From an uncultured delta proteobacterium (lineage in GTDB: Bacteria > Desulfobacterota > Binatia > UBA9968): a DNA stretch of 64,000 bases. The notes beneath the pieces were generated by a model. That model made no database searches, was not told the DNA's origin, and was given only the letters and a program-made list of their open reading frames with translations. Location of the stretch: contig CAVUZH010000025.1 of the NCBI GenBank assembly GCA_963745835.1, forward strand, positions 143,070 through 207,069. Direction: 5' to 3'. This document shows, in pieces, positions 1-64,000 of the stretch (position 1 is the stretch's first letter; every line of letters begins with the position of its first letter). The translations under genes were made by a program, and so were the position numbers.

Positions 1-771
1 CCGGAGATTTTGATTGTGGATGAGGTGCTTGCCGTAGGGGATGCCTCTTTTCAAAACAAATGCATAGGTAAAATGGGAGCCGTCGCCAAAGAAGGTCGAA
101 CCGTTCTTTTTGTCAGTCATAATGTCGCTGCGGTCAAGTCGCTTTGTAGTCGAGCCATTTTGCTGGATCGCGGGCAGGTGGATTGCGACGGGCGGGTCGA
201 TGACGTCGTGGATCGTTACGTCATGGCCAACAGCAACGTGCTCAAGAGCGGGGCTATACCGGACGATGTGGAGCGGATCGGTACGGGTGAAGCGAAACTA
301 CGTTCCGTGCAACTCGCTAACATATCCTGTAATCCGGTTTCAGAACTGTACTTTGGTCAGCCGTTCCGCGTCACGCTCGGGTTTGACGTCCTCACAAACA
401 TCCGGGATGTTTTTGTAGAAGTGAATATTGGCAAGCCCGATGGAACTGAGGTAGTTTTTTCTACCACGGTCGACGAAGGACAGCGACCGATGGATTTAAC
501 GACCGGACGCTATCAGGTGAATGCAGAATTCGACATCGTGCTCCTGCCCGGGCGGTATTCGATCGGTTTAGGTATTCACTTTATCGACGGTATGACCATC
601 GATTTTATTCGACGTGTTATGGATTTTCGAATTTTAAAAGTAGCGCAGAATGGGCACGGCGACTACCTCTGGGACACTGTTCGGGGCTATGTGCGTGGTC
701 TTCCCCGCTGGGGAATGCATAAAATGGCGGGTTCAGAAGCTGCGCAAGCGATTAAGTTCCATCTCGCTTAG
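1..771 (+). CDS. wzt: Polysaccharide ABC transporter ATP-binding protein with C-terminal Wzt_C carbohydrate-binding domain (5'-truncated by window edge)
   Basis: PEILIVDEVLAVGDASFQNKC (Walker B) and VLFVSHN (H-loop), followed by a beta-rich C-terminal domain. Confidence 0.9.
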   Translation, partial: PEILIVDEVLAVGDASFQNKCIGKMGAVAKEGRTVLFVSHNVAAVKSLCSRAILLDRGQVDCDGRVDDVVDRYVMANSNVLKSGAIPDDVERIGTGEAKLRSVQLANISCNPVSELYFGQPFRVTLGFDVLTNIRDVFVEVNIGKPDGTEVVFSTTVDEGQRPMDLTTGRYQVNAEFDIVLLPGRYSIGLGIHFIDGMTIDFIRRVMDFRILKVAQNGHGDYLWDTVRGYVRGLPRWGMHKMAGSEAAQAIKFHLA

Positions 772-827
772 CAAGGATCGGATAAAAAAATGGTTCATGA
801 TTGCTTCCGATTTGGCGCACCTCGGCC

Positions 828-1997
828 ATGAGAATCCCGATTGCAAAGTGCGTGTTCGGCGAAGAGGAACTACTGGCCGTACAAAAGCCGTTAGAAACGG
901 GCTGGGTTGTGCAGGGACCCTTCGTGCGCCAGTTCGAGGAGAAATTCTCAAACTTTACAGGAGCCCCCTTCTCGGTTGCGACAAGTTCTTGCACGACTGC
1001 ATTGCACATAGCCGTGGCGGCTTTGGGATTGAAGCCGGGCGATGAAGTCATCGTGCCGGCATTCACCTGGGTAGCAACCGCCAACGCGGTCGAATACATG
1101 GGCGCGCGGCCTATCTTCTGTGACATCGATCTAAACACGTTTAATATCGCTACAGACCAGATCGAAGCGCTGATTACACCGCGTACGGTGGGGATCATTC
1201 CGGTGCACCTCTTCGGGCTCTGCGCCGACATGCAACCGATTATGGACATTGCGAAAAGACACAGCCTGTGGGTAGTGGAAGACGCCGCCTGTGCTTTTGG
1301 TGCTTACTATCGTGAGCGCCATGCCGGCACGTTTGGCGGGACGGGCTGCTTTAGCTTTCACCCACGTAAGTCTATCACTACCGGCGAAGGAGGGATGATC
1401 ACGACTCAGAGGGAAGATGTCGACCGACTAGCGCGGAGCTTGCGCGATCATGGCGTGTCTCACTCCGACTCGACTCACCAGCAGGAAAAAGGGACCTTTC
1501 TCCTCGCGGAATATAACCATCTTGGCTACAACTATCGCCTGACCGATATTCAGGGAGCCTTGGGCTGTGCGCAAATAGACAAGGCAGAGTGGATTCTCGC
1601 CGAACGCGCCCGTTGCGCGCGCATTTACGACACAATGTTAGCCGATGTGCCATGGCTCAAAAGACCCGATGTGCCCGAAGGCTATGTGCACGGGTACCAG
1701 TCTTACGTCTGCTTGTTCTGTCCTGACGAACCTACCCTGAAAAACGTGGAGAAACTGTACCGGCAACGTAATGATTTGATGTTGAGGTTGGAGGCGAAAG
1801 GGATCGCCACGCGCCAGGGGACCCATGCTCCGGTGATTCTGGGCTATTACGCCCAGAAATACGAACTGCGTCCCGAGCAGTTTCCCAAGGCTTACATCGC
1901 CGACCGGTTAAGTTTGACGCTTCCGCTGTACGCCCAGATGACGGACGCTGAACAGAGTCTCGTGTGTCAGAGCCTTCGCGACGCACTCGATGCATAG
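828..1997 (+). CDS. DegT/DnrJ/EryC1/StrS PLP-dependent sugar aminotransferase
   Basis: SCTTALH, VVEDAAC, SFHPRKSITTGEGGM (PLP lysine), GYNYRL; ATG 828 preferred over TTG 801. Confidence 0.93.
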   Translation: MRIPIAKCVFGEEELLAVQKPLETGWVVQGPFVRQFEEKFSNFTGAPFSVATSSCTTALHIAVAALGLKPGDEVIVPAFTWVATANAVEYMGARPIFCDIDLNTFNIATDQIEALITPRTVGIIPVHLFGLCADMQPIMDIAKRHSLWVVEDAACAFGAYYRERHAGTFGGTGCFSFHPRKSITTGEGGMITTQREDVDRLARSLRDHGVSHSDSTHQQEKGTFLLAEYNHLGYNYRLTDIQGALGCAQIDKAEWILAERARCARIYDTMLADVPWLKRPDVPEGYVHGYQSYVCLFCPDEPTLKNVEKLYRQRNDLMLRLEAKGIATRQGTHAPVILGYYAQKYELRPEQFPKAYIADRLSLTLPLYAQMTDAEQSLVCQSLRDALDA

Positions 1998-2146
1998 GTC
2001 GTCGCTCCAGTTCCGGTCTTTAATCGGAAAGACACTTTTGCAGGCTAATAAGTTGAACGGTCCTGGGAGCGACGCAATATGATCCGAGCGCATCGTTTCA
2101 AAGCTCGACAAGCTCCTTAGAGTATCATTAAAGGATTCATTGATTT

Positions 2147-4249
2147 GTGATGATCTACGCCAACCTTCGACCCCAAGTGCGATCTTCCATAGACTTCGGC
2201 CGCATTACTGTTGTGCTGGCCACTGTCATTCTTGGCCTACTTATTCATGGGATGCACGCAAGCAAGCTTGGACTGTACTGGGATGACAGTGAACTATGGC
2301 TGCAGCCAATGCAGTGGGCTGACGGAAGCGTAATGCAATTTGTTCTGAGTGATACGTTTGGAGTCTTGCGTGCGGAAAGACCTTTTGCCCATTTTCTGAT
2401 GACAATACATCGCGCCGCCTTTGCAATCAGTCTCCCTGCACTGCACTGGAGCCAGGTTCTCTTACTGATACTGAACGCTGTCACCCTGGAAGTTATTGCA
2501 TCGAAAATCGTTAACGAGAACTGGTATGTCTTTGCGGCTGGGGTTATCTTTCTTACTTACCCCCTGGCTCCTTTACACGCCATATGTCCAATTACTTTGC
2601 TTCACGTCTGGGCTTGTCTACTAGCCCTCCTGACCCTCTTGTTTTCTTGGTATGGCCTGAGGGCTAACGAGACGCGACGGCTCATGTGGTTTGCTCTTGG
2701 CTCCATCACGTACGTTGCAAGTATATTGACGCATGAAGTATTTGCTCTGATCCCACCTGTATTTGTGTGCCTGTTTGTCCTGTCGAAAACCAGACAGAAC
2801 ACTGCGGAATGGTATCAATTTTGGCGCATGTCACTCTACAAACCAGCTATTCAGGGGCTGGGTGTATTCGCGGGTCTCTTCGGACTATATGGGCTCTGGC
2901 GGGTGCTGATTCTCCCCACGTATGGAGTCTTTGGATACCCTAACTCTGATATAGTGTTAAGCCCGATAATCGTCGCAAAGAAGCTTCTAGCAGGCATAAC
3001 AATCGGGTTTGTCCCTTGGGCCACAGTTTTAGACCGAATTAATTTATCCAGCCCGCCCATCACGTATGTCTTTTTTTCTGCTGGGCTGTTTGTTATTACA
3101 TGGATCATTACTTTCCAGCTATTGCTACGTTCACCCGCCTATGATCACAGCGATCATCAAAACGCCGCGAAAAATCCTGGCGATGACCATTGGGTCCAAG
3201 CAGCCAGGACCGGCATAGCGTTGTTCGTAGCCGCGGTTTTAGCTATCGCGGTATCCCCTTCGGATGTCGATGTAAATTTTGGAGTCAACTCCCTGTCGCC
3301 CGGTCCGCGGGTTAACTTCGTCGCCACAATTGGCATCGCTCTCGCGCTGCCCGTCCTGTTTGCCCTGCTCGCGCAGTGGTCCCGCCGTTTTATAAGACTG
3401 GTGCAGTGTCATCCCCGCTCTATGAGACTTTTGGGCCTTGCGGGTATTGCCTGTCTCATATACGTAGGGTTCATTGGATTCCCTGCAGATGGGAGCGTTT
3501 TTTCACATCAGAGTGCTGTGCCAATTCTGTTCACTCGCTATTCACTAGCTTATGGATTGCTGGTGGTCGCATATGTATTCGTGATGGTACTTGTTACTGG
3601 AATGGTCGTCCTGTCATCGGTGTCTTATTTGCGTGACACGAGATCGCCTCCCATAGTCATCGTTCCCCGCATGCGTGCCCAATGTCTTTCTTGGGCAGTG
3701 GCCTGTATCGTCCTGTTCGGAACCCTTTTCCACCTTAGTATCAAAGAGGAATTCGCTGACGAGTGGCGCCGTCACAAAGCTATGCTCGAGCAACTTCACG
3801 CTATCGCTCCTGCACTTGAGGACGACACATTTGTCATCATTGTTCATGAGGAGCTTAGCCGATCAGTTTCTATGCCCTATATGAGTCATTCGGAACTTAG
3901 CTCCTTCCTGCTAGCACTCTATGCTAATTGGTCAATCATGGGGACTACGGACCGGAACACCCGTTTCTATCCGGATGGAGTCGAAGCGCGATATTACGGG
4001 AAAGTCGCGATGTGGTTGCCTCCCGGTGTAAAGGGTCCAGCAAACATATATTATGCTACCTTACCTGTGCCACGGATATCCTATGATCGTCTTCTTCTGT
4101 TCTCATTCGACGGAACTAGTCTACGGCTGCTTCCTGAGATGGAGGTTGAGGTTGAAGGGAATGGGCGTGGAGTTGTGATGAATAATCCGGAACGAATTCT
4201 AAATCAAACATCGCTCAAAATGGCTGTATGGCGGCATGTGACCGACTAG
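2147..4249 (+). CDS. Polytopic membrane protein, possible GT-C-type glycosyltransferase or modifying enzyme
   Basis: 700 aa with many hydrophobic segments, GLYWDD acidic motif after TM1, soluble C-terminal domain; lies in a polysaccharide locus. Confidence 0.55.
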   Translation: MMIYANLRPQVRSSIDFGRITVVLATVILGLLIHGMHASKLGLYWDDSELWLQPMQWADGSVMQFVLSDTFGVLRAERPFAHFLMTIHRAAFAISLPALHWSQVLLLILNAVTLEVIASKIVNENWYVFAAGVIFLTYPLAPLHAICPITLLHVWACLLALLTLLFSWYGLRANETRRLMWFALGSITYVASILTHEVFALIPPVFVCLFVLSKTRQNTAEWYQFWRMSLYKPAIQGLGVFAGLFGLYGLWRVLILPTYGVFGYPNSDIVLSPIIVAKKLLAGITIGFVPWATVLDRINLSSPPITYVFFSAGLFVITWIITFQLLLRSPAYDHSDHQNAAKNPGDDHWVQAARTGIALFVAAVLAIAVSPSDVDVNFGVNSLSPGPRVNFVATIGIALALPVLFALLAQWSRRFIRLVQCHPRSMRLLGLAGIACLIYVGFIGFPADGSVFSHQSAVPILFTRYSLAYGLLVVAYVFVMVLVTGMVVLSSVSYLRDTRSPPIVIVPRMRAQCLSWAVACIVLFGTLFHLSIKEEFADEWRRHKAMLEQLHAIAPALEDDTFVIIVHEELSRSVSMPYMSHSELSSFLLALYANWSIMGTTDRNTRFYPDGVEARYYGKVAMWLPPGVKGPANIYYATLPVPRISYDRLLLFSFDGTSLRLLPEMEVEVEGNGRGVVMNNPERILNQTSLKMAVWRHVTD

Positions 4250-4597
4250 TATTCGAAGAGTAAATGCTATCAGGCCTGTAATTTCTCAATGTACCATTCA
4301 TGGGTAATATATCCTAGGTTTACATATGCGTACCGTCCAGTTCGTTTGCTATCTTGCCGCGCAATGGATTCCTTCCTGATTGCGCTTGCGCCTGCTGTCG
4401 TTCCACTGGCGTTCTTCATAGCTTAGTGTTGCTGCGCGACCGCACCTCATGGCATAGAACTGCTGGATTTGTGGGTCTTAGCGGTGTGGGCCTGGCGCGA
4501 GAGTTACAACAGTATGTTGGGTAGCAAGCCGTTGTTTGGTTGCAAACGCCTACTCTGATAGGCCTGCTTCCTGAATCCGCTGGTAGCAGCGGGGATC

Positions 4598-4766
4598 GTG
4601 CGCTCGTGAGGGCGTCACATTAGCACGGTGAAAGTTCGTGTCGTCATTGCGGCCTCTGTGTTAGCAAGCCAATTCCGATGTGGAAACCACCGACTCGAGA
4701 GGCGTCTGTGGGGAGAACCGCACCACGGTTCGGCGGGCAGGGACGGAGAGCCGTTTCTGACCCTAT
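4598..4766 (+). mobile_element. Internally deleted, ORF-less group II intron remnant (5' end joined to degenerate domains V-VI)
   Basis: Starts GTGCG(CTCGTGAGGGCG...GTGAAAGT); ends with DV-like GAGAGGCGTCTGTGGGGAGAACCGCACCACGGTTCGGCGGG and DVI GGACGG-AGAG-CCGTTT...CCCTAT; preceded by hairpin CCGCTG-GTAG-CAGCGG. Confidence 0.7.
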
Positions 4767-4858
4767 CTGCACGCTTATTTTTGAATCGCCAACGAGAGAT
4801 GGAAGAATGCATTCTTATCTTTTGACACTAGCGGAGAGGTTTGACGCTCTGACGTTTT

Positions 4859-5131
4859 TTGCTCATTGGCTTTCCTGTTTTGCTGGTGTTTGGGATTTAT
4901 GCAGGAGCCAAGGCGATTGGAAGAAAAGACGTCGTTGCCTTAGTAACGCTTATCTTCATGGTCACCAATATTCTGTATGTCTCTTTGCTCATAACGGTTT
5001 TTGGCGAGGAGGATCACAATCGTTACCGGTTCACAGTTGATGCCTTTTATTTGATGTTGCTCGGCCTGTTAATTTCATCTGGGATTGCTGCAGTGAAAAC
5101 CGGTGGTTTCAAGCGCAAGCTCGTTATCTAG
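4859..5131 (+). pseudogene. C-terminal fragment of a membrane protein
   Basis: TM segments around EDHNRYRF, resembling ends of GT-C-like proteins; no plausible start; directly follows the intron remnant. Confidence 0.45.
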
Positions 5132-5525
5132 GTGAGCAGTTGGGGCGGATCTCGATCCATCCATCATAGAAGTCTCTCACGAAAAACCTGTCATGGGGTT
5201 TCCCGGAGGTCGTGTGATTCTTAGCTGTGGATTACCTATTCTTTTAAAGAACTCGATTGACTCGGTGTGTTTACTTTAACCGATTTGAACTGGCTTTTCC
5301 TCATCTGCCATCGTGGCAACTTCCACTAGTATCATCCGCAGTACACGCGACGGACGGACGTAAGATGATCTCAGCGTGGTTAATCCGCCGAACTGTGCTT
5401 TCAGTTACAACATGTGATGCGCGGGCCGGAGACGCTGCCGCTGTCTGTCTATGGACAGTTGTCATCGGATCAAACAGGCACTGATGGCAAATGCCGTCGC
5501 GGCCTATACGGGAGACCCATAAACT

Positions 5526-6503
5526 ATGGATAGAGCTTTGCGCGGCAAACGAATCTTCCTCAGTGGCGGCGGCGGCTTCATCGGCTCCACCCTTGCTGGC
5601 CGTCTTCTCGATGACAATGAAATCGTCGTGTTCGACACCTTTAAGCGTGACTCGCTGTCGGGCAAGCCGTATGCTCGGCACGTTAACCTGCGGCGCGTGG
5701 AGGGCGATGTTCTCGACTTAGAGGCTATCACGCGAGCGATGGCAGGCGCCGAAGTCGCCGTGCACATGGCTGCCATTGCTGGCGTGGACACCGTACTGCA
5801 GAGTCCGACAACGACCATGGCCGTGAACATGCTGGGCACGCTAAACTTCCTCAAGGCGGCCCACGCGCAGCGTTGCTGCGAGCGCGTAGTAACATTCTCG
5901 ACCAGCGAGGTGTTCGGCACTTACGCCTACCGCGTGAGCGAGTCTGATACTGTCACTACAGGCGCGGTTGGCGAAGCGCGCTGGACCTATGCGGTGAGCA
6001 AGCTTGCCAGTGAGCACCTGACATATGCCTACTACAAGGAGTTTGGCTTGCCGGCGGTGATTGTCCGGCCCTTCAATGTGTACGGGCCGGGACAGGTCGG
6101 TGAGGGCGCCATCCACACTTTTGTGAATCGCGCGCTCCGGGGAGAAGATCTGCAAATTCATGGCGACGGCGACCAAATCCGATCGTGGACATATATCGAT
6201 GACATGATTGGCGGCATTCTTCTCGTGATGGAACGTCAGGAGGCGGTCGGCGAGTCCTTCAACATCGGCAATCCGCGCGGGACCGTCACCATCAACGGCC
6301 TCGCCGAACTCGTGCTGGCGGTGACCGGCTCGCGCTCGAAGATCATCCATGTGCCCAAGGTCTCTGCTGATGTCGAACTGCGCGTCCCCAGCATCGATAA
6401 GGCACGTGCGCTGCTCGGCTTCACCCCGCAGGTTGATCTTCGCGAGGGCATGGAGAGGACAGTGATGTGGTACCGCAGCCGGATGGAGCCTTCCCGCGCA
6501 TGA
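5526..6503 (+). CDS. NAD-dependent epimerase/dehydratase (extended SDR)
   Basis: GGGGFIGS, STSEVFG, YAVSK (YxxxK), RPFNVYGP. Confidence 0.92.
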   Translation: MDRALRGKRIFLSGGGGFIGSTLAGRLLDDNEIVVFDTFKRDSLSGKPYARHVNLRRVEGDVLDLEAITRAMAGAEVAVHMAAIAGVDTVLQSPTTTMAVNMLGTLNFLKAAHAQRCCERVVTFSTSEVFGTYAYRVSESDTVTTGAVGEARWTYAVSKLASEHLTYAYYKEFGLPAVIVRPFNVYGPGQVGEGAIHTFVNRALRGEDLQIHGDGDQIRSWTYIDDMIGGILLVMERQEAVGESFNIGNPRGTVTINGLAELVLAVTGSRSKIIHVPKVSADVELRVPSIDKARALLGFTPQVDLREGMERTVMWYRSRMEPSRA

Positions 6504-6636
6504 TCGGTAGCTCCAGCGCAATCCCTAACCAGTCGTCCGGCACTCGTCCGGTATCTTCGGGTGAGCTGATGTCTTCTCCTTCATCAGCGCAGCAGCATCG
6601 CTTGCGGCGTGTGTCGGTTTATCCCGCTTTGGCTTT

Positions 6637-7332
6637 GTGATGCTTGTTTCGTCTGCGGCAAAGCAGCTAATCATTCTCGGAGCCAGAGGCAACAGTGTGG
6701 ACATCCTGGATGCTGTGAATGAAATAAACGCGAAGTCGAAATTAGCGCGGTACGAGTGCATTGGATTTCTCGACGACGATCAGCATCGGTGGGGTCAGGA
6801 AATATGGGGCGTGCAGGTGCTCGGCCCGCTGGAAAGTGCCAGAAAGTATTCGGATGCCTACTTTGTGAATAGCATCGGCAGCGAGCGCAACTTTCGGCAG
6901 AAAGCTGCGATCATCGCTAAGACGGGGCTTCCACCTGAGAGGTTCGAAACCATCGTTCATCCTACGGCGAGTGTCTCCCGGATGGCGACGTTGGGCAATG
7001 GGGTGGTGGTGCTTCAACATGTGAGCATCAGCAATCAGGTCAGTATTGGCAATCATGTTATTATTCTGCCGAACTCCGTGATCAGCCACGATGTCGTCAT
7101 TGGTGATTACTCCTGCATAACAGGTGGGGTATGCATTTCCGGCATGGCGACAATAGAAAGGGACTGCTACCTGGGCACCAACAGCTCCATCATCGGCAAT
7201 GTGAAGCTCGAAACCGGGTGTATCATTGGTATGGGTGCAGTGATCAGACATGATGTTCCCGCGAACGCAGTGATGGTAGGCAATCCTGCCAAGTTACTCT
7301 GCGACGCGAAAGATTGCGGCAATGGAGACTAG
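6637..7332 (+). CDS. NeuD/PglD-type sugar acetyltransferase (left-handed beta-helix)
   Basis: N-terminal Rossmann-like IIL GARG/GFLDD, TIVHPTA, hexapeptide repeats, VGNPAK. Confidence 0.9.
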   Translation: MMLVSSAAKQLIILGARGNSVDILDAVNEINAKSKLARYECIGFLDDDQHRWGQEIWGVQVLGPLESARKYSDAYFVNSIGSERNFRQKAAIIAKTGLPPERFETIVHPTASVSRMATLGNGVVVLQHVSISNQVSIGNHVIILPNSVISHDVVIGDYSCITGGVCISGMATIERDCYLGTNSSIIGNVKLETGCIIGMGAVIRHDVPANAVMVGNPAKLLCDAKDCGNGD

Positions 7333-7338
7333 TGATGA

Positions 7339-9059
7339 ATGCGAGAACGTTCTAATGGCGTCCTTCTGGGAAGAACGACGGCGATTGAACAAGCGGTTTT
7401 TGATTGGTGCCTCCGAAACGCGGAAGCCTGCTTGGCAGAGGCTGCTCTTGAAAAGTCATTTCGGTGGGCTCGGCTAGCAGCAGTCATCGCTAATAGATTC
7501 TCGTTCGGAGAGATGGCGTCTTCTGCGCTCGAAGAGCATCTTTTGAGAATAGCGAGAGAGTTGCCGATACCGAGGCAAAACGCCGCACGGGGCGGGCAGC
7601 GGCATGAGCGATGGATGCACGTCTCTACGGAAACATATCCGACCGGAGGACACACCGCGATCATCCGAAAATGGATCGAACTTGATGCGAGTGCACATCG
7701 ACACAGCATAGCGCTGCTGGATCAGAAGAAGGAAGTTCCAACGGCTCTGAGCGATCTGGTTCACGGTACGGGAGGTGGACGTACTAAGGTTAGATACGAA
7801 CGCACTCATTGCTAAGCCGTGCGATGCAACTCAGAAAAGCCTCGATGGAAGCTGACGTCGTCGTCTTGCACCTCTTTCCCGACGAAGTAATTCCGGTCGT
7901 TGCCTTGGGAGTATCCTGCGGGCCGCCGGTACTGCTGATGAACATCGCGGATCACGAGTTCTGGAGCGGCGGTTCTGTAGCGGACGTGGTTGTGAACTTG
8001 CGACAATCAGGAAACGATTGGATAGTGCGTCATCGCGGTATTCCAAGGATTAGCTATCTTCCCACGCCTCTTGCGATGCCTGATATGACTGCCGAGCAGT
8101 GTTCCGAGCTGCGAGCAAGCACGCGCAAAGCCTTGGAATTGCCACTGGACGCACCCGTGATCCTCACATCAGGCGAGGCGTACAAATACACGCCGCTACC
8201 GGATCTCAACTTCTTCGGCGCGGCGCGAGCGATTTTGTCGTCCTGCCCGGACGCCTATTTGCTGGCAGTTGGTCCGAGCGAAGTTGACGAATGGAAGGCG
8301 CTTCGGCAAGGCACAGGGGGCCGCGTCCGGGCCGTTGGATTACAGAAGGACGTTTCGGCTTATCGCGCGTGCGCCGACATATATCTGGAGGGGTTTCCTT
8401 TTGGCTCCAACGGGGCGTTTCTTGAAGCGTGCATTGATGGAATTCCCTGCGTACGGGCCCCGCGAGTATGCCTGCCATTGGTCGGCTCGGATGGCGTGGC
8501 CCCGGGCGAATTAGATCAACCACCAGACATCGCAGCATACGTTAGAAGGGCTGTTGAATTGATAGCCGACAAAGATGAACGCCGGCGTTGTGGCAAGTCC
8601 CTCGCAAGAGCGGTAAGAGAGCGCCACAGTGGTTCAGGTTGGGTTAGGTATCTGAGAGATTTGGAGACCCAGCTGCCGACGCGCCATTCGGTTTTCCACC
8701 TTTCGGCCCCTGAGCCGGTGCCGGAGCAGGTCGCAGACTTTTGGACGAAGTTTCTAATTCACCGATTCGGTAACGAAGATCCGCTTAATAATGCATATCG
8801 TTCGGCGCTCAGTTTAGGCCTGAAACCTAAAATGGATGATGCTTTGATGAAAGTTGTGCGGCCGTCCAGGCATGTACGGGGCCATAGCGCTGTACATGAA
8901 GCGGTAACAACTTTAGTCGGTCCTATGCTGTCGCTGCTACCATCCAAGACCTCAAGTATAGTCTACGATAAAGTGGTCGCCCGTCTATGTCATGATGGCC
9001 GGATCATGCGTATGTATCGTCGGGTCAGGAACGACATTTCTCGCCGCGCTTGCGCCTAA
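7339..9059 (+). CDS. GT-B (GT4-like) glycosyltransferase, split by frameshift near 7780-7810
   Basis: ORFs 7339-7815 (YPTGGHT) and 7809-9059 (ADIYLEGFPFGS..FLEA..GIP) form one continuous GT-like protein. Confidence 0.7.
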
Positions 9060-9131
9060 TGCCACAAAGCCGCTATTACCGCTACTTTATGCGCCGGTCT
9101 CTGGATAAACCTCAAAGCCCCGATGGCAAAT

Positions 9132-9147
9132 TGGCTTCTACGTTGCT
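9132..9147 (+). promoter_or_regulatory. Candidate sigma54 -24/-12 promoter
   Basis: TGGCTT-CTACG-TTGCT with GG-N10-GC spacing, intergenic upstream of the methyltransferase. Confidence 0.45.
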
Positions 9148-9324
9148 TGAAGCCTCGCTAGAAAAGCTCCAGATTCATCGATTTCGCTGGCCGAACTGGT
9201 TCTGACCTATGTACTTTTTCCTTTCACCTACTAGCCAAGCATTCACCGACCCTCTGCGATTCATTATGCAATTGGAAGCCGCGAAGAAATCCTTAAAGTC
9301 GGTGCTCCCCGAGGAGCCTGGAAC

Positions 9325-10077
9325 ATGGCCCGCGATGCGGTTTATTGTATTCGCAGGTATAAATACAATTTCGAGCGTCAACCTCCCGTGGGCTGGGTTC
9401 GCTTCGGTTCGTTTCGTCGAGTGCATCCTATCGACGCCGAGTTTGGTTTCCGCTGGGGACAAGTTATCGATCGATACTACATTGAGAAATTCTTACAGCA
9501 GTACGCATCCGAGATTCACGGCACCGTACTTGAGGTTGCCGACGATGGTTATACGAAACGCTTTGGAGGCAAACGGGTCAGCCGATCCGACGTGCTTCAT
9601 TATACAAATGATAATCCGAAAGCGACGATTGTCGCCGACCTGATCGATGCTCCGCAGATACCGTCTAATACTTTCGATTGCATTATTTTGACCCAGACCC
9701 TGCAATTTATATATGATCTGCGCGCGGCCGCTAAGACGCTTCACCGCATTCTCAAGCCCGGCGGTACTTTGCTGGTGACGTCTCACGGAACCAGCCAGAT
9801 ATCTCAGCACGATATGCAACATTGGGGGGAATACTGGCGCTTGACCTCTCTGTCTGCCCGCAAGCTTTTTACAGAAGTCTTTCCCGAACCCTGTGTTACG
9901 GTTCAGGCTTATGGAAACGTGCTTGCCGCCACTGCCTTCCTGCATGGCATTACCGCGCAAGAGCTTCGTCGCGAGGAGCTGGATTACCATGACCAACACT
10001 ACGAGGTGCTTATCGGCATCCGTGTTACTAAGCCGTTTCTGGGCACACACAACGAAGCAGTCTCGAATTCCTGCTAG
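9325..10077 (+). CDS. Class I SAM-dependent methyltransferase (polysaccharide-locus type)
   Basis: IDRYYIEKFL, VLEVAD, FDCIILTQTLQ, RILKPGG. Confidence 0.88.
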   Translation: MARDAVYCIRRYKYNFERQPPVGWVRFGSFRRVHPIDAEFGFRWGQVIDRYYIEKFLQQYASEIHGTVLEVADDGYTKRFGGKRVSRSDVLHYTNDNPKATIVADLIDAPQIPSNTFDCIILTQTLQFIYDLRAAAKTLHRILKPGGTLLVTSHGTSQISQHDMQHWGEYWRLTSLSARKLFTEVFPEPCVTVQAYGNVLAATAFLHGITAQELRREELDYHDQHYEVLIGIRVTKPFLGTHNEAVSNSC

Positions 10078-10146
10078 TCAGCAAGAACAAGGGATCCGCA
10101 AGCGGCAGTCGAATGCTACTGCACTAAAGATATGGGAGAGTGAAGC

Positions 10147-10923
10147 ATGAAAGCGGTTATCCTGGCAGGCGGACTCGGCTCTCGGTTGTCCGAAGAGACG
10201 ACGCTCCGTCCGAAGCCGATGGTCGAGATAGGCGGCAAGCCGATCCTTTGGCACATTATGAAGACCTATGCTTGCCACGGCATCAATGAATTTATAGTGG
10301 CGTTAGGCTACAAGGCGGAAGTGGTCAAAGACTATTTTCTGCGGTTCTATGCGATCAACAACGACCTTACGATCGACCTGGCTTCCGGAGCGACGACCAT
10401 TCATAAAAACGGTCACCAGACAGATTGGAAAGTGCACCTTGCCGATACCGGTCTTCACACCCAAACAGGAGGGCGGCTGAAACGATTGCAGAAGTGGCTC
10501 GCCAATGACGAAACCTTCTTGTTTACTTATGGCGATGGAGTCACCGATCTTAACATCGTCGCTCTACTTGAGTTCCATCGGCGACATGGAAAGATCGCCA
10601 CGGTCACGACGGTTCGTTCACCCGCTCGGTTCGGACGAATCGGGTTTACCGGAGACCAGGTCACGGACTTCTATGAAAAGCCGGAAACCGGCGAGGGCTG
10701 GATCAATGGCGGCTACTTTGTTCTCAACCGCAGGGCGCTCGACTACATCGAAGGCGATGAGTCGATCTGGGAACATGGGCCGGTTGATAGACTGGCAAAA
10801 GACGGTCAATTGATGGGCTATCGCCATCACGGCTTCTGGTCCTGCATGGATACCTTGAAAGAGAAAAACACTTTGGAAGAATTTTGGAATTCCGGCAAGG
10901 CGCCATGGGTTATATGGAAGTAA
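10147..10923 (+). CDS. rfbF: Glucose-1-phosphate cytidylyltransferase
   Basis: MKAVILAGGLGSRLSEET..PKPMVEIG, TGGRLK, TYGDG, WINGG, FWSCMDT. Confidence 0.96.
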   Translation: MKAVILAGGLGSRLSEETTLRPKPMVEIGGKPILWHIMKTYACHGINEFIVALGYKAEVVKDYFLRFYAINNDLTIDLASGATTIHKNGHQTDWKVHLADTGLHTQTGGRLKRLQKWLANDETFLFTYGDGVTDLNIVALLEFHRRHGKIATVTTVRSPARFGRIGFTGDQVTDFYEKPETGEGWINGGYFVLNRRALDYIEGDESIWEHGPVDRLAKDGQLMGYRHHGFWSCMDTLKEKNTLEEFWNSGKAPWVIWK

Positions 10924-11182
10924 CCATGGTTCAGCTTTGTCGGGTCGAGCAACAATGAAAGTACCGGTCAGAGGAAGGGGAACCTTAAATGGTTCATTGC
11001 TGCTTCACTATTTGGAGCAGCCACGATGAGTTCTAGTCGACACGGTTTTAGCGTGAGGCGTTGCAGAGCTACCGGTTACAGGGTCAAGCGGCAATCGAAA
11101 TCGTCGCGTCCTCCTCTTAAAGGTAAGCCTTCTAGATGCATTTGCTTGCCGATAACTAGTGAATCGTCTGAAGGTCATCGAA

Positions 11183-12150
11183 ATGGCACAGACAACTGAC
11201 AATCTGATCGCAGATAACGAGAAACACTCCGGCTGGCTTTATCATAGGTGCAAATTTATTTTAGGTCCGAGATTTGTCGAGCGATTCCCTGCATGGCATA
11301 GATTCGCCATTAGTAGCGGGATGTATCTCACTGTCCATCCAGATCTAGCGCTGCATCATGTGAGACACAACGACATAATCTTCGTTCTGCTCGGGTTCAT
11401 GTTGGACCCGGACGAGCCGACGGCTGATGATACTGCTATCCTGACGTGGGTTGATCCAGCAGTTTGACAATTGTGCCAACATTTTCTCGCAGACGGCGCG
11501 ATTCGGCGGAAGATGGACCCTTATTATCGATGACGGATCGCGCTTGATGGTTTTTAATGACGCCATAGGCTCACGACGAGTCTTTTTCACCGATCTGCGA
11601 TTTACGAGAGAGCTTTGGTGCTGTTCGGAGCCTAGTCTGATCGCAGACATATTGGATTTAAAAGTAGATGAGGACGCTGCCAGCTATCTTGCCGCGGCCG
11701 TAAAGATAGATCCCGAGTATTGGTGGCCTGGTGAGAGCACATTATATAAAGGGATCCGCCATTTGCTCCCCAATCATTATCTAGATTTAAACACTGGAAA
11801 AACAGGCAGGTACTGGCCGAGTCGTAATCTGAGTATGCTCCCGCTTGATGTTGTCGTAAGGCGTTGTTCGTTTCTTCTACGGGGTCTTTTGGCTAGCGCA
11901 GCAAACCGGTTTAATCTAATGGTGACATTGACGGCCGGTTGGGATAGCAGGTTGGTATTGGCCGCTTCGAAAGATATTCGGCACCAGTTATCTTACATGA
12001 CGTTAAGGCAAGCGGGCGAGCCTGATGATGATCCAGACATCACGGTGGCATCCAAAATTGCAAGTAAACTAGAGTTACGACATCAGGTTGTGAGTGCTCA
12101 TCAGACGGTTGACGAAAATTTCCGGGAATTATTTACAAAGCATAGCATGC
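11183..12150 (+). pseudogene. Asparagine-synthetase-like (adenine nucleotide alpha hydrolase) protein, frameshifted and C-terminally truncated
   Basis: GRWTLI..DAIGSRRVFF, LLPNHYLDL, PP-loop-like TLTAGWDSR; +1 shift at GGG near 11450; runs into the next gene at about 12150. Confidence 0.6.
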
Positions 12151-12172
12151 CGGCGTCTTCGTCGATCTGGGG

Positions 12173-13342
12173 ATGTCGCCTCTGTCAAACGCTTATTTAA
12201 AGCCGTCCGATCTGGCTCGAATGGAGCCCTTCTACCCGCTTGTAGTCTTTGTTTGCGGGCAATGCTTCTTGGTCCAGCTCGAGGAGTTCGAGAGTCCGGA
12301 CGGTATTTTCAGCGACTACTCGTATTTCTCTTCGTATTCAGAGTCGTGGGTCGAGCATGCCCGTATTTATACCGAGATGATCGTCGATAGGCTTAAGCTC
12401 GGTCGTAAGCATCGGGTGATCGAGCTCGCCAGTAATGACGGTTATCTCTTGCAGCATTTCGTCGGCCGAGAAATCCCGGTTCTTGGAATCGAGCCGGCAG
12501 CGAACGTCGCCGAAGCGGCCATCAAGAAGAACATCCCGACACGAATAGAGTTCTTCGGCGAAACCATGGCTCGTCGTCTGGTGCAGGAAGGTATTGGTGC
12601 CGATTTGATCGTCGGCAACAATGTCCTCGCGCACGTTCCCGCACTCAATGATTTTGTCAAAGGACTGAAGATTCTGCTCAATCCTGGGGGAGTGATCACC
12701 CTGGAGTTCCCACATTTGATGCGGCTAATGGATGAGAATCAATTTGACACGATTTACCACGAACACTTCTCGTACTTCTCATTCCATACGGTGGCGCAGA
12801 TCATGGCGCGGCATGGGCTCAGCGTTTTTGATGTTGACGAACTTTCGACCCATGGCGGTTCGTTAAGAATTTACCTGCGGCATCAAGAAGATTCGAGCAA
12901 ACCGACGGAAAAACGTGTCGAAGACCTCGCTGCCCGCGAGACCGCTGCGGCGGTTTCCGATTTGGAAACTTACCTTTGCTTCGGCGAGAAAGTAAAACAG
13001 ACCAAACGCAAATTTCTGGATTTCTTGATCACGGCAAAAAACGAGGGACGCTCGGTGGTGGGTTACGGGGCTCCGGCTAAGGGCAATACGCTGCTGAATT
13101 TCTGCGGCGTCCGGACGGATTTCATTGATTACACCGTTGATCGAAGCCCACATAAGCAGGGTCATTTTTTGCCTGGAACACGCATTCCAATCCATCATCC
13201 CGATCGGATCATGGAAACACGCCCCGATTATGTACTCATTTTGCCTTGGAATCTCACCGACGAAATTACTGCCCAGATGAGCTACATTCGAACTTGGAAC
13301 GGGCGCTTTGTGGTGCCTATTCCGGAAGTGAAAATTCTCTAG
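12173..13342 (+). CDS. NDP-hexose C-methyltransferase, lacking its extreme N-terminus
   Basis: (FVDLG)MSPLSN, CGQC, IELASNDG, FDTIYHEH, THGGSLR, GYGAPAKGNT, ILPWNL. Confidence 0.9.
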   Translation: MSPLSNAYLKPSDLARMEPFYPLVVFVCGQCFLVQLEEFESPDGIFSDYSYFSSYSESWVEHARIYTEMIVDRLKLGRKHRVIELASNDGYLLQHFVGREIPVLGIEPAANVAEAAIKKNIPTRIEFFGETMARRLVQEGIGADLIVGNNVLAHVPALNDFVKGLKILLNPGGVITLEFPHLMRLMDENQFDTIYHEHFSYFSFHTVAQIMARHGLSVFDVDELSTHGGSLRIYLRHQEDSSKPTEKRVEDLAARETAAAVSDLETYLCFGEKVKQTKRKFLDFLITAKNEGRSVVGYGAPAKGNTLLNFCGVRTDFIDYTVDRSPHKQGHFLPGTRIPIHHPDRIMETRPDYVLILPWNLTDEITAQMSYIRTWNGRFVVPIPEVKIL

Positions 13343-13480
13343 GTTCGCTGCTGAACGGTCCCAGCGCATCGATGATTGCTCCTTTGCGCGGCTAGTCACT
13401 GATCTCAAGAGAACACAAGAACGCTCCAGAAAAACGGCATAGTGAGCTTTAACGATGATTTCTAACAACAGGAGACTGCA

Positions 13481-14578
13481 ATGAATATCCTTATTACCGG
13501 CAGCGATGGCTATATTGGTACCGTTCTAGCAGCTTATCTAACGGCACGCGGGCACAGTGTCACAGGTCTAGATACCGGCTTTTATCGCGAGGGCTGGCTG
13601 TACAATGATCATGCCTTACAACGCCCGCGCTGTGTGAATACGGATCTTCGCGCAATAACCGAAAGCGACGTCCTTGGTTTTGAAGCCGTGGTTCATCTGG
13701 CAGAGTTGTCCAACGATCCCCTAGGGCAGCACAATCCTGAATTGACCTACGCGATCAATCATAAGGGCAGCGTGGCACTGGCGACTATGTGTATGAAAAA
13801 TGGAGTGTCAAGGTTTGTCTATACGTCATCATGCAGCGTGTATGGAACGGGCTCCGGTGAGTTCAAATCGGAAGAGTCCGAAACCAATCCGCAGACAGCT
13901 TATGCCAAGTGTAAGCTTCTAGTGGAAAACGACCTGATGCGACTTGCCAATGACAACTTTTCACCGACCTTTTTGCGCAACTCCACTGCTTACGGACCCT
14001 CGCCGCGGATGCGCTTCGATCTGGTGCTAAATAATCTCGGCGGCTTGGCATGGACGACCCAACAGATAAAAATGACCAGCGATGGCAGTCCCTGGCGTCC
14101 TCTCGTTCATGTCCGGGATATCGCGCAAGCCATCGGCTGCGTTTTGGAAGCTCCGAGAAGCGTTATCCACAATCAAGTTTTCAACGTCGGCTCAAACAGC
14201 GAGAACTACCAGGTCAGACAGATCGCCGAAATCGTCGCTGAAGCCTTTCTTGGCTGCGAGCTTTCGTTTGGAAAGAGCGATGGCGATAACCGTAGTTATC
14301 GTGTTTGCTTCGATAAAATCCATTCACTGCTGCCGGAGTTTAAATGCAGGTTTAACGCCCGGGACGGCGCCTTCGAGTTGTATGATCTGTTTCAAAGGAT
14401 CGACATGACGCGCGACGTGTTTGACTTCCGCGCCTACACACGCCTAAAGCAACTCGAATATCTCTTACGCACCGGCCAAATCGACGACCAATTCTACTGG
14501 ATCAAATCGAATGGTTCGCATGCTGTGTCAGAAACTTCGTACCAACTCGGTGTTAACCGGGCGCTGGCCACAGGTTGA
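13481..14578 (+). CDS. NAD-dependent epimerase/dehydratase (probable 4-keto sugar reductase)
   Basis: TGSDGYIG, HLAELSNDP, SSCSVYG, YAKCK, RMRFDL; RBS AGGAG. Confidence 0.9.
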   Translation: MNILITGSDGYIGTVLAAYLTARGHSVTGLDTGFYREGWLYNDHALQRPRCVNTDLRAITESDVLGFEAVVHLAELSNDPLGQHNPELTYAINHKGSVALATMCMKNGVSRFVYTSSCSVYGTGSGEFKSEESETNPQTAYAKCKLLVENDLMRLANDNFSPTFLRNSTAYGPSPRMRFDLVLNNLGGLAWTTQQIKMTSDGSPWRPLVHVRDIAQAIGCVLEAPRSVIHNQVFNVGSNSENYQVRQIAEIVAEAFLGCELSFGKSDGDNRSYRVCFDKIHSLLPEFKCRFNARDGAFELYDLFQRIDMTRDVFDFRAYTRLKQLEYLLRTGQIDDQFYWIKSNGSHAVSETSYQLGVNRALATG

Positions 14579-14655
14579 CTCAAGAGAAATTTTTGTTCAA
14601 ATGCTTGTAGCGCATCCTCCGCCAATGTCCGACTCATTTAGGTTACAGCGATGGT

Positions 14656-16116
14656 ATGAATATGAACAGCAGTTTTTGGCAATCAAGAAGGGTTCTTATA
14701 ACCGGCCACACCGGGTTCAAAGGCAGCTGGTTGTCTCTCTGGCTTCAATGCTTGGGCGCCAATGTAGTTGGTTACGCACTTGACCCGCCGACCGAGCCAA
14801 ATCTTTTCCAAACGGCCAAAGTTGCCGAGAGGATGAGTTCGATCACCGCCGACGTGCTGGATAGAAGCGCTTTGAAGTCGGCTATTGAAAAACATCAGCC
14901 TGAGGTGGTATTCCACCTGGCCGCTCAGTCGCTAGTCCGTGAATCCTATAAGAATCCGGTCGAGACCTTTTCGACCAATGTGATGGGTCTGGTGCACTTA
15001 TTGGAAGCTGTTCGTACAACCGATGGAGTGAGGGCGGTTGTCTGCGTCACATCGGATAAATGCTACCAAAATCGTGAATGGGTTTGGGGCTATCGAGAAG
15101 ATGAGCCGATGGGCGGTTATGATCCGTACAGCAGCAGCAAGGGCTGCTCGGAATTGGTCGCTGCTGCCTATCGAAATTCCTTTTTTAACGAACGTGAATA
15201 TTCGCAGCACGAAGTGGCGGTGGCGACAGCCCGGGCTGGAAACGTTATCGGTGGCGGTGACTGGGCAAAAGATCGGCTGCTTCCCGACTTAATACGATCG
15301 GTGAGCCGTGGTGAGGATATCGTCTTGAGGAACCCTCATGCTATCAGGCCTTGGCAACACGTGCTCGATCCGCTTGCCGGATACTTGATGCTCGCGGAAT
15401 CTCTTTTCAAAGATGGCCCACGTTTCAGCGAAGCCTGGAATTTTGCACCGGCAGAATCTCATACAGTGACCCAAGTGGTTGGACAACTGCTCTCGCTCTG
15501 GGGCAGCCAGGTTTCTGCCAAGCATGATCAGAGTCGTCAACCACACGAAGATCCGTACATGATTTTGGACAGTACCAAGGCACGGGTAAAGTTGGATTGG
15601 AAACCAGTATTAGACTTGCGCACGAGTCTAAGTTGGATTGTCACATGGGTGAAGCGCTTGCAGGCGGGCGCCGATATGCGCAGCGTAACAGAGTCGCAAA
15701 TTAGGGCCTACATGGACATAGGTCAGAACAGCAGGACTGGAGATCAAGGCCAAGACGGTACGCCAGCTCATCGTAACGATGCTGAGCTTCTCGATCTGCT
15801 TCACGAAACGGTCATGGTTCGCGACATGAAAGGCAGAATCCAATATTGGAATCCGGGCGCCGACGAGATGTACGGTTGGAAGAGCGAAGAAGCCGTAGGC
15901 AGTATTTCCCATGAACTTCTGCGAACGAAATTTCCCCGACCCTTGAGGGATATCGAAGCCGAACTCCTTAAGGAAGGACGTTGGCAAGGAGAGCTCGTGC
16001 ACACCAAGAGAAACGGTAGCGCTGTGGTGGTAAAGAGTCGCTGGCTGTTGAAGCGGGACGGTAAAAATAATGCTGGTGAAATCTTCGAGATTAATCAGGT
16101 CTGCGCTAATCGATGA
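14656..16116 (+). CDS. rfbG: CDP-glucose 4,6-dehydratase fused to a C-terminal PAS domain
   Basis: TGHTGFKGSWL, HLAAQ, TSDKCY, YSSSK, RAGNVIGGGD, RPWQHV; in-frame linker then PAS (WNPGADEMYGW..EAVG..GRWQGEL). Confidence 0.9.
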   Translation: MNMNSSFWQSRRVLITGHTGFKGSWLSLWLQCLGANVVGYALDPPTEPNLFQTAKVAERMSSITADVLDRSALKSAIEKHQPEVVFHLAAQSLVRESYKNPVETFSTNVMGLVHLLEAVRTTDGVRAVVCVTSDKCYQNREWVWGYREDEPMGGYDPYSSSKGCSELVAAAYRNSFFNEREYSQHEVAVATARAGNVIGGGDWAKDRLLPDLIRSVSRGEDIVLRNPHAIRPWQHVLDPLAGYLMLAESLFKDGPRFSEAWNFAPAESHTVTQVVGQLLSLWGSQVSAKHDQSRQPHEDPYMILDSTKARVKLDWKPVLDLRTSLSWIVTWVKRLQAGADMRSVTESQIRAYMDIGQNSRTGDQGQDGTPAHRNDAELLDLLHETVMVRDMKGRIQYWNPGADEMYGWKSEEAVGSISHELLRTKFPRPLRDIEAELLKEGRWQGELVHTKRNGSAVVVKSRWLLKRDGKNNAGEIFEINQVCANR

Positions 16117-16187
16117 GCAGGGTTCTAACTGATTAATTCTCGAACGCTCAGGATCTTCGGTCCGTTTGTCCGCCATGTCATAGTTCC

Positions 16188-16727
16188 GTGATCTTTAAAG
16201 AAACTAAACTCCAAGGCGCTTATATCATTCAGGTTGAGCCTTTCGAGGACGAACGCGGATCTTTCGCTCGCACGTTCTGTCGCGAAGAATTCGAGACACG
16301 AGGTCTGAATTCGGCGGTGGCTCAGTGCAACGTTTCTCAGAACCGTAGGAAAGGCACGGTTCGGGGCATGCATTATCAAATCGCGCCTCATGCCGAGGCG
16401 AAGTTGATCACCTGTATTGCCGGCTCGATCTACGACGTCATTATCGATTTAAGACCCGGTTCAATCACCTGTTGCCAATGGATTGCGGTGGAGCTCAGCG
16501 CGCGCCATCCCCGTAACCTCCTCTATATCCCCGAGGGCTTCGCGCACGGATTTCAAACGCTCGAAGACGGTACCGAGGTTTTTTACCAGATGTCACACAT
16601 TTATGTACCCCAGGCGGCTCGCGGAGTACGCTGGGATGATCCCGCGTTTGCGATCCGCTGGCCAGATGGTCCCCGAACGATATCGGAACGCGACCAGCAT
16701 TATCCGGATTTTAGTCCCGCCACATGA
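16188..16727 (+). CDS. rfbC: NDP-4-keto-6-deoxyhexose 3,5-epimerase (RmlC-like cupin)
   Basis: DERGSF, RGMHYQ, EAKL, DVIIDLR, IPEGFAHGFQ, RWDDP. Confidence 0.92.
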   Translation: MIFKETKLQGAYIIQVEPFEDERGSFARTFCREEFETRGLNSAVAQCNVSQNRRKGTVRGMHYQIAPHAEAKLITCIAGSIYDVIIDLRPGSITCCQWIAVELSARHPRNLLYIPEGFAHGFQTLEDGTEVFYQMSHIYVPQAARGVRWDDPAFAIRWPDGPRTISERDQHYPDFSPAT

Positions 16728-16779
16728 ACGTCTCGACTTTTTAGGAGGTCGTCACGACGTTTAGGCCCGTAATGCCGCT

Positions 16780-18160
16780 TTGACCAGCACTTTCAAAAGT
16801 AAGACTATGCTCGTGGTAAGCCGATGTCAGTACCTGAGCTTTTTCGTAAGAAACACTACAACCGCTTCATCGAATCTCGACAGAGCTAATGTGGGCGAGG
16901 AGATGTACCGGTTTGTTACTGACCTGTTTCCGATTTGCCGAAGTATCACCGGTAAAGGCGCGCGTGAAACACTGGCGCTGATCCAAAAGCATGCGCCCCT
17001 GGACATTCACGAGATTCCCAGCGGAACCCGGGTTTTCGATTGGATCGTTCCCAAAGAATGGAATATCCGAGAGGCTTGGATTAAAGATCCGGCAGGGAAA
17101 AAAATCGTCGATTTCGGAAATTCTAACCTTCACGTGTTGAATTACAGCGCGCCGGTTCACGCCAGGTTATCGCTTAAGAATCTCAAAGAACATCTTTACT
17201 CGTTGCCGGAGCACCCTGATTGGATCCCGTATCGAACCTCTTACTACAACAACAACTGGGGGTTTTGCCTGTCCCACAATCAGCTCCTAGGCCTTTCGGA
17301 GGGTGAATACGAGGTATTTGTCGATTCCTCGCTCGAAGATGGGCATCTGACATTTGGAGAGTGTTATCTCCGGGGAGAAACGGAAGCCGAGGTCCTGATA
17401 TCGACGCATATCTGCCACCCGTCGCTGGCCAACGACAACCTTTCGGGCATCGCTGGTAGCAACTTTTCTAGCAAAATATTTGAGCAAGCTTTCATCGAGA
17501 TATTCTTACCGATTTCTTTTTATCCCGGGAACCATTGGCTCGATCACCTGGCTCAGCTTAAACGAATCTCAGCTGTCCCGAATCAAACACGGGCTGGTAC
17601 TGACATGTGTCGGGGACAGGGGAAAGTTTACGTATAAGAAAAGCAGGCAGCGGAATGCTGAGATCGATCGAGCGGTGTCCGAGGTTCTCAAAAAATCGGG
17701 TGAGGCTTTCGAAGTCCATGAATTTTCGCCTTACGGCTATGATGAAAGGCAATACTGTTCACCAGGGTTCAATCTTCCCGTCGGTTGCTTTATGAGAAGC
17801 CCCCACGCGCAATATTCGGAGTACCACACTTCTGCGGACAATTTGGATTTGGTTCGGCCAGAATATCTGGCCGATTCATTTTCGAAGTGCTTAGCCGTCT
17901 TTGAGGTTCTGGAGCACAACCGCGTCTATTGCAATCAGAATCCGAAATGCGAGCCGCAATTGGGGAGGAGAGGCATCTATAGTCAAATAGGCGGCCGGAC
18001 GGATGGTAAGACCCTGGAGTTGGCGTTGCTGTGGGTTTTGAATTTATCCGACGGAGAAAACAGTCTTCTAGACATTGCAGAAAAATCCAATCTAAATTTT
18101 TCTAGTGTCAGCAATGCAGCTCAAACGCTGCTAAAGACGGGCTTATTGCAGGAGGCGTAG
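16780..18160 (+). CDS. DUF4910-like peptidase-fold polysaccharide biosynthesis protein, frameshifted near 17455
   Basis: PICRSITG, IPYRTSYY, HICHPSLANDNLSG, then second frame GYDERQYCSPG, EYHTSAD, CEPQLGRRG; removing one G rejoins the frames. Confidence 0.85.
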
Positions 18161-18258
18161 CACCAGAAAGCTACATATTCTTCGCGCGAGTTTGCATCCC
18201 CGTACCCCTAATTTTCCCATTTCCGAGACAACGTCATCGGCCATTACCATATTAAGTC

Positions 18259-18274
18259 TGGCACATCCGTTGCT
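18259..18274 (+). promoter_or_regulatory. sigma54 -24/-12 promoter
   Basis: TGGCAC-ATCCG-TTGCT, a consensus match just upstream of the PAS-SGNH gene. Confidence 0.75.
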
Positions 18275-18304
18275 CTAGGTAATATAGTTGCGATCAACGG
18301 CTCA

Positions 18305-20254
18305 GTGAGTAGGAAGAATTCTGGTGGAGCAAACATGACCGCCATAAACGATCAATACCCGTTTGAGTCGGCAACCGACAGTGTGATGACACGCACTGTT
18401 CAGGGGATAATAAACTTTTGGAACCATGCGGCGGAGGATCTTTATGGTTGGAAGAAAGAAGAAGCCATAGGAAGAGTTAGTCATGATCTTTTAAAAACAA
18501 AGTTTCCCAAGCCGTTGGACGAGATCGATTCCGAACTCGTCAACAACGGTCGATGGGAAGGAAAGCTTGTCCATTCAACCCGAGATGGCGCTCGTATCGT
18601 CGTCGAAAGCCGTTGGACCTTGGATCGCACCGCGCCTTCCGGAGCGGTGGTCGAGATCAACGCGCCCTGTCCTGAACGGGAGACCGATCCTGAAGCGTGC
18701 CTAACGATCTCTAGCCGAAAACGCGACAACGTTCTTTTTGACAGCGCCGGATCGAAGCCTCGCTCCAGAGACAACACCGGCCGAGTATTAACCTATATCG
18801 GCTTACTGGCTCTTGCGGTAGCTTGGGTTTTTTACGTTGTATTTGGACACGAATTAATCCAGGACATCTATCATGGCCGGGCGGCACTTCCTTTTTTGGA
18901 TCGAATCATGGAAGGGCGAGCCTTCACTCCCATACAGAACTACCTCCAGGCGGCTGACAAACTCATGCTGCTTGGCACTGTTTGGCTGCTCACGATCTAT
19001 CTCACTGTGGTGTTTTTACTGAAACGGCCAATCGGGGCTTTATTAGCCGCCCTTTCTTTTATGGTAACGTCCTTTCTCGGGTTTTGCTTTTTCGAGTTAG
19101 CGCCGTCTCTTATTAAACCTTTTGGGCTAGATGCGATTTCCTATTACGCCTATAAAGTAAATTTTCTCGACGACGAGGTACTCATTTATCGAGAAAAGCC
19201 TTTCAATCATGTTACCTATGAAAACTATCGGACCGAACATTATTCTGCGCTCTATGGGATCGAAGTGCCGCCAGTTCACTTTGAGTGGATTACGGACAAA
19301 AACGGTTTTAGAAACGCCCACACACGGGAATATTCCGACATTATCGCCCTTGGCGATTCGTATCTCGAGTGGGGGAATACTGAAGCAGACACGTTCGTCA
19401 AGACGCTCGAAAACAAACTACCGGGGCTCACAGCAACCAATCTGGGCAAATCCGGTTATGGACCTCCTCAATATCTTGAAGTATTGAACCGCTATGGTGT
19501 GAAGTATCGGCCGAAATATGCGTTGATGGCCTTTTTCGAAGGAAATGACGTTCTAGACACCAAAGCTTACTTTCGCTGGAAAAAAGGACAAACAGAGAAG
19601 CCGTCAGATCTTCATCGAATGGCGCAGCTTTCGTTCTTCCAGCGTTACTGGTTAGCCTTGGAAGCTCAGGCGACATTTATCACGAATAGCATCAGCTACT
19701 GGATCAACCTCGTTTTGAACAAGGTTGCTCAACGCCAGGGTTATGCCTATGATACCCACCCGGACCTCGCTGTTCTAAACCTTGGGGATGGTGCCACCCA
19801 TAAAATAAAGTTCGTAGAGAAACTCGACACTCGCTCTCCGAAAGAGATGTTGGCTAGCGAGGAGTGGCGCCAACTAAAGACGGTCCTGAGAGATGTTCGG
19901 GAGGTTTGTGAGAAGAACGAGATATCTCTAATCGTGCTGTATATTCCAGCCGCTGCCCACATTTATGCGCAGTACTCCACCATACAGAGCGGAGAGAACT
20001 GGCGCAGAATCCGTGACCATCAGATCCAGGCAAAAATTAACACAGAAGAAGCGATGAACCAGATGGCTAAGGAACTCGATATCGACTTGATAAGTTTGAC
20101 TCCTGTACTCGAAGAGGCCGCCAGCCGAGGGAAACTGCTTTATTATCCTCTCGACCCGCACTGGAATGCTGAGGGTACAGAGTTAGCTGCGAGTTATGTC
20201 GCCCAAAACCTAAAATCAAGATACCTGTCGGCCTCCAGTCCAGCGAATCACTAA
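18305..20254 (+). CDS. PAS domain + 3 TM + SGNH hydrolase (AlgJ/AlgX-like O-acyltransferase/esterase)
   Basis: N-terminal PAS (FWNHAAEDLYGW..GRWEGK); SGNH blocks LGDSY, NLGKSGYG, FEGND, DPHWN; likely start ATG 18335. Confidence 0.8.
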   Translation: MSRKNSGGANMTAINDQYPFESATDSVMTRTVQGIINFWNHAAEDLYGWKKEEAIGRVSHDLLKTKFPKPLDEIDSELVNNGRWEGKLVHSTRDGARIVVESRWTLDRTAPSGAVVEINAPCPERETDPEACLTISSRKRDNVLFDSAGSKPRSRDNTGRVLTYIGLLALAVAWVFYVVFGHELIQDIYHGRAALPFLDRIMEGRAFTPIQNYLQAADKLMLLGTVWLLTIYLTVVFLLKRPIGALLAALSFMVTSFLGFCFFELAPSLIKPFGLDAISYYAYKVNFLDDEVLIYREKPFNHVTYENYRTEHYSALYGIEVPPVHFEWITDKNGFRNAHTREYSDIIALGDSYLEWGNTEADTFVKTLENKLPGLTATNLGKSGYGPPQYLEVLNRYGVKYRPKYALMAFFEGNDVLDTKAYFRWKKGQTEKPSDLHRMAQLSFFQRYWLALEAQATFITNSISYWINLVLNKVAQRQGYAYDTHPDLAVLNLGDGATHKIKFVEKLDTRSPKEMLASEEWRQLKTVLRDVREVCEKNEISLIVLYIPAAAHIYAQYSTIQSGENWRRIRDHQIQAKINTEEAMNQMAKELDIDLISLTPVLEEAASRGKLLYYPLDPHWNAEGTELAASYVAQNLKSRYLSASSPANH

Positions 20255-20428
20255 GCTTCAGCCGTTCGCACTCGTCCACGTACGTTGTCGATTCGCCCGC
20301 GCGCGGACTGGACTGCATGAGGTCGTCGTCGCCCACTTCAGAACTGTTCAGTAACAAATCTACATGTTGATACTCCTGTGACAGTTGGTCAAAGCTGTTA
20401 CGTAGGGCCTCCAAAGTAGAGACTCTCT

Positions 20429-21382
20429 TTGATGGACACCGCATCTACAAATACCCTTCAACAGTCTTTTTTTGGCAAGAAAGTACTCATCACAGGCGCT
20501 AGCGGGTTTATCGGATCGCATCTGTGCCGTCGTCTGTCTGAGTCCGACGTAGAGCTACACGCGATCTCTAGGGTGAAACGTTCGGAGTGTGAGAGCAAGT
20601 TACGGTGGTGGCAAGGAGATTTGTCCGATAGCGTGATGACGCGCGAATTTGTGCGGGCAATCCAGCCGGACGTGATTTTTCACCTCGCAAGTCACGTAAA
20701 GGGCGCACGCAGTGTGGGAAACGTAATGCCGACGTTTCGAAGCAATCTCCTCAGCACCGTTAATATCCTTACTGTTGCGAGCGAGGTCGGATGCCGCCGG
20801 ATTGTATTAACCAATTCTCTTGAAGAACCGGATCTAGGCGATCCGACTTCGATTCCAAGCTCGCCTTATGCTGCGGCGAAATGGGCGAGTAGCGGCTATG
20901 CGAGAATGTTCCATGCGCTGTATCAACTTCCCGTAGTCATCCTGCGTTTGTTTATGGTTTATGGACCTGCGCAACAGGATTTAGGAAAACTAATTCCCTA
21001 TGTAACGCTCTGTTTGTTGCGTGGTGAAGTTCCAAAACTGACTAGTGGACGGCGCGATGTCGATTGGATTTATGTCGACGACGTGGTGGACGGGATTGTC
21101 GCTGCGGCCGAGGCAAGCAATGTCGAAGGGAAAACAATCGACATCGGCTCGGGAGAGTTAGTCTCGATTCGCAACGTGGTGGCATATTTAGTTCGTCTGA
21201 CAAATTCAACCATACAACCCGTGTATGGCGCATTGGCGGAAAGACCTCTCGAACAGGTGCGTAAAGCGAATGTCGCCGCTGCTCTAACCCAGATAGGATG
21301 GAAGCCGAAAACCCGCCTCAGGGAAGGATTAGAGAATACGGTAAACTGGTTTAGGGAAGAGACGAAAGAGGGTGGAGTCTGA
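20429..21382 (+). CDS. NAD-dependent epimerase/dehydratase
   Basis: TGASGFIGS, SPYAAAK, RLFMVYGP, DWIYVDD. Confidence 0.9.
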   Translation: MMDTASTNTLQQSFFGKKVLITGASGFIGSHLCRRLSESDVELHAISRVKRSECESKLRWWQGDLSDSVMTREFVRAIQPDVIFHLASHVKGARSVGNVMPTFRSNLLSTVNILTVASEVGCRRIVLTNSLEEPDLGDPTSIPSSPYAAAKWASSGYARMFHALYQLPVVILRLFMVYGPAQQDLGKLIPYVTLCLLRGEVPKLTSGRRDVDWIYVDDVVDGIVAAAEASNVEGKTIDIGSGELVSIRNVVAYLVRLTNSTIQPVYGALAERPLEQVRKANVAAALTQIGWKPKTRLREGLENTVNWFREETKEGGV

Positions 21383-21425
21383 GTGTTCTGTCCTTTTTTG
21401 CCGGCACGAGTAAATCGTCAGGGTT

Positions 21426-22382
21426 GTGGGCCTAGTGTTACACAAATCAATTAAGCAGGTCGTCAAAAGGCTCCTTGGCATGCGAACTGAGTCGCAACCA
21501 ATTCCAACACCAAACAAGACTCGGATATGGTCCATAGGAATTTACGCCGGGAAATCGCCGTTGGATCTCGGACCTGCGCACCCGGTCATCAATCCCGTTT
21601 TGACTAGCGATTCAGTATCGGACGTGCCTGCCAGCTTTGTTGCCGACCCTTTTATGCTGAAAGTGGATGGCACCTGGTTCATGTTTTTCGAAGTCATGAA
21701 CGAACAATCCGGCCGGGGAGAAATAGGCCTTGCGGTTAGCCAGGATGCCCTGCAGTGGCGCTATCAACAGATCGTGCTTAAGGAACCGTTTCATATGTCT
21801 TATCCCTATACGTTCGAATGGCAGAACGCGTACTACATGGTTCCTGAAACTTACCAGGCAAATTCCGTCAGATTGTATAAGGCAGTGGAGTTTCCTACCC
21901 GTTGGACACTCGTGACAACTTTGCTCAATGGGGATGACTTCGTCGATCCGACAATTTTTTATTTCAAAGATCGGTGGTGGCTTTTCACGGATCTTTCACG
22001 GCCGCCTTATTATGCGGGTACTCTTCGCCTGTTTCACGCTGCTCGGTTGGAAGGGCCCTGGGCTGAACATCCCAAGAGTCCTGTTGTGGAAGCAAATCCA
22101 CATATCGCCAGACCGGCCGGTAGAGTTGTAATTTGGGATGGGAGAGTCATCCGATACACCCAAGATTGCTGCCCCGAGTATGGCGTCCAGGTCCGGGCCT
22201 TCGAGATCACGGAACTGACATTAACAACGTATCGCGAACAGGCAGTCGATCTTCCGCCGGTAATCCAAGCCGGTAGTAACAACTGGAACCAGTCGGGAAT
22301 GCATCATGTGGACCCCCATTACATAGACGATGGGCAATGGATCGCATGTGTAGATGGATGGTATTCGAAAGAGCTGAGCTGA
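21426..22382 (+). CDS. Five-bladed beta-propeller glycoside hydrolase-like protein (GINT1_N-like)
   Basis: FVADPF, FHMSYP, MVPET, VDPTI, ARPAGR, QDC..YG, GMHHVD. Confidence 0.75.
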   Translation: MGLVLHKSIKQVVKRLLGMRTESQPIPTPNKTRIWSIGIYAGKSPLDLGPAHPVINPVLTSDSVSDVPASFVADPFMLKVDGTWFMFFEVMNEQSGRGEIGLAVSQDALQWRYQQIVLKEPFHMSYPYTFEWQNAYYMVPETYQANSVRLYKAVEFPTRWTLVTTLLNGDDFVDPTIFYFKDRWWLFTDLSRPPYYAGTLRLFHAARLEGPWAEHPKSPVVEANPHIARPAGRVVIWDGRVIRYTQDCCPEYGVQVRAFEITELTLTTYREQAVDLPPVIQAGSNNWNQSGMHHVDPHYIDDGQWIACVDGWYSKELS

Positions 22383-22404
22383 GAATCTAGCAGTTGGTGA
22401 CACA

Positions 22405-23853
22405 GTGGCAGAGCGAATGCGTGATAAATTCACATCTAGGTTTAAACGGCGTCTTAAAAACAATCCGCTCGTAATGCTTGCCCGTGATGCGAAGAATTTC
22501 GTCGGTTACACGGTTCGCGAATTTAACGGATTCGACAGAAAACAGATTACCGTCAAACCGGCAAAGGCCAGCCGTGGAAAGGTGCTTCTCTGTTACGAGA
22601 ATAAGGCATTTTTCGCTAAGCCCGGGGAGAAACTGCCGGCTGACCATACCAACCGCTGGGAGTCGCTGCAGATAGCGCAGACTTATCTCAGACTCGGGTA
22701 TGAAGTGGATGTGATAGGTGAAAACAACCAGCATTTCGTCCCTGCAAAGAATTATTCGTTTTTCGTGGGTAATCGCATCAACTTCAATCGAATTGCAGAA
22801 TTAATAAACGAAGATTGTGTTAAAATACTTCATATCGATACGGCCCATTGGTTGTTCCATAACACGGCCCAACACCAGCGGCTTCTCTCGTTGCAGCAGC
22901 GAAGAAAAGTGACCTTGCCGACACGAAGATCTTTGAACCCAAATACAGCCATCGAGTGTGCGGACTTTGCAACTATTCTCGGCAATGAGTTCACCATCAG
23001 CACTTATCAGTACGCCAATAAACCAATGTATCGTGTGCCGATTTCCGCACCGGTCGAGTATCCCTGGCCGGAAGACAAGGATTTTGATGTTAGCCGCCGG
23101 CATTTCTTATGGTTCGGTAGCGCTGGGTTTGTTCACAAAGGACTGGATTTGGTTTTGGAGGCCTTTGCTGAGATGCCGGATTACCAGCTGACCGTTTGCG
23201 GACCAATCGATCATGACAGGGAATTCAAGAAAGCCTATTATAGGGAACTTTACAGCACCTCTAACATTCACACCATTGGATGGGTTGACATCGAGAGCCG
23301 TCAATTCCGGGAAATTACCGGCCGTTGCATCGCCTTGATCTATCCTTCCTGTTCAGAGGGCCAAAGCGGGGGAGTCGTCACGTGCCTGCACGCCGGCCTT
23401 ATACCGATCATAAGCTATGAATCGGGCGTGGATGTTGACGGCTTCGGCGTTGTTTTGAGAAATTGCTCTACAGAAAACATCAAGAATTCAGTTCAATTGG
23501 TTTCCGGTTTCTCATCTAATGAACTTGAAAGCAGGGCACGTAAGGCCTGGGAATACTCCAGAGCGAATCATACGAGAGAAAGATTTGCAGAAGAGTACCG
23601 AAAGAGCATATCGGCGATTCTCACTCGCCTTGGTCACCAAGAACGAACGGTAGAAGAAAGGACAAGTCTTGTCTCTCAGCAGAGTACTCCTTTTTCCGGG
23701 ACTCGGGATTTAGCGATCCGTTCTCATCGCGGGATGGCAGGATACCGATCGAATTGGGATCCTGAGATCTCGAAGCTTGCTGGTATGCTGCTGCTTAGCC
23801 GGAAAAGCTCCTCTAGAAACTTGGGGAAAAAAGGCGAAAAAGCATTCGATTGA
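22405..23853 (+). CDS. GT4-like glycosyltransferase
   Basis: HKGLDLVLEAF, YPSCSEG, HAGLIPII. Confidence 0.85.
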   Translation: MAERMRDKFTSRFKRRLKNNPLVMLARDAKNFVGYTVREFNGFDRKQITVKPAKASRGKVLLCYENKAFFAKPGEKLPADHTNRWESLQIAQTYLRLGYEVDVIGENNQHFVPAKNYSFFVGNRINFNRIAELINEDCVKILHIDTAHWLFHNTAQHQRLLSLQQRRKVTLPTRRSLNPNTAIECADFATILGNEFTISTYQYANKPMYRVPISAPVEYPWPEDKDFDVSRRHFLWFGSAGFVHKGLDLVLEAFAEMPDYQLTVCGPIDHDREFKKAYYRELYSTSNIHTIGWVDIESRQFREITGRCIALIYPSCSEGQSGGVVTCLHAGLIPIISYESGVDVDGFGVVLRNCSTENIKNSVQLVSGFSSNELESRARKAWEYSRANHTRERFAEEYRKSISAILTRLGHQERTVEERTSLVSQQSTPFSGTRDLAIRSHRGMAGYRSNWDPEISKLAGMLLLSRKSSSRNLGKKGEKAFD

Positions 23854-23947
23854 ACGAGGCCAACGATTACTCGTTCGATTTGTTAAGACCGACTCTCGTC
23901 GCCGTCAAGCTTAGGTTACGGTGCGAGTATCGAGAAGGACTCTTAAA

Positions 23948-25954
<2,007 letters not shown>

Positions 25955-26189
25955 AGTCAATCGTCTGAACGGAATCGGGTAGAGTGTTACCCCGCTCCAT
26001 CTTAACGGCCGGTAGACGATTAACGAAAGCTGCGGACTTTGTTAATGCTTCTACGAGTCCGGTCAGCAGATTATTCTACTAGAGTTTCACCTCAGCAGTT
26101 CACAGTTTACCAGATCCCATTCTTTCCATTATCATAATCGCCAAGGACCGCACAGCCACGCTCGAAGACAACACTTGAGGCAAAATTAA

Positions 26190-28115
26190 ATGTTGAAAGA
26201 AATCACCCTGAAATATCGGCGGATTCCGATTGTCGCTTTCCATATGGCTTTGATCGTTGTGGCCAATTACCTGGCCTTCTGGATCCGATTCGACGGCGCG
26301 ATTCCGGCTCACGAAAAGGAAATCATGCTGCGGATGATTCCCTGGTTGATGTTGATCCGCGGCCTGACCTTCGTGCCATTTCAGCTCTACAAAGGCTTAT
26401 GGCGCTATACGGGAATCTGGGACCTCCGCAATGTTATCGCCGGGGTGCTCGTGAGCACCGCATTGTTCTACATCACTGTTCATTGGATATTCACGGCCAA
26501 AAACTATCCTCTCTCGATCTTTATCATTGACTCTCTTCTGCTCATTTTTCTTATGGGCGGCAGCCGTTTGACCCGCCGTCTGGTTTACGGCATCGGCCAG
26601 GCAAAGGAAGGCCGGCGGCTGTTGATCTATGGCGCCGGAGACGCCGGAGAAATGATAGTTCGGGATATAAGGAACAATTCTTCTTTTTACGGTTACCAGC
26701 CCATCGGCTTTGTCGATGACGATTCGAAAAAGATCGGCCGCAGAATTCATGGTGTTCAGGTCTTCGGCAGGAGAGAAGATCTACCCCGGATTATCACAGA
26801 GGAAAAGCCCGACGAGCTTGTGATCGCCATCCCATCGGCCAAGCCGGTGATGGTTCGTGAAGTGGTCAAGATCCTCGAGCCGTTCAAGATTCCGATCAGG
26901 ACCCTTCCGCGAATTAGCGAACTGCGAAACGGCAACGTCGGCGTTAAGCAGATGCGCGACCTAGCCATTGAGGATTTGCTTGATCGAGCCCCGGTTGGTT
27001 TGGATCTCGAACCGGTGCGGACGTTAGTTAAGGGGAAGCGGATACTCGTCACAGGCGCGGGCGGCTCGATCGGTTCCGAGCTGAGCCGGCAGATTGCACG
27101 ATATCAACCGGCGCAGTTGGTTCTTCTAGACAATGGAGAAAGCGCTCTCTACGATATCAACACTGAGCTCGACCGCTCAGTGCAGCGCGTCGAGCGTGTG
27201 GCGGTCCTTGCCGATATCAGAGATGCACGAGCCATCGAAGAAATTTTTGCATCCCATGCTCCGCAAATTGTCTTTCACGCAGCAGCGTACAAACATGTGC
27301 CGATGATGGAAACCCATCCCAACGAAGCAGTCCTCAATAATGTGGTTGCAACCAATCGGCTGATGCGGTTTGCCATTCAATATCAAGTCGAAAGGTTCGT
27401 GCAGATTTCCACCGACAAGGCGGTCAATCCAACCAACGTGATGGGAGCTACTAAACGGGTCGCCGAAATGTGCATACAGGCTTTGGCAAAGAGCGAACAA
27501 AGCCAAACGATTTTCACCGCCGTTCGCTTTGGTAATGTGTTGGGCAGCAACGGCAGTGTGGTGCCCTTGTTTCTAAAGCAAATCGAACAAGGCGGGCCCG
27601 TAACCGTCACCGACCCCGAGATCAGCCGCTATTTCATGACGATCCCCGAAGCAGTATTGCTGGTGCTGCAAGCGGCGACACTAGCTAAAGGCGGCGACAT
27701 CTTCGTCCTGGAAATGGGTGAGCAGATCAAACTCATGGACATGGCGCGCCATCTCATTCGGCTGGCCGGCTTCGTTCCGGAAGAGGACATCCCAATTCAC
27801 CTCGTCGGTCTTCGACCCGGCGAAAAACTCCGTGAAGAGTTGGTCGGCATGGACGAGATGCTGATCCCTGCAGAGGTTCAAAAAATATTTCGGGTGCAAT
27901 CTGCGTGGCTTGCGGATCTGCGGTTTCTCACAGCCAAAATTGACGAAATGGAAGAGATGGCACTTAAAGGCCAGTCCCGGCGAGCTTTAGCATTGCTGTA
28001 CGAGACCGTACCGACTTTCCGGCCGGTGGATCCCAAGACTGCAAAGCAAATCCGTCATCAAGGAACAAACAAAGAACCGACCCGCGCTTGGAAATTCGCT
28101 AGCCGCTCGGCGTGA
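26190..28115 (+). CDS. Membrane-anchored UDP-GlcNAc 4,6-dehydratase (PglF/WbpM/CapD family)
   Basis: 4 [51 protein letters not shown]. Confidence 0.94.
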
Positions 28116-28309
28116 TTGATTGAAGCAATCATCACGGAATCGGAGCGCGCGCAGCGGATCACGAAAAGTGATGACGACCAGATCATTAGAATCGTTGTTC
28201 TTGCATCTCGCTGCCTGCTGAGAGATGAAAAGAGCAACAAGCTGGAACAGCGTGTCGTAGTGGCACCGCCGTGCCTCTCAATCGGGCGAAGTGATCATCG
28301 TAGGTTCTG

Positions 28310-28645
28310 ATGCCACGGCCAATAACCAGCTCAAAGCTCAGGGGGTTGCGTATGAAACGGCGGACGGGCGTTCAGAGCAGGCTGGTGGAAGGCGAAATGA
28401 TCGTTCTGGATAGAGAGCACGACTTGATCCATCAATTCAATAAAACTGCGACTTTCATTTGGGAACATTGCGATGGGCAACGGTCGGCCGCCGATATTGC
28501 GAATGCGGTTTGTGAAAGTTTTGAAGTCGATGAAGCCACGGCTACCAAGGAGGTCATTGAAACTCTCGAGAGGTTGCAAAATTTAGAGCTCATTGGAGAT
28601 GATCAGACAAACGACAAACCAGAAAGGAGAATTAATTATGTCTGA
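28310..28645 (+). CDS. Stand-alone PqqD-family RiPP recognition element (RRE)
   Basis: EGEMIVLD..IHQFNKTATFIWE.CDG..S..DIA..CESFEV...A..EV...LE.L...LI; alternative start ATG 28352. Confidence 0.88.
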   Translation: MPRPITSSKLRGLRMKRRTGVQSRLVEGEMIVLDREHDLIHQFNKTATFIWEHCDGQRSAADIANAVCESFEVDEATATKEVIETLERLQNLELIGDDQTNDKPERRINYV

Positions 28646-28823
28646 GGTTAAAATAAAGCGTAGAGAGTTCGTCAAAAGAGCGGCCTATGCGGCGCCGGTG
28701 ATCTTGACTCTTAAGGCTATGCCGGCATTTGCTGCTTCCGGTTCCGGCAGTCCCCGGAGCTCCAAAGGAGACCCTTCCGAGAAAAAGGCGACGAAAGCCC
28801 CAGCCAAGAATGAAGTTCAATAA
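28638..28823 (+). CDS. 61-aa putative RiPP-like precursor or secreted peptide
   Basis: Strong RBS AAAGGAG; overlaps the PqqD stop; KRREFVK, YAAPVILTL, AFA then Ser-rich SGSGSPRSS. Confidence 0.75.
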   Translation: MSEVKIKRREFVKRAAYAAPVILTLKAMPAFAASGSGSPRSSKGDPSEKKATKAPAKNEVQ

Positions 28824-28878
28824 AGAAGGCGCGCAAATGTGACGCTAGTTCCTCGCACCCTCGGCGCTCTATGATCCC

Positions 28879-29748
28879 GTGAACGATTGCCAGAAGCTAG
28901 TTTTCCGGATAGTAGGCTGCGTTGTGGAAATCGATTGCCGAGATCGGCCAGCCGCCGAGCTGATACGCGCCAACTATGCCGCCATGCAATCCCACCAGGG
29001 TGCCAAACCAGATCTCGAGTATGAGGTCTGGCGGCGCAATGGTTCACAATTTTGCGTAGCTCGGCAGGGGCGCGAGCCGATAACCGCGGCTGATGAAGGT
29101 GAGCTTCTTTTTATATTGGAAAAGGAGCTCACCATCGAACTACAAAAAATCCGCCGAGAACTGTATTTCCTTCACGCCGCCGCATTGAGCCTAGCAGGCC
29201 GGGGCTTGTTGATCGTGGCAGCCTCCGGTACCGGAAAATCGACGACTGCCTGGGCGCTGTTACATCACGGGTTCGATTACTTGAGTGACGAGCTAGCTCC
29301 CGTGGCTTTGGATTCTGTGCAGGTACAACCTTATCCACATGCGCTCTGCTTAAAAAGGGAGCCGCCGCTGCCGTACTCGCTGCCGGTGCGAAGCGTGCGC
29401 ACCTCATCAACTCTGCACGTGCCCGTCACGCAAATGCCGAATTCCGCTGTTTCGCAAACGATGCCGTTGAGTGCAATGTTCTTTCTTGAGTACTGCCCGG
29501 AATTGGAGATCCCGACCGCCCGTACGATCACTAAAGCTGAAGCGGCAGCGCGGTTGTTTGTGAATGCATTGAATCCCCTGGCTCATGAGCAAGACGGGCT
29601 CGCTGGTGCCGCAATCATAGCTCAGAGCGTTCCAGCTTTTCACCTTAAATCGGCAGAACTTGGTCTGACTTGTGAACTAGTGAAAGCGATTCTATCTGAA
29701 CTAGATGTTAACACACGCACGAATCCGTCCGATAATCACCGCTGTTAG
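28879..29748 (+). CDS. HPr-kinase-like serine kinase
   Basis: LHAAA, Walker A AASGTGKSTT, YLSDE. Confidence 0.85.
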   Translation: MNDCQKLVFRIVGCVVEIDCRDRPAAELIRANYAAMQSHQGAKPDLEYEVWRRNGSQFCVARQGREPITAADEGELLFILEKELTIELQKIRRELYFLHAAALSLAGRGLLIVAASGTGKSTTAWALLHHGFDYLSDELAPVALDSVQVQPYPHALCLKREPPLPYSLPVRSVRTSSTLHVPVTQMPNSAVSQTMPLSAMFFLEYCPELEIPTARTITKAEAAARLFVNALNPLAHEQDGLAGAAIIAQSVPAFHLKSAELGLTCELVKAILSELDVNTRTNPSDNHRC

Positions 29749-29779
29749 CATCGTCGGCTCTGGTTGATAGTCTCAGTTC

Positions 29780-30865
29780 ATGTCCAGCCGTCATCCGCAA
29801 CTGATCTTGCTCCTCGAGGCAATCTCGAGCAACCGGGAAGATCTGGCGCTCGATGAGTTCGACGCCATCACGGTTGCTTGGGCGATCCGAAACGGCCTCG
29901 GACCGTTGTTGTATCGCGCCGTGCGCCGAAACTCTCAAAGCTTGGCGAATTCTCACTGGAGTTCGCTCAAGGCGGCGGATCTGACCGCCCGGATTGTTAT
30001 TGGAGAACATTTTCAAGCGTTGCAAGAAATTGGCGATGCGTGCCGATCAAGTCTTCCTCCCTTGACGTTGCTGAAGGGCATTTCAATCAGTGAACAATGT
30101 TATCCCGAGCCGCATCTGCGGCTCATGCGCGACATAGATTTTTTGGCTGCAAAAGAATCACTGCCGGCTGTCACTGCTGCGCTGCATCAACTTGGCTATC
30201 GGCAGCTGTCAAATGGCGGAGTACGGTATGATAAGCATCATCACCTTGAACCATTTTTTCATCAAGACAAGCAGGTGTGGGTCGAGGTTCACCACGGCTT
30301 GTTCTCGGCCCAGCGCCGAGCCGGCAGCGCCAAGGTCTTTGGTCGGGAGAATCTCGCGGCGCAATCACGACCCTCTCGATTTCAAGGCATGGAGGTCCGC
30401 CGCTTGAGTCTAGAGCTGCAACTGGTTTACTTAGCCTCTCACTGGGCACAAGACTTCATCAGGATTGGCGGCGTGGTGGCACTCGCCGACACAATTTACT
30501 TGTTGAAGCACGCCGGGACCGACTTCCAATGGGAGTGGATCCTGAGAGCCGTCAATCGCTCAATTCCGGCAACGTATCTCTACCTGTTGCTCAGTTATAT
30601 GGTCCGTTATGATCTGGTCAAAGTTGCTCCAGAGGTCATGCGTGAGCTGGCATTCAGCCAGCCATCGTTCGGCAGCCTAGGCCTTAAGACGATGCATCGC
30701 ATGATCGATGACTATATCGTGAAAGCAACAGAGTTCGGGCCATTGTTGAGCGAACGGTCGGTAGGCATCATCTGGAAAACCTTGATGCTGCCTGGGCCAA
30801 CTCTGCCGAAGCTCGTATTGATTCCGCTAAATATTTCACTGCCTCAATATTGCCGCATTCAATAA
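29780..30865 (+). CDS. Uncharacterised nucleotidyltransferase (NTP_transf_5-like)
   Basis: LLKG, YPEPHLRLMRDIDFL (DxD), VEVHH. Confidence 0.85.
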   Translation: MSSRHPQLILLLEAISSNREDLALDEFDAITVAWAIRNGLGPLLYRAVRRNSQSLANSHWSSLKAADLTARIVIGEHFQALQEIGDACRSSLPPLTLLKGISISEQCYPEPHLRLMRDIDFLAAKESLPAVTAALHQLGYRQLSNGGVRYDKHHHLEPFFHQDKQVWVEVHHGLFSAQRRAGSAKVFGRENLAAQSRPSRFQGMEVRRLSLELQLVYLASHWAQDFIRIGGVVALADTIYLLKHAGTDFQWEWILRAVNRSIPATYLYLLLSYMVRYDLVKVAPEVMRELAFSQPSFGSLGLKTMHRMIDDYIVKATEFGPLLSERSVGIIWKTLMLPGPTLPKLVLIPLNISLPQYCRIQ

Positions 30866-30909
30866 TTTCTCAATTATTTAAAAAATCGTGTCGAAGGGGG
30901 AGAAGTTCT

Positions 30910-32274
30910 ATGAATTATGATGCAGAGGCTGCGATATCTTCCAAGGAGCAGCCAATCACTCATCGATCACAAATGGGCCGGGAGCTCAAGAAGAAGATTC
31001 GCGATCGTTCTGCTAAAGTGGGTGTCGTCGGTCTTGGATATGTCGGATTGCCTTTGGCTTTGGAGATGGCGCGGGCCGGGTTCGAAGTGACCGGTATCGA
31101 TCTCGTTAGGGATAGAGTCGATTCGATTAATTCCGGTATCTCCTATATTCCTGATGTGACTGGCGAAGCTTTGCTCTCGGCTGTTTCGGCCAACAGGCTG
31201 CGAGCAACTCAGTCGCTTTCGGCGGCGGAGAAAGTCGATACTCTAAATATTTGTGTGCCCACCCCGTTGCGCAAGAACAAGGATCCGGATCTTTCCTACG
31301 TCATCGCCGCAGTCGAGGCGATCCGGACTCACATACGGCCCGGCCAACTGATTATACTCGAGAGTACGACTTATCCGGGTACAACTCGGGAGGTGGTGTT
31401 GCCGATCCTCGAAGAATCGGGTCTCAACGTCGGGCGTGACTTTTTTCTCGCTTATTCTCCTGAACGGGTCGATCCCGGCAATCAGAATTATACTACCCGT
31501 AACATTCCCAAAGTAGTCGGCGGCGTGACTCCGAGATGCGCCGAGATAGCGGTTCTGCTTTATGAGCAATTCGTGGAGAAGGCGTTGCCGGTATCCTCCA
31601 CCGATTGCGCTGAAATGGTAAAGCTGTTGGAAAACACCTTTCGAAGCGTGAATATCGCTCTGGCCAATGAAATGGCTTTGACGTGCCATTCGCTGGGCAT
31701 CGATGTTTGGGAAGTTATCGAAGCGGCCAAGACCAAACCTTTCGGGTTCATGCCGTTTTACCCGGGCCCAGGATTAGGTGGCCATTGCATTCCGGTGGAT
31801 CCCTATTATTTGACATGGCGAGCCAAGATGAACGGCTGCGAGCCACGGCTGATTGAGTTGGCCGGACACATCAACAGCCAGATGCCGGGATTCACTGTAT
31901 TAAGCATCGCCGATGCGTTGAATGAGAGGCGTAAGTGTTTGCGAGGCGCCAAGATTCTCGGCTTGGGAGTCACCTACAAGCGTGATACCAACGATGTCCG
32001 GGAATCACCGGCCGTTCATGTGCTTGAAGCGCTGCGTAAAAAGGGCGCTTCGATCTGTTATTCTGATCCGCACGTGTCGTCAATATCGATTGCTGGTCAA
32101 ACGATCAACTCGGTAGAACTGACCGCTGAACTCCTGCAGTCAATGGACTGTGTTGCTGTTCTCACCGATCATTCCTCTTTCGATTACTCGCTGATTGCGC
32201 AACACAGTTCACTCATTTTCGACACCCGGAACGCGCTTAAAGACTTCCCTAGCGCTAACTCAGTTCTCTTGTAG
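30910..32274 (+). CDS. UDP-N-acetylhexosamine 6-dehydrogenase (WbpA/WecC-like)
   Basis: GLGYVGLP, CVPTP, ESTTYPG, SPER, KLLEN, GGHCIPVDP, D.RESP. Confidence 0.93.
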   Translation: MNYDAEAAISSKEQPITHRSQMGRELKKKIRDRSAKVGVVGLGYVGLPLALEMARAGFEVTGIDLVRDRVDSINSGISYIPDVTGEALLSAVSANRLRATQSLSAAEKVDTLNICVPTPLRKNKDPDLSYVIAAVEAIRTHIRPGQLIILESTTYPGTTREVVLPILEESGLNVGRDFFLAYSPERVDPGNQNYTTRNIPKVVGGVTPRCAEIAVLLYEQFVEKALPVSSTDCAEMVKLLENTFRSVNIALANEMALTCHSLGIDVWEVIEAAKTKPFGFMPFYPGPGLGGHCIPVDPYYLTWRAKMNGCEPRLIELAGHINSQMPGFTVLSIADALNERRKCLRGAKILGLGVTYKRDTNDVRESPAVHVLEALRKKGASICYSDPHVSSISIAGQTINSVELTAELLQSMDCVAVLTDHSSFDYSLIAQHSSLIFDTRNALKDFPSANSVLL

Positions 32275-32371
32275 AATTCATCTCCTGATCTGTACAAGTC
32301 CATCCGCTCGTGAAACCAAACTTTCTTCCTCGCCATATAGAATGGCGGCCACCTGTAACGCGAGGCCAATC

Positions 32372-32848
32372 ATGAAAGAGCCATCGATCGAAGAATTAAC
32401 GGATGAGGCCATGCAGCTCCTGCCAATGGGGCTTGAGGAGCTATACATGATATTGGGGGCTCAGCTGTTAATTTCGGCCAAGCCCACCCGAGTGGCGGGA
32501 ATCATGACCTATCTATCTGCTGCCAGAAAGGCAAAGGAAGCCAAGGAGCTTTACGCTACCTCGCCAGTGACGCCGACGGCAGCTGATTGGAGCGCCGGAC
32601 TGGAATCGATTTACATCGAGCTGATTCGCGATGGCGTCCAATACATCGAAGATGTCAAACAAGAACTTCGAAGGGGTGTTTGCAACGAAGACATCTTCGC
32701 GCTTTCGGAGAAAATAGACAGCTCAGGTATGCAAATAGTCGTGATGGTAATAGGCGCGGTTTTGAAGATGCCGCCGCAATTTGAAAATATGTCCGCAGTG
32801 CTGGCAGCCATTCTCTACAAAATAGGTTTACGCGAATTCTGCAGGTGA
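32372..32848 (+). CDS. Hypothetical helical protein
   Basis: Open frame with protein-like composition; no recognised motif; start uncertain. Confidence 0.55.
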   Translation: MKEPSIEELTDEAMQLLPMGLEELYMILGAQLLISAKPTRVAGIMTYLSAARKAKEAKELYATSPVTPTAADWSAGLESIYIELIRDGVQYIEDVKQELRRGVCNEDIFALSEKIDSSGMQIVVMVIGAVLKMPPQFENMSAVLAAILYKIGLREFCR

Positions 32849-33415
32849 TCTCCTTCAGGGATGCATGTCAGCCCTACAACACCTTACCTGATGTGTCCCG
32901 TGTGTGGCACACGACTTCGATTAATGTCCCGAATTTACTACAATCCCTGCCGTTTGAAACGACAGTCCGTGATCGAACGCATCATAAGGCAGAGGCATAT
33001 ACTTTGCTGTAGGTGTACTCAAATGAACGGCAAGCGGTCCAATCTGTGAGCATTGTGGTGAATTGTACCAAGGCAGAGCTTATCGTGTAACGAGCGAAGA
33101 GGATGGTATCCTTTTGCTAGACATGATTGTCTGTCATTCGTGTTCTATTGAGGCGCGCAGGTTAGGCCTCGATACCAGGACACACGACATTCGTCACATC
33201 GCTTTCAACTAGTTTACTTTTAAGTCCCTTTCAGATAAACCCCTAATCGTCAGAGCGGATTAGGAGATGGTTTCTCTTGTCCTTCATTATGCCTACGAGC
33301 AAACCAAGGACCTTGTCACATAGTAGAATGAAGCAAACTGCGGCGTTAAATGCTACGGAGTATCCGGACGCCGCCAAGCCCTTAAGGGCTGGACTAGTAG
33401 AAGCAGGAACTGCGA

Positions 33416-34444
33416 TTGAATTCGTACCCTCATCCCGCGGCGCTCTGGAGTTTAGATCGCCATTCATGTTTCTTTAACGACGATGCTCGCGAATTGTTGG
33501 GTTTTTGCGAACATGACTTCAAGCAGGATGCTGCGCTTTGGTTAGAGCGGATTCATCCTGATGACCGTAAGGAGTTTTTGCGCGCGTGGAAAAGTCTGCA
33601 GGCGGGCGAAACTAGAGTTTCCTCGCGCTACCGGTTCCAACCCAAAGATCGAGGTCAGGTGCTTTGGTTGAGAGAGGTTTCTTTTCTTTATACGAGCAGC
33701 GGAGCGGAAAAGCCCAATGTTTGGACGGTTTACCTCGAAGAGCTGGCCTCGGAGAGCTTGTTTCGCGGCACGGGCCAGGTCCGCAACTTTGTGCGCGGCT
33801 TGACCCACGAAATGGGTAATAATCTTCAGGCGATCCGCGGCGAGCTGGACATCCTTCGATTTTCTCATGCAATTCCGAAAGACAGCGCGGAGACAATCTA
33901 TCGGGGAATAAACCAAGTTCGAAGGTTAGTTCACGAGATCGAGGAGTATCTTTTTCCGTCATCGGTCGAGCCTAAGACTGAGGATCCGGCGTCCGTGTTA
34001 GCCGAAGTCATTCAGAGCCGCGAAAAAGAGATGGCGGCGCACGGGATTCGCACCGGGATGAAGCTCAAGCAGTCTCTTCCTAAGGTGCCGCTGGACTTAC
34101 AGTTCGGCAGAGCTCTCACCAACGTCATTGATTTTTCGCAAGCGCTTCTTTCCAAAGGCGGCGAACTTAATATCGAAGCCGGCGTGTGCCGGCAGGATGG
34201 GGAAAACTACATCGAGTTGAACATCGTTAGCTCGTCGGATACGTCACTGCAGGTGGAGGAAGGCGACGTATTTCGACCCTTTGCCAATGTTAATGGCCAT
34301 CGCGCCGGCCTCAGTATGGCGGTGGCGCAACAGATTCTTAAGCGCCATTTCGGCAAAATCGTATTTCGCAAAGAACAATCGAATCGAGGCGTATTCTCTC
34401 TGTTGATCCGTGTGCCCAACACCGCGCTCCCTGGTAAGAATTAG
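33416..34444 (+). CDS. PAS sensor histidine kinase with degenerate HATPase domain
   Basis: PAS_3 (WLERIHPDDR), H-box LTHEMGNNL, F-box VFRPF; N, G1 and G2 boxes altered. Confidence 0.75.
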   Translation: MNSYPHPAALWSLDRHSCFFNDDARELLGFCEHDFKQDAALWLERIHPDDRKEFLRAWKSLQAGETRVSSRYRFQPKDRGQVLWLREVSFLYTSSGAEKPNVWTVYLEELASESLFRGTGQVRNFVRGLTHEMGNNLQAIRGELDILRFSHAIPKDSAETIYRGINQVRRLVHEIEEYLFPSSVEPKTEDPASVLAEVIQSREKEMAAHGIRTGMKLKQSLPKVPLDLQFGRALTNVIDFSQALLSKGGELNIEAGVCRQDGENYIELNIVSSSDTSLQVEEGDVFRPFANVNGHRAGLSMAVAQQILKRHFGKIVFRKEQSNRGVFSLLIRVPNTALPGKN

Positions 34445-34446
34445 AT

Positions 34447-35973
34447 ATGCCATTAGCAGAGATCGACAAATCTCGAACTGCCGGGTGGGCAGCTGGCTCG
34501 GGCAAATCGCTGGCCGGCAACTCACCAGTCCAGCCAAGCAGCGCCATCAGTTCTTTGATTCCCAATGTGCTGGTCGTCGACGATGATGCGACGATCCGCA
34601 GTCAGCTGGTTCGTCTGTATAGTCACAGCGGTTATACGGTGGTCCCGGTATCCTCGGCTGAAGAAGCACTGTCACAGCTTGCGCAAGGCAATATTGATTT
34701 CGTTATAACCGACATCAAGCTGCCGGGGTTGAGCGGCATTGACCTGATCGCCAACATGCAAGAGAACTTTCCCGATGTGCCGGTGATTGCGATCACCGGG
34801 TTCAAAGACATCGATACCGCGGTAAACGTGCTGAAGCATGGCGCAGCGGATTTTGTGGTCAAGCCGTTCGATCTGGGCACGGTACAGGAATCGACGCGTG
34901 TAGCACTGGAGAAGACCCGGGTCTACATGGAGATTCGCCATCTGCGTCGGGGTCTTAAGAACGGCTCTGAGTTTGGCGGCATGCTCAGCAAAACGGCCGA
35001 GATGCATCGGATGTTCGAAATCATCCGCATGGTAGCGCCCACCGAGATGACGGTCTCCATCGAAGGAGAAACCGGCACCGGTAAGGAGTTAGTGGCCAGC
35101 GCGGTTCACTATCATAGCGGGCGGCGCGAAAAACCGTTTGTCACGATTAACTGCGCCGGTTTTCCCGAATCCCTGCTCGAGAGCGAGCTTTTTGGATACG
35201 AACGAGGCGCCTTTACCGGCGCAGTACAAGCCAAGGCAGGAAAGATTGAGCTAGCCCACGGCGGCACCTTGTTTCTCGATGAGATCGAGAGCATCTCAGT
35301 GGTCATGCAGGGCAAATTGCTCCGGGTGTTGGAAGATCAGAAGGTTCAGCGGCTCGGTGGCAGCGCCGATATTCACGTTGACATGCGGGTGATCACGGCC
35401 ACCAATGTGCCGCTCAAGCAGCTTGTCGCCGAAGGCAAAATGCGCTCGGATTTTTATTATCGGGTCAATGTCATCCCGATCCACCTGATCCCGTTACAGC
35501 AGAGAAAGGTGGATATTCCTCTATTGGTTCAGGATTTTCTCCATCGTCATCCGGTGGCCGCGGGCAAGGGGATCACCTCGATTTCCAAGCAAGCGATGCG
35601 TCGGCTGTTGGACTATTCCTGGCCGGGCAACATTCGCGAACTGCAAAATGTTCTCGAGCGCGCCATCGTTCTCAACACCGGCAGAACCATCGAACATGTC
35701 GATCTACCGGAAGTCAGCTTTGAGGCGCATCCAAGCAGGGGCGGCAACGCCTTTAACGCCCCGCTCAACCAATGGCTGCAGGAAAAAGAAAAGGAGTATC
35801 TGGCGCAAAAACTCGATGATTTCGGCGGCAACGTCGGACTCACCGCAAAGAGCTGCCGGATCGGCGTGCGCACCCTTTCTCGTAAGATGCGCGCTTACGG
35901 CCTCGATAAAAAGCTGTTCAAACAAAAAAGCGACCTCGCAAAAGCTATCCTACCCAAGACAGGCCAGGCCTGA
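34447..35973 (+). CDS. sigma54-dependent response regulator (REC-AAA+-Fis HTH)
   Basis: VLVVDDD..TDIKLP; GETGTGKE, ESELFG, GAFTGA, WPGNIREL, C-terminal HTH. Confidence 0.95.
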   Translation: MPLAEIDKSRTAGWAAGSGKSLAGNSPVQPSSAISSLIPNVLVVDDDATIRSQLVRLYSHSGYTVVPVSSAEEALSQLAQGNIDFVITDIKLPGLSGIDLIANMQENFPDVPVIAITGFKDIDTAVNVLKHGAADFVVKPFDLGTVQESTRVALEKTRVYMEIRHLRRGLKNGSEFGGMLSKTAEMHRMFEIIRMVAPTEMTVSIEGETGTGKELVASAVHYHSGRREKPFVTINCAGFPESLLESELFGYERGAFTGAVQAKAGKIELAHGGTLFLDEIESISVVMQGKLLRVLEDQKVQRLGGSADIHVDMRVITATNVPLKQLVAEGKMRSDFYYRVNVIPIHLIPLQQRKVDIPLLVQDFLHRHPVAAGKGITSISKQAMRRLLDYSWPGNIRELQNVLERAIVLNTGRTIEHVDLPEVSFEAHPSRGGNAFNAPLNQWLQEKEKEYLAQKLDDFGGNVGLTAKSCRIGVRTLSRKMRAYGLDKKLFKQKSDLAKAILPKTGQA

Positions 35974-36390
35974 TCCATCCCGCAGATTTAGCTCACCGTT
36001 CCCGGCGTTCCTTCTCTCCTCTTCCTACGAGATTTTGTTCCATCCACCTTTGAATCCGTGCCGGAGGTGCGCGGGCCGATAGTCTCAACTCGCTGGCATA
36101 ATTTATTAGATTGTATATCGCCACTCTAATTTGCTAGACATACGGCCAAGGTTCTTCTGGTACACCCCGGATTGCTGCACTCAAACACAGAAGCCTTCGC
36201 GGAAGCATTTTTCCCCGCTGGTTGGCTGACGCCAAGCAACCATGAGAAGATCGAACTGGCACCGATTCAGGGTGCTGAGTGGCGGGTTGACGGGTATGGC
36301 TAACTGATTTAATGCAGTTTGTTCGAGATGATTGATCATTGTGCGCACTAGACTTCTAAATCAACATCAAGACCGAAAGAGAGAGGAACG

Positions 36391-37251
36391 ATGACAGAAC
36401 AGCAGTCGAAAGTGGCTCAACTTCTAAGAAAAAATGAACGAGATGTTTTACAGCAGTGGTTGTCGTACCAGATCTCCGCGACAACGATGCGAGCCGATTT
36501 GATCAAAGAGAGCGATTTGCGCGAGGAATCGCGGCGGTTTCTGCAACTCTTTAACGAGGTCGTGCAACAGAACGGGGATGACGAAAATGCCGGCTCCTGG
36601 AAATCGGTCAAAGACATGCTCCGCGAAGTATCGCGCAGCCGCGTTGTCCAAGGTTTCAGTCCGTCTGAAACCGCCACGTTCATTTTTTCGCTCAAGCAGC
36701 CGATCTTCGATATGTTGCGGCGCGAGATACGCGATGTTGACGAACTGTGCCGCGAGATCTGGGCGGCCACGGCTCTGCTCGACAAGCTCGGACTGTACAC
36801 CACGGAAGCCTACCTGCAGAGCCGCGAGTCAATCATCTCGCGCCAGCAGCAAGAATTGATGGAGCTATCCACTCCTGTGGTCCAGCTCTGGGACAATGTC
36901 CTCGCACTGCCACTAATCGGTACACTCGACAGCGAACGCACTCAAGTGGTGATGGAGAACTTGCTCGAGAAAGTAGTCGAGACCGGCGCAAAGATAGCGA
37001 TCATCGATATCACCGGCGTTCCCACTGTGGACACACTGGTTGCGCAACATCTACTCAAGACAGTCGCCGCCGCCCGGCTCATGGGAGCCGATTGCATCAT
37101 CAGCGGCATTCGTCCGCAGATCGCTCAGACCATCGTTCACCTGGGCATCAACCTGGCCGATATCATCACTAAAGCGACCTTAGCCGATGCATTCGCCATT
37201 GCCCTGCAGCGGACCGGAGCCAAGGTGACGCGCCTGAGCGGCAAAGAGTGA
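36391..37251 (+). CDS. rsbR: Stressosome sensor RsbR (RsbRD_N + STAS)
   Basis: QGFSPSETATF, ELSTPV, GTLDSER, PTVDTLVAQHL. Confidence 0.93.
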   Translation: MTEQQSKVAQLLRKNERDVLQQWLSYQISATTMRADLIKESDLREESRRFLQLFNEVVQQNGDDENAGSWKSVKDMLREVSRSRVVQGFSPSETATFIFSLKQPIFDMLRREIRDVDELCREIWAATALLDKLGLYTTEAYLQSRESIISRQQQELMELSTPVVQLWDNVLALPLIGTLDSERTQVVMENLLEKVVETGAKIAIIDITGVPTVDTLVAQHLLKTVAAARLMGADCIISGIRPQIAQTIVHLGINLADIITKATLADAFAIALQRTGAKVTRLSGKE

Positions 37252-37259
37252 GGTAATTG

Positions 37260-37649
37260 ATGGAACGGATTCCAATCCTGAAAATGGGCCGCTTTCTACT
37301 CGTGACTATTCAGGTGGACATGCACGATCGCTTGGCAATGACGCTTCAAGAGGACTTGACCGATCGTATCGTCAAAGACCACGCGCACGGGGTGTTGCTC
37401 GATATTTCCTCCTTGGAAATCGTCGACTCCTTTATCGGCCGCATGATCGGTCACATTGCCGGCGTCTCTCGCGTGCTCGATGCCAAAACCGTGGTGGTGG
37501 GAATGAGACCTGCCGTCGCCATCACGCTGGTAGAATTGGGCATGACCCTCGATGGAGTGAGCACCGCGCTGAATGTCGATACCGGTATGGCGATGTTGAA
37601 CGCCTCGCTGGAAGAGAGGGAACAACTTAATGGTGGTTCTCAAGGATGA
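37260..37649 (+). CDS. rsbS: Stressosome antagonist RsbS (STAS)
   Basis: IPILK, IVDSFIGR (phospho-Ser), GMRPAVAITLVELG. Confidence 0.93.
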   Translation: MERIPILKMGRFLLVTIQVDMHDRLAMTLQEDLTDRIVKDHAHGVLLDISSLEIVDSFIGRMIGHIAGVSRVLDAKTVVVGMRPAVAITLVELGMTLDGVSTALNVDTGMAMLNASLEEREQLNGGSQG

Positions 37650-38040
37650 GACTGCTTCAATCCGGAGTTCTGACGACATCGTCAAGGTACGCCGGATTGT
37701 CCGAGAGTGGGCGGTATCGCTGGGGTTCAGCTTAGTGGATCAGACCAAGGTCGTTACGGCAGCCAGTGAGTTGGCGCGTAATGTCATCGATTACGGTGGC
37801 GGTGGCGACTTTCGGATCGAGGCGCTCAACAATCATGCCCGGCGCGGACTGCGGCTGACGTTTTCTGATGAAGGACCGGGTATTGTTGATCTGGAACAGG
37901 CAATGAAGGACGGGTTTACCACCGGTGGAGGGTTGGGTCTCGGGCTCGGCGGCGCCAAGCGGTTGGTAAACGAATTCCTAATCGATTCGAAACCAGGGCG
38001 AGGCACTACCGTGGTGATTGTCCGCTGGAAGAATCTATGA
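37630..38040 (+). CDS. rsbT: Stressosome Ser/Thr kinase RsbT
   Basis: TAASELARN, DEGPGI, DGFTTGGGLGLGL.GAKRL. Confidence 0.93.
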   Translation: MVVLKDETASIRSSDDIVKVRRIVREWAVSLGFSLVDQTKVVTAASELARNVIDYGGGGDFRIEALNNHARRGLRLTFSDEGPGIVDLEQAMKDGFTTGGGLGLGLGGAKRLVNEFLIDSKPGRGTTVVIVRWKNL

Positions 38041-39065
38041 TCCCTGTTTGGGAAAGGCAGAAGACTTTTGAAATAAGTGAGCCAAGCCACGTCGCCGAGG
38101 CGCGGCGCTTTACCAAGAGGATGGCCGAAGACGCGGGCTTCAACGAATCTCAAGCCGGCGGCGTCGCGCTCGTCACCACGGAATTGGCAACCAACCTGCT
38201 GAAGCACGCCAGCAGCGGTGAGATCGTCGTCCGACCCATCGTTGAGCGGGGCATCGCGGGGGTGGAACTACTAGCTCTCGACAAAGGCTCGGGAATCGCG
38301 AATGTTGCTGAATCTTTCCGTGATGGCTATTCGACTGCTGGGACTGCGGGCACGGGTCTTGGTGCCATCGCCCGGGTGGCTGCCGAATTCGACGTTCAAA
38401 CGCAGCCAGGGAAGGGTACCGCCGTGATGGCCCGGCTCTGGGGTGGCAAGATTGGCGAGGCGTCTGAAAATCACATTGCGATTGGCGCGATTTGTAAGCC
38501 GATGCCCGGCGAGACGCGTTGCGGTGATGGATGGGGCTGCGAGCTCCTCGCAGATCGGTGCATTTTGGTGCTGGTCGACGGCTTGGGCCACGGAACGGGT
38601 GCTGCGGCCGCAGCCGAACTGGCCGTTGCCAGCGTGCGCCAGCACCGCGCCAAAGCTCCGGCGGCAATCGTTCAATACGCTCACGACGCGCTACGCGCCA
38701 CGCGCGGCGCGGCTCTCGCCGTGGCTGAGGTCGATTTGGCTCAGCAATCGCTGCGTTTTTGCGGCATAGGAAACATTTCCGCCACTATCATTTCTGGAGA
38801 CAGCCTGCGCCATCTAGTTTCTTACAACGGCACTGCTGGTCACGAAGCGCGCAAGATTGTCGAGTTCACCTATCCATGGAGTGCAAACGCGCTGTTGATC
38901 ATGCACTCTGACGGACTGATGACGCGCTGGAATCTGCAGGCCTATCCTGGGTTGCTTCAGCGTCATCCAAGCCTTATCGCCGGTGTCCTTTATCGGGATT
39001 TTGGCCGCGGCCGCGATGACGTCACTGTACTAACCGCCAAATGCCCTAGCGTGAGTACTGAGTAG
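38037..39065 (+). CDS. HATPase + SpoIIE/PP2C phosphatase (RsbX-like)
   Basis: ELATNLLKH, DKGSG, GTGLG; CGDG, DGLGHG, HSDGL, RDDVT. Confidence 0.88.
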   Translation: MIPVWERQKTFEISEPSHVAEARRFTKRMAEDAGFNESQAGGVALVTTELATNLLKHASSGEIVVRPIVERGIAGVELLALDKGSGIANVAESFRDGYSTAGTAGTGLGAIARVAAEFDVQTQPGKGTAVMARLWGGKIGEASENHIAIGAICKPMPGETRCGDGWGCELLADRCILVLVDGLGHGTGAAAAAELAVASVRQHRAKAPAAIVQYAHDALRATRGAALAVAEVDLAQQSLRFCGIGNISATIISGDSLRHLVSYNGTAGHEARKIVEFTYPWSANALLIMHSDGLMTRWNLQAYPGLLQRHPSLIAGVLYRDFGRGRDDVTVLTAKCPSVSTE

Positions 39066-39201
39066 AAATCAGCCATAAGCTGGACAATGATTCAGCCGCG
39101 ATCCGGCCGATAAATGTTCGAACACAGAGATCGTTTTACTTGAGGTCTTGTTTAGGAGTTGTGCTGAGAGCCGCATCAGAACGACAAACCAGGACCGCCC
39201 T

Positions 39202-41436
39202 ATGAGTTATTCGATCACCCACCTTAGCATCGAATACGAGCACGATGTTGTCTTAGTGCGCCAACGGGCGCGCGAGATCGCCGCATTGCTCGGCTTCGAT
39301 AATCAAGATCAGACGCGCGTTGCCACGGCAGTCTCCGAGCTGGCGCGCAACACTTTTGTTTATGCCGGCCGTGGCAGGGTGGATTTCGAGATTGAAGGGC
39401 GGACCGTGCCGCAGCTTTTCGTTATCCGGATTGGCGACAACGGTCCCGGTATCGCAAATCTTCAGGAAATTCTGGAAGGGCGTTATGTGTCGCGCACCGG
39501 AATGGGGATTGGGCTGATTGGGGTCCGGCGGCTGGTCGATCAATGCGAGATCCACAGTGATCCCAAAGAAGGAACCAAGATCGCTCTCCGAAAAATTATG
39601 CCGCGTCATGCGCCGCTGGTCACAACCGCGTCTCTGCGCAGTTTGGTCGATCACTTGTCCCAGCGGCAACCGCAGGGTCCGATGGAGGAAGTCCAACAGC
39701 AAAATCGGGAGCTGGTGCGCGCTTTAGCAGATTTGCGCGAGCGGCAAGATGAGTTGGCGCGGATCAATCGGGAACTTGAAGACACAAACCGCGGCGTGGT
39801 GGCGCTTTATGCCGAGTTAGATGAAAAGGCCAGTCACTTGCGTCGCGCCGACGAAATGAAGTCACGCTTTCTTTCCAACATGAGTCACGAATTTCGCACG
39901 CCGCTCAATTCGATCTTGGCATTATCGGGATTGTTGCTGGAGCGCGCCGACGGGGAACTAACCAGCGAACAAGACAAACAAGTCGACTTCATCCGAAAGG
40001 GCGCGGAGACTCTGCTGGAGTTGGTAAACGATCTATTGGATTTGGCAAAAATCGAGGCCGGCAAGGTCGAGGTCCAGCCGGTCGACTTCGAAGTGTCCAA
40101 TCTTTTCAGCGCGCTCCGCGGCATGCTGCGTCCGCTCCTGGTGACTCAGAGCGTTGGCCTGGTTTTCGAAGATCCCGGGGAGATTCCTTGTTTATACACC
40201 GACGAAGGCAAGCTGTCGCAAATCTTGCGCAATTTTATTTCAAATGCGCTGAAGTTCACGGAACAGGGTTTGATCTCGGTTGCAGCAACTTTCAATAAAA
40301 CGGATCAGACGGTGACATTTGCGGTCTCGGATACCGGCATGGGTATCCCGGCTGAGGACCAGTCGAAGATTTTTGAGGAATTTATCCAACTCGAAAATCC
40401 GGCACAACGAAAAATCAAGGGCACGGGTCTCGGGCTTCCCCTATGCTGCAAATTGGCTACACTGCTGAATGGAAAAATCGATCTGGTGAGTCAGATAGGG
40501 ATCGGTTCAACGTTTTCAGTGACAATTCCGCTTTATCATTCGCAGGTGCTTGAGAGCCAGACAGTTGGCGAAGCGAAACCGGCGGCTTTATGGGAAATCG
40601 ATGAAACACGCATTCCCGTTTTGGTTCTGGAGGACGCTCCAGAGACTCGCCTCCTCTATGAAAAGTTTCTTCGTCAATCTGCGTTTCAACAGATCTCGGC
40701 GAATAACCTGGGTGAGGCCCGCCGAATACTACAGCAGGTTCGGCCGCGCGCCATCATTATGGATATTCTTCTACGCGGTGAAGACTCGTGGAGCTGGTTG
40801 GCCGAGCTCAAGGCGGAGAGCGCGACGCGGGACATCCCGGTGCTGGTTATCACCAGTGTCGACGACGAACGCAAGGGCCTATCCCTAGGCGCCGATGCGT
40901 ACTGCCTGAAGCCGATCGGGCGCGAAACCTTGATCGGGCACCTTCATGCTCTTACTGCTGCAAGTGCTGAAATCCCGGGAGCAGAACAAGCGCTCCAACA
41001 CGGAAATGAGCAGCCCTGTATCTTGATCATCGACGACGAACCGGTGGACCGCTACATACTCGTGCGCCTTCTCGAGCAACAGCCATGCATCGTTGAGCAG
41101 GCGGCAAGCGGGTTGGAAGGTCTAAAAATCTTGCAAGAAATCAAACCGGATCTTATTTTTCTGGATCTCAACATGCCAGGTCTCTCAGGCTACGATGTTT
41201 TGAATCACATCAAGGCCCATCCGGCTACGCGCAATATTCCGGTGGCGGTGGTGACATCGGCCGAGCTTGACGGGCATCAGCGTCAAGAACTCAAAAAAAA
41301 GGCCTTTGCGCTAATAAATAAGGTTGACCTCTCAGCCAAAGCCGTTGATGATTTGCTTGCGGCAGCGATGGCGCAGGCGGCCCTGCAGGCACGATTGGGC
41401 GAGATGCACAATTCCGAGGCTAGCGGCAACGGCTGA
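39202..41436 (+). CDS. Hybrid histidine kinase with N-terminal RsbT-like domain and two receiver domains
   Basis: TAVSELARN..DNGPG; ELEDTNRGVVALY coil; MSHEFRTPL, NALKFT, DTGMG, GTGLGL; two REC domains. Confidence 0.92.
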   Translation: MSYSITHLSIEYEHDVVLVRQRAREIAALLGFDNQDQTRVATAVSELARNTFVYAGRGRVDFEIEGRTVPQLFVIRIGDNGPGIANLQEILEGRYVSRTGMGIGLIGVRRLVDQCEIHSDPKEGTKIALRKIMPRHAPLVTTASLRSLVDHLSQRQPQGPMEEVQQQNRELVRALADLRERQDELARINRELEDTNRGVVALYAELDEKASHLRRADEMKSRFLSNMSHEFRTPLNSILALSGLLLERADGELTSEQDKQVDFIRKGAETLLELVNDLLDLAKIEAGKVEVQPVDFEVSNLFSALRGMLRPLLVTQSVGLVFEDPGEIPCLYTDEGKLSQILRNFISNALKFTEQGLISVAATFNKTDQTVTFAVSDTGMGIPAEDQSKIFEEFIQLENPAQRKIKGTGLGLPLCCKLATLLNGKIDLVSQIGIGSTFSVTIPLYHSQVLESQTVGEAKPAALWEIDETRIPVLVLEDAPETRLLYEKFLRQSAFQQISANNLGEARRILQQVRPRAIIMDILLRGEDSWSWLAELKAESATRDIPVLVITSVDDERKGLSLGADAYCLKPIGRETLIGHLHALTAASAEIPGAEQALQHGNEQPCILIIDDEPVDRYILVRLLEQQPCIVEQAASGLEGLKILQEIKPDLIFLDLNMPGLSGYDVLNHIKAHPATRNIPVAVVTSAELDGHQRQELKKKAFALINKVDLSAKAVDDLLAAAMAQAALQARLGEMHNSEASGNG

Positions 41437-41477
41437 AATCGCATCGACCAGCAGAGTCGGCCGGATTCGCATGAGAG

Positions 41478-44400
41478 ATGCTCATGACTGAACCGTTGGC
41501 CCATACTATTGTCAATGTAGATGACGATGATGCCGGCCGTTATACCAAGAGCCGGATTCTTCGCCGCGCCGGCTATCGGGTGCTCGAAGCTTCAACCGGC
41601 GCAGATGGTCTTGGTTTAGTGGCCGAGGTAAAACCGCAGCTGCTCCTTCTGGAAGTGAACTTGCCGGATATGAGCGGGCTGGAGGTTTGCCGCATGCTTA
41701 AAGCCAACCCTTCAACATCCGACATTCTCGTTTTGCAGATTTCAGCTTCGCGGACTACGGCAGAAGACCGTGTGTTTGGCTTGGAAGGCGGAGCGGATGC
41801 TTACCTGACTGAGCCGCTGCAAGCAAATGAGCTGGTTGCAACCTCCCGCGCGCTGCTGCGCCTTTACAGCCGTGAACAAGAAAACCGAGAATTGCTGGCT
41901 GCCTTGCGCCGCAGCGAAGCGCAGTTTCGTGCCAGCTTCGAGCTGGCCGGCGTCGGCAAGACGCAAATCGACGCCTCGACGGGAAAATTCATTCGCGTCA
42001 ATAAATGTTTCTGTGAGCTGGTTGGTTATACCGAGTCAGAGCTGTTGGGCTTGGCGCCATCCGACCTGACTCACCCAGCCGATCGCCGCCGTGAAGACGA
42101 GTTAGTTGCCGCGTTATTGCGAGGCGAAACCGAGGATCTGGTCGGAGAAAAACGTCTGGTGCGCAAAGACGGCCGGATTCTCTGGGTCTCGATCAACGTC
42201 AAATTGATCCGCGATGTCACGGGCGCGCCGGAGCGGACAATTTCTGTCGTCGTCGACATCAGCGAGCGCAAGCGCGCTGAAGAGCGAGCGCGCCGGCAGA
42301 ACGAACGACTGACGTTGCTTGCGCAAGTCTCGGAGCGACTGCTTACCGCGCATGATTCCGCTGTGATGATCAGAGAAGTTTTCGAGACCGTGCGACAGCA
42401 CCTCGCATTGGATACCTACTTCAATTACCGGGTGGACAGTTCCGGTTCCGCCCTCGTGCTGGAGTCCCGCGGCGATGCAGACCCTGATGCATTGCCCGCC
42501 TCACAGCCGCTCGATATCAGCAAATCCCTCCATGAGGTTCCCGCCCATTTACGCCAGGAGGTCATCCGGAAAGCACTCAAGAAAGTCGATGATCAACAGG
42601 CGAAGTCTGCCCATGCGCGGGGCTTTTCCGCCTACGCCGGTCATCCTCTGCTGCTTGCCGAGCGCTTGATCGGCACACTATGTTTCGCGAGCAAGAGGCG
42701 CGACGATTTCGACAACGACGAAATCGACTTCATGCGCACGATTTGCCATTACGTGGCGATGGCGCAAGAGCGTTTGCGCCTCCTGGCGGAATCACAGCAG
42801 CAGGTGGAGCGGCTTGAGCAAAGTGAAAGCAGGCTCCGGCTGGCGGTGGACGGCGCCGGCATGGGAATCTGGGATGTAGATTTGCGAACCGACACTTTAG
42901 TCTGGAATCGGGAGCTGTATTCGCTGCTGGGATACGTTTCGGATGCCGGACCCGTGACCCGCCAGATGTGGCGCTCGCGTATTTATCCTGAGGATTTCGC
43001 CGGTGTCGCGCAAGCGATGGAGCGAGCTAAGTCGTCCCGATCCCTCTACTGTCTGGAACACCGGATCATACGGGCCGATAATGGCGAGATTCGCTGGCTG
43101 GCGCCGTTCGGCCGGTTTCTCTACGATGATGCGGGCGCGGCGGTTCGGTTTCTTGGCATCGTGTTTGACTTCACCGACCGGAAACGCGCTGAGGATGCCT
43201 TTCATGAGACTGCTGAGCGGCTTCGTTTAGCGCAGGTCAGCGCTCATCTTGGTATCTTCGACTGGAACGCGCGAACCAACGATTTAGCATGGACGCCCGA
43301 GCAAGAGATGGTCTATGGAGTGCCGGCTCGGGGCATGACCCGTTACGAGCACTGGCAAAAGCTGGTTCACCCGGAGGACCTTGCGCGAGTGGAGGCTGAG
43401 CGTGCTGAGGCCATTCGGCAGAGGCAGCCGTTCACTTTGGAATATCGCATTTTGCATCCTTCCGGAAAGATTCACTGGGTATCTTCCAAGGGCCAGGGTT
43501 GGTACGACGCCGCCGGCGAGCTAACTCGCGTCCTTGGCGTCAACATCGACATTACTGAAACCAAGCGAGCCGAAGAACAGCTGCGCCACCAGAAGCAACT
43601 GCTAGAGACAATTACAGATAATGCGCCATCGATGTTGTTTATGACCGATCCGATGGGACGCGTTACCTTTGCCAATCCGGCGGCAAGGCATTTGACTGGT
43701 TACGATGAGCAAGAGCTGATCGGCCAGATTCTGCATGAAAAAATTCATCACAGCCGGCCCGACGGCTCGCCTTACCCGATCAGCGATTGCCGACTTCATA
43801 ATGTGCTGCCGTTTGACGAAAGAATTACCGGTCACGAAGAGATGTTCGTGCGCAAGGACGGTACGTTTTTCTCTGTGCGTTGCGCCGCCAGCTCGATAAT
43901 TCAGGACGGCATGCCCGTCGGCACCGTAATCGAGGGCCAGGACATCACCAAAGAAAAGATAGCCGAGCGCGCGCTGCGGGACAGTGAAGAACGGCTGCGC
44001 ATGCTGTCCAACTATGTGCCGGTGTTCGTCTGGGCTTGCCGCGCCGACGGCTGGTGCTATTCGCTCAATGACCGCTGGTACGAGTATACCGGTTTTAAGC
44101 CGGAGCAGGCGCTCGGTGTCGGTTGGTTGGACGCGCTACATCCGGAAGATCGGGAGCAGGCGCTCTCGAAATGGGATCAGGCTGTCGCTCGAGGGGGCGG
44201 TTACGAGATGGAGTTGCGTTGCCGGCGTCATGATGGCGAATATCGCTGGTTTATCGCGAAAGCTCTTCCGGTTAAGGATGCGAGCGGCCTGATTACCGAT
44301 TGGTTCGGCACCAGCTTGGATATCCATGACCGCAAATCATGGGAACAGAGCCTCGCTCATCTTGCCGCCATCGTAACATCATCGCAGGACGCCGTCATCT

Positions 44401-47084
44401 CGTTCTCACGAGATTCCAAGATCGTCACGTGGAATCGGGCGGCAGAGAAACTTTTCGGCTGGTCGGCGGAGGAAGCGTTGGGTCAAACCGCCGGGATTTA
44501 TGTGCCCCCAGAATGTTCGGATGAATCGGCGCAAATAACAGAAACCTTGAGACGTGGCGAAGCCATTGATCAGCTGGAGACGGTACGCCGGCGTAAGGAC
44601 GGCAGCCGGGTTGACGTGTCTTTAACCATCTCACCGATCAAGGTCGATCAAGAACTCATCGGCGTGTCTGTGACTGCGCGGGATATTACCGAGCGCAAGA
44701 GAATCGAGCAACAGCGCGAGCAGCAATCGCGGCTTTTGGATCTGTCATTGGATGCGATCAGCGTCTGGAGCGTAGCTCACGGTATCGAGTACTGGAATGA
44801 AGGCGCTGAAAAGCTCTACGGCTATTCCGCCGAGGAGGCCACTGCTCGGTCGATGCAGGATCTACTAAAAACTAGCCAGTCGGTGTCCTTGCAGGAGATC
44901 GAAGATCAGATTCGCCGTGAAGGCGAATGGGAAGGGCGGATCAGCCATGTCAACAAACGCGGCGGCCAGGTGGCGGTTCTCAGCCGGCAGCAGCGGATCG
45001 CACGGCCCGATGGCGAAGTCATTCTCGAGGTCAATCGAGACATCACAATCCTTGAGGAAGCGGAGCAGGCGGTGGCTGAGGCGGCCGCTCATCTAAAAGC
45101 CATCGTTGAGACTGCGGTAGACGGAATCATCACCATTGATGAGAATGGCATCATTGCCTCCGTCAATCCAGCAGTCGAGAAGATGTTCGGTTATTCAACG
45201 CGCGAACTGATCGGGCGCAATCTCTCAATGCTCTTGGCCGAACCGTACCGGTCCGAACACAACGACTACTTGAATCACTATCGCCGGACCGGAGAACGCA
45301 AGGTGATCGGCGTTGGCCGCGAGGTGTGGGGCCGGCGCAAGGACGGCAGCGAGTTCCCGGTGGATTTAGGGGTTAGCGAGACCATGATCGGCGCGCGCCG
45401 ATTCTTCACCGGTCTGGTGCGTGACGCCACAGGCCGCAAGCAGGTGGAGCAGGCGTTAATAGATGCCAAAGAGGCGGCCGATACGGCGAGCTACGCCAAG
45501 AGTGAATTCCTCGCCAACATGAGTCATGAGATTCGCAGTCCCCTAACCGGAGTCTTGGGGTACGCTGAAATCTTATTGAACCGCCTGAAGGATCCCAACG
45601 ATCTCGATTGCGTGCGCACGATCAAGCAAAGCGGCCAGTATCTGTTGCAGATCATCAATGACATTCTAGACCTGGCCAAAATTGAGGCACAGGGTGTCGA
45701 GCTTGATCGAGAGATGATTTATTTGCCGGCTTTTTTAAGCGAAGTTTACGCGCTCATGGAAGTGAATGCGAAAGAAAAGGCATTGCCGCTGTTTTTGAAA
45801 TACGACGGGTTTATCCCGCAAAAAATCGAGAGCGATTCGAAAAGATTGCGCCAGATTCTGATCAACCTATTGAGCAACGCGATCAAGTTCACCGATCACG
45901 GCAAGGTCGAGTTTGCCGTGCGCTTTCTACGAGCCGAGTCGCAGCTGCAGTTTGAAGTTAGCGACTCGGGTATCGGAATGACCGAAGAACAGCAGCAAAA
46001 CTTATTTCGCCCGTTTACACAAGGCGATAGTTCGGTAACAAAAGTTTATGGCGGCACGGGCCTCGGATTGGCAATTACGAGGCGTTTGGTTGGCGCTCTC
46101 GGCGGTGCTATTGCGGTCGAGAGTTTATCCGGTCGCGGCAGCACCTTCCGGGTTACGATTCCAGTCCAAGTGCTCTCCAATGCCTCCTACGGCTCTTCGA
46201 TGACCCAGAAGAACGGCGGCGCGGCGCGATTGTTTGCCGAGAAGATGGCTGCGCGGGTATTGATTTGCGAAGACCAACCGGAGATCCGCCGTCTCATGGG
46301 CTGTTTTATCGAAGATGCCGGTGGTCGAGTGACCTTGACCGATAGCGGCGAGGCGGCGCTTGAGGTGGTTCAGCAAGCCGGTGATGACTTGGATGTGGTT
46401 CTTTTGGACATTCAAATGCCGCGGCTCGATGGTTATGAGGTTGCTCGCCGAATCCGGCAGTTGGGATTTCGCAAACCAGTGATTGCCGTAACTGCGGCGG
46501 CCATGCCCAGTGACCGAGAGAAGTGCTTAAAGGCCGGTTGCGATGACTACCTCCCGAAGCCTATCGAATTCGAAACACTGCTATCTATGATCGCGCGCTA
46601 CACCGCCAAGCCGGCCCCTGATCAAGCTTCGTTGAACTTAGTCGAGCGGCAACCGAGCGCAGATACTGCGTCGGCTGACGATTGTTTGACGATTTCCTCG
46701 ACGCCAAAGCACTGGCGCATTCTGGTGGTCGATGATCGTCCGGTGGCACTGAACGCGACCAGCCGTCTGCTTGAACTCGAGGGTCATACGGTCCGCAGCG
46801 CTTCGACGGGACATGCAGCGATTCGCGTTGCACGAGAGTTTGCCCCGGATCTTGTGCTGTTGGATATCAGCCTGCCGGACATCAGCGGGTATGAGGTGTT
46901 CCGCCGGCTCAAAGCGAGCGAGTCACTCGCGGGAACTATATTTGTGGCTTTGTCAGGCCATGGTTACGAAGAGCGTCTACGCGCGCGCCAAGTTGGCTTC
47001 GACGACTATCTGATGAAGCCTTTCGATATCAAAGAGGTCGACAGGCTGATTGCGGTTAACTTAGCTCAAGAGAGACGTTTGTAA
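41478..47084 (+). CDS. Large hybrid kinase: REC-PAS-GAF-multiple PAS-HisKA-HATPase-REC-REC
   Basis: About eight PAS/PAC repeats, a GAF, MSHEIRSPL, NAIKFT, YGGTGLGL, two C-terminal REC domains. Confidence 0.93.
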   Translation: MLMTEPLAHTIVNVDDDDAGRYTKSRILRRAGYRVLEASTGADGLGLVAEVKPQLLLLEVNLPDMSGLEVCRMLKANPSTSDILVLQISASRTTAEDRVFGLEGGADAYLTEPLQANELVATSRALLRLYSREQENRELLAALRRSEAQFRASFELAGVGKTQIDASTGKFIRVNKCFCELVGYTESELLGLAPSDLTHPADRRREDELVAALLRGETEDLVGEKRLVRKDGRILWVSINVKLIRDVTGAPERTISVVVDISERKRAEERARRQNERLTLLAQVSERLLTAHDSAVMIREVFETVRQHLALDTYFNYRVDSSGSALVLESRGDADPDALPASQPLDISKSLHEVPAHLRQEVIRKALKKVDDQQAKSAHARGFSAYAGHPLLLAERLIGTLCFASKRRDDFDNDEIDFMRTICHYVAMAQERLRLLAESQQQVERLEQSESRLRLAVDGAGMGIWDVDLRTDTLVWNRELYSLLGYVSDAGPVTRQMWRSRIYPEDFAGVAQAMERAKSSRSLYCLEHRIIRADNGEIRWLAPFGRFLYDDAGAAVRFLGIVFDFTDRKRAEDAFHETAERLRLAQVSAHLGIFDWNARTNDLAWTPEQEMVYGVPARGMTRYEHWQKLVHPEDLARVEAERAEAIRQRQPFTLEYRILHPSGKIHWVSSKGQGWYDAAGELTRVLGVNIDITETKRAEEQLRHQKQLLETITDNAPSMLFMTDPMGRVTFANPAARHLTGYDEQELIGQILHEKIHHSRPDGSPYPISDCRLHNVLPFDERITGHEEMFVRKDGTFFSVRCAASSIIQDGMPVGTVIEGQDITKEKIAERALRDSEERLRMLSNYVPVFVWACRADGWCYSLNDRWYEYTGFKPEQALGVGWLDALHPEDREQALSKWDQAVARGGGYEMELRCRRHDGEYRWFIAKALPVKDASGLITDWFGTSLDIHDRKSWEQSLAHLAAIVTSSQDAVISFSRDSKIVTWNRAAEKLFGWSAEEALGQTAGIYVPPECSDESAQITETLRRGEAIDQLETVRRRKDGSRVDVSLTISPIKVDQELIGVSVTARDITERKRIEQQREQQSRLLDLSLDAISVWSVAHGIEYWNEGAEKLYGYSAEEATARSMQDLLKTSQSVSLQEIEDQIRREGEWEGRISHVNKRGGQVAVLSRQQRIARPDGEVILEVNRDITILEEAEQAVAEAAAHLKAIVETAVDGIITIDENGIIASVNPAVEKMFGYSTRELIGRNLSMLLAEPYRSEHNDYLNHYRRTGERKVIGVGREVWGRRKDGSEFPVDLGVSETMIGARRFFTGLVRDATGRKQVEQALIDAKEAADTASYAKSEFLANMSHEIRSPLTGVLGYAEILLNRLKDPNDLDCVRTIKQSGQYLLQIINDILDLAKIEAQGVELDREMIYLPAFLSEVYALMEVNAKEKALPLFLKYDGFIPQKIESDSKRLRQILINLLSNAIKFTDHGKVEFAVRFLRAESQLQFEVSDSGIGMTEEQQQNLFRPFTQGDSSVTKVYGGTGLGLAITRRLVGALGGAIAVESLSGRGSTFRVTIPVQVLSNASYGSSMTQKNGGAARLFAEKMAARVLICEDQPEIRRLMGCFIEDAGGRVTLTDSGEAALEVVQQAGDDLDVVLLDIQMPRLDGYEVARRIRQLGFRKPVIAVTAAAMPSDREKCLKAGCDDYLPKPIEFETLLSMIARYTAKPAPDQASLNLVERQPSADTASADDCLTISSTPKHWRILVVDDRPVALNATSRLLELEGHTVRSASTGHAAIRVAREFAPDLVLLDISLPDISGYEVFRRLKASESLAGTIFVALSGHGYEERLRARQVGFDDYLMKPFDIKEVDRLIAVNLAQERRL

Positions 47085-47336
47085 GGGTCTGTCCACCCCA
47101 TGTTTTGTGTGATCTCGGCAGCACTCGCCCCTTCACCTACCGTTCTTGTGTTCTCCTCAACCTAGAACAAGCAGTTTAGTTCCACCCATCCTAAAACCGA
47201 GCCCTGCACGGGGAAGAAATCCGTTGCTTAGGTAAAAGTCCGGCGGTGAATCGCCAAGTCATCTTTGGGACATCTATCTAATGCCGATCATATTGTGGCA
47301 ATGAAAGAGCTGCGCCCGGTCGACCAAATGACCAAC

Positions 47337-47352
47337 CGGCATATTTTTTGCC
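47337..47352 (+). promoter_or_regulatory. Candidate sigma54 promoter
   Basis: CGGCAT-ATTTT-TTGCC, GG-N10-GC. Confidence 0.5.
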
Positions 47353-47427
47353 GCTTCTCCGTCTCATGTCCTATCTGAGGCATAGCTGCGCCGTGCGTCG
47401 ATTGCCTAATGTGCACCCGGGAGAAGC

Positions 47428-48693
47428 TTGAAAGTGCGCTCGTTTTTGCGGGTGCTTAAGCCGCTGCGGATACGTTCCGCGCAATTTTTCCACCTGCTCT
47501 TTCTCAAGTACTACGAGAATATGCTGGGCTTGCGGGCGGCAAGCTTAACGTATGCGACATTGCTGTCTCTGGTGCCGCTTCTCGCGGTGACGTTTTCTGT
47601 GCTCAAAGCTTTCGGCGTTCAGCAGTTGATCGAGCCATTCTTGACTCAAGCTCTGGCTCCTCTCGGACCGGAGCGGATTGAGATCACTCGCCGTTTGATT
47701 GGGTTCGTCGATAATACTCGGGTCGATGTTCTCGGCGCCGTTGGTGTCGCAGGGCTATTTTATTCGGTGATTTATCTCGTAAGCACGGTTGAGGAAGCAT
47801 TGAACCAGATCTGGCGAGCCCAGCCCTCTCGCACCTGGACTCGACGCTACGGTGAATACATGGGGCTGCTGTTGGTCGGCCCAGTTCTCATCTTCGCCGC
47901 TTTCGCCGTGATTGCGTCGGCCCAGAGTTACTGGCTCGTGCAACGGCTGGTGGACACGACTGTATTTGGTCTCAGGTTCGCGCTGCTAACGCGCTTTCTG
48001 CCATTCTTATTTCTTTGGACGGCATTCGCTTTTCTCTATAAGTTTATGCCCAGCACGCACGTGCCTCTGAGTTCATCGATGATCGGCGCCGCGGTGGCGG
48101 CAATTCTGTGGCAGTTGATGAGTATCGTTTTCACCGCATTCATCGTTAACTCGGTGAGCTATGCCGCGATCTATTCGGGCTTCGCGATTCTAGTGGTCTT
48201 TTTGGTGTGGCTGTACGCGGCCTGGCTGGTAATCCTGATCGGCGCCCAAGTCGGCTATCTGCATCAACACTCCTCGGTTTACCTGCCGGGCGCTGCTGCG
48301 GCGAAGCAGGGTCACCTGTTTGAAGAACAATTGGCCTTATCGTTGATGTGTGAGATTGGCCAGCGATTCATTACCGGCAAGCCTCCGGCAACGGAAAAAA
48401 ATTTAAGCCGCGCGCTCGGAGTGCCGCCCGACCAACTCGACAATTTGCTGGAGAAATACATCGGCCGCGGCTTGGTCCTCAGGTCCGCCGAGCCCGCCGG
48501 CGTCAGTTTAGCCAGACCACCCGAACAGATACCGGCAACGGAAATTCTCGACATTCTGCATGGCCCGGCTGATCCCGGCAACAATAACAGCGATCCGGTA
48601 TCAGAATTTCTGCGAAGGCGTGAGGCAATCATTCATGAAAACCTGGCAGCGGTCACTCTCAAAGATTTGGCGAACCCAGATCGCTCAGCGTAG
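47428..48693 (+). CDS. YihY/BrkB family membrane protein with C-terminal wHTH-like domain
   Basis: AASLTYATLLSLVP, EEALNQIW, YAAIYS.FA...FLVWLY, LIGAQ. Confidence 0.88.
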   Translation: MKVRSFLRVLKPLRIRSAQFFHLLFLKYYENMLGLRAASLTYATLLSLVPLLAVTFSVLKAFGVQQLIEPFLTQALAPLGPERIEITRRLIGFVDNTRVDVLGAVGVAGLFYSVIYLVSTVEEALNQIWRAQPSRTWTRRYGEYMGLLLVGPVLIFAAFAVIASAQSYWLVQRLVDTTVFGLRFALLTRFLPFLFLWTAFAFLYKFMPSTHVPLSSSMIGAAVAAILWQLMSIVFTAFIVNSVSYAAIYSGFAILVVFLVWLYAAWLVILIGAQVGYLHQHSSVYLPGAAAAKQGHLFEEQLALSLMCEIGQRFITGKPPATEKNLSRALGVPPDQLDNLLEKYIGRGLVLRSAEPAGVSLARPPEQIPATEILDILHGPADPGNNNSDPVSEFLRRREAIIHENLAAVTLKDLANPDRSA

Positions 48694-48714
48694 CTTTCTA
48701 GTCATTTAGTTGAT

Positions 48715-48730
48715 TGGCATGTCCTGTGCG
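48715..48730 (+). promoter_or_regulatory. Candidate sigma54 promoter
   Basis: TGGCAT-GTCCT-GTGCG, GG-N10-GC. Confidence 0.5.
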
Positions 48731-48775
48731 ATGTAAATGCAGGATGCAACAGAGGCTACAACCAAGGAGGCGATC

Positions 48776-48925
48776 ATGCTTTGGACTATATTCGTGGTGC
48801 TTCTCGTTTTGTGGGCGCTAGGTTTCGTCAGCGGCTACGCTATTGGCGGATTCATTCACCTGCTTTTAGTGATCGCCGTCGTGGTGTTGTTGATTCAGTT
48901 GATTCAAGGGCGAAGTTCAATCTGA
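48776..48925 (+). CDS. lmo0937-family small membrane protein
   Basis: MLWTIFVVLLVLWALG..GGFIHLLLVIA..GR; RBS AAGGAGG. Confidence 0.88.
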   Translation: MLWTIFVVLLVLWALGFVSGYAIGGFIHLLLVIAVVVLLIQLIQGRSSI

Positions 48926-49232
48926 GCAGGTCACGTGGCGTAGGAGGTACAATCTGCATTCGCAAGATGGAACCCTACGCTAACTCCTGAAAAATTTGGA
49001 CGTGGTTCCACAACCAGTCGACAATAACCGCCGTTCCTTGCTGCTACTTCCAACACCCGCCACTGTGGAATTAGTCAGAATTTTATTGACACTGATATGA
49101 GTAGGATGATATGGACCGGGGTGTAGCGTTGACGATACAAGTGAAGGCCCGAACAGTAGCGTTTGCCGGACAGCGCCGGAAATCTACGTAGCAATAGTTC
49201 TGTGATTCCAAGGCGCTTGTATTTCGGGTAGT

Positions 49233-49248
49233 TGGCATCTTCATTGCT
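49233..49248 (+). promoter_or_regulatory. sigma54 promoter
   Basis: TGGCAT-CTTCA-TTGCT about 40 nt before the ATG. Confidence 0.65.
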
Positions 49249-49286
49249 CACAAAAGCTTCAAATTTATCAGTGGAGGTTAATTTTT

Positions 49287-49850
49287 ATGAAAAGAGTTTT
49301 TCTATCTCTGGTCGGTTGGGCTCTAATCAGCTCGATCGTCGGCGTCGCAAGCGTCGCTGCCCTACCCCGGGATGGCGCCAATGAGGTGCAGGTATCGGCA
49401 GGGTTTTTTCATGCACAAGACTCTGATTCCGGCACTCTAAACATCGACTTAAGTTATGGTTATTACCTAACCCCGGGGTGGCAAATAGGCTTTCGACAGG
49501 CGCTCAACTCTCTTTTTGTGGAGGATGCTCGAGATCAATGGAGTGCCACAACCTCGCCGTTTTTCAACTATCATTTTCGTGTCAGCGATATCATCTTTCC
49601 TTATCTCGGTGGATTCATCGGTGCAGTGTGGAACGATCGCGATATCACCGGAACTCTTGGTCCTCAGCTAGGTGTCAAGTTTTTCGTTCATGACCAGACT
49701 TTCTTAAATCTCGGTTATCGCTATGAATGGTTTTGGGATAAGTTCGAGCGTATCGATGATTCATCCGACAACGGCAATCACGTATTCAACATCGGCGTTG
49801 GTTTTACGTGGGGCGGTTCCGGCGCACGAGAAGACCGTAATCACTGCTAG
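49287..49850 (+). CDS. Small outer-membrane beta-barrel protein
   Basis: Signal peptide, alternating aromatic beta-strands, ends IGVGFTW; RBS GGAGG. Confidence 0.8.
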   Translation: MKRVFLSLVGWALISSIVGVASVAALPRDGANEVQVSAGFFHAQDSDSGTLNIDLSYGYYLTPGWQIGFRQALNSLFVEDARDQWSATTSPFFNYHFRVSDIIFPYLGGFIGAVWNDRDITGTLGPQLGVKFFVHDQTFLNLGYRYEWFWDKFERIDDSSDNGNHVFNIGVGFTWGGSGAREDRNHC

Positions 49851-49891
49851 ACGTCTAAACCCCGCGTTTAAAAGATCTCAAGTGAACTCTT

Positions 49892-49927
49892 ACAAAGGCT
49901 TCTCACCTCTCGGTGCGAAGCCTTTGT
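49892..49927 (+). terminator. Strong hairpin, probable intrinsic terminator
   Basis: ACAAAGGCTTC..CACC-TCTC-GGTG..GAAGCCTTTGT downstream of the beta-barrel gene. Confidence 0.6.
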
Positions 49928-50231
49928 GCGTTGTACACGAAGAGATTCGGTAAACTTTCACAGTCAGAAGACCCGTCTCAACTTCGCTGCCCGGACCTTC
50001 TTCCTGCTAAACCTCGGCAATTTTCGATCGAAGTTTGTTCAGCTAAGTGTGCCTCAAGCCTCGAGCATGATTCAGAATTGCGCCAAACAGCAACGCATAT
50101 TTGGAACCGTCCCACAACTGGGCTGTTTGACTTTTGCTTTGTTCTACTTTCAAGACGAGCGGCAATCCGCAGCTTAGTTTTTCTCGCGTTCGCACGAAGA
50201 TTGTTCAACCTCCAAGTAGAATTGCAGTCCG

Positions 50232-50247
50232 TGGCACATCCATTGCT
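50232..50247 (+). promoter_or_regulatory. sigma54 promoter
   Basis: TGGCAC-ATCCA-TTGCT, a consensus match. Confidence 0.75.
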
Positions 50248-50290
50248 GTTTGTACCTTTTGACATCGGGTGCAAACGAAAGGAAGGTTTG

Positions 50291-50515
50291 ATGAAAAATT
50301 ATTTACTATTACTGGCGTTATTGGGGCTAACACAATCGAGTTGTGCGTTTCTTGGTGGAGCAGCGACTGGAGCGGTGGCCGCGGGCGCGGGTTATGAGAT
50401 ACAGGCGAAACGGCAGATGGATCGCTTGGATGAAGATTTCCAAAAAAGAAGAATATCGCGCGAAGAGTATGAAGATCGCAAAAAGCAAATAGAAAGAGGA
50501 TCGATCATTTACTAG
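50291..50515 (+). CDS. Small lipoprotein (Gly/Ala-rich segment, SHOCT-like tail)
   Basis: MKNYLLLLALLGLTQSSC lipobox; RBS AAGGAAGG. Confidence 0.75.
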   Translation: MKNYLLLLALLGLTQSSCAFLGGAATGAVAAGAGYEIQAKRQMDRLDEDFQKRRISREEYEDRKKQIERGSIIY

Positions 50516-50529
50516 CAGCGCTCCTGATC

Positions 50530-51219
50530 GTGAAATCGATAAAGCAATTCTATCTCGTCCCAGTAGCGATCTTCGCAACCTTGATCTCCGGTTGCGTCGT
50601 CGCGGATGGCGCAGCGCCGCGGGGCGATAGTAGGAACGATGATCGGCGTCAGCCGGCGAATACACGCCAAATAGATTCTCGGCAAGCCGAGCGGTTTTAT
50701 CGCATCATGACACCGCTGCTAAAGAATATGGACCGTCCGAAATCGCCAAAAGATGTGAGGATCGGCATTATCGATGAAGCCGACATCAATGCAGCGAATG
50801 CCGGCGGTGGGGAGTTCTACGTGACCACCGGTCTATTAGAAAAAGCCAACGATGAACAGTTGCGTGGCATTATGGCCCACGAAATCGCTCACGATGACTT
50901 AGGCCATGTCGCCAAGGCTCAGGGTCTTGGCGTCGGCTTGAACTTAGGAGTGATACTTCTCGAGCAGCTCATACCGGGCAGCAGCGCGGTGACGCCGATC
51001 GCCGGGAGTCTCATCGCCCGTGGCTACAGCCGGAACGAAGAGTATGCTGCGGATAGACATGGTGTCGAAATCTTGCGGCGAGCCGGGTATTCCAAAGATG
51101 TTTTGATCAATGCGCTAAATTGGGTTTCTCGAAGTTCGGGAGGTGGAGGTGGCGGCGGCTTTCTTTCTACCCATCCAGCCACGGAAGATCGTATCGCGCA
51201 GTTAGAAAAATTGCGTTAG
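50530..51219 (+). CDS. M48 family metallopeptidase lipoprotein
   Basis: ISGC lipobox, INAAN, AHEIAH, YSRNEEYAAD, STHP. Confidence 0.9.
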   Translation: MKSIKQFYLVPVAIFATLISGCVVADGAAPRGDSRNDDRRQPANTRQIDSRQAERFYRIMTPLLKNMDRPKSPKDVRIGIIDEADINAANAGGGEFYVTTGLLEKANDEQLRGIMAHEIAHDDLGHVAKAQGLGVGLNLGVILLEQLIPGSSAVTPIAGSLIARGYSRNEEYAADRHGVEILRRAGYSKDVLINALNWVSRSSGGGGGGGFLSTHPATEDRIAQLEKLR

Positions 51220-51233
51220 CAAAGGACGCGCGC

Positions 51234-51845
51234 GTGAAACCACAACCCGTGCTAACGACGCCTCGCGCGATTTTCACTTTAGCTGCGGTTTCGGCAGTAC
51301 CCATGATCCACTGGGGCTGTGAAGAGCTTGCCTTGCTCGGGCGACCAGCACTGGACGCACGCTCCCGCCGCGAGAATGTCGAGTTTATCGGCACGATTGA
51401 GGAGTTGGACCATAGCCGTCGCGAGCTTTACCTACGCACCCAAAAAGGGCAGAGCCAAATCGTCACGTATACAAACCGCACGCGGGTGGCCGTTGAGGGA
51501 AAGGAAATTTCCCCCAGCGAACTCGGTCGCGGCGACGTGATCGAGCTTCGGATGCATGGAACAGCCGAGGGGCGCGCTGTGGCGGACGCGATTCACCTGC
51601 GTGAACGCGGAGACGGCGACTCCATCGTTGAAGGGACCATTCAGCGGGTGCTCAGTGATCGCCGGATTATTGAGCTGCGTACTTCCTCGGGCGCTTTAAC
51701 CAGCGTGTATCTGCCGCAGAATTCTCCTGAGATAATCGAGGATGAGTTTCGACAGCTGCGCTCCGGCGATGCTGTTCGCTTTCAAGGCATCTTCTTAGGC
51801 GAGAATCGATTCGAATTAACGCGAATTCTCAAACAGTCCGAGTGA
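51234..51845 (+). CDS. Putative lipoprotein with two OB-fold-like (DUF5666-like) repeats
   Basis: WGC lipobox-like; two GTI..LxxGDxV repeats. Confidence 0.6.
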   Translation: MKPQPVLTTPRAIFTLAAVSAVPMIHWGCEELALLGRPALDARSRRENVEFIGTIEELDHSRRELYLRTQKGQSQIVTYTNRTRVAVEGKEISPSELGRGDVIELRMHGTAEGRAVADAIHLRERGDGDSIVEGTIQRVLSDRRIIELRTSSGALTSVYLPQNSPEIIEDEFRQLRSGDAVRFQGIFLGENRFELTRILKQSE

Positions 51846-51861
51846 CGAAGGAGAATCATCG

Positions 51862-51999
51862 ATGCAGTTCTACATTTCCTTGCAGCCGCTGATCGCCTTG
51901 ATTGCCGGAATCCTTATTTTGCTGGTGCCCAGATTGCTGAATTATGTCGTGGCTATTTACTTGATCGTCACCGGGATTCTTGGGCTCACGAGAATGTAG
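51862..51999 (+). CDS. DUF3096 small membrane protein (not in ORF track)
   Basis: MQFYISLQPLIALIAGILILLVPRLLNYVVAIYLIVTGILGLTRM; RBS AAGGAG. Confidence 0.88.
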   Translation: MQFYISLQPLIALIAGILILLVPRLLNYVVAIYLIVTGILGLTRM

Positions 52000-52095
52000 A
52001 AGGGGAATTGGTAAAAGCGCCCGACAAGTTCAACACGAGAACGGTTGAATATTGTGTTTTCTAGACCCGCGTAACACGCGGAGGAGGATAAAGCC

Positions 52096-52260
52096 ATGCT
52101 CAGTTGGGCAATCACTTTTCTGATTATCGGATTGATCGCAGGGGTTCTGGGACTCACCGGGATTGCGGGAGCGGCGACACAAATTGCCTGGATCCTGTTT
52201 GTAGTGTTCCTGGTTTTGTTTGTCGTCAGTTTGGTAATGGGTCGCCGCTCAGGGGTTTGA
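52096..52260 (+). CDS. DUF1328 (YtjA-like) small membrane protein (not in ORF track)
   Basis: [54 protein letters not shown]; RBS GGAGG. Confidence 0.9.
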
Positions 52261-52338
52261 GGCGGTCATACATTAAAGTCGCGAATAGCAATATGTTTGC
52301 GCAGCATCCGGAGCTTTGACTGCTGAGGTGAGTTTATC

Positions 52339-52744
52339 GTGAAATCTTTTCGCATCCTCGTTGTCGAGGACAATCAGAATCTTCTCGAACTGATCGTGAA
52401 GTACTTGGAGCTATGCGGTTGGCGCGCATTGGCAGCAAACAACCAGGAGGATTTTTCGCTACAGCTCGAGCGGCAAAGGCCCCATTTGATATTGCTCGAC
52501 GTAACGATTCCAGGCATTGGAGCTTCTTCGTTGCTTAACGAGCTCAAGAGCGGTTCGCGGTTCACCGATATTCCGGTGATAGCCATGGCGGCGATGGGCT
52601 CAATTCGGGAGAAAAATCTCTGGATCGCTGCCGGATGTGACAGAGTTCTCAGCAAGCCGTTTCATTTGGACGAGCTGCGCCGGCTGATCGAGTGTTTTGC
52701 TACTATACAAAAAAACGAACGAGAAACAGGAGGAATCACAATGA
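52339..52744 (+). CDS. Single-domain response regulator (reads through into the BON gene as assembled)
   Basis: ILVVEDN, LLDV, SKPF; deleting one A from the A7 run near 52710 gives a TGA overlapping the next ATG. Confidence 0.7.
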
Positions 52745-53052
52745 AGAAACCGACTAGACATATTGCCGCAGTGGCGCTCTTAGCTGTCGCCCTTTCCGGG
52801 TGCCAAGCGATGACTGGCCGAACGACCGGGCGGAACGTTGATGACGCGGCTATCACGACTTCCGTACAGGCCACCTTAACGTCGGACAAAGCCTCGAATT
52901 TTACCCGTATCGATGTGGATACGACAAATGGCGTGGTTTACCTGAACGGCACGGTACAGAGCGCCGAACAGAAGGCGCGAGCCGAACAATTGGCGGGTCG
53001 GATAGACGGCGTTAAGAAGGTGGTAAATAACCTTCAGGTGGGCAAATCTTAG
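52741..53052 (+). CDS. BON-domain lipoprotein (OsmY-like)
   Basis: RBS AGGAGG, ALSGC lipobox, DDAAITT.V..IDVDT.NGVVYL.G..V.NNL. Confidence 0.88.
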   Translation: MKKPTRHIAAVALLAVALSGCQAMTGRTTGRNVDDAAITTSVQATLTSDKASNFTRIDVDTTNGVVYLNGTVQSAEQKARAEQLAGRIDGVKKVVNNLQVGKS

Positions 53053-53125
53053 ATCCCTCTCCGAAGAACTGGATCCTACGTTTTTATCTCCGGTTGGGGC
53101 GGCTTGCTGATTTTGGGGATCAACG

Positions 53126-53428
53126 ATGAACAACGACCTTGATTTGAGACGGCAGGCAGTCCGCCCGATCCAACTCGTAGTCCATCGCAGGTCGGCAAAG
53201 CGACCGCCCGCGCCCAGACGGGAACCTCCCGACCGGCGAAGGAAGCCACCGGTCGATGAGCCACCTTCACGTGAACCGGAGATATCAGATCCGCGAGACC
53301 CACCTCCCGCCGGCGATCCACCGCCCAAGCAACCCCCTAAGAAGCTCAGCGCAACGGCTCTGCTTGTTCCTCCCGTCATCTGGACGCGTTCTTTCACCAG
53401 GTGGAGGAATAACCGGGCTGTGCCATGA
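53126..53428 (+). CDS. Proline-rich hypothetical protein
   Basis: PPVDEPPSREPEISDPRDPPPAGDPPPKQPP; stop overlaps the next ATG. Confidence 0.4.
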   Translation: MNNDLDLRRQAVRPIQLVVHRRSAKRPPAPRREPPDRRRKPPVDEPPSREPEISDPRDPPPAGDPPPKQPPKKLSATALLVPPVIWTRSFTRWRNNRAVP

Positions 53429-54570
53429 AGCCTGCCCGGCACGAAGCGCCCGAGCCCCGGCAGGATGAAGAAAAGGCCGATCTCCAGGATTTACTGCCCA
53501 CTCAGCGAGCTCTGGATATTCGCTCGCTTTCGCTCACTGGTCTTTTCGTACTAGCAAGTTTTTATACCCTCTATTTTGCGCGCGATTTTATTTTGCCGAT
53601 ACTGCTGGCGTGGATTTTGAGCTCTCTCTTGGCGCCAATCGTTCGCCTCTTCAAACGTGTGCGTATCCCCGAGCCGTTAAGCGCCTTGTTTATCATCCTG
53701 GCTCTCTTGGGAACGCTATCCTTGGGCGCCTACAGTTTGTCTGATCCGGCCGCGGAATGGATTCAACGGGCGCCACAAAGCTTGAGCGGAGTGCGCGCGA
53801 AACTGCAAAGCATCCTGAGGCCGGTGCAAGGAGTTCAGGAGACTACCAAAGAACTAGAGAAGATGACGACCTTGGGCAAAGACGAGGAAACGACTGCAGT
53901 CGAAATAAAAAAACCCGGCTTGGGTGAAGTCGTCCTCAGCGGGGCGAAAAATTTTCTTCTTGCAGGCAGTGTGACCCTGGTGTTGCTTTACTTCCTGCTT
54001 GCCTCCGGAGACATGTTTCTGTTGAAGCTGGTGAAGATTCTGCCGACGCTGGAAGATAAGAAGCGCGCCGTCGAAATTTATCGCCAAATCGAAGCCGATG
54101 TATCGACCTATCTTTCTGTGGTGACTCTCATCAACCTCGGTTTTGGCTGCATCATCGGCTCTTCAATGTATCTGCTCGGTATGCCAAATCCACTGCTGTG
54201 GGGAGCCATGGCCGCCGTTCTCGCGTATATTCCGTATCTCGGCTCTCTGATCGGCATCAGCACGGTGACCGTGGTGGCGATCTTAACCTTTGACGATATC
54301 TTCCGCATCATGATGGTCCCGTCTATTTATTTCGCCCTCGATACCGTTGAAGCCAACTTGGTGACGCCGATGATTTTAGGCCGGAGACTTGCTCTGAACC
54401 CGGTGGTTATTTTTATTTGGCTCATCTTCTGCGGCTGGATTTGGGGTATCACCGGTGCTTTACTGGCGGTGCCGCTCCTGGCGATTATCAAGATCATCTG
54501 TGATCAGGTAGAGCAACTTACCCCGGTCGGTGAATTTCTTGGCACGGAGAGCAAAGTCGCTTCTTCTTGA
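53425..54570 (+). CDS. AI-2E family transporter
   Basis: YFLLASGD, IPYLG, EANLVTPMILG..LALNP, WGITGALLAVP. Confidence 0.9.
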   Translation: MKPARHEAPEPRQDEEKADLQDLLPTQRALDIRSLSLTGLFVLASFYTLYFARDFILPILLAWILSSLLAPIVRLFKRVRIPEPLSALFIILALLGTLSLGAYSLSDPAAEWIQRAPQSLSGVRAKLQSILRPVQGVQETTKELEKMTTLGKDEETTAVEIKKPGLGEVVLSGAKNFLLAGSVTLVLLYFLLASGDMFLLKLVKILPTLEDKKRAVEIYRQIEADVSTYLSVVTLINLGFGCIIGSSMYLLGMPNPLLWGAMAAVLAYIPYLGSLIGISTVTVVAILTFDDIFRIMMVPSIYFALDTVEANLVTPMILGRRLALNPVVIFIWLIFCGWIWGITGALLAVPLLAIIKIICDQVEQLTPVGEFLGTESKVASS

Positions 54571-54628
54571 AAATCATTCAAAAGCCGATCGTCACTAGAA
54601 CCTAAACGCGCGTTAAGGCCAATAAAAC

Positions 54629-54678
54629 CAAGCCCCAGGCGCCTTCTTTGTTTGGAAGGTCTTGGGGCTTGTTGTTTC
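54629..54678 (+). terminator. Probable intrinsic terminator
   Basis: CAAGCCCCA...TGGGGCTTG stem with inner CCTTC/GAAGG, followed by TTGTTT. Confidence 0.6.
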
Positions 54679-55139
54679 TAGTATACGGACAAAATGCGGA
54701 CACGAATATTATCATCCGTCATGACCAAACCGTCCAGAGAAGGGACTTGCTTGGCGCACGCCGAGCCGTTTCTTGGATCGCTTCCACAATACCTCTGGAC
54801 CGCGGGACGTCAGGAGGCAAGCCTTCGCATCTTCCGGTAATTCGCATTTGTCCGCCCTCTCCCAGCATTAGACCAAAGTCCAATACAAACTTTCTCGACG
54901 CTCCAATAAATTGGGCTCGGGCGATGGTATTGGTCCAATTTTCCTTTTTTAGCGGCACAGGCGGAGAAGCCTTAGATGTGCGCAAGGTCCGTGTTCGTGG
55001 AGCGTTTACGTGACCAAAACTTCGCACGAGCTGGCCGCCACGCAACAGATTGGTAACGGAAATAATATGCGAAAAAGAAAACGGCGGGATTTGGCCAACT
55101 GTAGTGTCCCGATACAGGATCGGTTGCCGGACGACCGGC

Positions 55140-55516
55140 AATGTCGCGCTGTTTTTATGTCTGCTCCTTTTACTTTGCCCGCATGGTCCGCGGAAACGGA
55201 AGAGGTAAACAACGGATAAGACCCTGACGCGATTGGATTTAAGATATCAATATCAGAACCTGCCAGCTTGCGACTCGTCTCGACGTTCCGCTGTTTCTCA
55301 CCGAGGCTGTTAGTGGGGATAACCCAAGAGGCGTCTAACCAGTTTGGCCAAGGTGATTTGCTGTTTCAAGGTTTGCGAATAAATGCGCCGACTACTGATT
55401 TCGCCTGGGCGGTCGGCGCGCAGGCGATTTTTCCGACCGCGCGAGAGGAAGAAATGGGCGGCGGAAAGTACCGACTCGTGACGACCGTCGGACTGCGGCT
55501 CAAGATGTTGTTCTAA
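55140..55516 (+). pseudogene. Degraded outer-membrane channel (MetA-pathway/neuromedin-U-like) gene
   Basis: Fragments EEVNNG*DP, RLDLRYQY, GDLLFQ..WAVG...FPTA.EE.MG.GKY in several frames with stops. Confidence 0.45.
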
Positions 55517-55995
55517 GAAGTTGGGCCGAGTGATGAATCGTAGGAGGGGAGGGTTACTGAGGTCGCGTTGTTTTGATGGCAGTTGAGAAAAGAAAATTAA
55601 ATTAGAAAGAAAATTCGATGGCGCATTTTTGTTTGTTCTAGAAGGGAGACGATGAAACCTAAATTCCTTGCTTGCATTGGCACCGTGGTGAAGCTCCCTC
55701 AAACGACAAATGATCCTTGTTCAGTAACATTTGCCGACTCGAAGCCGGCCGAAAGGCGAAAGCCTAGAGAAGGAACGCGTGGGCCTTACCCTGCGAATGT
55801 ACAGCGACCTTAATCGAAATTGGGCTCCTTCGATAATTCAGCATCTTCTGCTCAGAATTCTCCAGAGCAAACAGTAGAGGCGTATACTTTGATTGCGTTG
55901 CCCTGTTCACAAATAGACACACCAATGTCAGAATCACGAGCGCAAATTGAAGGTGGCATAAGCCGCAAGACAACTCGTCTCCTAGGAGGTAATCC

Positions 55996-57252
55996 GTGAC
56001 AACAAGAACGCTAACGATCCGTGTCTCTCCCGCTGTGGAGCCTGCCCGCCGCATCATGTCAGTGATGGGTCCTCTAGCGCTCACCGGCGCGCTCCTGCTG
56101 TGCGGCTGTGCCGGTCCGCAGACGCGCCCGGAAGTTACGCGACAGCAACTCGTCCGTTTGCGCAACGCAAGCGATGAACAGTCCACGATAATGGCCCGGA
56201 GACTATTCGCCCGATTGCTGGAACGCACCAAGGTCGAATACGATCGATATACCGCGGGTCAAAGGAAAGAGCCGCCGGTTATCGATATCTTGATCGTCTC
56301 GGGCGGAGGGGACTGGGGGGCCTTTGGAGCGGGATTTCTCAAGGGCTGGCAAAAGGTACCCGCCCAGCACCCACTCGCCAAGCCTGAGTTCGATGCGGTA
56401 ACCGGAGTAAGCACCGGCACGCTGATCGCACCGTTTGCGTTCTTGGGCGACGCGCAGTCGATTGATGAGATAGTCAACCTCTATCGAAACCCGGAGCAGG
56501 ACTGGGTGAAGAACCGCGGGTTTCTTTATTTTCTGCCTAACAATATTTCATTCGCCGAAGTGCCCGGGCTCGAGCGCGAGATGCGCAAGCACATCACCGT
56601 GGACATGATTCGCCGCATCGCGAAGGCGGGCGCCGACGGTCGACTTCTGGCGGTCAATACGACCAACCTAGATGACGCCTCGTCGCGGGTCTTCGACCTC
56701 GTGGGAGAAGCCCAAGTCGCCTCTGATTCCGGCCAGCTTGAACGGATTCACAATATCATGCTCGCCTCCGCTGGGATTCCCGGTGCTTTCCCATTCCGTA
56801 TGATCGACGACGAACTCTACGTTGACGGCGGCGTTACCGGAAACATCATCTACGGCGGGCGTGTTACCGAAGAGGATAGCTTACCGGCCGCATGGCAAAA
56901 GATCTATCCGAACCTGCCCATCCCGAAGATGCGCTATTGGGTGATTTTTAACAATCAGTTCCGTCCAGTGCCCGAGGTTACAGCGCCGAGATGGCCGGCG
57001 GTCATTACACGAAGCCTTGAGACGTCTACCCGCGCGGCGACGGCTACCGCTGTGCGGCATCTTTACGCTATGGCCGAGATCTCGCGGCTCAAGCGCAAGG
57101 CCGAAGTGGAAGTGCGTATCGTTTCGATACCTGGCGATTGGTTCCCTCCAGTACCTGGGATCTTTATCAAAGAGAGTATGAACAATCTCACTGATCTAGG
57201 CGAGAAGATGGGCGCAGACCCGGCGAGTTGGAGCAACGACCCACCGCCTTGA
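55996..57252 (+). CDS. Patatin-like phospholipase lipoprotein
   Basis: LCGC lipobox, SGGGDWGAFGAG, GVSTG (nucleophile), DGG; RBS AGGAGG. Confidence 0.9.
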   Translation: MTTRTLTIRVSPAVEPARRIMSVMGPLALTGALLLCGCAGPQTRPEVTRQQLVRLRNASDEQSTIMARRLFARLLERTKVEYDRYTAGQRKEPPVIDILIVSGGGDWGAFGAGFLKGWQKVPAQHPLAKPEFDAVTGVSTGTLIAPFAFLGDAQSIDEIVNLYRNPEQDWVKNRGFLYFLPNNISFAEVPGLEREMRKHITVDMIRRIAKAGADGRLLAVNTTNLDDASSRVFDLVGEAQVASDSGQLERIHNIMLASAGIPGAFPFRMIDDELYVDGGVTGNIIYGGRVTEEDSLPAAWQKIYPNLPIPKMRYWVIFNNQFRPVPEVTAPRWPAVITRSLETSTRAATATAVRHLYAMAEISRLKRKAEVEVRIVSIPGDWFPPVPGIFIKESMNNLTDLGEKMGADPASWSNDPPP

Positions 57253-57523
57253 GCATCGACGTATGCCGAAGATTCCGGATGGAACTTTGACACTGAGGTT
57301 TCGTATGCAGGGAAAGCTGAAGATTCTCTTCCTCTGGTGCTGATTTTACCCGGGTTAAGTGCCGGGGCCTGTAACCAGCACGGCTCAACCCGTGAACGAT
57401 CCGGTCCCGTCCTGAAACGATGGACCGGCCGAGTTTATGCTTTGGCGGTACCTGTGGAGATCTTTAGGAAATCGTTAACTCTTCTTAGCTGCTGAAGTCT
57501 TCGTGATGGTCTTAAGCTTCCCG

Positions 57524-59428
57524 TTATACTAAATCGTCCAGTGCTTGCATAATCTCGTCCTGCACCTCGGGTTTATGCAAGCCGCCCAGATGACCTCCGG
57601 CGGGGAAAAACTGGACGTTCTTTTCACCCACAGTCTTGGTTATCCATTCGATATCTTCCTTCGCAACGAGAAAATCGTTGCGGTTGGCAAAGTGCCGGAT
57701 CTTGCCGCTGGCTTTCAGCGCGTCGCCAATCGAACGCAGATCGTTGAGCTTCAGCATTTGCTCCGCGCTCTCGATTGCCGCATCATGCTTCATGTAGTAG
57801 GGAATCACGAAACCGTAGACATACTCCAGCCAAGAATAGTCGAGGATTTCCTCGTACGCGGGGCCCCGCCGGAACCAGCTGCGGTCGGTTTGTAAGATGC
57901 CTGAGTCTTGACGGGTTTGGGAATTGTAAATGATGCCGGCGAGCGTCAAGCGATAAGCTCAAGCCGATGATAAACTGGGCTTCAATTTCCGTTAAGGGCA
58001 GCTCGATATCCGGCTCCAGTTGTCCCTTGGCCAGGCTGAGGGGTCTTCTGAAGGATGTTTTTGATGCGGTCGGCGCGCTCTTGAGGAGGGAAGGCCAGCG
58101 GCGCGTTATAAAAAGCGTCGAGCTCCTCCATGCCTAGCGTTGAGTTGCACCGGCGCATCCAGTGTGATGTAGCGATCAGAAGCTAATGAGCTTGTTGCCT
58201 GCGCTTTGTTCTGCGGCAGCAATAAAAAAAGCATGAAACGCTCCCATTGAATAACCCATCAACACGCGCTTGGTGATGCGGCCAGGGAATTGTGCGGCGA
58301 GGTCTCGATAGACCGCGTCGAGAGCGACGTGTGTATCGCGCGCATCAACCGGAGTGTGACCCGGCATGGCAGCAGTTGATGCGCGTTCCATAAATTCCCA
58401 GTTGTAGGCGCTGCCGAGAATAGCCACTGAAAATCCCCGGCGATAAGCCATCTCCGCTAGCGCTAGCGCACTGCCGCTGTAGCGATGCCCACCTAAGCCG
58501 GGCAAGACAAATGTGAGCGGTGCCGGTTTGTCCTGCAGTTTGAAACTATAGGGCAGGTTTCTTCCCGTAGACGGCAGTGAAACCTCGCGTGTATGGGTCG
58601 TCGACGGAAAGTCAGGATCTTTGACGTTCAAAAATAGCAACTCTAGACTCTCTACCGCAGCGGCTTTTTCGTCCACATACTCGAAATCTTCAACGCTCAT
58701 TGACCGGTTGAGCAACCATACGATCCGTGAGGTGGCGTAAGCGTCATAAGCCGACTCGGTAAATTGTTTATAAGACTCAAAGGAATCGGATAGCTCGTTA
58801 AAAGTAAATGTCAGACGGGGGAGAAAGAAGTAGCTCGCAGGGTCGGTCACGGAGTCCGGCAATAGCCCGAGCGCATCCCTTAGCGTTGAGGGACCGAGTA
58901 GCGGCAACATTAAATACGCCGAGGGCTTCCAGCCCCAGGCGGCCAACACTTGGCCAAAATCCTCCCGCGATGGCTGAATGCCCCATTCGGTGGCGGGATC
59001 GAAGAAGCCGAACAGTCCGACCGTGGTGTTGATGACGAAGCGCAGCGTTTCATCGCCAGCGCCGGCTAACTTACCCTGAAACAAATTGGCCAAGACATGG
59101 CGTGGATAAAGAATATTCGTGCCGAAACGCGTCAGACTCTCCCGCACTGGTTTAGGTACTAAAATGCGGTAGCCCTTGGATAAAGGATCGGCGACTCCTA
59201 AAATCGCCGCGTGATTGAACACGCCAATCGTTCGGTTCATCCGTTCGAGCGATCCGAAAATTCGATGAATTCACGGACATCAATCTCTATCCTTTGGAAT
59301 TGTTCGGCGCCCGGAGCGCGGTAGTCCGACCAGTCGCGACGCTGCACGGTATGACTGCAGCCCAAACATAAAAGTCCAATGAGCATCCATGTTGCGTAGT
59401 GGTTCTTGCAAAACTGAAGTCCCAGCAT
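57524..59428 (-). CDS. MlaA/VacJ-type lipoprotein fused to an alpha/beta-hydrolase, split by frameshifts
   Basis: LGC lipobox; RFVINTTVGLFGFFDPA, EDFGQ, YLMLPLLGPSTLRD (MlaA) in the same ORF as GYSMG; C-terminal NDFL..GGHLG. Confidence 0.8.
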
Positions 59429-59990
59429 AAACGAGTCGTTCTTCGCGTTCTGCCAGTCTCTGTCGTGGTCACTTCTCAGTTACTTACGACCGCTTCACTA
59501 GCAGCATCTTAGCCCTTTAACTATTGGACTTTCGTCCAATGAATCATCCGGGCTTCCCTACCCGCGGGAGCAAGCTGTACTCGTAACAAGTCCTCGTTCG
59601 AGAAGCTCAACGAGTGAGAGGGAAGCGACTACGTCAGCAAAATTTCAAAAGCCCGTTCGCCTCGTAGATAGATCATCGGCGCGCCGGTCACCCTCGTGAT
59701 ATTGGACACATTCCACCGACGAGCATCCGCGGGTGGCTGATCCGGAATCTTGATGTTGGACCAAAGTCCAATAGTCCTGCAATTGACTCCCTGATAATTT
59801 GCCCGCGGTCGCGATCCGTCGAGCGACGAGATGGTTGCACAGTTATGGCAAATCGCAGCGCTTTCGGCTTTTGGCCGGAGCAGACTGAGATGCAGCATTT
59901 TTCGAGAGCAGCGCGACGGCTGGAAGTTCGGAGCGATCGCTATGAATGCACTTAGCAAACAGAATCAGCAAGAAGAGGAGTGCAACAGCA

Positions 59991-61977
59991 ATGGCAAAGA
60001 AGAAATCACTGCTAAATTCAGCAAAAAACATGAGACGTCGTGACTTCATAAAGATCGCCGCGGCGACGGCTGCCGGCGTCGCCGTACCAGTGCTGGCGCA
60101 GATGCAGACCGACGTCGGCACGCTCGATAAGGAGCAAGCCGCTAAAGCCTTCCCCAGCAAATCGCCGTACTCGCCGTACGCGGGACACGATTTTCCGACC
60201 CGGCCGTTTTTCGGCGACACCCACACACACACGTCGTTCTCGATGGATGCCGGCGCTTTCGGCGCTCGGCATCGGTCCGGCCGATGCCTACCGCTTCGGC
60301 AAGGGACAAGAAGTTGTCGCCTCCAGCGGCCAGCGCGCCAAGCTCTCGCGTCCGCTCGATTTCATGGCGGTCACCGATCATTCAGACCAAATGGGATTTT
60401 TCCCGGATCTCTTCGCGGGCAAGGCTGAAATACTCGGCGATCCGGCGGGGCGCAGGTGGTACGACATGATTCAGTCGGGCAAGGGCGCGGAAGCAGCCGT
60501 TGAAATTATCGTGGCGTTTTCCCAGGGTACCTTCCCTAAGAAACTGCAGTATTTGCCGGGTTCGTCGGCGTACCGCAGCGCCTGGCGCGAAACGATCAAG
60601 ACAGCGGACGATGCTAACGACCCCGGCCGGTTTACGGCCTTCATCGGCTTCGAGTGGACCTCGAACACCGGCGGCAACAATCTCCACCGAAACGTCATCT
60701 TTCGCGAAAACGGAGAGCGCGCTCGTTTAGTCGAGCCGTTCACCGTTTATCCGCCGCTCGGCAGCGATAATCCGCGCGATCTCTGGAAATGGATGGCCAC
60801 TGGCGGAAGAAAAAACCGGCAGCGAAGTGCTGGCCCTGGCGCACAATGGCAACCTCAGCAACGGCCGCATGTTCCCGATCATCGAGTCGTTCACAGGTAA
60901 CAAGATCGACCGTGCTTACGCCGACGGCCGCACTCGCTGGGAGCCGCTCTACGAAGTGACGCAGATCAAAGGGGACGGCGAAACCCATCCGTTCCTCTCG
61001 CCCAACGATGAGTTCGCCAACTTCGAGCGCTGGGACAAGGGCAATCTCGATCTCAGCGAACCGAAGAAGCCCGAAATGCTCGAGTTCGAATACGCTCGCG
61101 CGGCGCTGAAGAACGGCCTCAAGCTGGAAGCCGAGCTCGGCATCAATCCTTACAAGTTCGGACTGGTTGGCAGCACCGACACGCACACCGGGCTTGCCGC
61201 CGTCGAAGAGGATAATTTCTTCGGCAAGGCATCGAACTCCGAGCCCGGCCCGGACCGCGCTATTGCATCCCTGGATGAAAGCACCCAGCGGCGCAGTGAT
61301 CATGGGCTGGGAACAGACCACTTCCGGCTACGCCGCCGTCTGGGCCACGGAAAATACGCGCGCCGCCCTTTTCGACGCCATGAAGCGCAGGGAAGTTTAT
61401 GGCACCACCGGCCCGCGCATGATCGTGCGCTTCTTCGGCGGATTCGATTTCGAGGCGAGAGACGCGCAGACCCGCTTGCCGGCGAAAATCGGCTACACCA
61501 AGGGCGTACCCATGGGCGGCGATCTGTCGAACGCGCCCAAAGGCAAGGCGCCGACGTTTCTCGCCGCCGCTCTGAAAGACCCGATCGGCGCCAATCTGGA
61601 TCGCTATCAGATCATCAAGGGCTGGCTCGACGCCAAGGGCGCAGCTACACGAAAAGATCTACGACGTCGCCTGGTCCGGAAACCGCAAGTTGGATTCGAA
61701 AACCGGCAAGCTGCCCTCGGTGGGCAATACGGTGGATGTCGAGAACGCGACCTGGACCAACACCATCGGCGCAACCGAGCTGATCGCGGTGTGGAGAGAT
61801 CCGGAATTCGATCCGGCGCAGCGCGCTTTTTACTACGGGCGCGTGATCGAGATCCCGACGCCGCGCTGGACCGCCTACGACGCGAAATATTTCGGCGTCA
61901 AGATGCCAAAGGAAGTGCCGATGACCACCACCGAGCGCGCCTACACTTCGCCGATCTGGTATACGCCGGGAGCCTGA
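59991..61977 (+). CDS. DUF3604 (PHP-like metallohydrolase) with Tat signal, copy 1, several frameshifts
   Basis: RRRDFIK; [51 protein letters not shown]. Confidence 0.85.
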
Positions 61978-61996
61978 CATGGAATCCAGTCTTGTG

Positions 61997-62029
61997 AAGC
62001 AGCTGATGCGCGAACCGCTGCTGCATTTC
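61997..62029 (+). pseudogene. Stub of the PpiC-type peptidylprolyl isomerase gene that usually follows DUF3604
   Basis: GTG AAG CAG CTG ATG CGC GAA CCG CTG CTG CAT = [11 protein letters not shown], cut off by the start of copy 2. Confidence 0.5.
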
Positions 62030-64000
62030 AGCAATGGGAAGAAGAAATACTGCTAGATTAGCAAAAAAATAAAGTGTGATTATAAAGATGGGGGCGCTGC
62101 GGCCGTTGCAGTGCCGGTGCTGGCCCAGATGCAGACCGACGTCGGCACGCTCGATAAGGAGCAAGCCGCTAAAGCCTTCCCCAGCAAATCGCCGTACTCG
62201 CCGTACGCGGGCCGCGATTTTCCCACCCGGCCGTTTTTCGGCGATACGCATCTGCACACGTCCTTCTCCTTTGATGCAGGCGCGTTCGGCGCCCGCATCG
62301 GGCCGGCCGATGGCTATCGGTTCGGCAAGGGACAAGAGATTGTCGCGTCCAGCGGGCAGCGGGTGAAGCTTTCGCGTCCCCTCGATTTTATGATGGTCGC
62401 CGATCATTCGGACCAAATGGGATTTTTCCCGGATCTCTTCGCGGGTAAGCCCGAAATACTCGGTGATCCGGCGGGGCGCAAGTGGTACGAGATGATTCAG
62501 TCGGGCAAGGGCGCGGAAGCGGCCTTTGAAATGGTTGTGGCGTTTTCCCAGGGTACCTTCCCTAAAAAACTGCTGTATTTACCGGGTTCGTCAGCGTACC
62601 GCAGCGCCTGGCGCGAAACGATCAAGGCAGCGGACGATGCGAACGACCCCGGCCGGTTTACGGCCTTCATCGGCTTCGAGTGGTCCTCGAACACCGGCGG
62701 CAACAATCTGCATCGCAATGTTATCTTTCGCGAAAACGGCGACCGGGCGCGGTTGGTCGAACCATTGACCTGTTACCCCGCCGTTGGGCACCGATAATCC
62801 GCGCGATCTCTGGAAATGGATGGCCACTGTGGAGGAGAAGACCGGCAGCGAAGTGCTCGCCCTTGCGCACAACGGCAATCTTAGCAACGGGCGTATGTTT
62901 CCTATCATCGAGTCTTTCACGGGCAACAGAATTGACCGCGCGTATGCCGAGGGCCGGACGCGTTGGGAACCTCTCTACGAACTGACGCAAATCAAAGGCG
63001 ACGGCGAAACCCATCCGTTGCTTTCGCCCAACGATGAGTTCGCCAACTTCGAGCGCTGGGACAGAGGCAATCTCGATCTGAGCGAACCGAAGAAGCCCGA
63101 GATGCTCGAGTTCGAATACGCGCGCGCGGCGCTCAAAAACGGCCTCACGCTGGAAGCCGAACTCGGCGTCAATCCTTACAAGTTCGGTCTCGTTGGCAGC
63201 ACCGACTCACATACGGGGCTCGCCGCCGTGGAAGAGGACAATTTTTTCGGCAAGGTATCGAGCGAGGAGCCGAGCCCGGACCGCGCTATTCATCCCTTCC
63301 TCAAGGCACCCAGCGGCGCAGTGATCATGGGCTGGGAGCAAACAGCTTCGGGCTGCGCCGCCGTCTGGGCCACCGAAAATACGCGCGCCGCCCTTTTCGA
63401 CGCCATGAAGCGGAGGGAAGCCTATGGCACCACCGGCCCGCGCATGATCGTGCGCTTCTTTGGCGGATTCGATTTCGAGGCGAGAGACGCGCAGAACCGC
63501 TTGCCGGCGAAGATCGGTTACAGCAAGGGCGTGCCCATGGGCGGCGACCTGTCGAATGCGCCCAAAGGCAAGGCGCCGACGTTTCTCGCTGCCGCTCTGA
63601 AAGACCCGATCGGCGCCAATCTGGATCGCTATCAGATCATCAAGGGCTGGCTCGACGCCAAGGGGCAGGTCCACGAAAAGATCTACGACGTCGCCTGGTC
63701 CGGGGACCGCAAGCTGGATCCGAAAACCGGCAAGCTGCCTCCTGTGGGCAGTACGGTGGATGTCGAGAACGCGATCTGGACCAACACGATCGGCGTCACC
63801 GAGCTGATCGCGGTGTGGAGAGATCCGGAATTCGATCCGGCGCAGCGCGCTTTTTACTATGGGCGCGTGATCGAGATCCCGACGCCGCGCTGGACCGCCT
63901 ACGACGCGAAATACTTCGGCGTCAAGATGCCCAAGGAAGTGCCCATGACCACCACCGAGCGCGCCTACACTTCGCCGATCTGGTATACGCCGGGAGCCTG
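62030..64000 (+). CDS. DUF3604 copy 2 (tandem paralogue; eroded Tat signal; frameshift near 62785; stop codon cut by window end)
   Basis: Co-linear with 59987-61976; both end TGGTATACGCCGGGAGCCTG. Confidence 0.85.

Follow-up and report, generated by a model that had tools for sequence, protein, structure and literature searches.

A four-gene cassette that looks like a relative of the linear polyphosphorylated peptide systems outside Bacillota

The linear polyphosphorylated peptides (LPP) of Bacillota, encoded by lppA-K-B-S-D-N, were described in May 2026 (Popov et al., Nat Commun 2026; PMC13381572). Their leader follows the pattern YxxPxVLxHQxIxFETxxS, their C termini are variable, and the kinase LppK puts several phosphates on core Ser3, just after the leader; the structure of LppB is available as 9x8z (PMC13381572). 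According to the accessible portion of that article, the LPP nucleotidyltransferase had no detectable effect in a heterologous host, LPP are called restricted to Bacillota, and LPP and paeninodin clusters often lie in capsule loci (PMC13381572).

Two further kinds of system were used for comparison. In the lasso peptides paeninodin (kinase PadeK) and pseudomycoidin (PsmK/PsmN), the precursor is phosphorylated at a Ser by an HprK-like kinase and only then processed further, and a nucleotidyltransferase decorates the phosphate; in pseudomycoidin, PsmN extends this phosphate with hexoses, as stated in the accessible portion of the source (PMC8498205). In the HPr-rel-A system (TIGR04352/TIGR04353), a PqqD-family protein is found beside an HprK-related kinase.

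The cassette analyzed here, which comes from an uncultured soil bacterium, looks like an undescribed relative of LPP in several phyla outside Bacillota. A relative spread across many non-Bacillota phyla would greatly widen the LPP family. The initial annotation had presented the cassette as an orphan of an undescribed kind, a description that did not stand, since LPP have the same enzyme set and the same logic.

Anatomy of the cassette and its enzymes

The window is the whole stretch of DNA analyzed, 64 kb in length. The cassette and its immediate context comprise the following genes:

26190..28115, + strand: PglF-type membrane UDP-sugar 4,6-dehydratase, upstream context (PF02719, E 2.9e-116)
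28352..28645, + strand: stand-alone PqqD-type RRE, 97 aa (PF05402, E 3.6e-16)
28638..28823, + strand: precursor peptide, 61 aa (ribosome-binding site, start/stop overlap, family conservation)
28879..29748, + strand: HprK/PEPCK-fold P-loop kinase, putative peptide Ser kinase (TIGR04352, 60.7 bits)
29780..30865, + strand: NTP_transf_5 nucleotidyltransferase-fold enzyme (PF14907, E 1.4e-33)
30850..32274, + strand: nucleotide-sugar dehydrogenase, downstream context (TIGR03026, E 1.1e-134)

All four ORFs of the cassette (RRE, peptide, kinase and nucleotidyltransferase) were intact and on the same strand, and the earlier description of four co-oriented genes between the dehydratase and the dehydrogenase was confirmed. 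A Wzt_C domain protein at 10-771 and many sugar-nucleotide enzymes place the cassette within a glycan locus. The likely start of the RRE was the ATG at 28352, with GGGGG 6 nt upstream, the longest ORF running from the ATG at 28310. The peptide started at the ATG at 28638, with AAAGGAG 7 nt upstream, and its start overlapped the PqqD stop as ATGTCTGA; both the strong ribosome-binding site and the overlap had been noted before and were seen again.

A profile built from 41 relatives of the RRE matched the lasso B1 proteins TbiB1 (2e-18) and TfuB1 (3.3e-15), as well as PbaB1 (9x90, 8.6e-12) and LppB (9x8z_B, 1.8e-9). The higher scores of the lasso B1 proteins relative to LppB were counted against an LPP-type model. 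When the RRE was modeled together with peptide residues 1-45, as the initial annotation had suggested, the complex scored 0.49, compared with 0.02 for the best control, with contact agreement of at least 88% among runs and a partner pLDDT of at least 56. The pass mark applied is met by 116 of 157 solved complexes and by 2 of 215 mismatches, and passes at or below 0.60 comprise just 18 of the 157 solved complexes plus both mismatches. The prediction reached the pass mark and lends weak support to binding; because RRE-leader complexes have already been solved, the pass may reflect mere likeness.

The kinase was closest to the curated families TIGR04352 (HprK_rel_A; 60.7 bits against a cut-off of 200) and Hpr_kinase_C. 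The motifs LHA, GTGKST and SDE reported earlier were all present, as L98-H99-A100, G117-T-G-K-S-T122 and S136-D-E138, with conservation of the Walker A and S-D-E elements; among 27 relatives, H99, K120 and D137 were each retained in 26 and S121 in all. The model of the kinase (pLDDT 94.6) matched PEPCK (E 2e-8) and HprK/P 1kkl (E 2.4e-6) in fold. For the nucleotidyltransferase, the LKG and RxMxDID motifs were likewise confirmed as K99-G100 and R114-x-M-x-D118-I-D120, and K99, G100, R114, D118 and D120 were invariant in 27 sequences. Its model (pLDDT 92.3) gave weak matches of the Pol-beta type (MenT1, 3.8e-4; TM1012; LnuA; ANT(2'')), with TM values of 0.29-0.39 by query length. Such matches are generic, so the donor used by the enzyme cannot be inferred from them. 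A fusion of PqqD to the nucleotidyltransferase, observed in one related locus (L063:11109-12707), ties this enzyme to a peptide substrate.

Precursor family and gene co-occurrence

The peptide matched no curated family in NCBIfam or Pfam at E ≤ 0.01. It belongs to an unnamed family of 378 clusters (50% identity) at E ≤ 1e-3, whose members, where named in public records, are mostly called "hypothetical protein". In this family the head is near-invariant (SRRxFxKKAAYxAPxILTLxAxPAFAxxGS) and the tail hypervariable. The head of the window peptide (residues 1-32) has a Tat-signal-like form with KRREFVKR, YAAPVIL and AFA, and from residue 37 onward it continues as a variable, hydrophilic tail. In an alignment of 131 peptides, picked for their likeness to the window peptide, R9, Y17, P20 and S36 were invariant, G35 was retained in 130, YxxPx[IVLM] was present in all 131, and the Tyr-to-Ser spacing was 19 in 125. 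It was evident that the peptide is conserved, a point on which the initial annotation had let its reading depend. The same annotation had named a Ser in SGSGSPRSS as the target of the kinase, and the invariant S36, which lies inside SGSGS, is the obvious candidate.

The tail after GS had a median length of about 33 residues (127 of 150 sequences). Close relatives shared a ...SKGDPS[DE]KKATKAPAK... block in this part, and in more distant relatives the tail was replaced. In the window peptide, the sequence after AFA was ASGSGSPRSSKGD..., with the first acidic residue at position 13. No further copies were found in the host genome by a family-profile search, and a peptide match was present in 3 of 401 genomes drawn from the phylum of the host, host included, which makes the family rare and patchy there.

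Of the 60 related genomes that were searched, 6 carry these four genes in identical order, one of the six (G012) being unpublished. In a wider survey, based on a search with a 15-row peptide alignment, 59 public peptide loci were obtained from MAGs labelled Binatia, Gamma- and Betaproteobacteria, Planctomycetes, Acidobacteria and Campylobacterota. The RRE adjoined the peptide in 45 of the 59 loci, the kinase stood beside it in 40, and the nucleotidyltransferase lay within 5 kb in 30; RRE and kinase occurred together in 39 and all three enzymes in 28. When the count was limited to the 35 loci whose flanks reached 5 kb or more in each direction, the corresponding values were 27 with RRE and kinase, 19 with all three, and 8 with none. 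The gene order recurring in the related genomes, taken together with the RRE-peptide-kinase core across phyla, shows that the arrangement is not due to chance. The co-occurrence of peptide homologs with RRE, kinase and nucleotidyltransferase, and without B2 among the 207 neighboring ORFs scanned, that had been anticipated was observed.

Genomes with a stand-alone peptide were also considered. A kinase of the same family was not found in three of five such genomes, whose completeness is unknown. Two of the five "orphan" genomes have, at another site, a complete module that includes a peptide of its own, so extra copies of the peptide can be served in trans.

Comparison with described systems and form of the leader

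The cassette shares with LPP the logic of RRE, kinase and nucleotidyltransferase, and a precursor that is conserved in its N-terminal part, where YxxPx[VI]L lies, but hypervariable toward the C terminus (PMC13381572, accessible portion). As in FETxxS of the LPP leader, a Phe precedes the conserved Ser by five residues (F31 to S36). The RRE is a discrete protein, as is LppB, which is in line with the PF05402 and LppB matches given above. Cleavage of the signal-peptidase-I kind is described for LPP and is a proposal for the cassette. The kinase was likened to LppK by its HprK/PEPCK fold, its P-loop and the published description, and the PF14907 enzyme to LppN by description. A polysaccharide-locus setting is frequent, as for LPP, yet most of the wider cassette loci have housekeeping neighbors.

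In contrast to LPP as described in the accessible portion of the article, the cassette contains neither an SpI-like (SipW-type) LppS nor an MsbA-like LppD, and no MsbA-like exporter adjoined it in the window; across the wider loci, a protein with ABC_membrane and ABC_tran domains was found near the cassette in L047 only. Its leader has a twin-arginine/AxA form and the HQxIxFET part is absent, while the Tyr-to-Ser spacing is 19 compared with 18 in LPP, as counted from the printed motif (PMC13381572). The cassette also occurs in MAGs of Binatia, Proteobacteria, Planctomycetes, Acidobacteria and Campylobacterota, outside the range given for LPP. No LppA leader chain was found by the peptide profile in the PDB sequence set, and homology of the two leaders is accordingly not shown.

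With paeninodin and pseudomycoidin, the cassette has in common a lasso-type B1 RRE and a leader motif, along with a kinase whose role here is putative and a nucleotidyltransferase for which the same decorating role may be supposed (PMC8498205, accessible portion). It differs from them in having no B2 protease, no cyclase and no Asp/Glu at positions 7-9, and its conserved Ser is placed early in the core instead of at the C terminus. Regarding HPr-rel-A, the pairing of a PqqD-family protein with an HprK-related kinase is common to both, and TIGR04352 was the best-scoring curated family of the kinase. The window PqqD reached 20.8 bits against TIGR04353 (cut-off 35), and of the kinases of 11 relatives, 10 full-length proteins reached 59-78 bits and a truncated Campylobacterota ORF (L094) 20.5 bits against TIGR04352 (cut-off 200). 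Judged by these sequence scores, the cassette is a sister group of the HPr-rel-A system and not a member of it.

The twin-arginine form and the AxA site of the conserved head had been missed in the earlier reading. In the window peptide they appear as K-R-R-E-F-V-K ... A-F-A. Among the 131 aligned peptides, RRx[hydrophobic][LIVM][KR] was present in 108, the full [ST]RRxF[LIV]K consensus in 56, and a small-x-small site before xxGS in 126. Tat-signal models gave no match to the window peptide at E ≤ 1; over the 131 peptides, PF10518 matched 8 weakly (best E 0.021) and PF10399 matched 25 weakly (best E 0.0014). The host genome carries two tatC genes, which shows just the presence of the pathway.

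Tat signals have binding chaperones, such as TorD, DmsD and NapD. The head resembles Tat signals in its S/T-R-R-x-F-x-K pattern, short hydrophobic stretch and basic residue before AxA, and the RRE resembles those chaperones in being small and cytoplasmic and in its predicted binding of the signal ahead of export. The differences from Tat systems are that the passenger is a disordered tail, that the chaperone would be an RRE, and that the window peptide fails the Pfam Tat models.

Proposed mechanism and alternative explanations

On balance, the cassette is probably an LPP-type peptide-modification module with an export-signal leader. Its genes, their conservation and their co-occurrence were observed, and every chemical step that follows is proposed by analogy. 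By the precedent of other RREs, and with weak support from the complex prediction, the PqqD protein would bind YxxPx[IV]L in the head of the peptide. The HprK-like kinase, with ATP, would then phosphorylate Ser36 in the cytoplasm, perhaps repeatedly, as LppK and PadeK suggest. The PF14907 enzyme may add a sugar or a nucleotide-derived group to the Ser36 phosphate, by analogy with PsmN. In the present lineage its donor may come from the flanking sugar-nucleotide genes, and those conserved beside the cassette are candidates for this missing component.

General export is proposed because the cassette has no dedicated peptidase or exporter and its head has the twin-arginine form (S/T-R-R-x-F-x-K, P-A/S-F-A). 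The modified peptide would leave the cytoplasm through the general Tat (or Sec) machinery and be cut after AFA by signal peptidase I, so that a short charged peptide, with its decoration close to the new N-terminus (Ser at +4), would end up outside. A dedicated peptidase and exporter have apparently been exchanged for a signal-peptide-shaped leader, and this would offer a simple three-gene version for reconstitution (RRE, peptide and kinase). Besides the RRE profile scores, several points were counted against this model: the window peptide matches no Tat-signal model, the LPP nucleotidyltransferase had no detectable effect in the heterologous host, the peptide profile found no LppA chain, the RRE would bind the same stretch as the hydrophobic core of the signal, the peptide stands alone in 8 of 35 well-flanked loci, no kinase of this family was found in three of five such genomes, and the kinase score is well short of the threshold set for its nearest curated family.

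A more specific and less likely possibility is that the head is both a RiPP leader and a working Tat signal, with the RRE holding the signal, in the manner of a Tat proofreading chaperone, until Ser36 is decorated in the cytoplasm, and with general Tat export and signal peptidase I in place of the dedicated exporter and peptidase known from Bacillota. If true, this would be the first modified-peptide family matured via the Tat pathway. In many phyla its product would then be a phospho-(glyco)peptide, short and charged, that is delivered to the periplasm or to the cell surface. The cassette also suggests a testable connection between the way RiPP leaders are recognized and the way Tat export is controlled.

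Three other explanations were weighed. The peptide may be an ordinary small protein exported via Tat, with PqqD as its signal chaperone and the kinase and nucleotidyltransferase acting on a sugar, a lipid or another protein. The Tat-signal form of the head, the eight stand-alone loci, the three genomes lacking a kinase of the same family, and two public records that call such peptides "phosphodiesterase/alkaline phosphatase D-like protein" all fit this explanation. A plain signal peptide leaves unexplained why Ser36 is invariant, and Gly35 nearly so, beyond the predicted cleavage site, and the kinase following the peptide in 40 of 59 loci, the full modules elsewhere in two "orphan" genomes and the PqqD::nucleotidyltransferase fusion also speak against it, so that we regard it as unlikely. 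Still less credence was given to the proposal of the initial annotation that the peptide is a glycan primer or anchor, in which the phospho-Ser of a membrane-held peptide would be the acceptor for the surrounding Wzm/Wzt-type polysaccharide. It draws on the glycan locus around the cassette, the frequent capsule-locus setting of LPP and paeninodin clusters noted above, and the dehydrogenase directly downstream in 5 of the 6 related genomes; these genomes are kin, which makes their shared gene order weak evidence, and the dehydrogenase held this position in just 2 of the 59 wider loci. The dehydratase was upstream in the relatives L028 and L032 and not in L027 and L033. Glycan genes were present at some loci (Poly_export in L047; GNVR, WecG and GT1 in L094; ManC and CpsB in L095; GT4 in L063; Wzy_C in L083), but the neighbors elsewhere were mostly housekeeping genes (citrate synthase, tRNA synthetases, MurJ, ribF, fumarase, PNPase), no glycosyltransferase family recurred across the loci, and an anchor would not need hypervariable tails. 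The primer role thus found no support outside the present lineage, sugar genes being kept beside the cassette in this lineage only.

The explanation given the least weight, and considered highly improbable, is a decayed lasso cluster of the paeninodin or pseudomycoidin type that has lost B2 and cyclase and whose tailoring genes are non-functional. The RRE profile is nearest to lasso B1 proteins, with TbiB1 first, and the tailoring of lasso peptides is a known role of both the kinase and the PF14907 enzyme (PMC8498205, accessible portion). A cyclase-like gene occurred near the cassette in at most two related loci, as an Asn_synthase-like ORF beside it in L067 (E 3.4e-9) and as a true AsnB with GATase domains about 3 kb away in L071. 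Against decay, all four genes are intact with conserved motifs, the cassette recurs in several phyla, and beyond the enzymes no blast cluster was common to more than 7 of the 59 loci. A scan that covered 46 of the 57 window ORFs with a length of at least 90 aa detected no Asn_synthase, no Transglut_core3 and no S24/S26 peptidase, and B2 (Transglut_core3, PF13471) gave one marginal match in the whole genome, on another contig (25.8 bits). The 207 neighboring ORFs scanned contained no S24/S26 peptidase and no B2 protease (0 of 207 for Transglut_core3 at strict thresholds of 1e-8 and 1e-10), which argues that the cassette is not a decayed lasso cluster. A core of the lasso type was not seen either: it would begin with Gly, Ala, Ser or Cys and carry Asp or Glu at positions 7-9, where the sequence after AFA has neither. 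The earlier statements that B2 and an intact cyclase are missing and that this is a non-lasso, RRE-dependent peptide system were thus borne out by the window ORFs scanned and the homologous loci.

Signals for transcription were also searched for. As a sigma-54 promoter 5' of the RRE, the sole match (28261-28276, two mismatches) was rejected, the window containing 28 matches compared with 30 expected by chance. Counts of sigma-70 promoters and terminators in 27900-31200 were not above those in shuffled sequences, and neither was found in the gap between peptide and kinase. Soil RNA-seq contigs from four libraries of four studies, 95-99% alike, span the peptide gene; these contigs may hold DNA and derive from close relatives, not from the present strain. 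Two of them (X16 and X18) join the RRE to the peptide, and another (X17) joins the peptide to the kinase.

Gene content of the cassette and its surroundings

Four co-oriented genes were found between a PglF-type dehydratase and a nucleotide-sugar dehydrogenase, confirming the cassette proposed in the initial annotation. Every motif quoted there was also found in the cassette proteins and is kept among their relatives.

Cassette genes and flanking genes (window coordinates)
26190-28115, PglF-type dehydratase, flanking the cassette on the side of the PqqD gene
28310/28352-28645, PqqD-family protein (PF05402, E 3.6e-16), co-oriented with the other three
28638-28823, 61-aa peptide ORF, co-oriented; ATG overlaps the PqqD stop and is preceded by AAAGGAG
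28879-29748, 289-aa P-loop protein (kinase), co-oriented; top curated match TIGR04352
29780-30865, 361-aa nucleotidyltransferase (NTase; PF14907, E 1.4e-33), co-oriented
30850-32274, nucleotide-sugar dehydrogenase, flanking the cassette on the NTase side

The overlap of the peptide ATG and the PqqD stop codon reads ATGTCTGA. HprK-related kinase A (TIGR04352) was the best curated match of the kinase, at 60.7 bits where the cut-off is 200; kinase and PqqD protein alike score too low for the curated HPr-rel-A families. The kinase model (pLDDT 94.6) matched the folds of PEPCK (E 2e-8, TM 0.60-0.64) and HprK/P (E 2.4e-6); for the nucleotidyltransferase model (pLDDT 92.3), the structural neighbours were generic Pol-beta-type only.

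Around the cassette, the window holds a surface-glycan locus with Wzt_C, an aminotransferase and numerous sugar-nucleotide enzymes, after which come regulators. The stretch 36391-47084 has a stressosome-like set (RsbRD_N+STAS, STAS, RsbT-like HATPase, HATPase+SpoIIE phosphatase) and, after it, a 762-aa hybrid histidine kinase and a giant PAS/GAF hybrid kinase of 1868 aa that bears three receiver domains. The sigma-54 consensus TGGCAC-N5-TTGCW has two perfect matches in the window, at 18259-18274, just upstream of a 649-aa PAS/AlgX-like gene (18305), and at 50232-50247, inside or near ORF 49913-50515; a sigma-54 activator is encoded at 34447-35973.

Three window genes are split: gmd across three frames (23921-24616, 24480-24773, 24806-24982), fcl (24996-25703, 25612-25893, 25757-25954) and a DUF4910 gene (16780-17637, 17480-18160). 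The splits reflect indel errors in the assembly or else recent pseudogene formation. Intact orthologues are present in relatives at loci L028 and L032 (gmd 344-345 aa, fcl 316-320 aa), and kinases split in a similar manner were seen in several long-read MAG loci carrying the peptide.

Conservation of the peptide and co-occurrence with the enzymes

The peptide singled out initially proved to be conserved. HMMER, run exhaustively against 1.84 billion representative proteins (E<=1e-3), gave 378 clusters (50% identity), nearly all of 45-110 aa. The consensus of 131 aligned clusters was SRRxFxKKAAYxAPxILTLxAxPAFAxxGSG, with no conserved column in the tail beyond it; R9, Y17, P20 and S36 were invariant in all 131, and G35 was present in 130. 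Tails extended a median of 33 residues beyond GS, with G, R, K, S, P and D abundant. In close relatives (66 aligned, 65-98% identity) the tail block ...SKGDPS[DE]KKATKAPAK... was still recognisable, while in more distant ones it was replaced; at the sequence level, the tail is therefore constrained inside a lineage and free across lineages, like RiPP cores. No Pfam or NCBIfam model exists for the family, and relatives with a public name are mostly called 'hypothetical protein'. Two 60-62-aa relatives (P0178, P0179) are named 'phosphodiesterase/alkaline phosphatase D-like protein', probably by annotation transfer from a Tat-signal match. Divergent variants occur in the same-phylum sample at L036 (G144:C38) and L037 (G385:C40); in one of them the hydrophobic stretch is longer, GS is missing and the tail consists of RG and EK repeats, yet a PqqD gene and one for an HprK-like kinase still adjoin it.

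Close kinase orthologues (E<=3e-27) were detected in 6 of 60 related genomes (G003, G005, G012, G021, G024, G028; G012 is unpublished). By tblastn, the order RRE, peptide, kinase, NTase matched in all six as far as contigs reach: it is spread across two contigs in G021 and G012, the G003 contig stops within the RRE, and that of G028 starts within the kinase gene, leaving RRE and peptide outside view.

A 15-row peptide alignment was compared with 185,579 species, each represented by a single genome, which yielded 59 loci in MAGs labelled Binatia, Gamma- and Betaproteobacteria, Planctomycetes, Acidobacteria, Campylobacterota and others. Enzymes were scored with profiles built in this analysis, the NTase being counted within 5 kb. 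An RRE was present at 45 loci, a kinase at 40, an NTase at 30, RRE and kinase together at 39, and all three at 28. For the 35 loci with at least 5 kb on either side, the values were 27 for RRE and kinase, 19 for all three and 8 for none; contig ends account for several of the loci with missing enzymes. Of five genomes with stand-alone peptide genes, two encode a full module, with a peptide of its own, at another site; among the other three, whose assemblies may be incomplete, no kinase of this family turned up.

At seven loci the peptide gene is present in two or three copies. Locus L063 of a Vicinamibacterales MAG (8696-12707) has three tandem or nearby copies, a divergent stand-alone PqqD and a kinase, and encodes a PqqD::nucleotidyltransferase fusion of 532 aa. 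The window's own genome contains a second, much larger glycan-type locus (G000:C3:904000-942700; L099, L100) with a 153-aa PqqD protein extended at its C-terminus and two HprK-like paralogues. This locus also encodes about ten glycosyltransferases, two radical-SAM/SPASM proteins and two full asparagine synthases, and has three PF14907 genes, one of them broken; no peptide of the cassette's family was found in it.

Leader architecture and relation to known systems

The peptide head follows the order of a Tat signal. Among the 131 aligned peptides, position 7 is S/T in 104, position 8 is R in 114 and K in 17, and R9 is followed by F11 (104), I/V/L at position 12 (127) and K13 (120), then by a 17-residue hydrophobic stretch and P-[AS]-F-A. 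The relaxed twin-arginine motif was present in 108 peptides, the full [ST]RRxF[LIV]K in 56, and a small-x-small site ahead of xxGS in 126. The own genome has two tatC genes. Counting against a Tat signal, the curated models gave weak matches only (PF10518 in 8/131, PF10399 in 25/131), and neither matched the window peptide. The proposed Tat reading of the head is attractive on two counts: it would account for the absent peptidase and exporter, and Tat exports substrates once they have matured in the cytoplasm.

The kind of system is already known, namely the linear polyphosphorylated peptides (LPP) of Bacillota, defined in Popov et al., Nat Commun 2026 (PMC13381572). That paper limits LPP to Bacillota, says that capsule loci frequently hold its clusters and reports no activity of the NTP transferase in a heterologous host; Tat, twin-arginine, Proteobacteria and Gram-negative are never mentioned in its text. 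Compared with LPP as described there, the window cassette shares the logic of RRE, kinase and transferase and, in the peptide, YxxPx[VI]L, a Phe five residues ahead of the conserved Ser and a variable tail, whereas it has neither peptidase nor exporter. The window-RRE profile matched the lasso B1 proteins TbiB1 (2e-18) and TfuB1 (3.3e-15) better than LppB (1.8e-9), and the peptide profile matched no LppA chain among PDB sequences. For these reasons the cassette was classed as working like LPP and not as a demonstrated LPP member. A literature search found no published account of an LPP-like variant with a signal-peptide-shaped leader; this leader, the lack of a dedicated peptidase or exporter and the occurrence in several phyla outside Bacillota would be the new elements.

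A lasso remnant was also considered. Asparagine synthase and lasso B2 domains were not detected in the 46 window ORFs scanned, of 57 with at least 90 aa. All-against-all clustering of 741 adjacent ORFs gave no family besides the cassette enzymes common to more than seven loci. The 207 neighbour ORFs scanned against Pfam comprised a representative of each blast cluster and an additional member of the Asn-synthase-like cluster (L071:6199-8145), with thresholds of E<=1e-8 (130 ORFs) or E<=1e-10 (77 ORFs). The scan returned one weak Asn_synthase match adjoining the cassette at L067, a true AsnB roughly 3 kb from it at L071, one MsbA-type ABC exporter at L047, and no Transglut_core3 or S24/S26 peptidase; housekeeping genes made up most of the remaining neighbours, and a minority of loci had glycan genes. 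In the peptide, positions 7-9 counted after AFA carry no acidic residue. The lasso-remnant reading was rejected on the lack of Transglut_core3 in the ORFs scanned, of this acidic residue and of a widely shared extra family. The comparative evidence and the LPP precedent instead favour the initial proposal of a putative non-lasso, Ser-directed system. The accompanying idea of a glycan primer was not upheld, its sole basis being gene order in a single lineage.

Complex prediction and transcripts

The predicted RRE-peptide complex scored 0.49, compared with 0.02 for the best control, giving weak support to binding; the score may reflect likeness to solved complexes, because RRE-leader complexes have already been solved. 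Four soil metatranscriptome libraries from four studies supplied contigs, 95-99% alike, that covered the peptide gene and spanned the peptide-RRE and peptide-kinase junctions, with DNA carry-over being possible. Within the peptide gene, these contigs differed by a synonymous change at S34 and by S38N, and S36 was unchanged.

Follow-up and report, generated by a model that had tools for sequence, protein, structure and literature searches.

RiPP pathways are thought to require a leader peptidase and a pump of their own. The window (the whole 64,000-nt stretch of DNA that was analysed) contains a gene for a small peptide whose leader resembles both a twin-arginine (Tat) signal and a docking motif for a RiPP recognition element (RRE). 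This raises the question whether a single leader can be read twice, and whether Tat export and signal peptidase could take the place of a dedicated protease and exporter, as had been suggested in a preliminary description of this DNA.

The peptide gene and its cassette

The features of the locus are listed in Table 1. The peptide ORF was found to run from an ATG at position 28638 to a stop codon at 28821–28823 and to overlap by 8 nt with the upstream PqqD ORF, for which a possible alternative start is present at 28352. The translation was identical to the 61-aa peptide quoted in the preliminary description, and the motifs pointed out there, RREFVK, YAAPVI and AFA, correspond to residues 8–13, 17–22 and 30–32, respectively. 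The 29-aa remainder after AFA, which had been described as Ser/Lys-rich, contains six Ser and five Lys.

Table 1. Features of the peptide locus and its flanks, in positions of the window
Feature	Position	Strand	Basis
Polysacc_synt_2, membrane nucleotide-sugar 4,6-dehydratase type; flanking, outside the cassette	26190..28115	+	PF02719, E 2.9e-116
PqqD-family RiPP recognition element (RRE), 111 aa	28310..28645	+	Pfam PF05402, E 3.6e-16
Shine-Dalgarno AAGGAG	28624..28629	+	8 nt 5′ of the peptide ATG, read directly
Precursor peptide gene, 61 aa + stop	28638..28823	+	direct reading of sequence and translation
Twin-arginine motif R8-R9-E-F-V-K13 (n-region)	28659..28676	+	conservation in listed representatives
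Putative RRE docking motif Y17-A-A-P20-V-I-L23, [Y/W]xxPx[IV]L, inside h-region A15-L25	28686..28706	+	conservation
A30-F31-A32, signal-peptidase-I type A-x-A site, predicted cleavage after A32	28725..28733	+	conservation and LPP register
Predicted 29-aa hydrophilic core/tail A33-Q61, hypervariable in the family	28734..28820	+	alignments A1, A2
G35-S36, Gly-Ser at +3/+4 of the predicted core	28740..28745	+	invariant in alignment A2
HprK-like P-loop kinase, 289 aa	28879..29748	+	NCBIfam TIGR04352 HprK_rel_A, E 1.2e-16
PF14907 (NTP_transf_5) nucleotidyltransferase-fold enzyme, 361 aa	29780..30865	+	Pfam E 1.4e-33
Nucleotide-sugar dehydrogenase; flanking, context	30850..32274	+	NCBIfam TIGR03026, E 1.1e-134

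A homology search with the peptide gave 70 homologues of 33–107 aa at E ≤ 0.01, and the family was shown to comprise 1178 cluster representatives (50% identity clusters) at E ≤ 1e-3 and 328 at E ≤ 1e-10. The motif counts given below refer to 150 listed representatives of the 1178, with some columns scored on 149; all 150 were 41–130 aa long. In a cross-phylum alignment of 22 sequences (A2), residues R8, R9, F11, K13, A16, Y17, P20, L23, L25, P29, A32, G35 and S36 were invariant. Conservation of RR, YxxP and AxA together with the following xxGS had been named as a check on the preliminary description, and all of these were kept in homologues from several phyla. Besides, contigs from four metatranscriptome runs, belonging to four studies, bridge the PqqD, peptide and kinase genes. 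That the peptide gene is real and conserved beyond chance is confirmed.

The peptide matched no Pfam or NCBIfam family at E ≤ 0.01, and at E ≤ 10 only chance-level matches to these databases were found, e.g., YqhI-like in nine of 22 family members; when PDB sequences were searched with the profile of the peptide, there was no match at E ≤ 10. When the genome was searched with the profile for paralogues, nothing came up beyond the gene itself and a chance-level match on contig C13 (E 0.65). Three of 401 sampled genomes of the host's phylum, host included, had a family match, which is too few to test co-occurrence with TatC. Scanning of positions 27900–31000 for promoters and terminators showed nothing above shuffled expectation, and no terminator was found there 3′ of the peptide gene.

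Peptide loci were found in MAGs labelled Binatia, Acidiferrales, Vicinamibacterales, Bacteroidota, Planctomycetales, Syntrophobacteraceae and Verrucomicrobia. Where the flanks were long enough, the PqqD gene was located 5′ of the peptide gene (38 of 45 loci) and the HprK-like kinase gene 3′ of it (25 of 33 loci); a PF14907 homologue was detected in 21 of the 52 peptide loci, many of these being too short for its presence to be judged. One locus contained PqqD fused to the nucleotidyltransferase. Concerning the flanks, a Polysacc_synt_2 homologue was present in 11 of the 52 loci (phmmer) and was confirmed with Pfam 5′ of the cassette in L003, L006, L008 and L010, a nucleotide-sugar dehydrogenase gene was likewise found 3′ of the cassette in L003, L009, L015, L018, L020 and L028, and the neighbourhood in other relatives included an exosortase-associated DUF3485 gene or one for Poly_export. 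At the far end of the window (10–771) a Wzt_C domain was observed.

Neither a PqqD nor a kinase homologue was detected in ten of the 52 peptide loci, six of which (L037, L044, L048, L054, L029, and L030) can be judged on at least one side. L029 and L037 contain a LuxR-type response-regulator gene 3′ of the peptide gene, and L024, also among the ten, has a weak nucleotidyltransferase match. In such loci, either the cassette is located elsewhere in the genome or the leader works without it. A second PqqD, HprK-like and NTP_transf_5 locus was observed on contig C3 of the host, with no RR...YxxP ORF in the region 904–942 kb.

The dedicated protease and exporter had been reported as missing. None of the 51 ORFs in the window matched an S24/S26 peptidase, an Asn_synthase-type cyclase, a Transglut_core3 protease or an ABC exporter, and the same four gene types were absent from 36 ORFs of eight loci and 45 flanking ORFs of 14 loci, except for an ABC_tran ATPase in L023; ABC_membrane gave no match in the window or in these 22 related loci. 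Apart from the single ABC_tran match, the earlier statement was borne out in the window and in the 22 related loci.

Putative RRE docking and relation to LPP and lasso systems

Among solved structures, the best relatives of the PqqD protein were the lasso B1 proteins TfuB1 (6jx3_B, E 8.2e-7) and TbiB1 (5v1u_A, E 2.5e-6), and the 2026 PqqD-family entries 9x8z_B (E 0.0074) and 9x90_B (E 0.0026) were no closer than these. The best NCBIfam matches were lasso PqqD chaperones, all under their cut-offs. RRE docking in lasso systems and in systems for linear polyphosphorylated peptides (LPP) follows the pattern [Y/W]xxPx[LVIFA] (PMC13381572). In the peptide family, [Y/W]xxP was found in all 150 listed representatives (YxxP in 149 and WxxP in one), with I/V at Y+5 in 148 of 149 and Leu at Y+6 in 135 of 149. 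A predicted complex of the RRE (residues 13–100) with the leader (residues 1–40) reached a score of 0.54, compared to 0.01 for the best of three controls; the runs shared at least 98% of contacts, and the partner pLDDT was at least 58. For such predictions, 116 of 157 solved complexes attain the mark, as do two of 215 mismatched pairs; at scores of 0.60 or below, only 18 of the 157 solved complexes attain it, together with both mismatches. Since RRE-leader complexes have already been solved, the pass may moreover reflect structures known to the predictor. The modelled complex supports docking weakly.

The closest described system is that of the LPPs of Bacillota, encoded by lppA-K-B-S-D-N in Paenibacillus alginolyticus (Popov et al., Nat Commun 2026, PMC13381572). 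The LPP precursor carries the motif YxxPxVL...FET|xxS, in which the SpI-type peptidase LppS, assisted by the RRE, cleaves 16 residues after Tyr; LppS depends on the RRE and is active in an assay with cell-free translation, and the polyphosphorylated Ser is core residue 3, i.e., Y+18 (PMC13381572). In both systems, a linear precursor is encoded together with a lasso-type RRE that is a discrete protein, a kinase of the HprK-like type and an NTP transferase that is uncharacterised, and there is no cyclase. In both, the N-terminus of the precursor is conserved and the C-terminus hypervariable, the leader contains YxxPx[VI]L, and the clusters are embedded in polysaccharide loci. The AFA site is in the cleavage register of LppS (Tyr at −16), with a conserved Ser just past the site. 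By this analogy, the predicted release of the core through signal-peptidase-type cleavage gains support from outside the family.

The two systems also differ. LPP clusters contain their own SipW-type peptidase (LppS) and MsbA-type pump (LppD), whereas neither gene was found here. LPPs are described as restricted to Bacillota in the main text of the LPP paper (PMC13381572), the supplements of which may list non-Bacillota relatives, whereas the hosts in this study belong to diderm soil phyla. The conserved Ser is at +3 in LPP but at +4 here. In addition to its AxA site, the leader described here has the complete RRxF[VIL]K block. A term search in the main text of PMC13381572 found none of the terms 'twin-arginine', 'Tat', 'signal peptide' and 'Gram-negative'.

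Gly-Ser was present at Y+18/Y+19 in 147 of the 150 listed representatives. The tails of the family (9–98 aa) are small, hydrophilic and of low complexity; their residues include 18.6% G, 11.4% S, 8.4% each of K and R, 7.7% P and 7.1% N. By analogy with LPP, Ser36 is a candidate phosphorylation site. The C-terminal residue was Ser in only seven of the 150 listed representatives, and since this is the residue used by lasso-type kinases, the phosphorylation target is a guess.

For phosphorylated and phosphoglycosylated lasso peptides (paeninodin and pseudomycoidin), an HPr-kinase homologue was reported to phosphorylate the linear precursor on a Ser, a nucleotidyltransferase to add a hexose to the phosphate, and a PqqD-type B1 protein to recognise the YxxP leader (PMC8498205). 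The cassette shares the HPr-kinase homologue, the nucleotidyltransferase, the PqqD-type protein and the YxxP leader with these systems, whereas their cyclase, B2 protease, ABC exporter and C-terminal Ser as kinase target (PMC8498205) do not apply here. A lasso-peptide precursor with its cyclase and protease encoded elsewhere would agree with the YxxP motif, with an RRE that among solved structures is nearest to lasso B1 proteins, and with the finding that other contigs of the genome contain Asn_synthase homologues as well as a single, borderline match to Transglut_core3. This explanation is nevertheless scarcely credible. Lasso precursors follow a rule of Thr at leader position −2 and Asp/Glu at core positions 7–9, whereas 147 of 149 listed representatives have Ala at the position equivalent to this Thr and only 58 of 150 have an acidic residue at core positions 7–9. 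Furthermore, the window and the 22 related loci yielded neither a cyclase nor a B2 protease, and the only Transglut_core3 match of the genome is on contig C16, where Asn_synthase was not found. The preliminary description had called the motif in the leader lasso-type YxxPxL; the conserved YxxP stands, but the LPP type fits better (YxxPx[IV]L, Ala at the lasso Thr(−2) position, and no cyclase).

Within NCBIfam, the HPr-rel-A system provided the best or near-best matches, i.e., TIGR04352 for the kinase (HprK-related kinase A) and TIGR04353 for the RRE (PqqD family peptide chaperone). However, with 60.7 bits against a cut-off of 200 for TIGR04352 and 20.8 bits against 35 for TIGR04353, the scores were far under the curated cut-offs, and the cassette thus forms a separate branch. 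The kinase also matched Pfam Hpr_kinase_C (E 6.3e-5), under the gathering score. The term 'HprK-related kinase' gave nothing in the full-text literature searched.

If the peptide were an ordinary small secreted peptide beside the cassette, the RRE, kinase and transferase would act on another target. The ten peptide loci where PqqD and kinase genes were undetected nearby, and the lack of a C-terminal Ser of the kind used by lasso-type kinases, would agree with this. On the other hand, the gene is located between the PqqD and kinase genes, with the 8-nt PqqD overlap and a position kept across phyla, and the motif by which the peptide would dock to the RRE is in the register seen in LPP; moreover, an RRE without a peptide partner would stay unexplained. 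We therefore find a bystander role very improbable.

Twin-arginine block and A-x-A site of the leader

The Tat consensus is S/T-R-R-x-F-L-K, combined with an AxA cleavage rule (PMC13673990). The n-region of the window peptide, K-R-R-E-F-V-K, agrees with the motif S/T-R-R-x-hydrophobic-hydrophobic(-K). All 150 listed representatives contained [RK]R (RR in 131, KR in 19, and RK in none), and among the 149 scored for the other positions of the block, F was present at +3 in 128, V/I/L at +4 in 141, K at +5 in 135, and S/T at −1 of the motif in 117. Judged by its residues, the twin-arginine motif is canonical, and its variation resembles that of real Tat motifs.

The h-region of the window peptide (A15–L25, AAYAAPVILTL) consists of 11 uncharged residues and is directly followed by K26, so that the caveat raised earlier about a short h-region with a Lys was justified. 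An uncharged stretch of 11 residues was found in 82 of the 150 listed representatives and one of at least 13 residues in 68; position 26 was K in 74 and R in five of 149, and mostly uncharged otherwise. For comparison, h-stretches of 12–24 residues are present in the nine Tat signals of this genome that are convincing, and 11 motif carriers of this genome with at least 120 aa downstream have a median h-stretch of 15. At the end of the leader, A/S-x-A was present in 141 of the 150 listed representatives (AxA in 89 and SxA in 52), with Ala at −1 in 147 of 149, A/S at −3 in 142 of 149, and Pro at +1 in none of 150.

The leader was missed by curated profile models for Tat signals. Pfam TAT_signal (PF10518) matched none of 22 family members even at E ≤ 10, and TIGR01409 matched three of the 22, with a best E of 0.11 and no match reaching the cut-off. 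A tblastn search with the peptide also brought up four genuine Tat-lipoprotein signals of solute-binding proteins, and in the ESM Atlas, six of the seven nearest named clusters among the matches listed were Tat-signal classes, which at scores of 0.82–0.85 are leads only. The host assembly, with an estimated contamination of 9.3%, contained two TatC matches above the cut-off. As cargo, small unfolded Tat substrates without exposed hydrophobic stretches are tolerated (PMC13673990).

The h and c regions of the leader were much more conserved than those of ordinary signal peptides, and most of that conservation must serve a role other than export. On one rival view, the leader would serve the RRE and the enzymes alone and resemble a Tat signal without Tat transport, the product remaining intracellular or leaving through an unlinked transporter, and its leader being removed by an unlinked protease. 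The extreme conservation of the entire 32-residue leader is what enzyme recognition would predict, the Tat profile models failed, and the h-stretch is short, with Lys26 within the hydrophobic part. Cleavage at the AFA register does not by itself need export either, because the SpI-type peptidase of LPP, which needs the RRE, cleaves in cell-free translation (PMC13381572). We nevertheless consider a leader without any Tat function unlikely. RRE docking leaves unexplained why the S/T-R-R-x-F-[LIV]-K block is located at a fixed spacing of 9 residues upstream of YxxP in 143 of 149 listed representatives, and why KR variants are found but never RK; in addition, the A/S-x-A site never has Pro at +1, and no dedicated peptidase or pump was found in the 22 loci and the window.

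Alternatively, the leader could act as an uncleaved signal-anchor that tethers the peptide to the inner membrane while its modified tail projects into the periplasm, e.g., as a primer, anchor or regulator for the polysaccharide of the surrounding locus. The cassette is located within glycan loci both in the window and in many relatives, flanked by Polysacc_synt_2 and nucleotide-sugar dehydrogenase genes or, in other relatives, near a DUF3485 or Poly_export gene, which would suit such a role, and the invariant Gly-Ser just past the hydrophobic part would be well placed for a glycan link. The nearest named Atlas cluster among those listed was the Rieske Tat-signal class, which is uncleaved; at a score of 0.85, it is no more than a lead. 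Against this, the prevalence of Ala at −1 and A/S at −3 and the lack of Pro at +1 have the look of selection by signal peptidase, and an h-region of 11 residues would probably be too short for a stable transmembrane anchor, which makes tethering quite improbable.

A leader that is bound before it is exported is known from REMPs, such as those for Ni-Fe and molybdenum enzymes: a twin-arginine leader is bound in the cytoplasm by a dedicated small protein, genetically linked to it, during finishing of the cargo, and export and AxA cleavage take place afterwards (PMC13673990), steps that are predicted for the peptide here. In contrast to the cassette RRE, REMPs have a fold unrelated to that of PqqD, and their task is the insertion of cofactors into folded enzymes, whereas the cargo here would be a disordered peptide of ~29 residues and its finishing would consist of phosphorylation or decoration. 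In the literature searched, outside which lie ~1.7 million PubMed Central articles and most subscription papers, nothing relevant on a natural RiPP with a Tat leader was found.

Proposed pathway and significance

The cassette is best explained as a Gram-negative, lasso-free, LPP-like variant, located in the surface-glycan locus of a soil bacterium. That it is an LPP-like linear phosphopeptide cassette (RRE, peptide, HprK-like kinase, and PF14907 enzyme), with a leader read by the RRE and then by Tat and signal peptidase I, is in our view somewhat probable. The interpretation of the leader as both Tat signal and RRE site in the preliminary description is thus partly supported, and only partly, because Tat export and cleavage after AFA, like RRE binding and the phosphorylation site, are what we infer, because the Tat models stayed below threshold, and because the complex prediction is weak.

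According to this model, the PqqD-type RRE would bind Y17-xx-P20-x-I-L23 in the cytoplasm and present the peptide to the kinase, which would most likely phosphorylate Ser36, possibly several times, and the nucleotidyltransferase may attach a further group to the phosphate. Once released, the leader would serve as a class I Tat signal, with K-R-R-E-F-V-K as n-region, AAYAAPVILTL as h-region, and a c-region comprising Lys26 and A-F-A. Housekeeping signal peptidase I would then cut after Ala32 to give a modified hydrophilic peptide of 29 residues outside the cytoplasm. Tat and LepB would in this way replace the dedicated SipW-type peptidase and MsbA-type pump of the LPP clusters of Bacillota.

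More tentatively, the family could form a large, cross-phylum class of linear phospho(glyco)peptides whose 32-residue leader is decoded twice, with the lasso-type RRE acting as a Tat proofreading chaperone that keeps the signal in the cytoplasm until Ser36 is phosphorylated and decorated, and the leader then passing to TatBC and housekeeping signal peptidase I. We regard this as possible, though with less than even confidence; it would be the first natural RiPP class exported in pre-modified form via the general Tat pathway, and its product may be tied to the surrounding surface glycan.

If the double reading is true, an RRE docking site is written into a general export signal, which would show how a modification cassette can manage with only three enzymes and leave the remaining steps to Tat and signal peptidase I. 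For the Tat field, this would add a natural cargo that is tiny, disordered and pre-modified and that has a dedicated signal-binding protein. The peptide family, which is large and has no existing name, is found in exopolysaccharide/O-antigen-type loci of abundant soil phyla, and LPP clusters were also found beside capsule genes by their discoverers (PMC13381572). The size and location of the family could thus bear on the biological role of LPP-type peptides. The family may represent a widespread kind of modified peptide, possibly using the general export and signal-cleavage machinery.

A search for longer proteins carrying the leader found nine, none of which had it fused to a folded exported domain, an arrangement that would have pointed directly to a function as signal peptide. 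These proteins were N-terminal mis-calls, had long repeat tails, or appeared to be peptide-kinase fusions (P0279 and P0282). The two fusions were taken for frameshift artefacts, since each was represented by a single member; if real, they would be incompatible with export. As a separate observation, the leader was found attached to a different, non-GS tail in P0147 (117 aa).

Precursor gene, cassette and synteny

The translated precursor ORF was shown to match the peptide of the preliminary description letter for letter, and the motifs were found at the residues assigned there (RREFVK at 8–13, YAAPVI at 17–22 and AFA at 30–32), with 29 residues after AFA. In the window sequence, AAGGAG is located 8 nt ahead of the ATG, and the ORF shares 8 nt with the stop end of an upstream 111-codon ORF encoding a PqqD-family protein, a RiPP recognition element (RRE). 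The closest NCBIfam models for this ORF were lasso-peptide PqqD chaperones, every one under its cut-off, and the closest solved relatives were the lasso B1 proteins TfuB1 and TbiB1. The downstream kinase scored 60.7 bits against a TIGR04352 cut-off of 200. All four cassette genes are on one strand, with genes for a Polysacc_synt_2 dehydratase and a nucleotide-sugar dehydrogenase on either side; a sugar-nucleotide/glycan locus occupies the window's first 32 kb, and a Wzt_C domain is found at the far end. Among 51 scanned window ORFs, no Asn-synthase-type cyclase, Transglut_core3 protease, S24/S26 peptidase or ABC exporter was detected.

Features of the precursor cassette and other elements of the window
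Feature	Position	Strand	Evidence or remark
PqqD-family protein	28310–28645	+	PF05402, E 3.6e-16
Precursor peptide ORF	28638–28823	+	ATG to stop
HprK-like P-loop kinase, downstream of peptide	28879–29748	+	TIGR04352, E 1.2e-16
PF14907 nucleotidyltransferase-fold protein, after kinase	29780–30865	+	Pfam E 1.4e-33
Wzt_C domain	10–771
Split genes	16780–18160; 23921–24773; 24996–25954; 60247–63998		Adjacent/overlapping ORFs
Stressosome-like module	36391–41436		RsbRD_N plus STAS, STAS, HATPase_c_2 kinase, HATPase_c_2 plus SpoIIE phosphatase

Split in this way are DUF4910 (two pieces), two copies of DUF3604 (two pieces each), an epimerase and a GDP-mannose dehydratase, which is suggestive of pseudogenes or of frameshifts introduced by assembly errors; unlike these, the peptide cassette is intact. 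Behind the stressosome-like module lie hybrid histidine kinases, including one of 1868 residues that has many PAS domains.

Synteny was determined for 11 genome loci and 45 metagenome loci, the six-frame ORFs of which were searched by phmmer with the window proteins. The family peptide was present in 52 of the 56 loci, a PqqD homologue in 38 of the 45 whose flank upstream of the peptide measures 350 nt or more, and a kinase homologue in 25 of the 33 with a downstream flank of 700 nt or more. A nucleotidyltransferase was found in 21/52 loci, downstream or divergently upstream, many loci being too short to judge. In locus L012 (6049–7704), a PqqD domain is fused to an NTP_transf_5 enzyme downstream of peptide and kinase, suggesting that the RRE also serves the transferase. 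The flanking ORFs of 22 loci (36 + 45 ORFs) contained no S24/S26 peptidase, Asn_synthase or Transglut_core3 match, and a single ABC_tran ATPase match (L023). Ten peptide loci had neither a PqqD nor a kinase homologue; in two of these (L029 and L037) a LuxR-type response-regulator gene is located downstream, and a third (L024) showed a weak nucleotidyltransferase match. A leader subfamily (MIKQSRREFVKKAAYIPPVILTL...) was seen at loci with no PqqD or kinase nearby (L029, L030, L037, L044, L048, and L054).

Leader conservation and tail variation

A word-indexed search retrieved 70 homologues of 33–107 aa. In an alignment of 52 of these with the window peptide (18 near-duplicates or alternative-start calls excluded), residues 6–36 were nearly invariant and the tail variable. 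When one genome of each species was scanned for the sequence pattern, 11 loci were obtained, in MAGs labeled Binatia, Acidiferrales, Vicinamibacterales, Bacteroidota, Planctomycetales, Syntrophobacteraceae, and Verrucomicrobia. Invariant columns of a 22-sequence cross-phylum alignment were R8, R9, F11, K13, A16, Y17, P20, L23, L25, P29, A32, G35, and S36. HMMER against 1.84 billion cluster representatives retrieved 1178 family members with E ≤ 1e-3, of which 328 reached E ≤ 1e-10; the statistics below rest on 150 of the 1178 (the matches listed; 41–130 aa). RR, YxxP and AxA, for which conservation across homologues had been put forward as a check of the dual reading, proved conserved in both the alignments and the 150 listed representatives.

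Leader conservation among the matches listed (Y+n, position relative to Tyr of YxxP, Y17 in the window peptide)
Feature	Count
Twin residues RR, KR, RK	131, 19, 0 of 150
S or T directly before twin residues	117/149
F at +3 of twin-arginine motif	128/149
V/I/L at +4 of twin-arginine motif	141/149
K at +5 of twin-arginine motif	135/149
RR-to-Tyr spacing exactly 9	143/149
YxxP; WxxP	149/150; 1/150
I/V at Y+5	148/149
L at Y+6	135/149
T/S at Y+7	149/149
P at Y+12	147/149
A/S-x-A ending at Y+15	141/150
Pro right after A/S-x-A	0/150
G-S at Y+18/Y+19	147/150

The tails, of 9–98 residues among the matches listed, are rich in G, S, K, R, P, N and D, poor in hydrophobics, and can be grouped into low-complexity types that recur. 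The tail type KGNNGVGNGxDPQPPGNPPxNDGPG, for example, follows the same leader in more than one phylum; a longer form continuing with TSPGNPGN, at times duplicated, occurs in L008, L009, L011, L012, P0153, P0163, P0191, P0193, P0212, and others, in MAGs labeled Binatia, Acidobacteriota, and Bacteroidota. Among the matches listed, 15 of the 150 representatives contain an NNGx[GST]N-type motif. Unlike the purely hydrophilic window tail, those of P0148, P0133, P0165, P0154, P0205, P0272, and L013 end in a short C-terminal stretch that is hydrophobic or amphipathic, or contain abundant His-Gly repeats.

The family is rare in the host's phylum (3/401 sampled genomes, host included), and the closest relatives are labeled Binatia. 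Estimated contamination of the assembly is 9.3%, which makes the assignment of the contig to its bin uncertain.

The leader as putative RRE ligand and Tat signal

Discrete RREs of lasso peptides and of the linear polyphosphorylated peptides (LPP) of Bacillota are described to bind [Y/W]xxPx[L/V/I/F/A] (Popov et al., 2026; PMC13381572). This motif type is invariant in the peptide family, and the neighboring gene encodes a lasso-type RRE. Complex prediction of RRE residues 13–100 with leader residues 1–40 scored 0.54 (best control 0.01), with at least 98% contact agreement between runs and a partner pLDDT of at least 58. The mark used was passed by 116/157 solved complexes and 2/215 mismatches; only 18 of the 157 solved complexes, yet both mismatches, lay at 0.60 or under. 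The prediction weakly supports docking, and since similar complexes are already solved, the pass may reflect memorised structures.

According to PMC13673990, the Tat consensus is S/T-R-R-x-F-L-K, cleavage follows an AxA rule, and small unfolded Tat substrates are tolerated if no hydrophobic stretch is exposed. The leader has the textbook motif, a hydrophobic stretch and then an AxA site; the twin-arginine pair varies only to KR and never to RK among the matches listed, the tail is small and hydrophilic, which counts for a Tat signal, and the host genome encodes TatC. The remaining four of the 56 loci (L055–L058) were N-termini of solute-binding lipoproteins, not family members, with TRREFVKR... 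signals and a terminal lipobox; their retrieval shows that tblastn ranks genuine Tat signals as relatives of the leader. Among the matches listed, six of the seven nearest named ESM-Atlas clusters were Tat-signal classes and one was a radical-SAM target peptide family, the Tat-class scores of 0.82–0.85 making these leads only. The JGI product name of two homologues, 'phosphodiesterase/alkaline phosphatase D-like', probably reflects the signal.

The h-region had been noted as short and Lys-containing, and an uncharged stretch of 11 residues before Lys26 was confirmed, likewise in 82/150 representatives among the matches listed; in 68/150 of these matches Y+9 is uncharged and the stretch at least 13 residues. 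In the same genome, a strict [ST]RRx[FL][LIVM]K motif followed by 120 aa or more has 11 carriers, with uncharged stretches of 0, 0, 9, 12, 15, 15, 15, 15, 16, 17, and 24. Lys26 may just as well count as a basic residue of the c-region. The dual Tat/RRE reading is supported in part. Counting against a Tat signal are the short uncharged stretch and the profile searches, in which Pfam TAT_signal matched 0/22 family members and TIGR01409 3/22 (best E 0.11). A natural RiPP carrying a Tat leader did not turn up in the literature searched.

LPP clusters are reported in capsule loci of Bacillota. Their precursors combine the motif YxxPxVLxHQxIxFETxxS with a C-terminus that varies; the clusters also encode an MsbA-like pump, an NTP transferase that showed no activity in the authors' host, and a signal peptidase I of the SipW type, which depends on the RRE to cleave after T(-1) (PMC13381572). 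The same source states LPP and paeninodins to be restricted to Bacillota, and its main text contains no mention of twin-arginine, Tat, signal peptide or Gram-negative. For the kinase and nucleotidyltransferase chemistry of paeninodin and pseudomycoidin, a lasso tailoring review is available (PMC8498205). Counted from the Tyr of the printed motif, LPP have Y at -16, L at -10 and T at -1; by hand alignment from this motif, Y17 of the window peptide places L23 at -10 and A32 at -1, so that AFA is in the exact LPP cleavage register, and the invariant Ser is at +4 (Ser36) versus +3 in LPP. Bacillota LPP have their own SpI-type peptidase and pump and lack the RR block, whereas the window peptide family has the RR block and AxA site and lacks genes for an SpI-type peptidase and a pump. 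This complementarity is the strongest argument for the earlier proposal that Tat export and signal peptidase could replace the missing protease and exporter. We read the locus as an LPP-like cassette of diderm phyla whose leader is of the Tat type; directly observed are its gene content and synteny and the conservation and register of the motifs.

By analogy, from which we infer all biochemical steps, the RRE would dock on YxxPxIL of the leader and the kinase would then phosphorylate Ser36, a phosphate that the transferase may extend; after release, the leader would engage TatBC, and signal peptidase I would cleave after Ala32.

Neighboring genes, a second locus and transcripts

In two related loci (L006:3514–4647 and L015:450–4087), the PqqD gene is immediately preceded by NRPS-type genes (Condensation, AMP-binding, PP-binding, Thioesterase). 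In L019 (3667–4251) an exosortase-associated DUF3485 (EpsI-type) gene adjoins the cassette, a hint of some connection to PEP-CTERM/exosortase loci. A second locus in the same assembly, outside the window (contig C3, ~905,000–941,000), contains a PqqD gene (912956), two HprK-like matches (926680, 927797), Asn_synthase homologues (916684, 923198) and three to four NTP_transf_5 matches (905905, 931540, 940370); neither a member of the peptide family nor any RR...YxxP ORF turned up in this region.

Metatranscriptome contigs (four runs from four studies; 90–99% alike) cover the peptide gene and span PqqD, peptide and kinase genes (e.g., 28285–28698, 28527–28980, and 28588–28980), with possible DNA carry-over. 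DNA matches to the locus come from soil and rhizosphere metagenomes.
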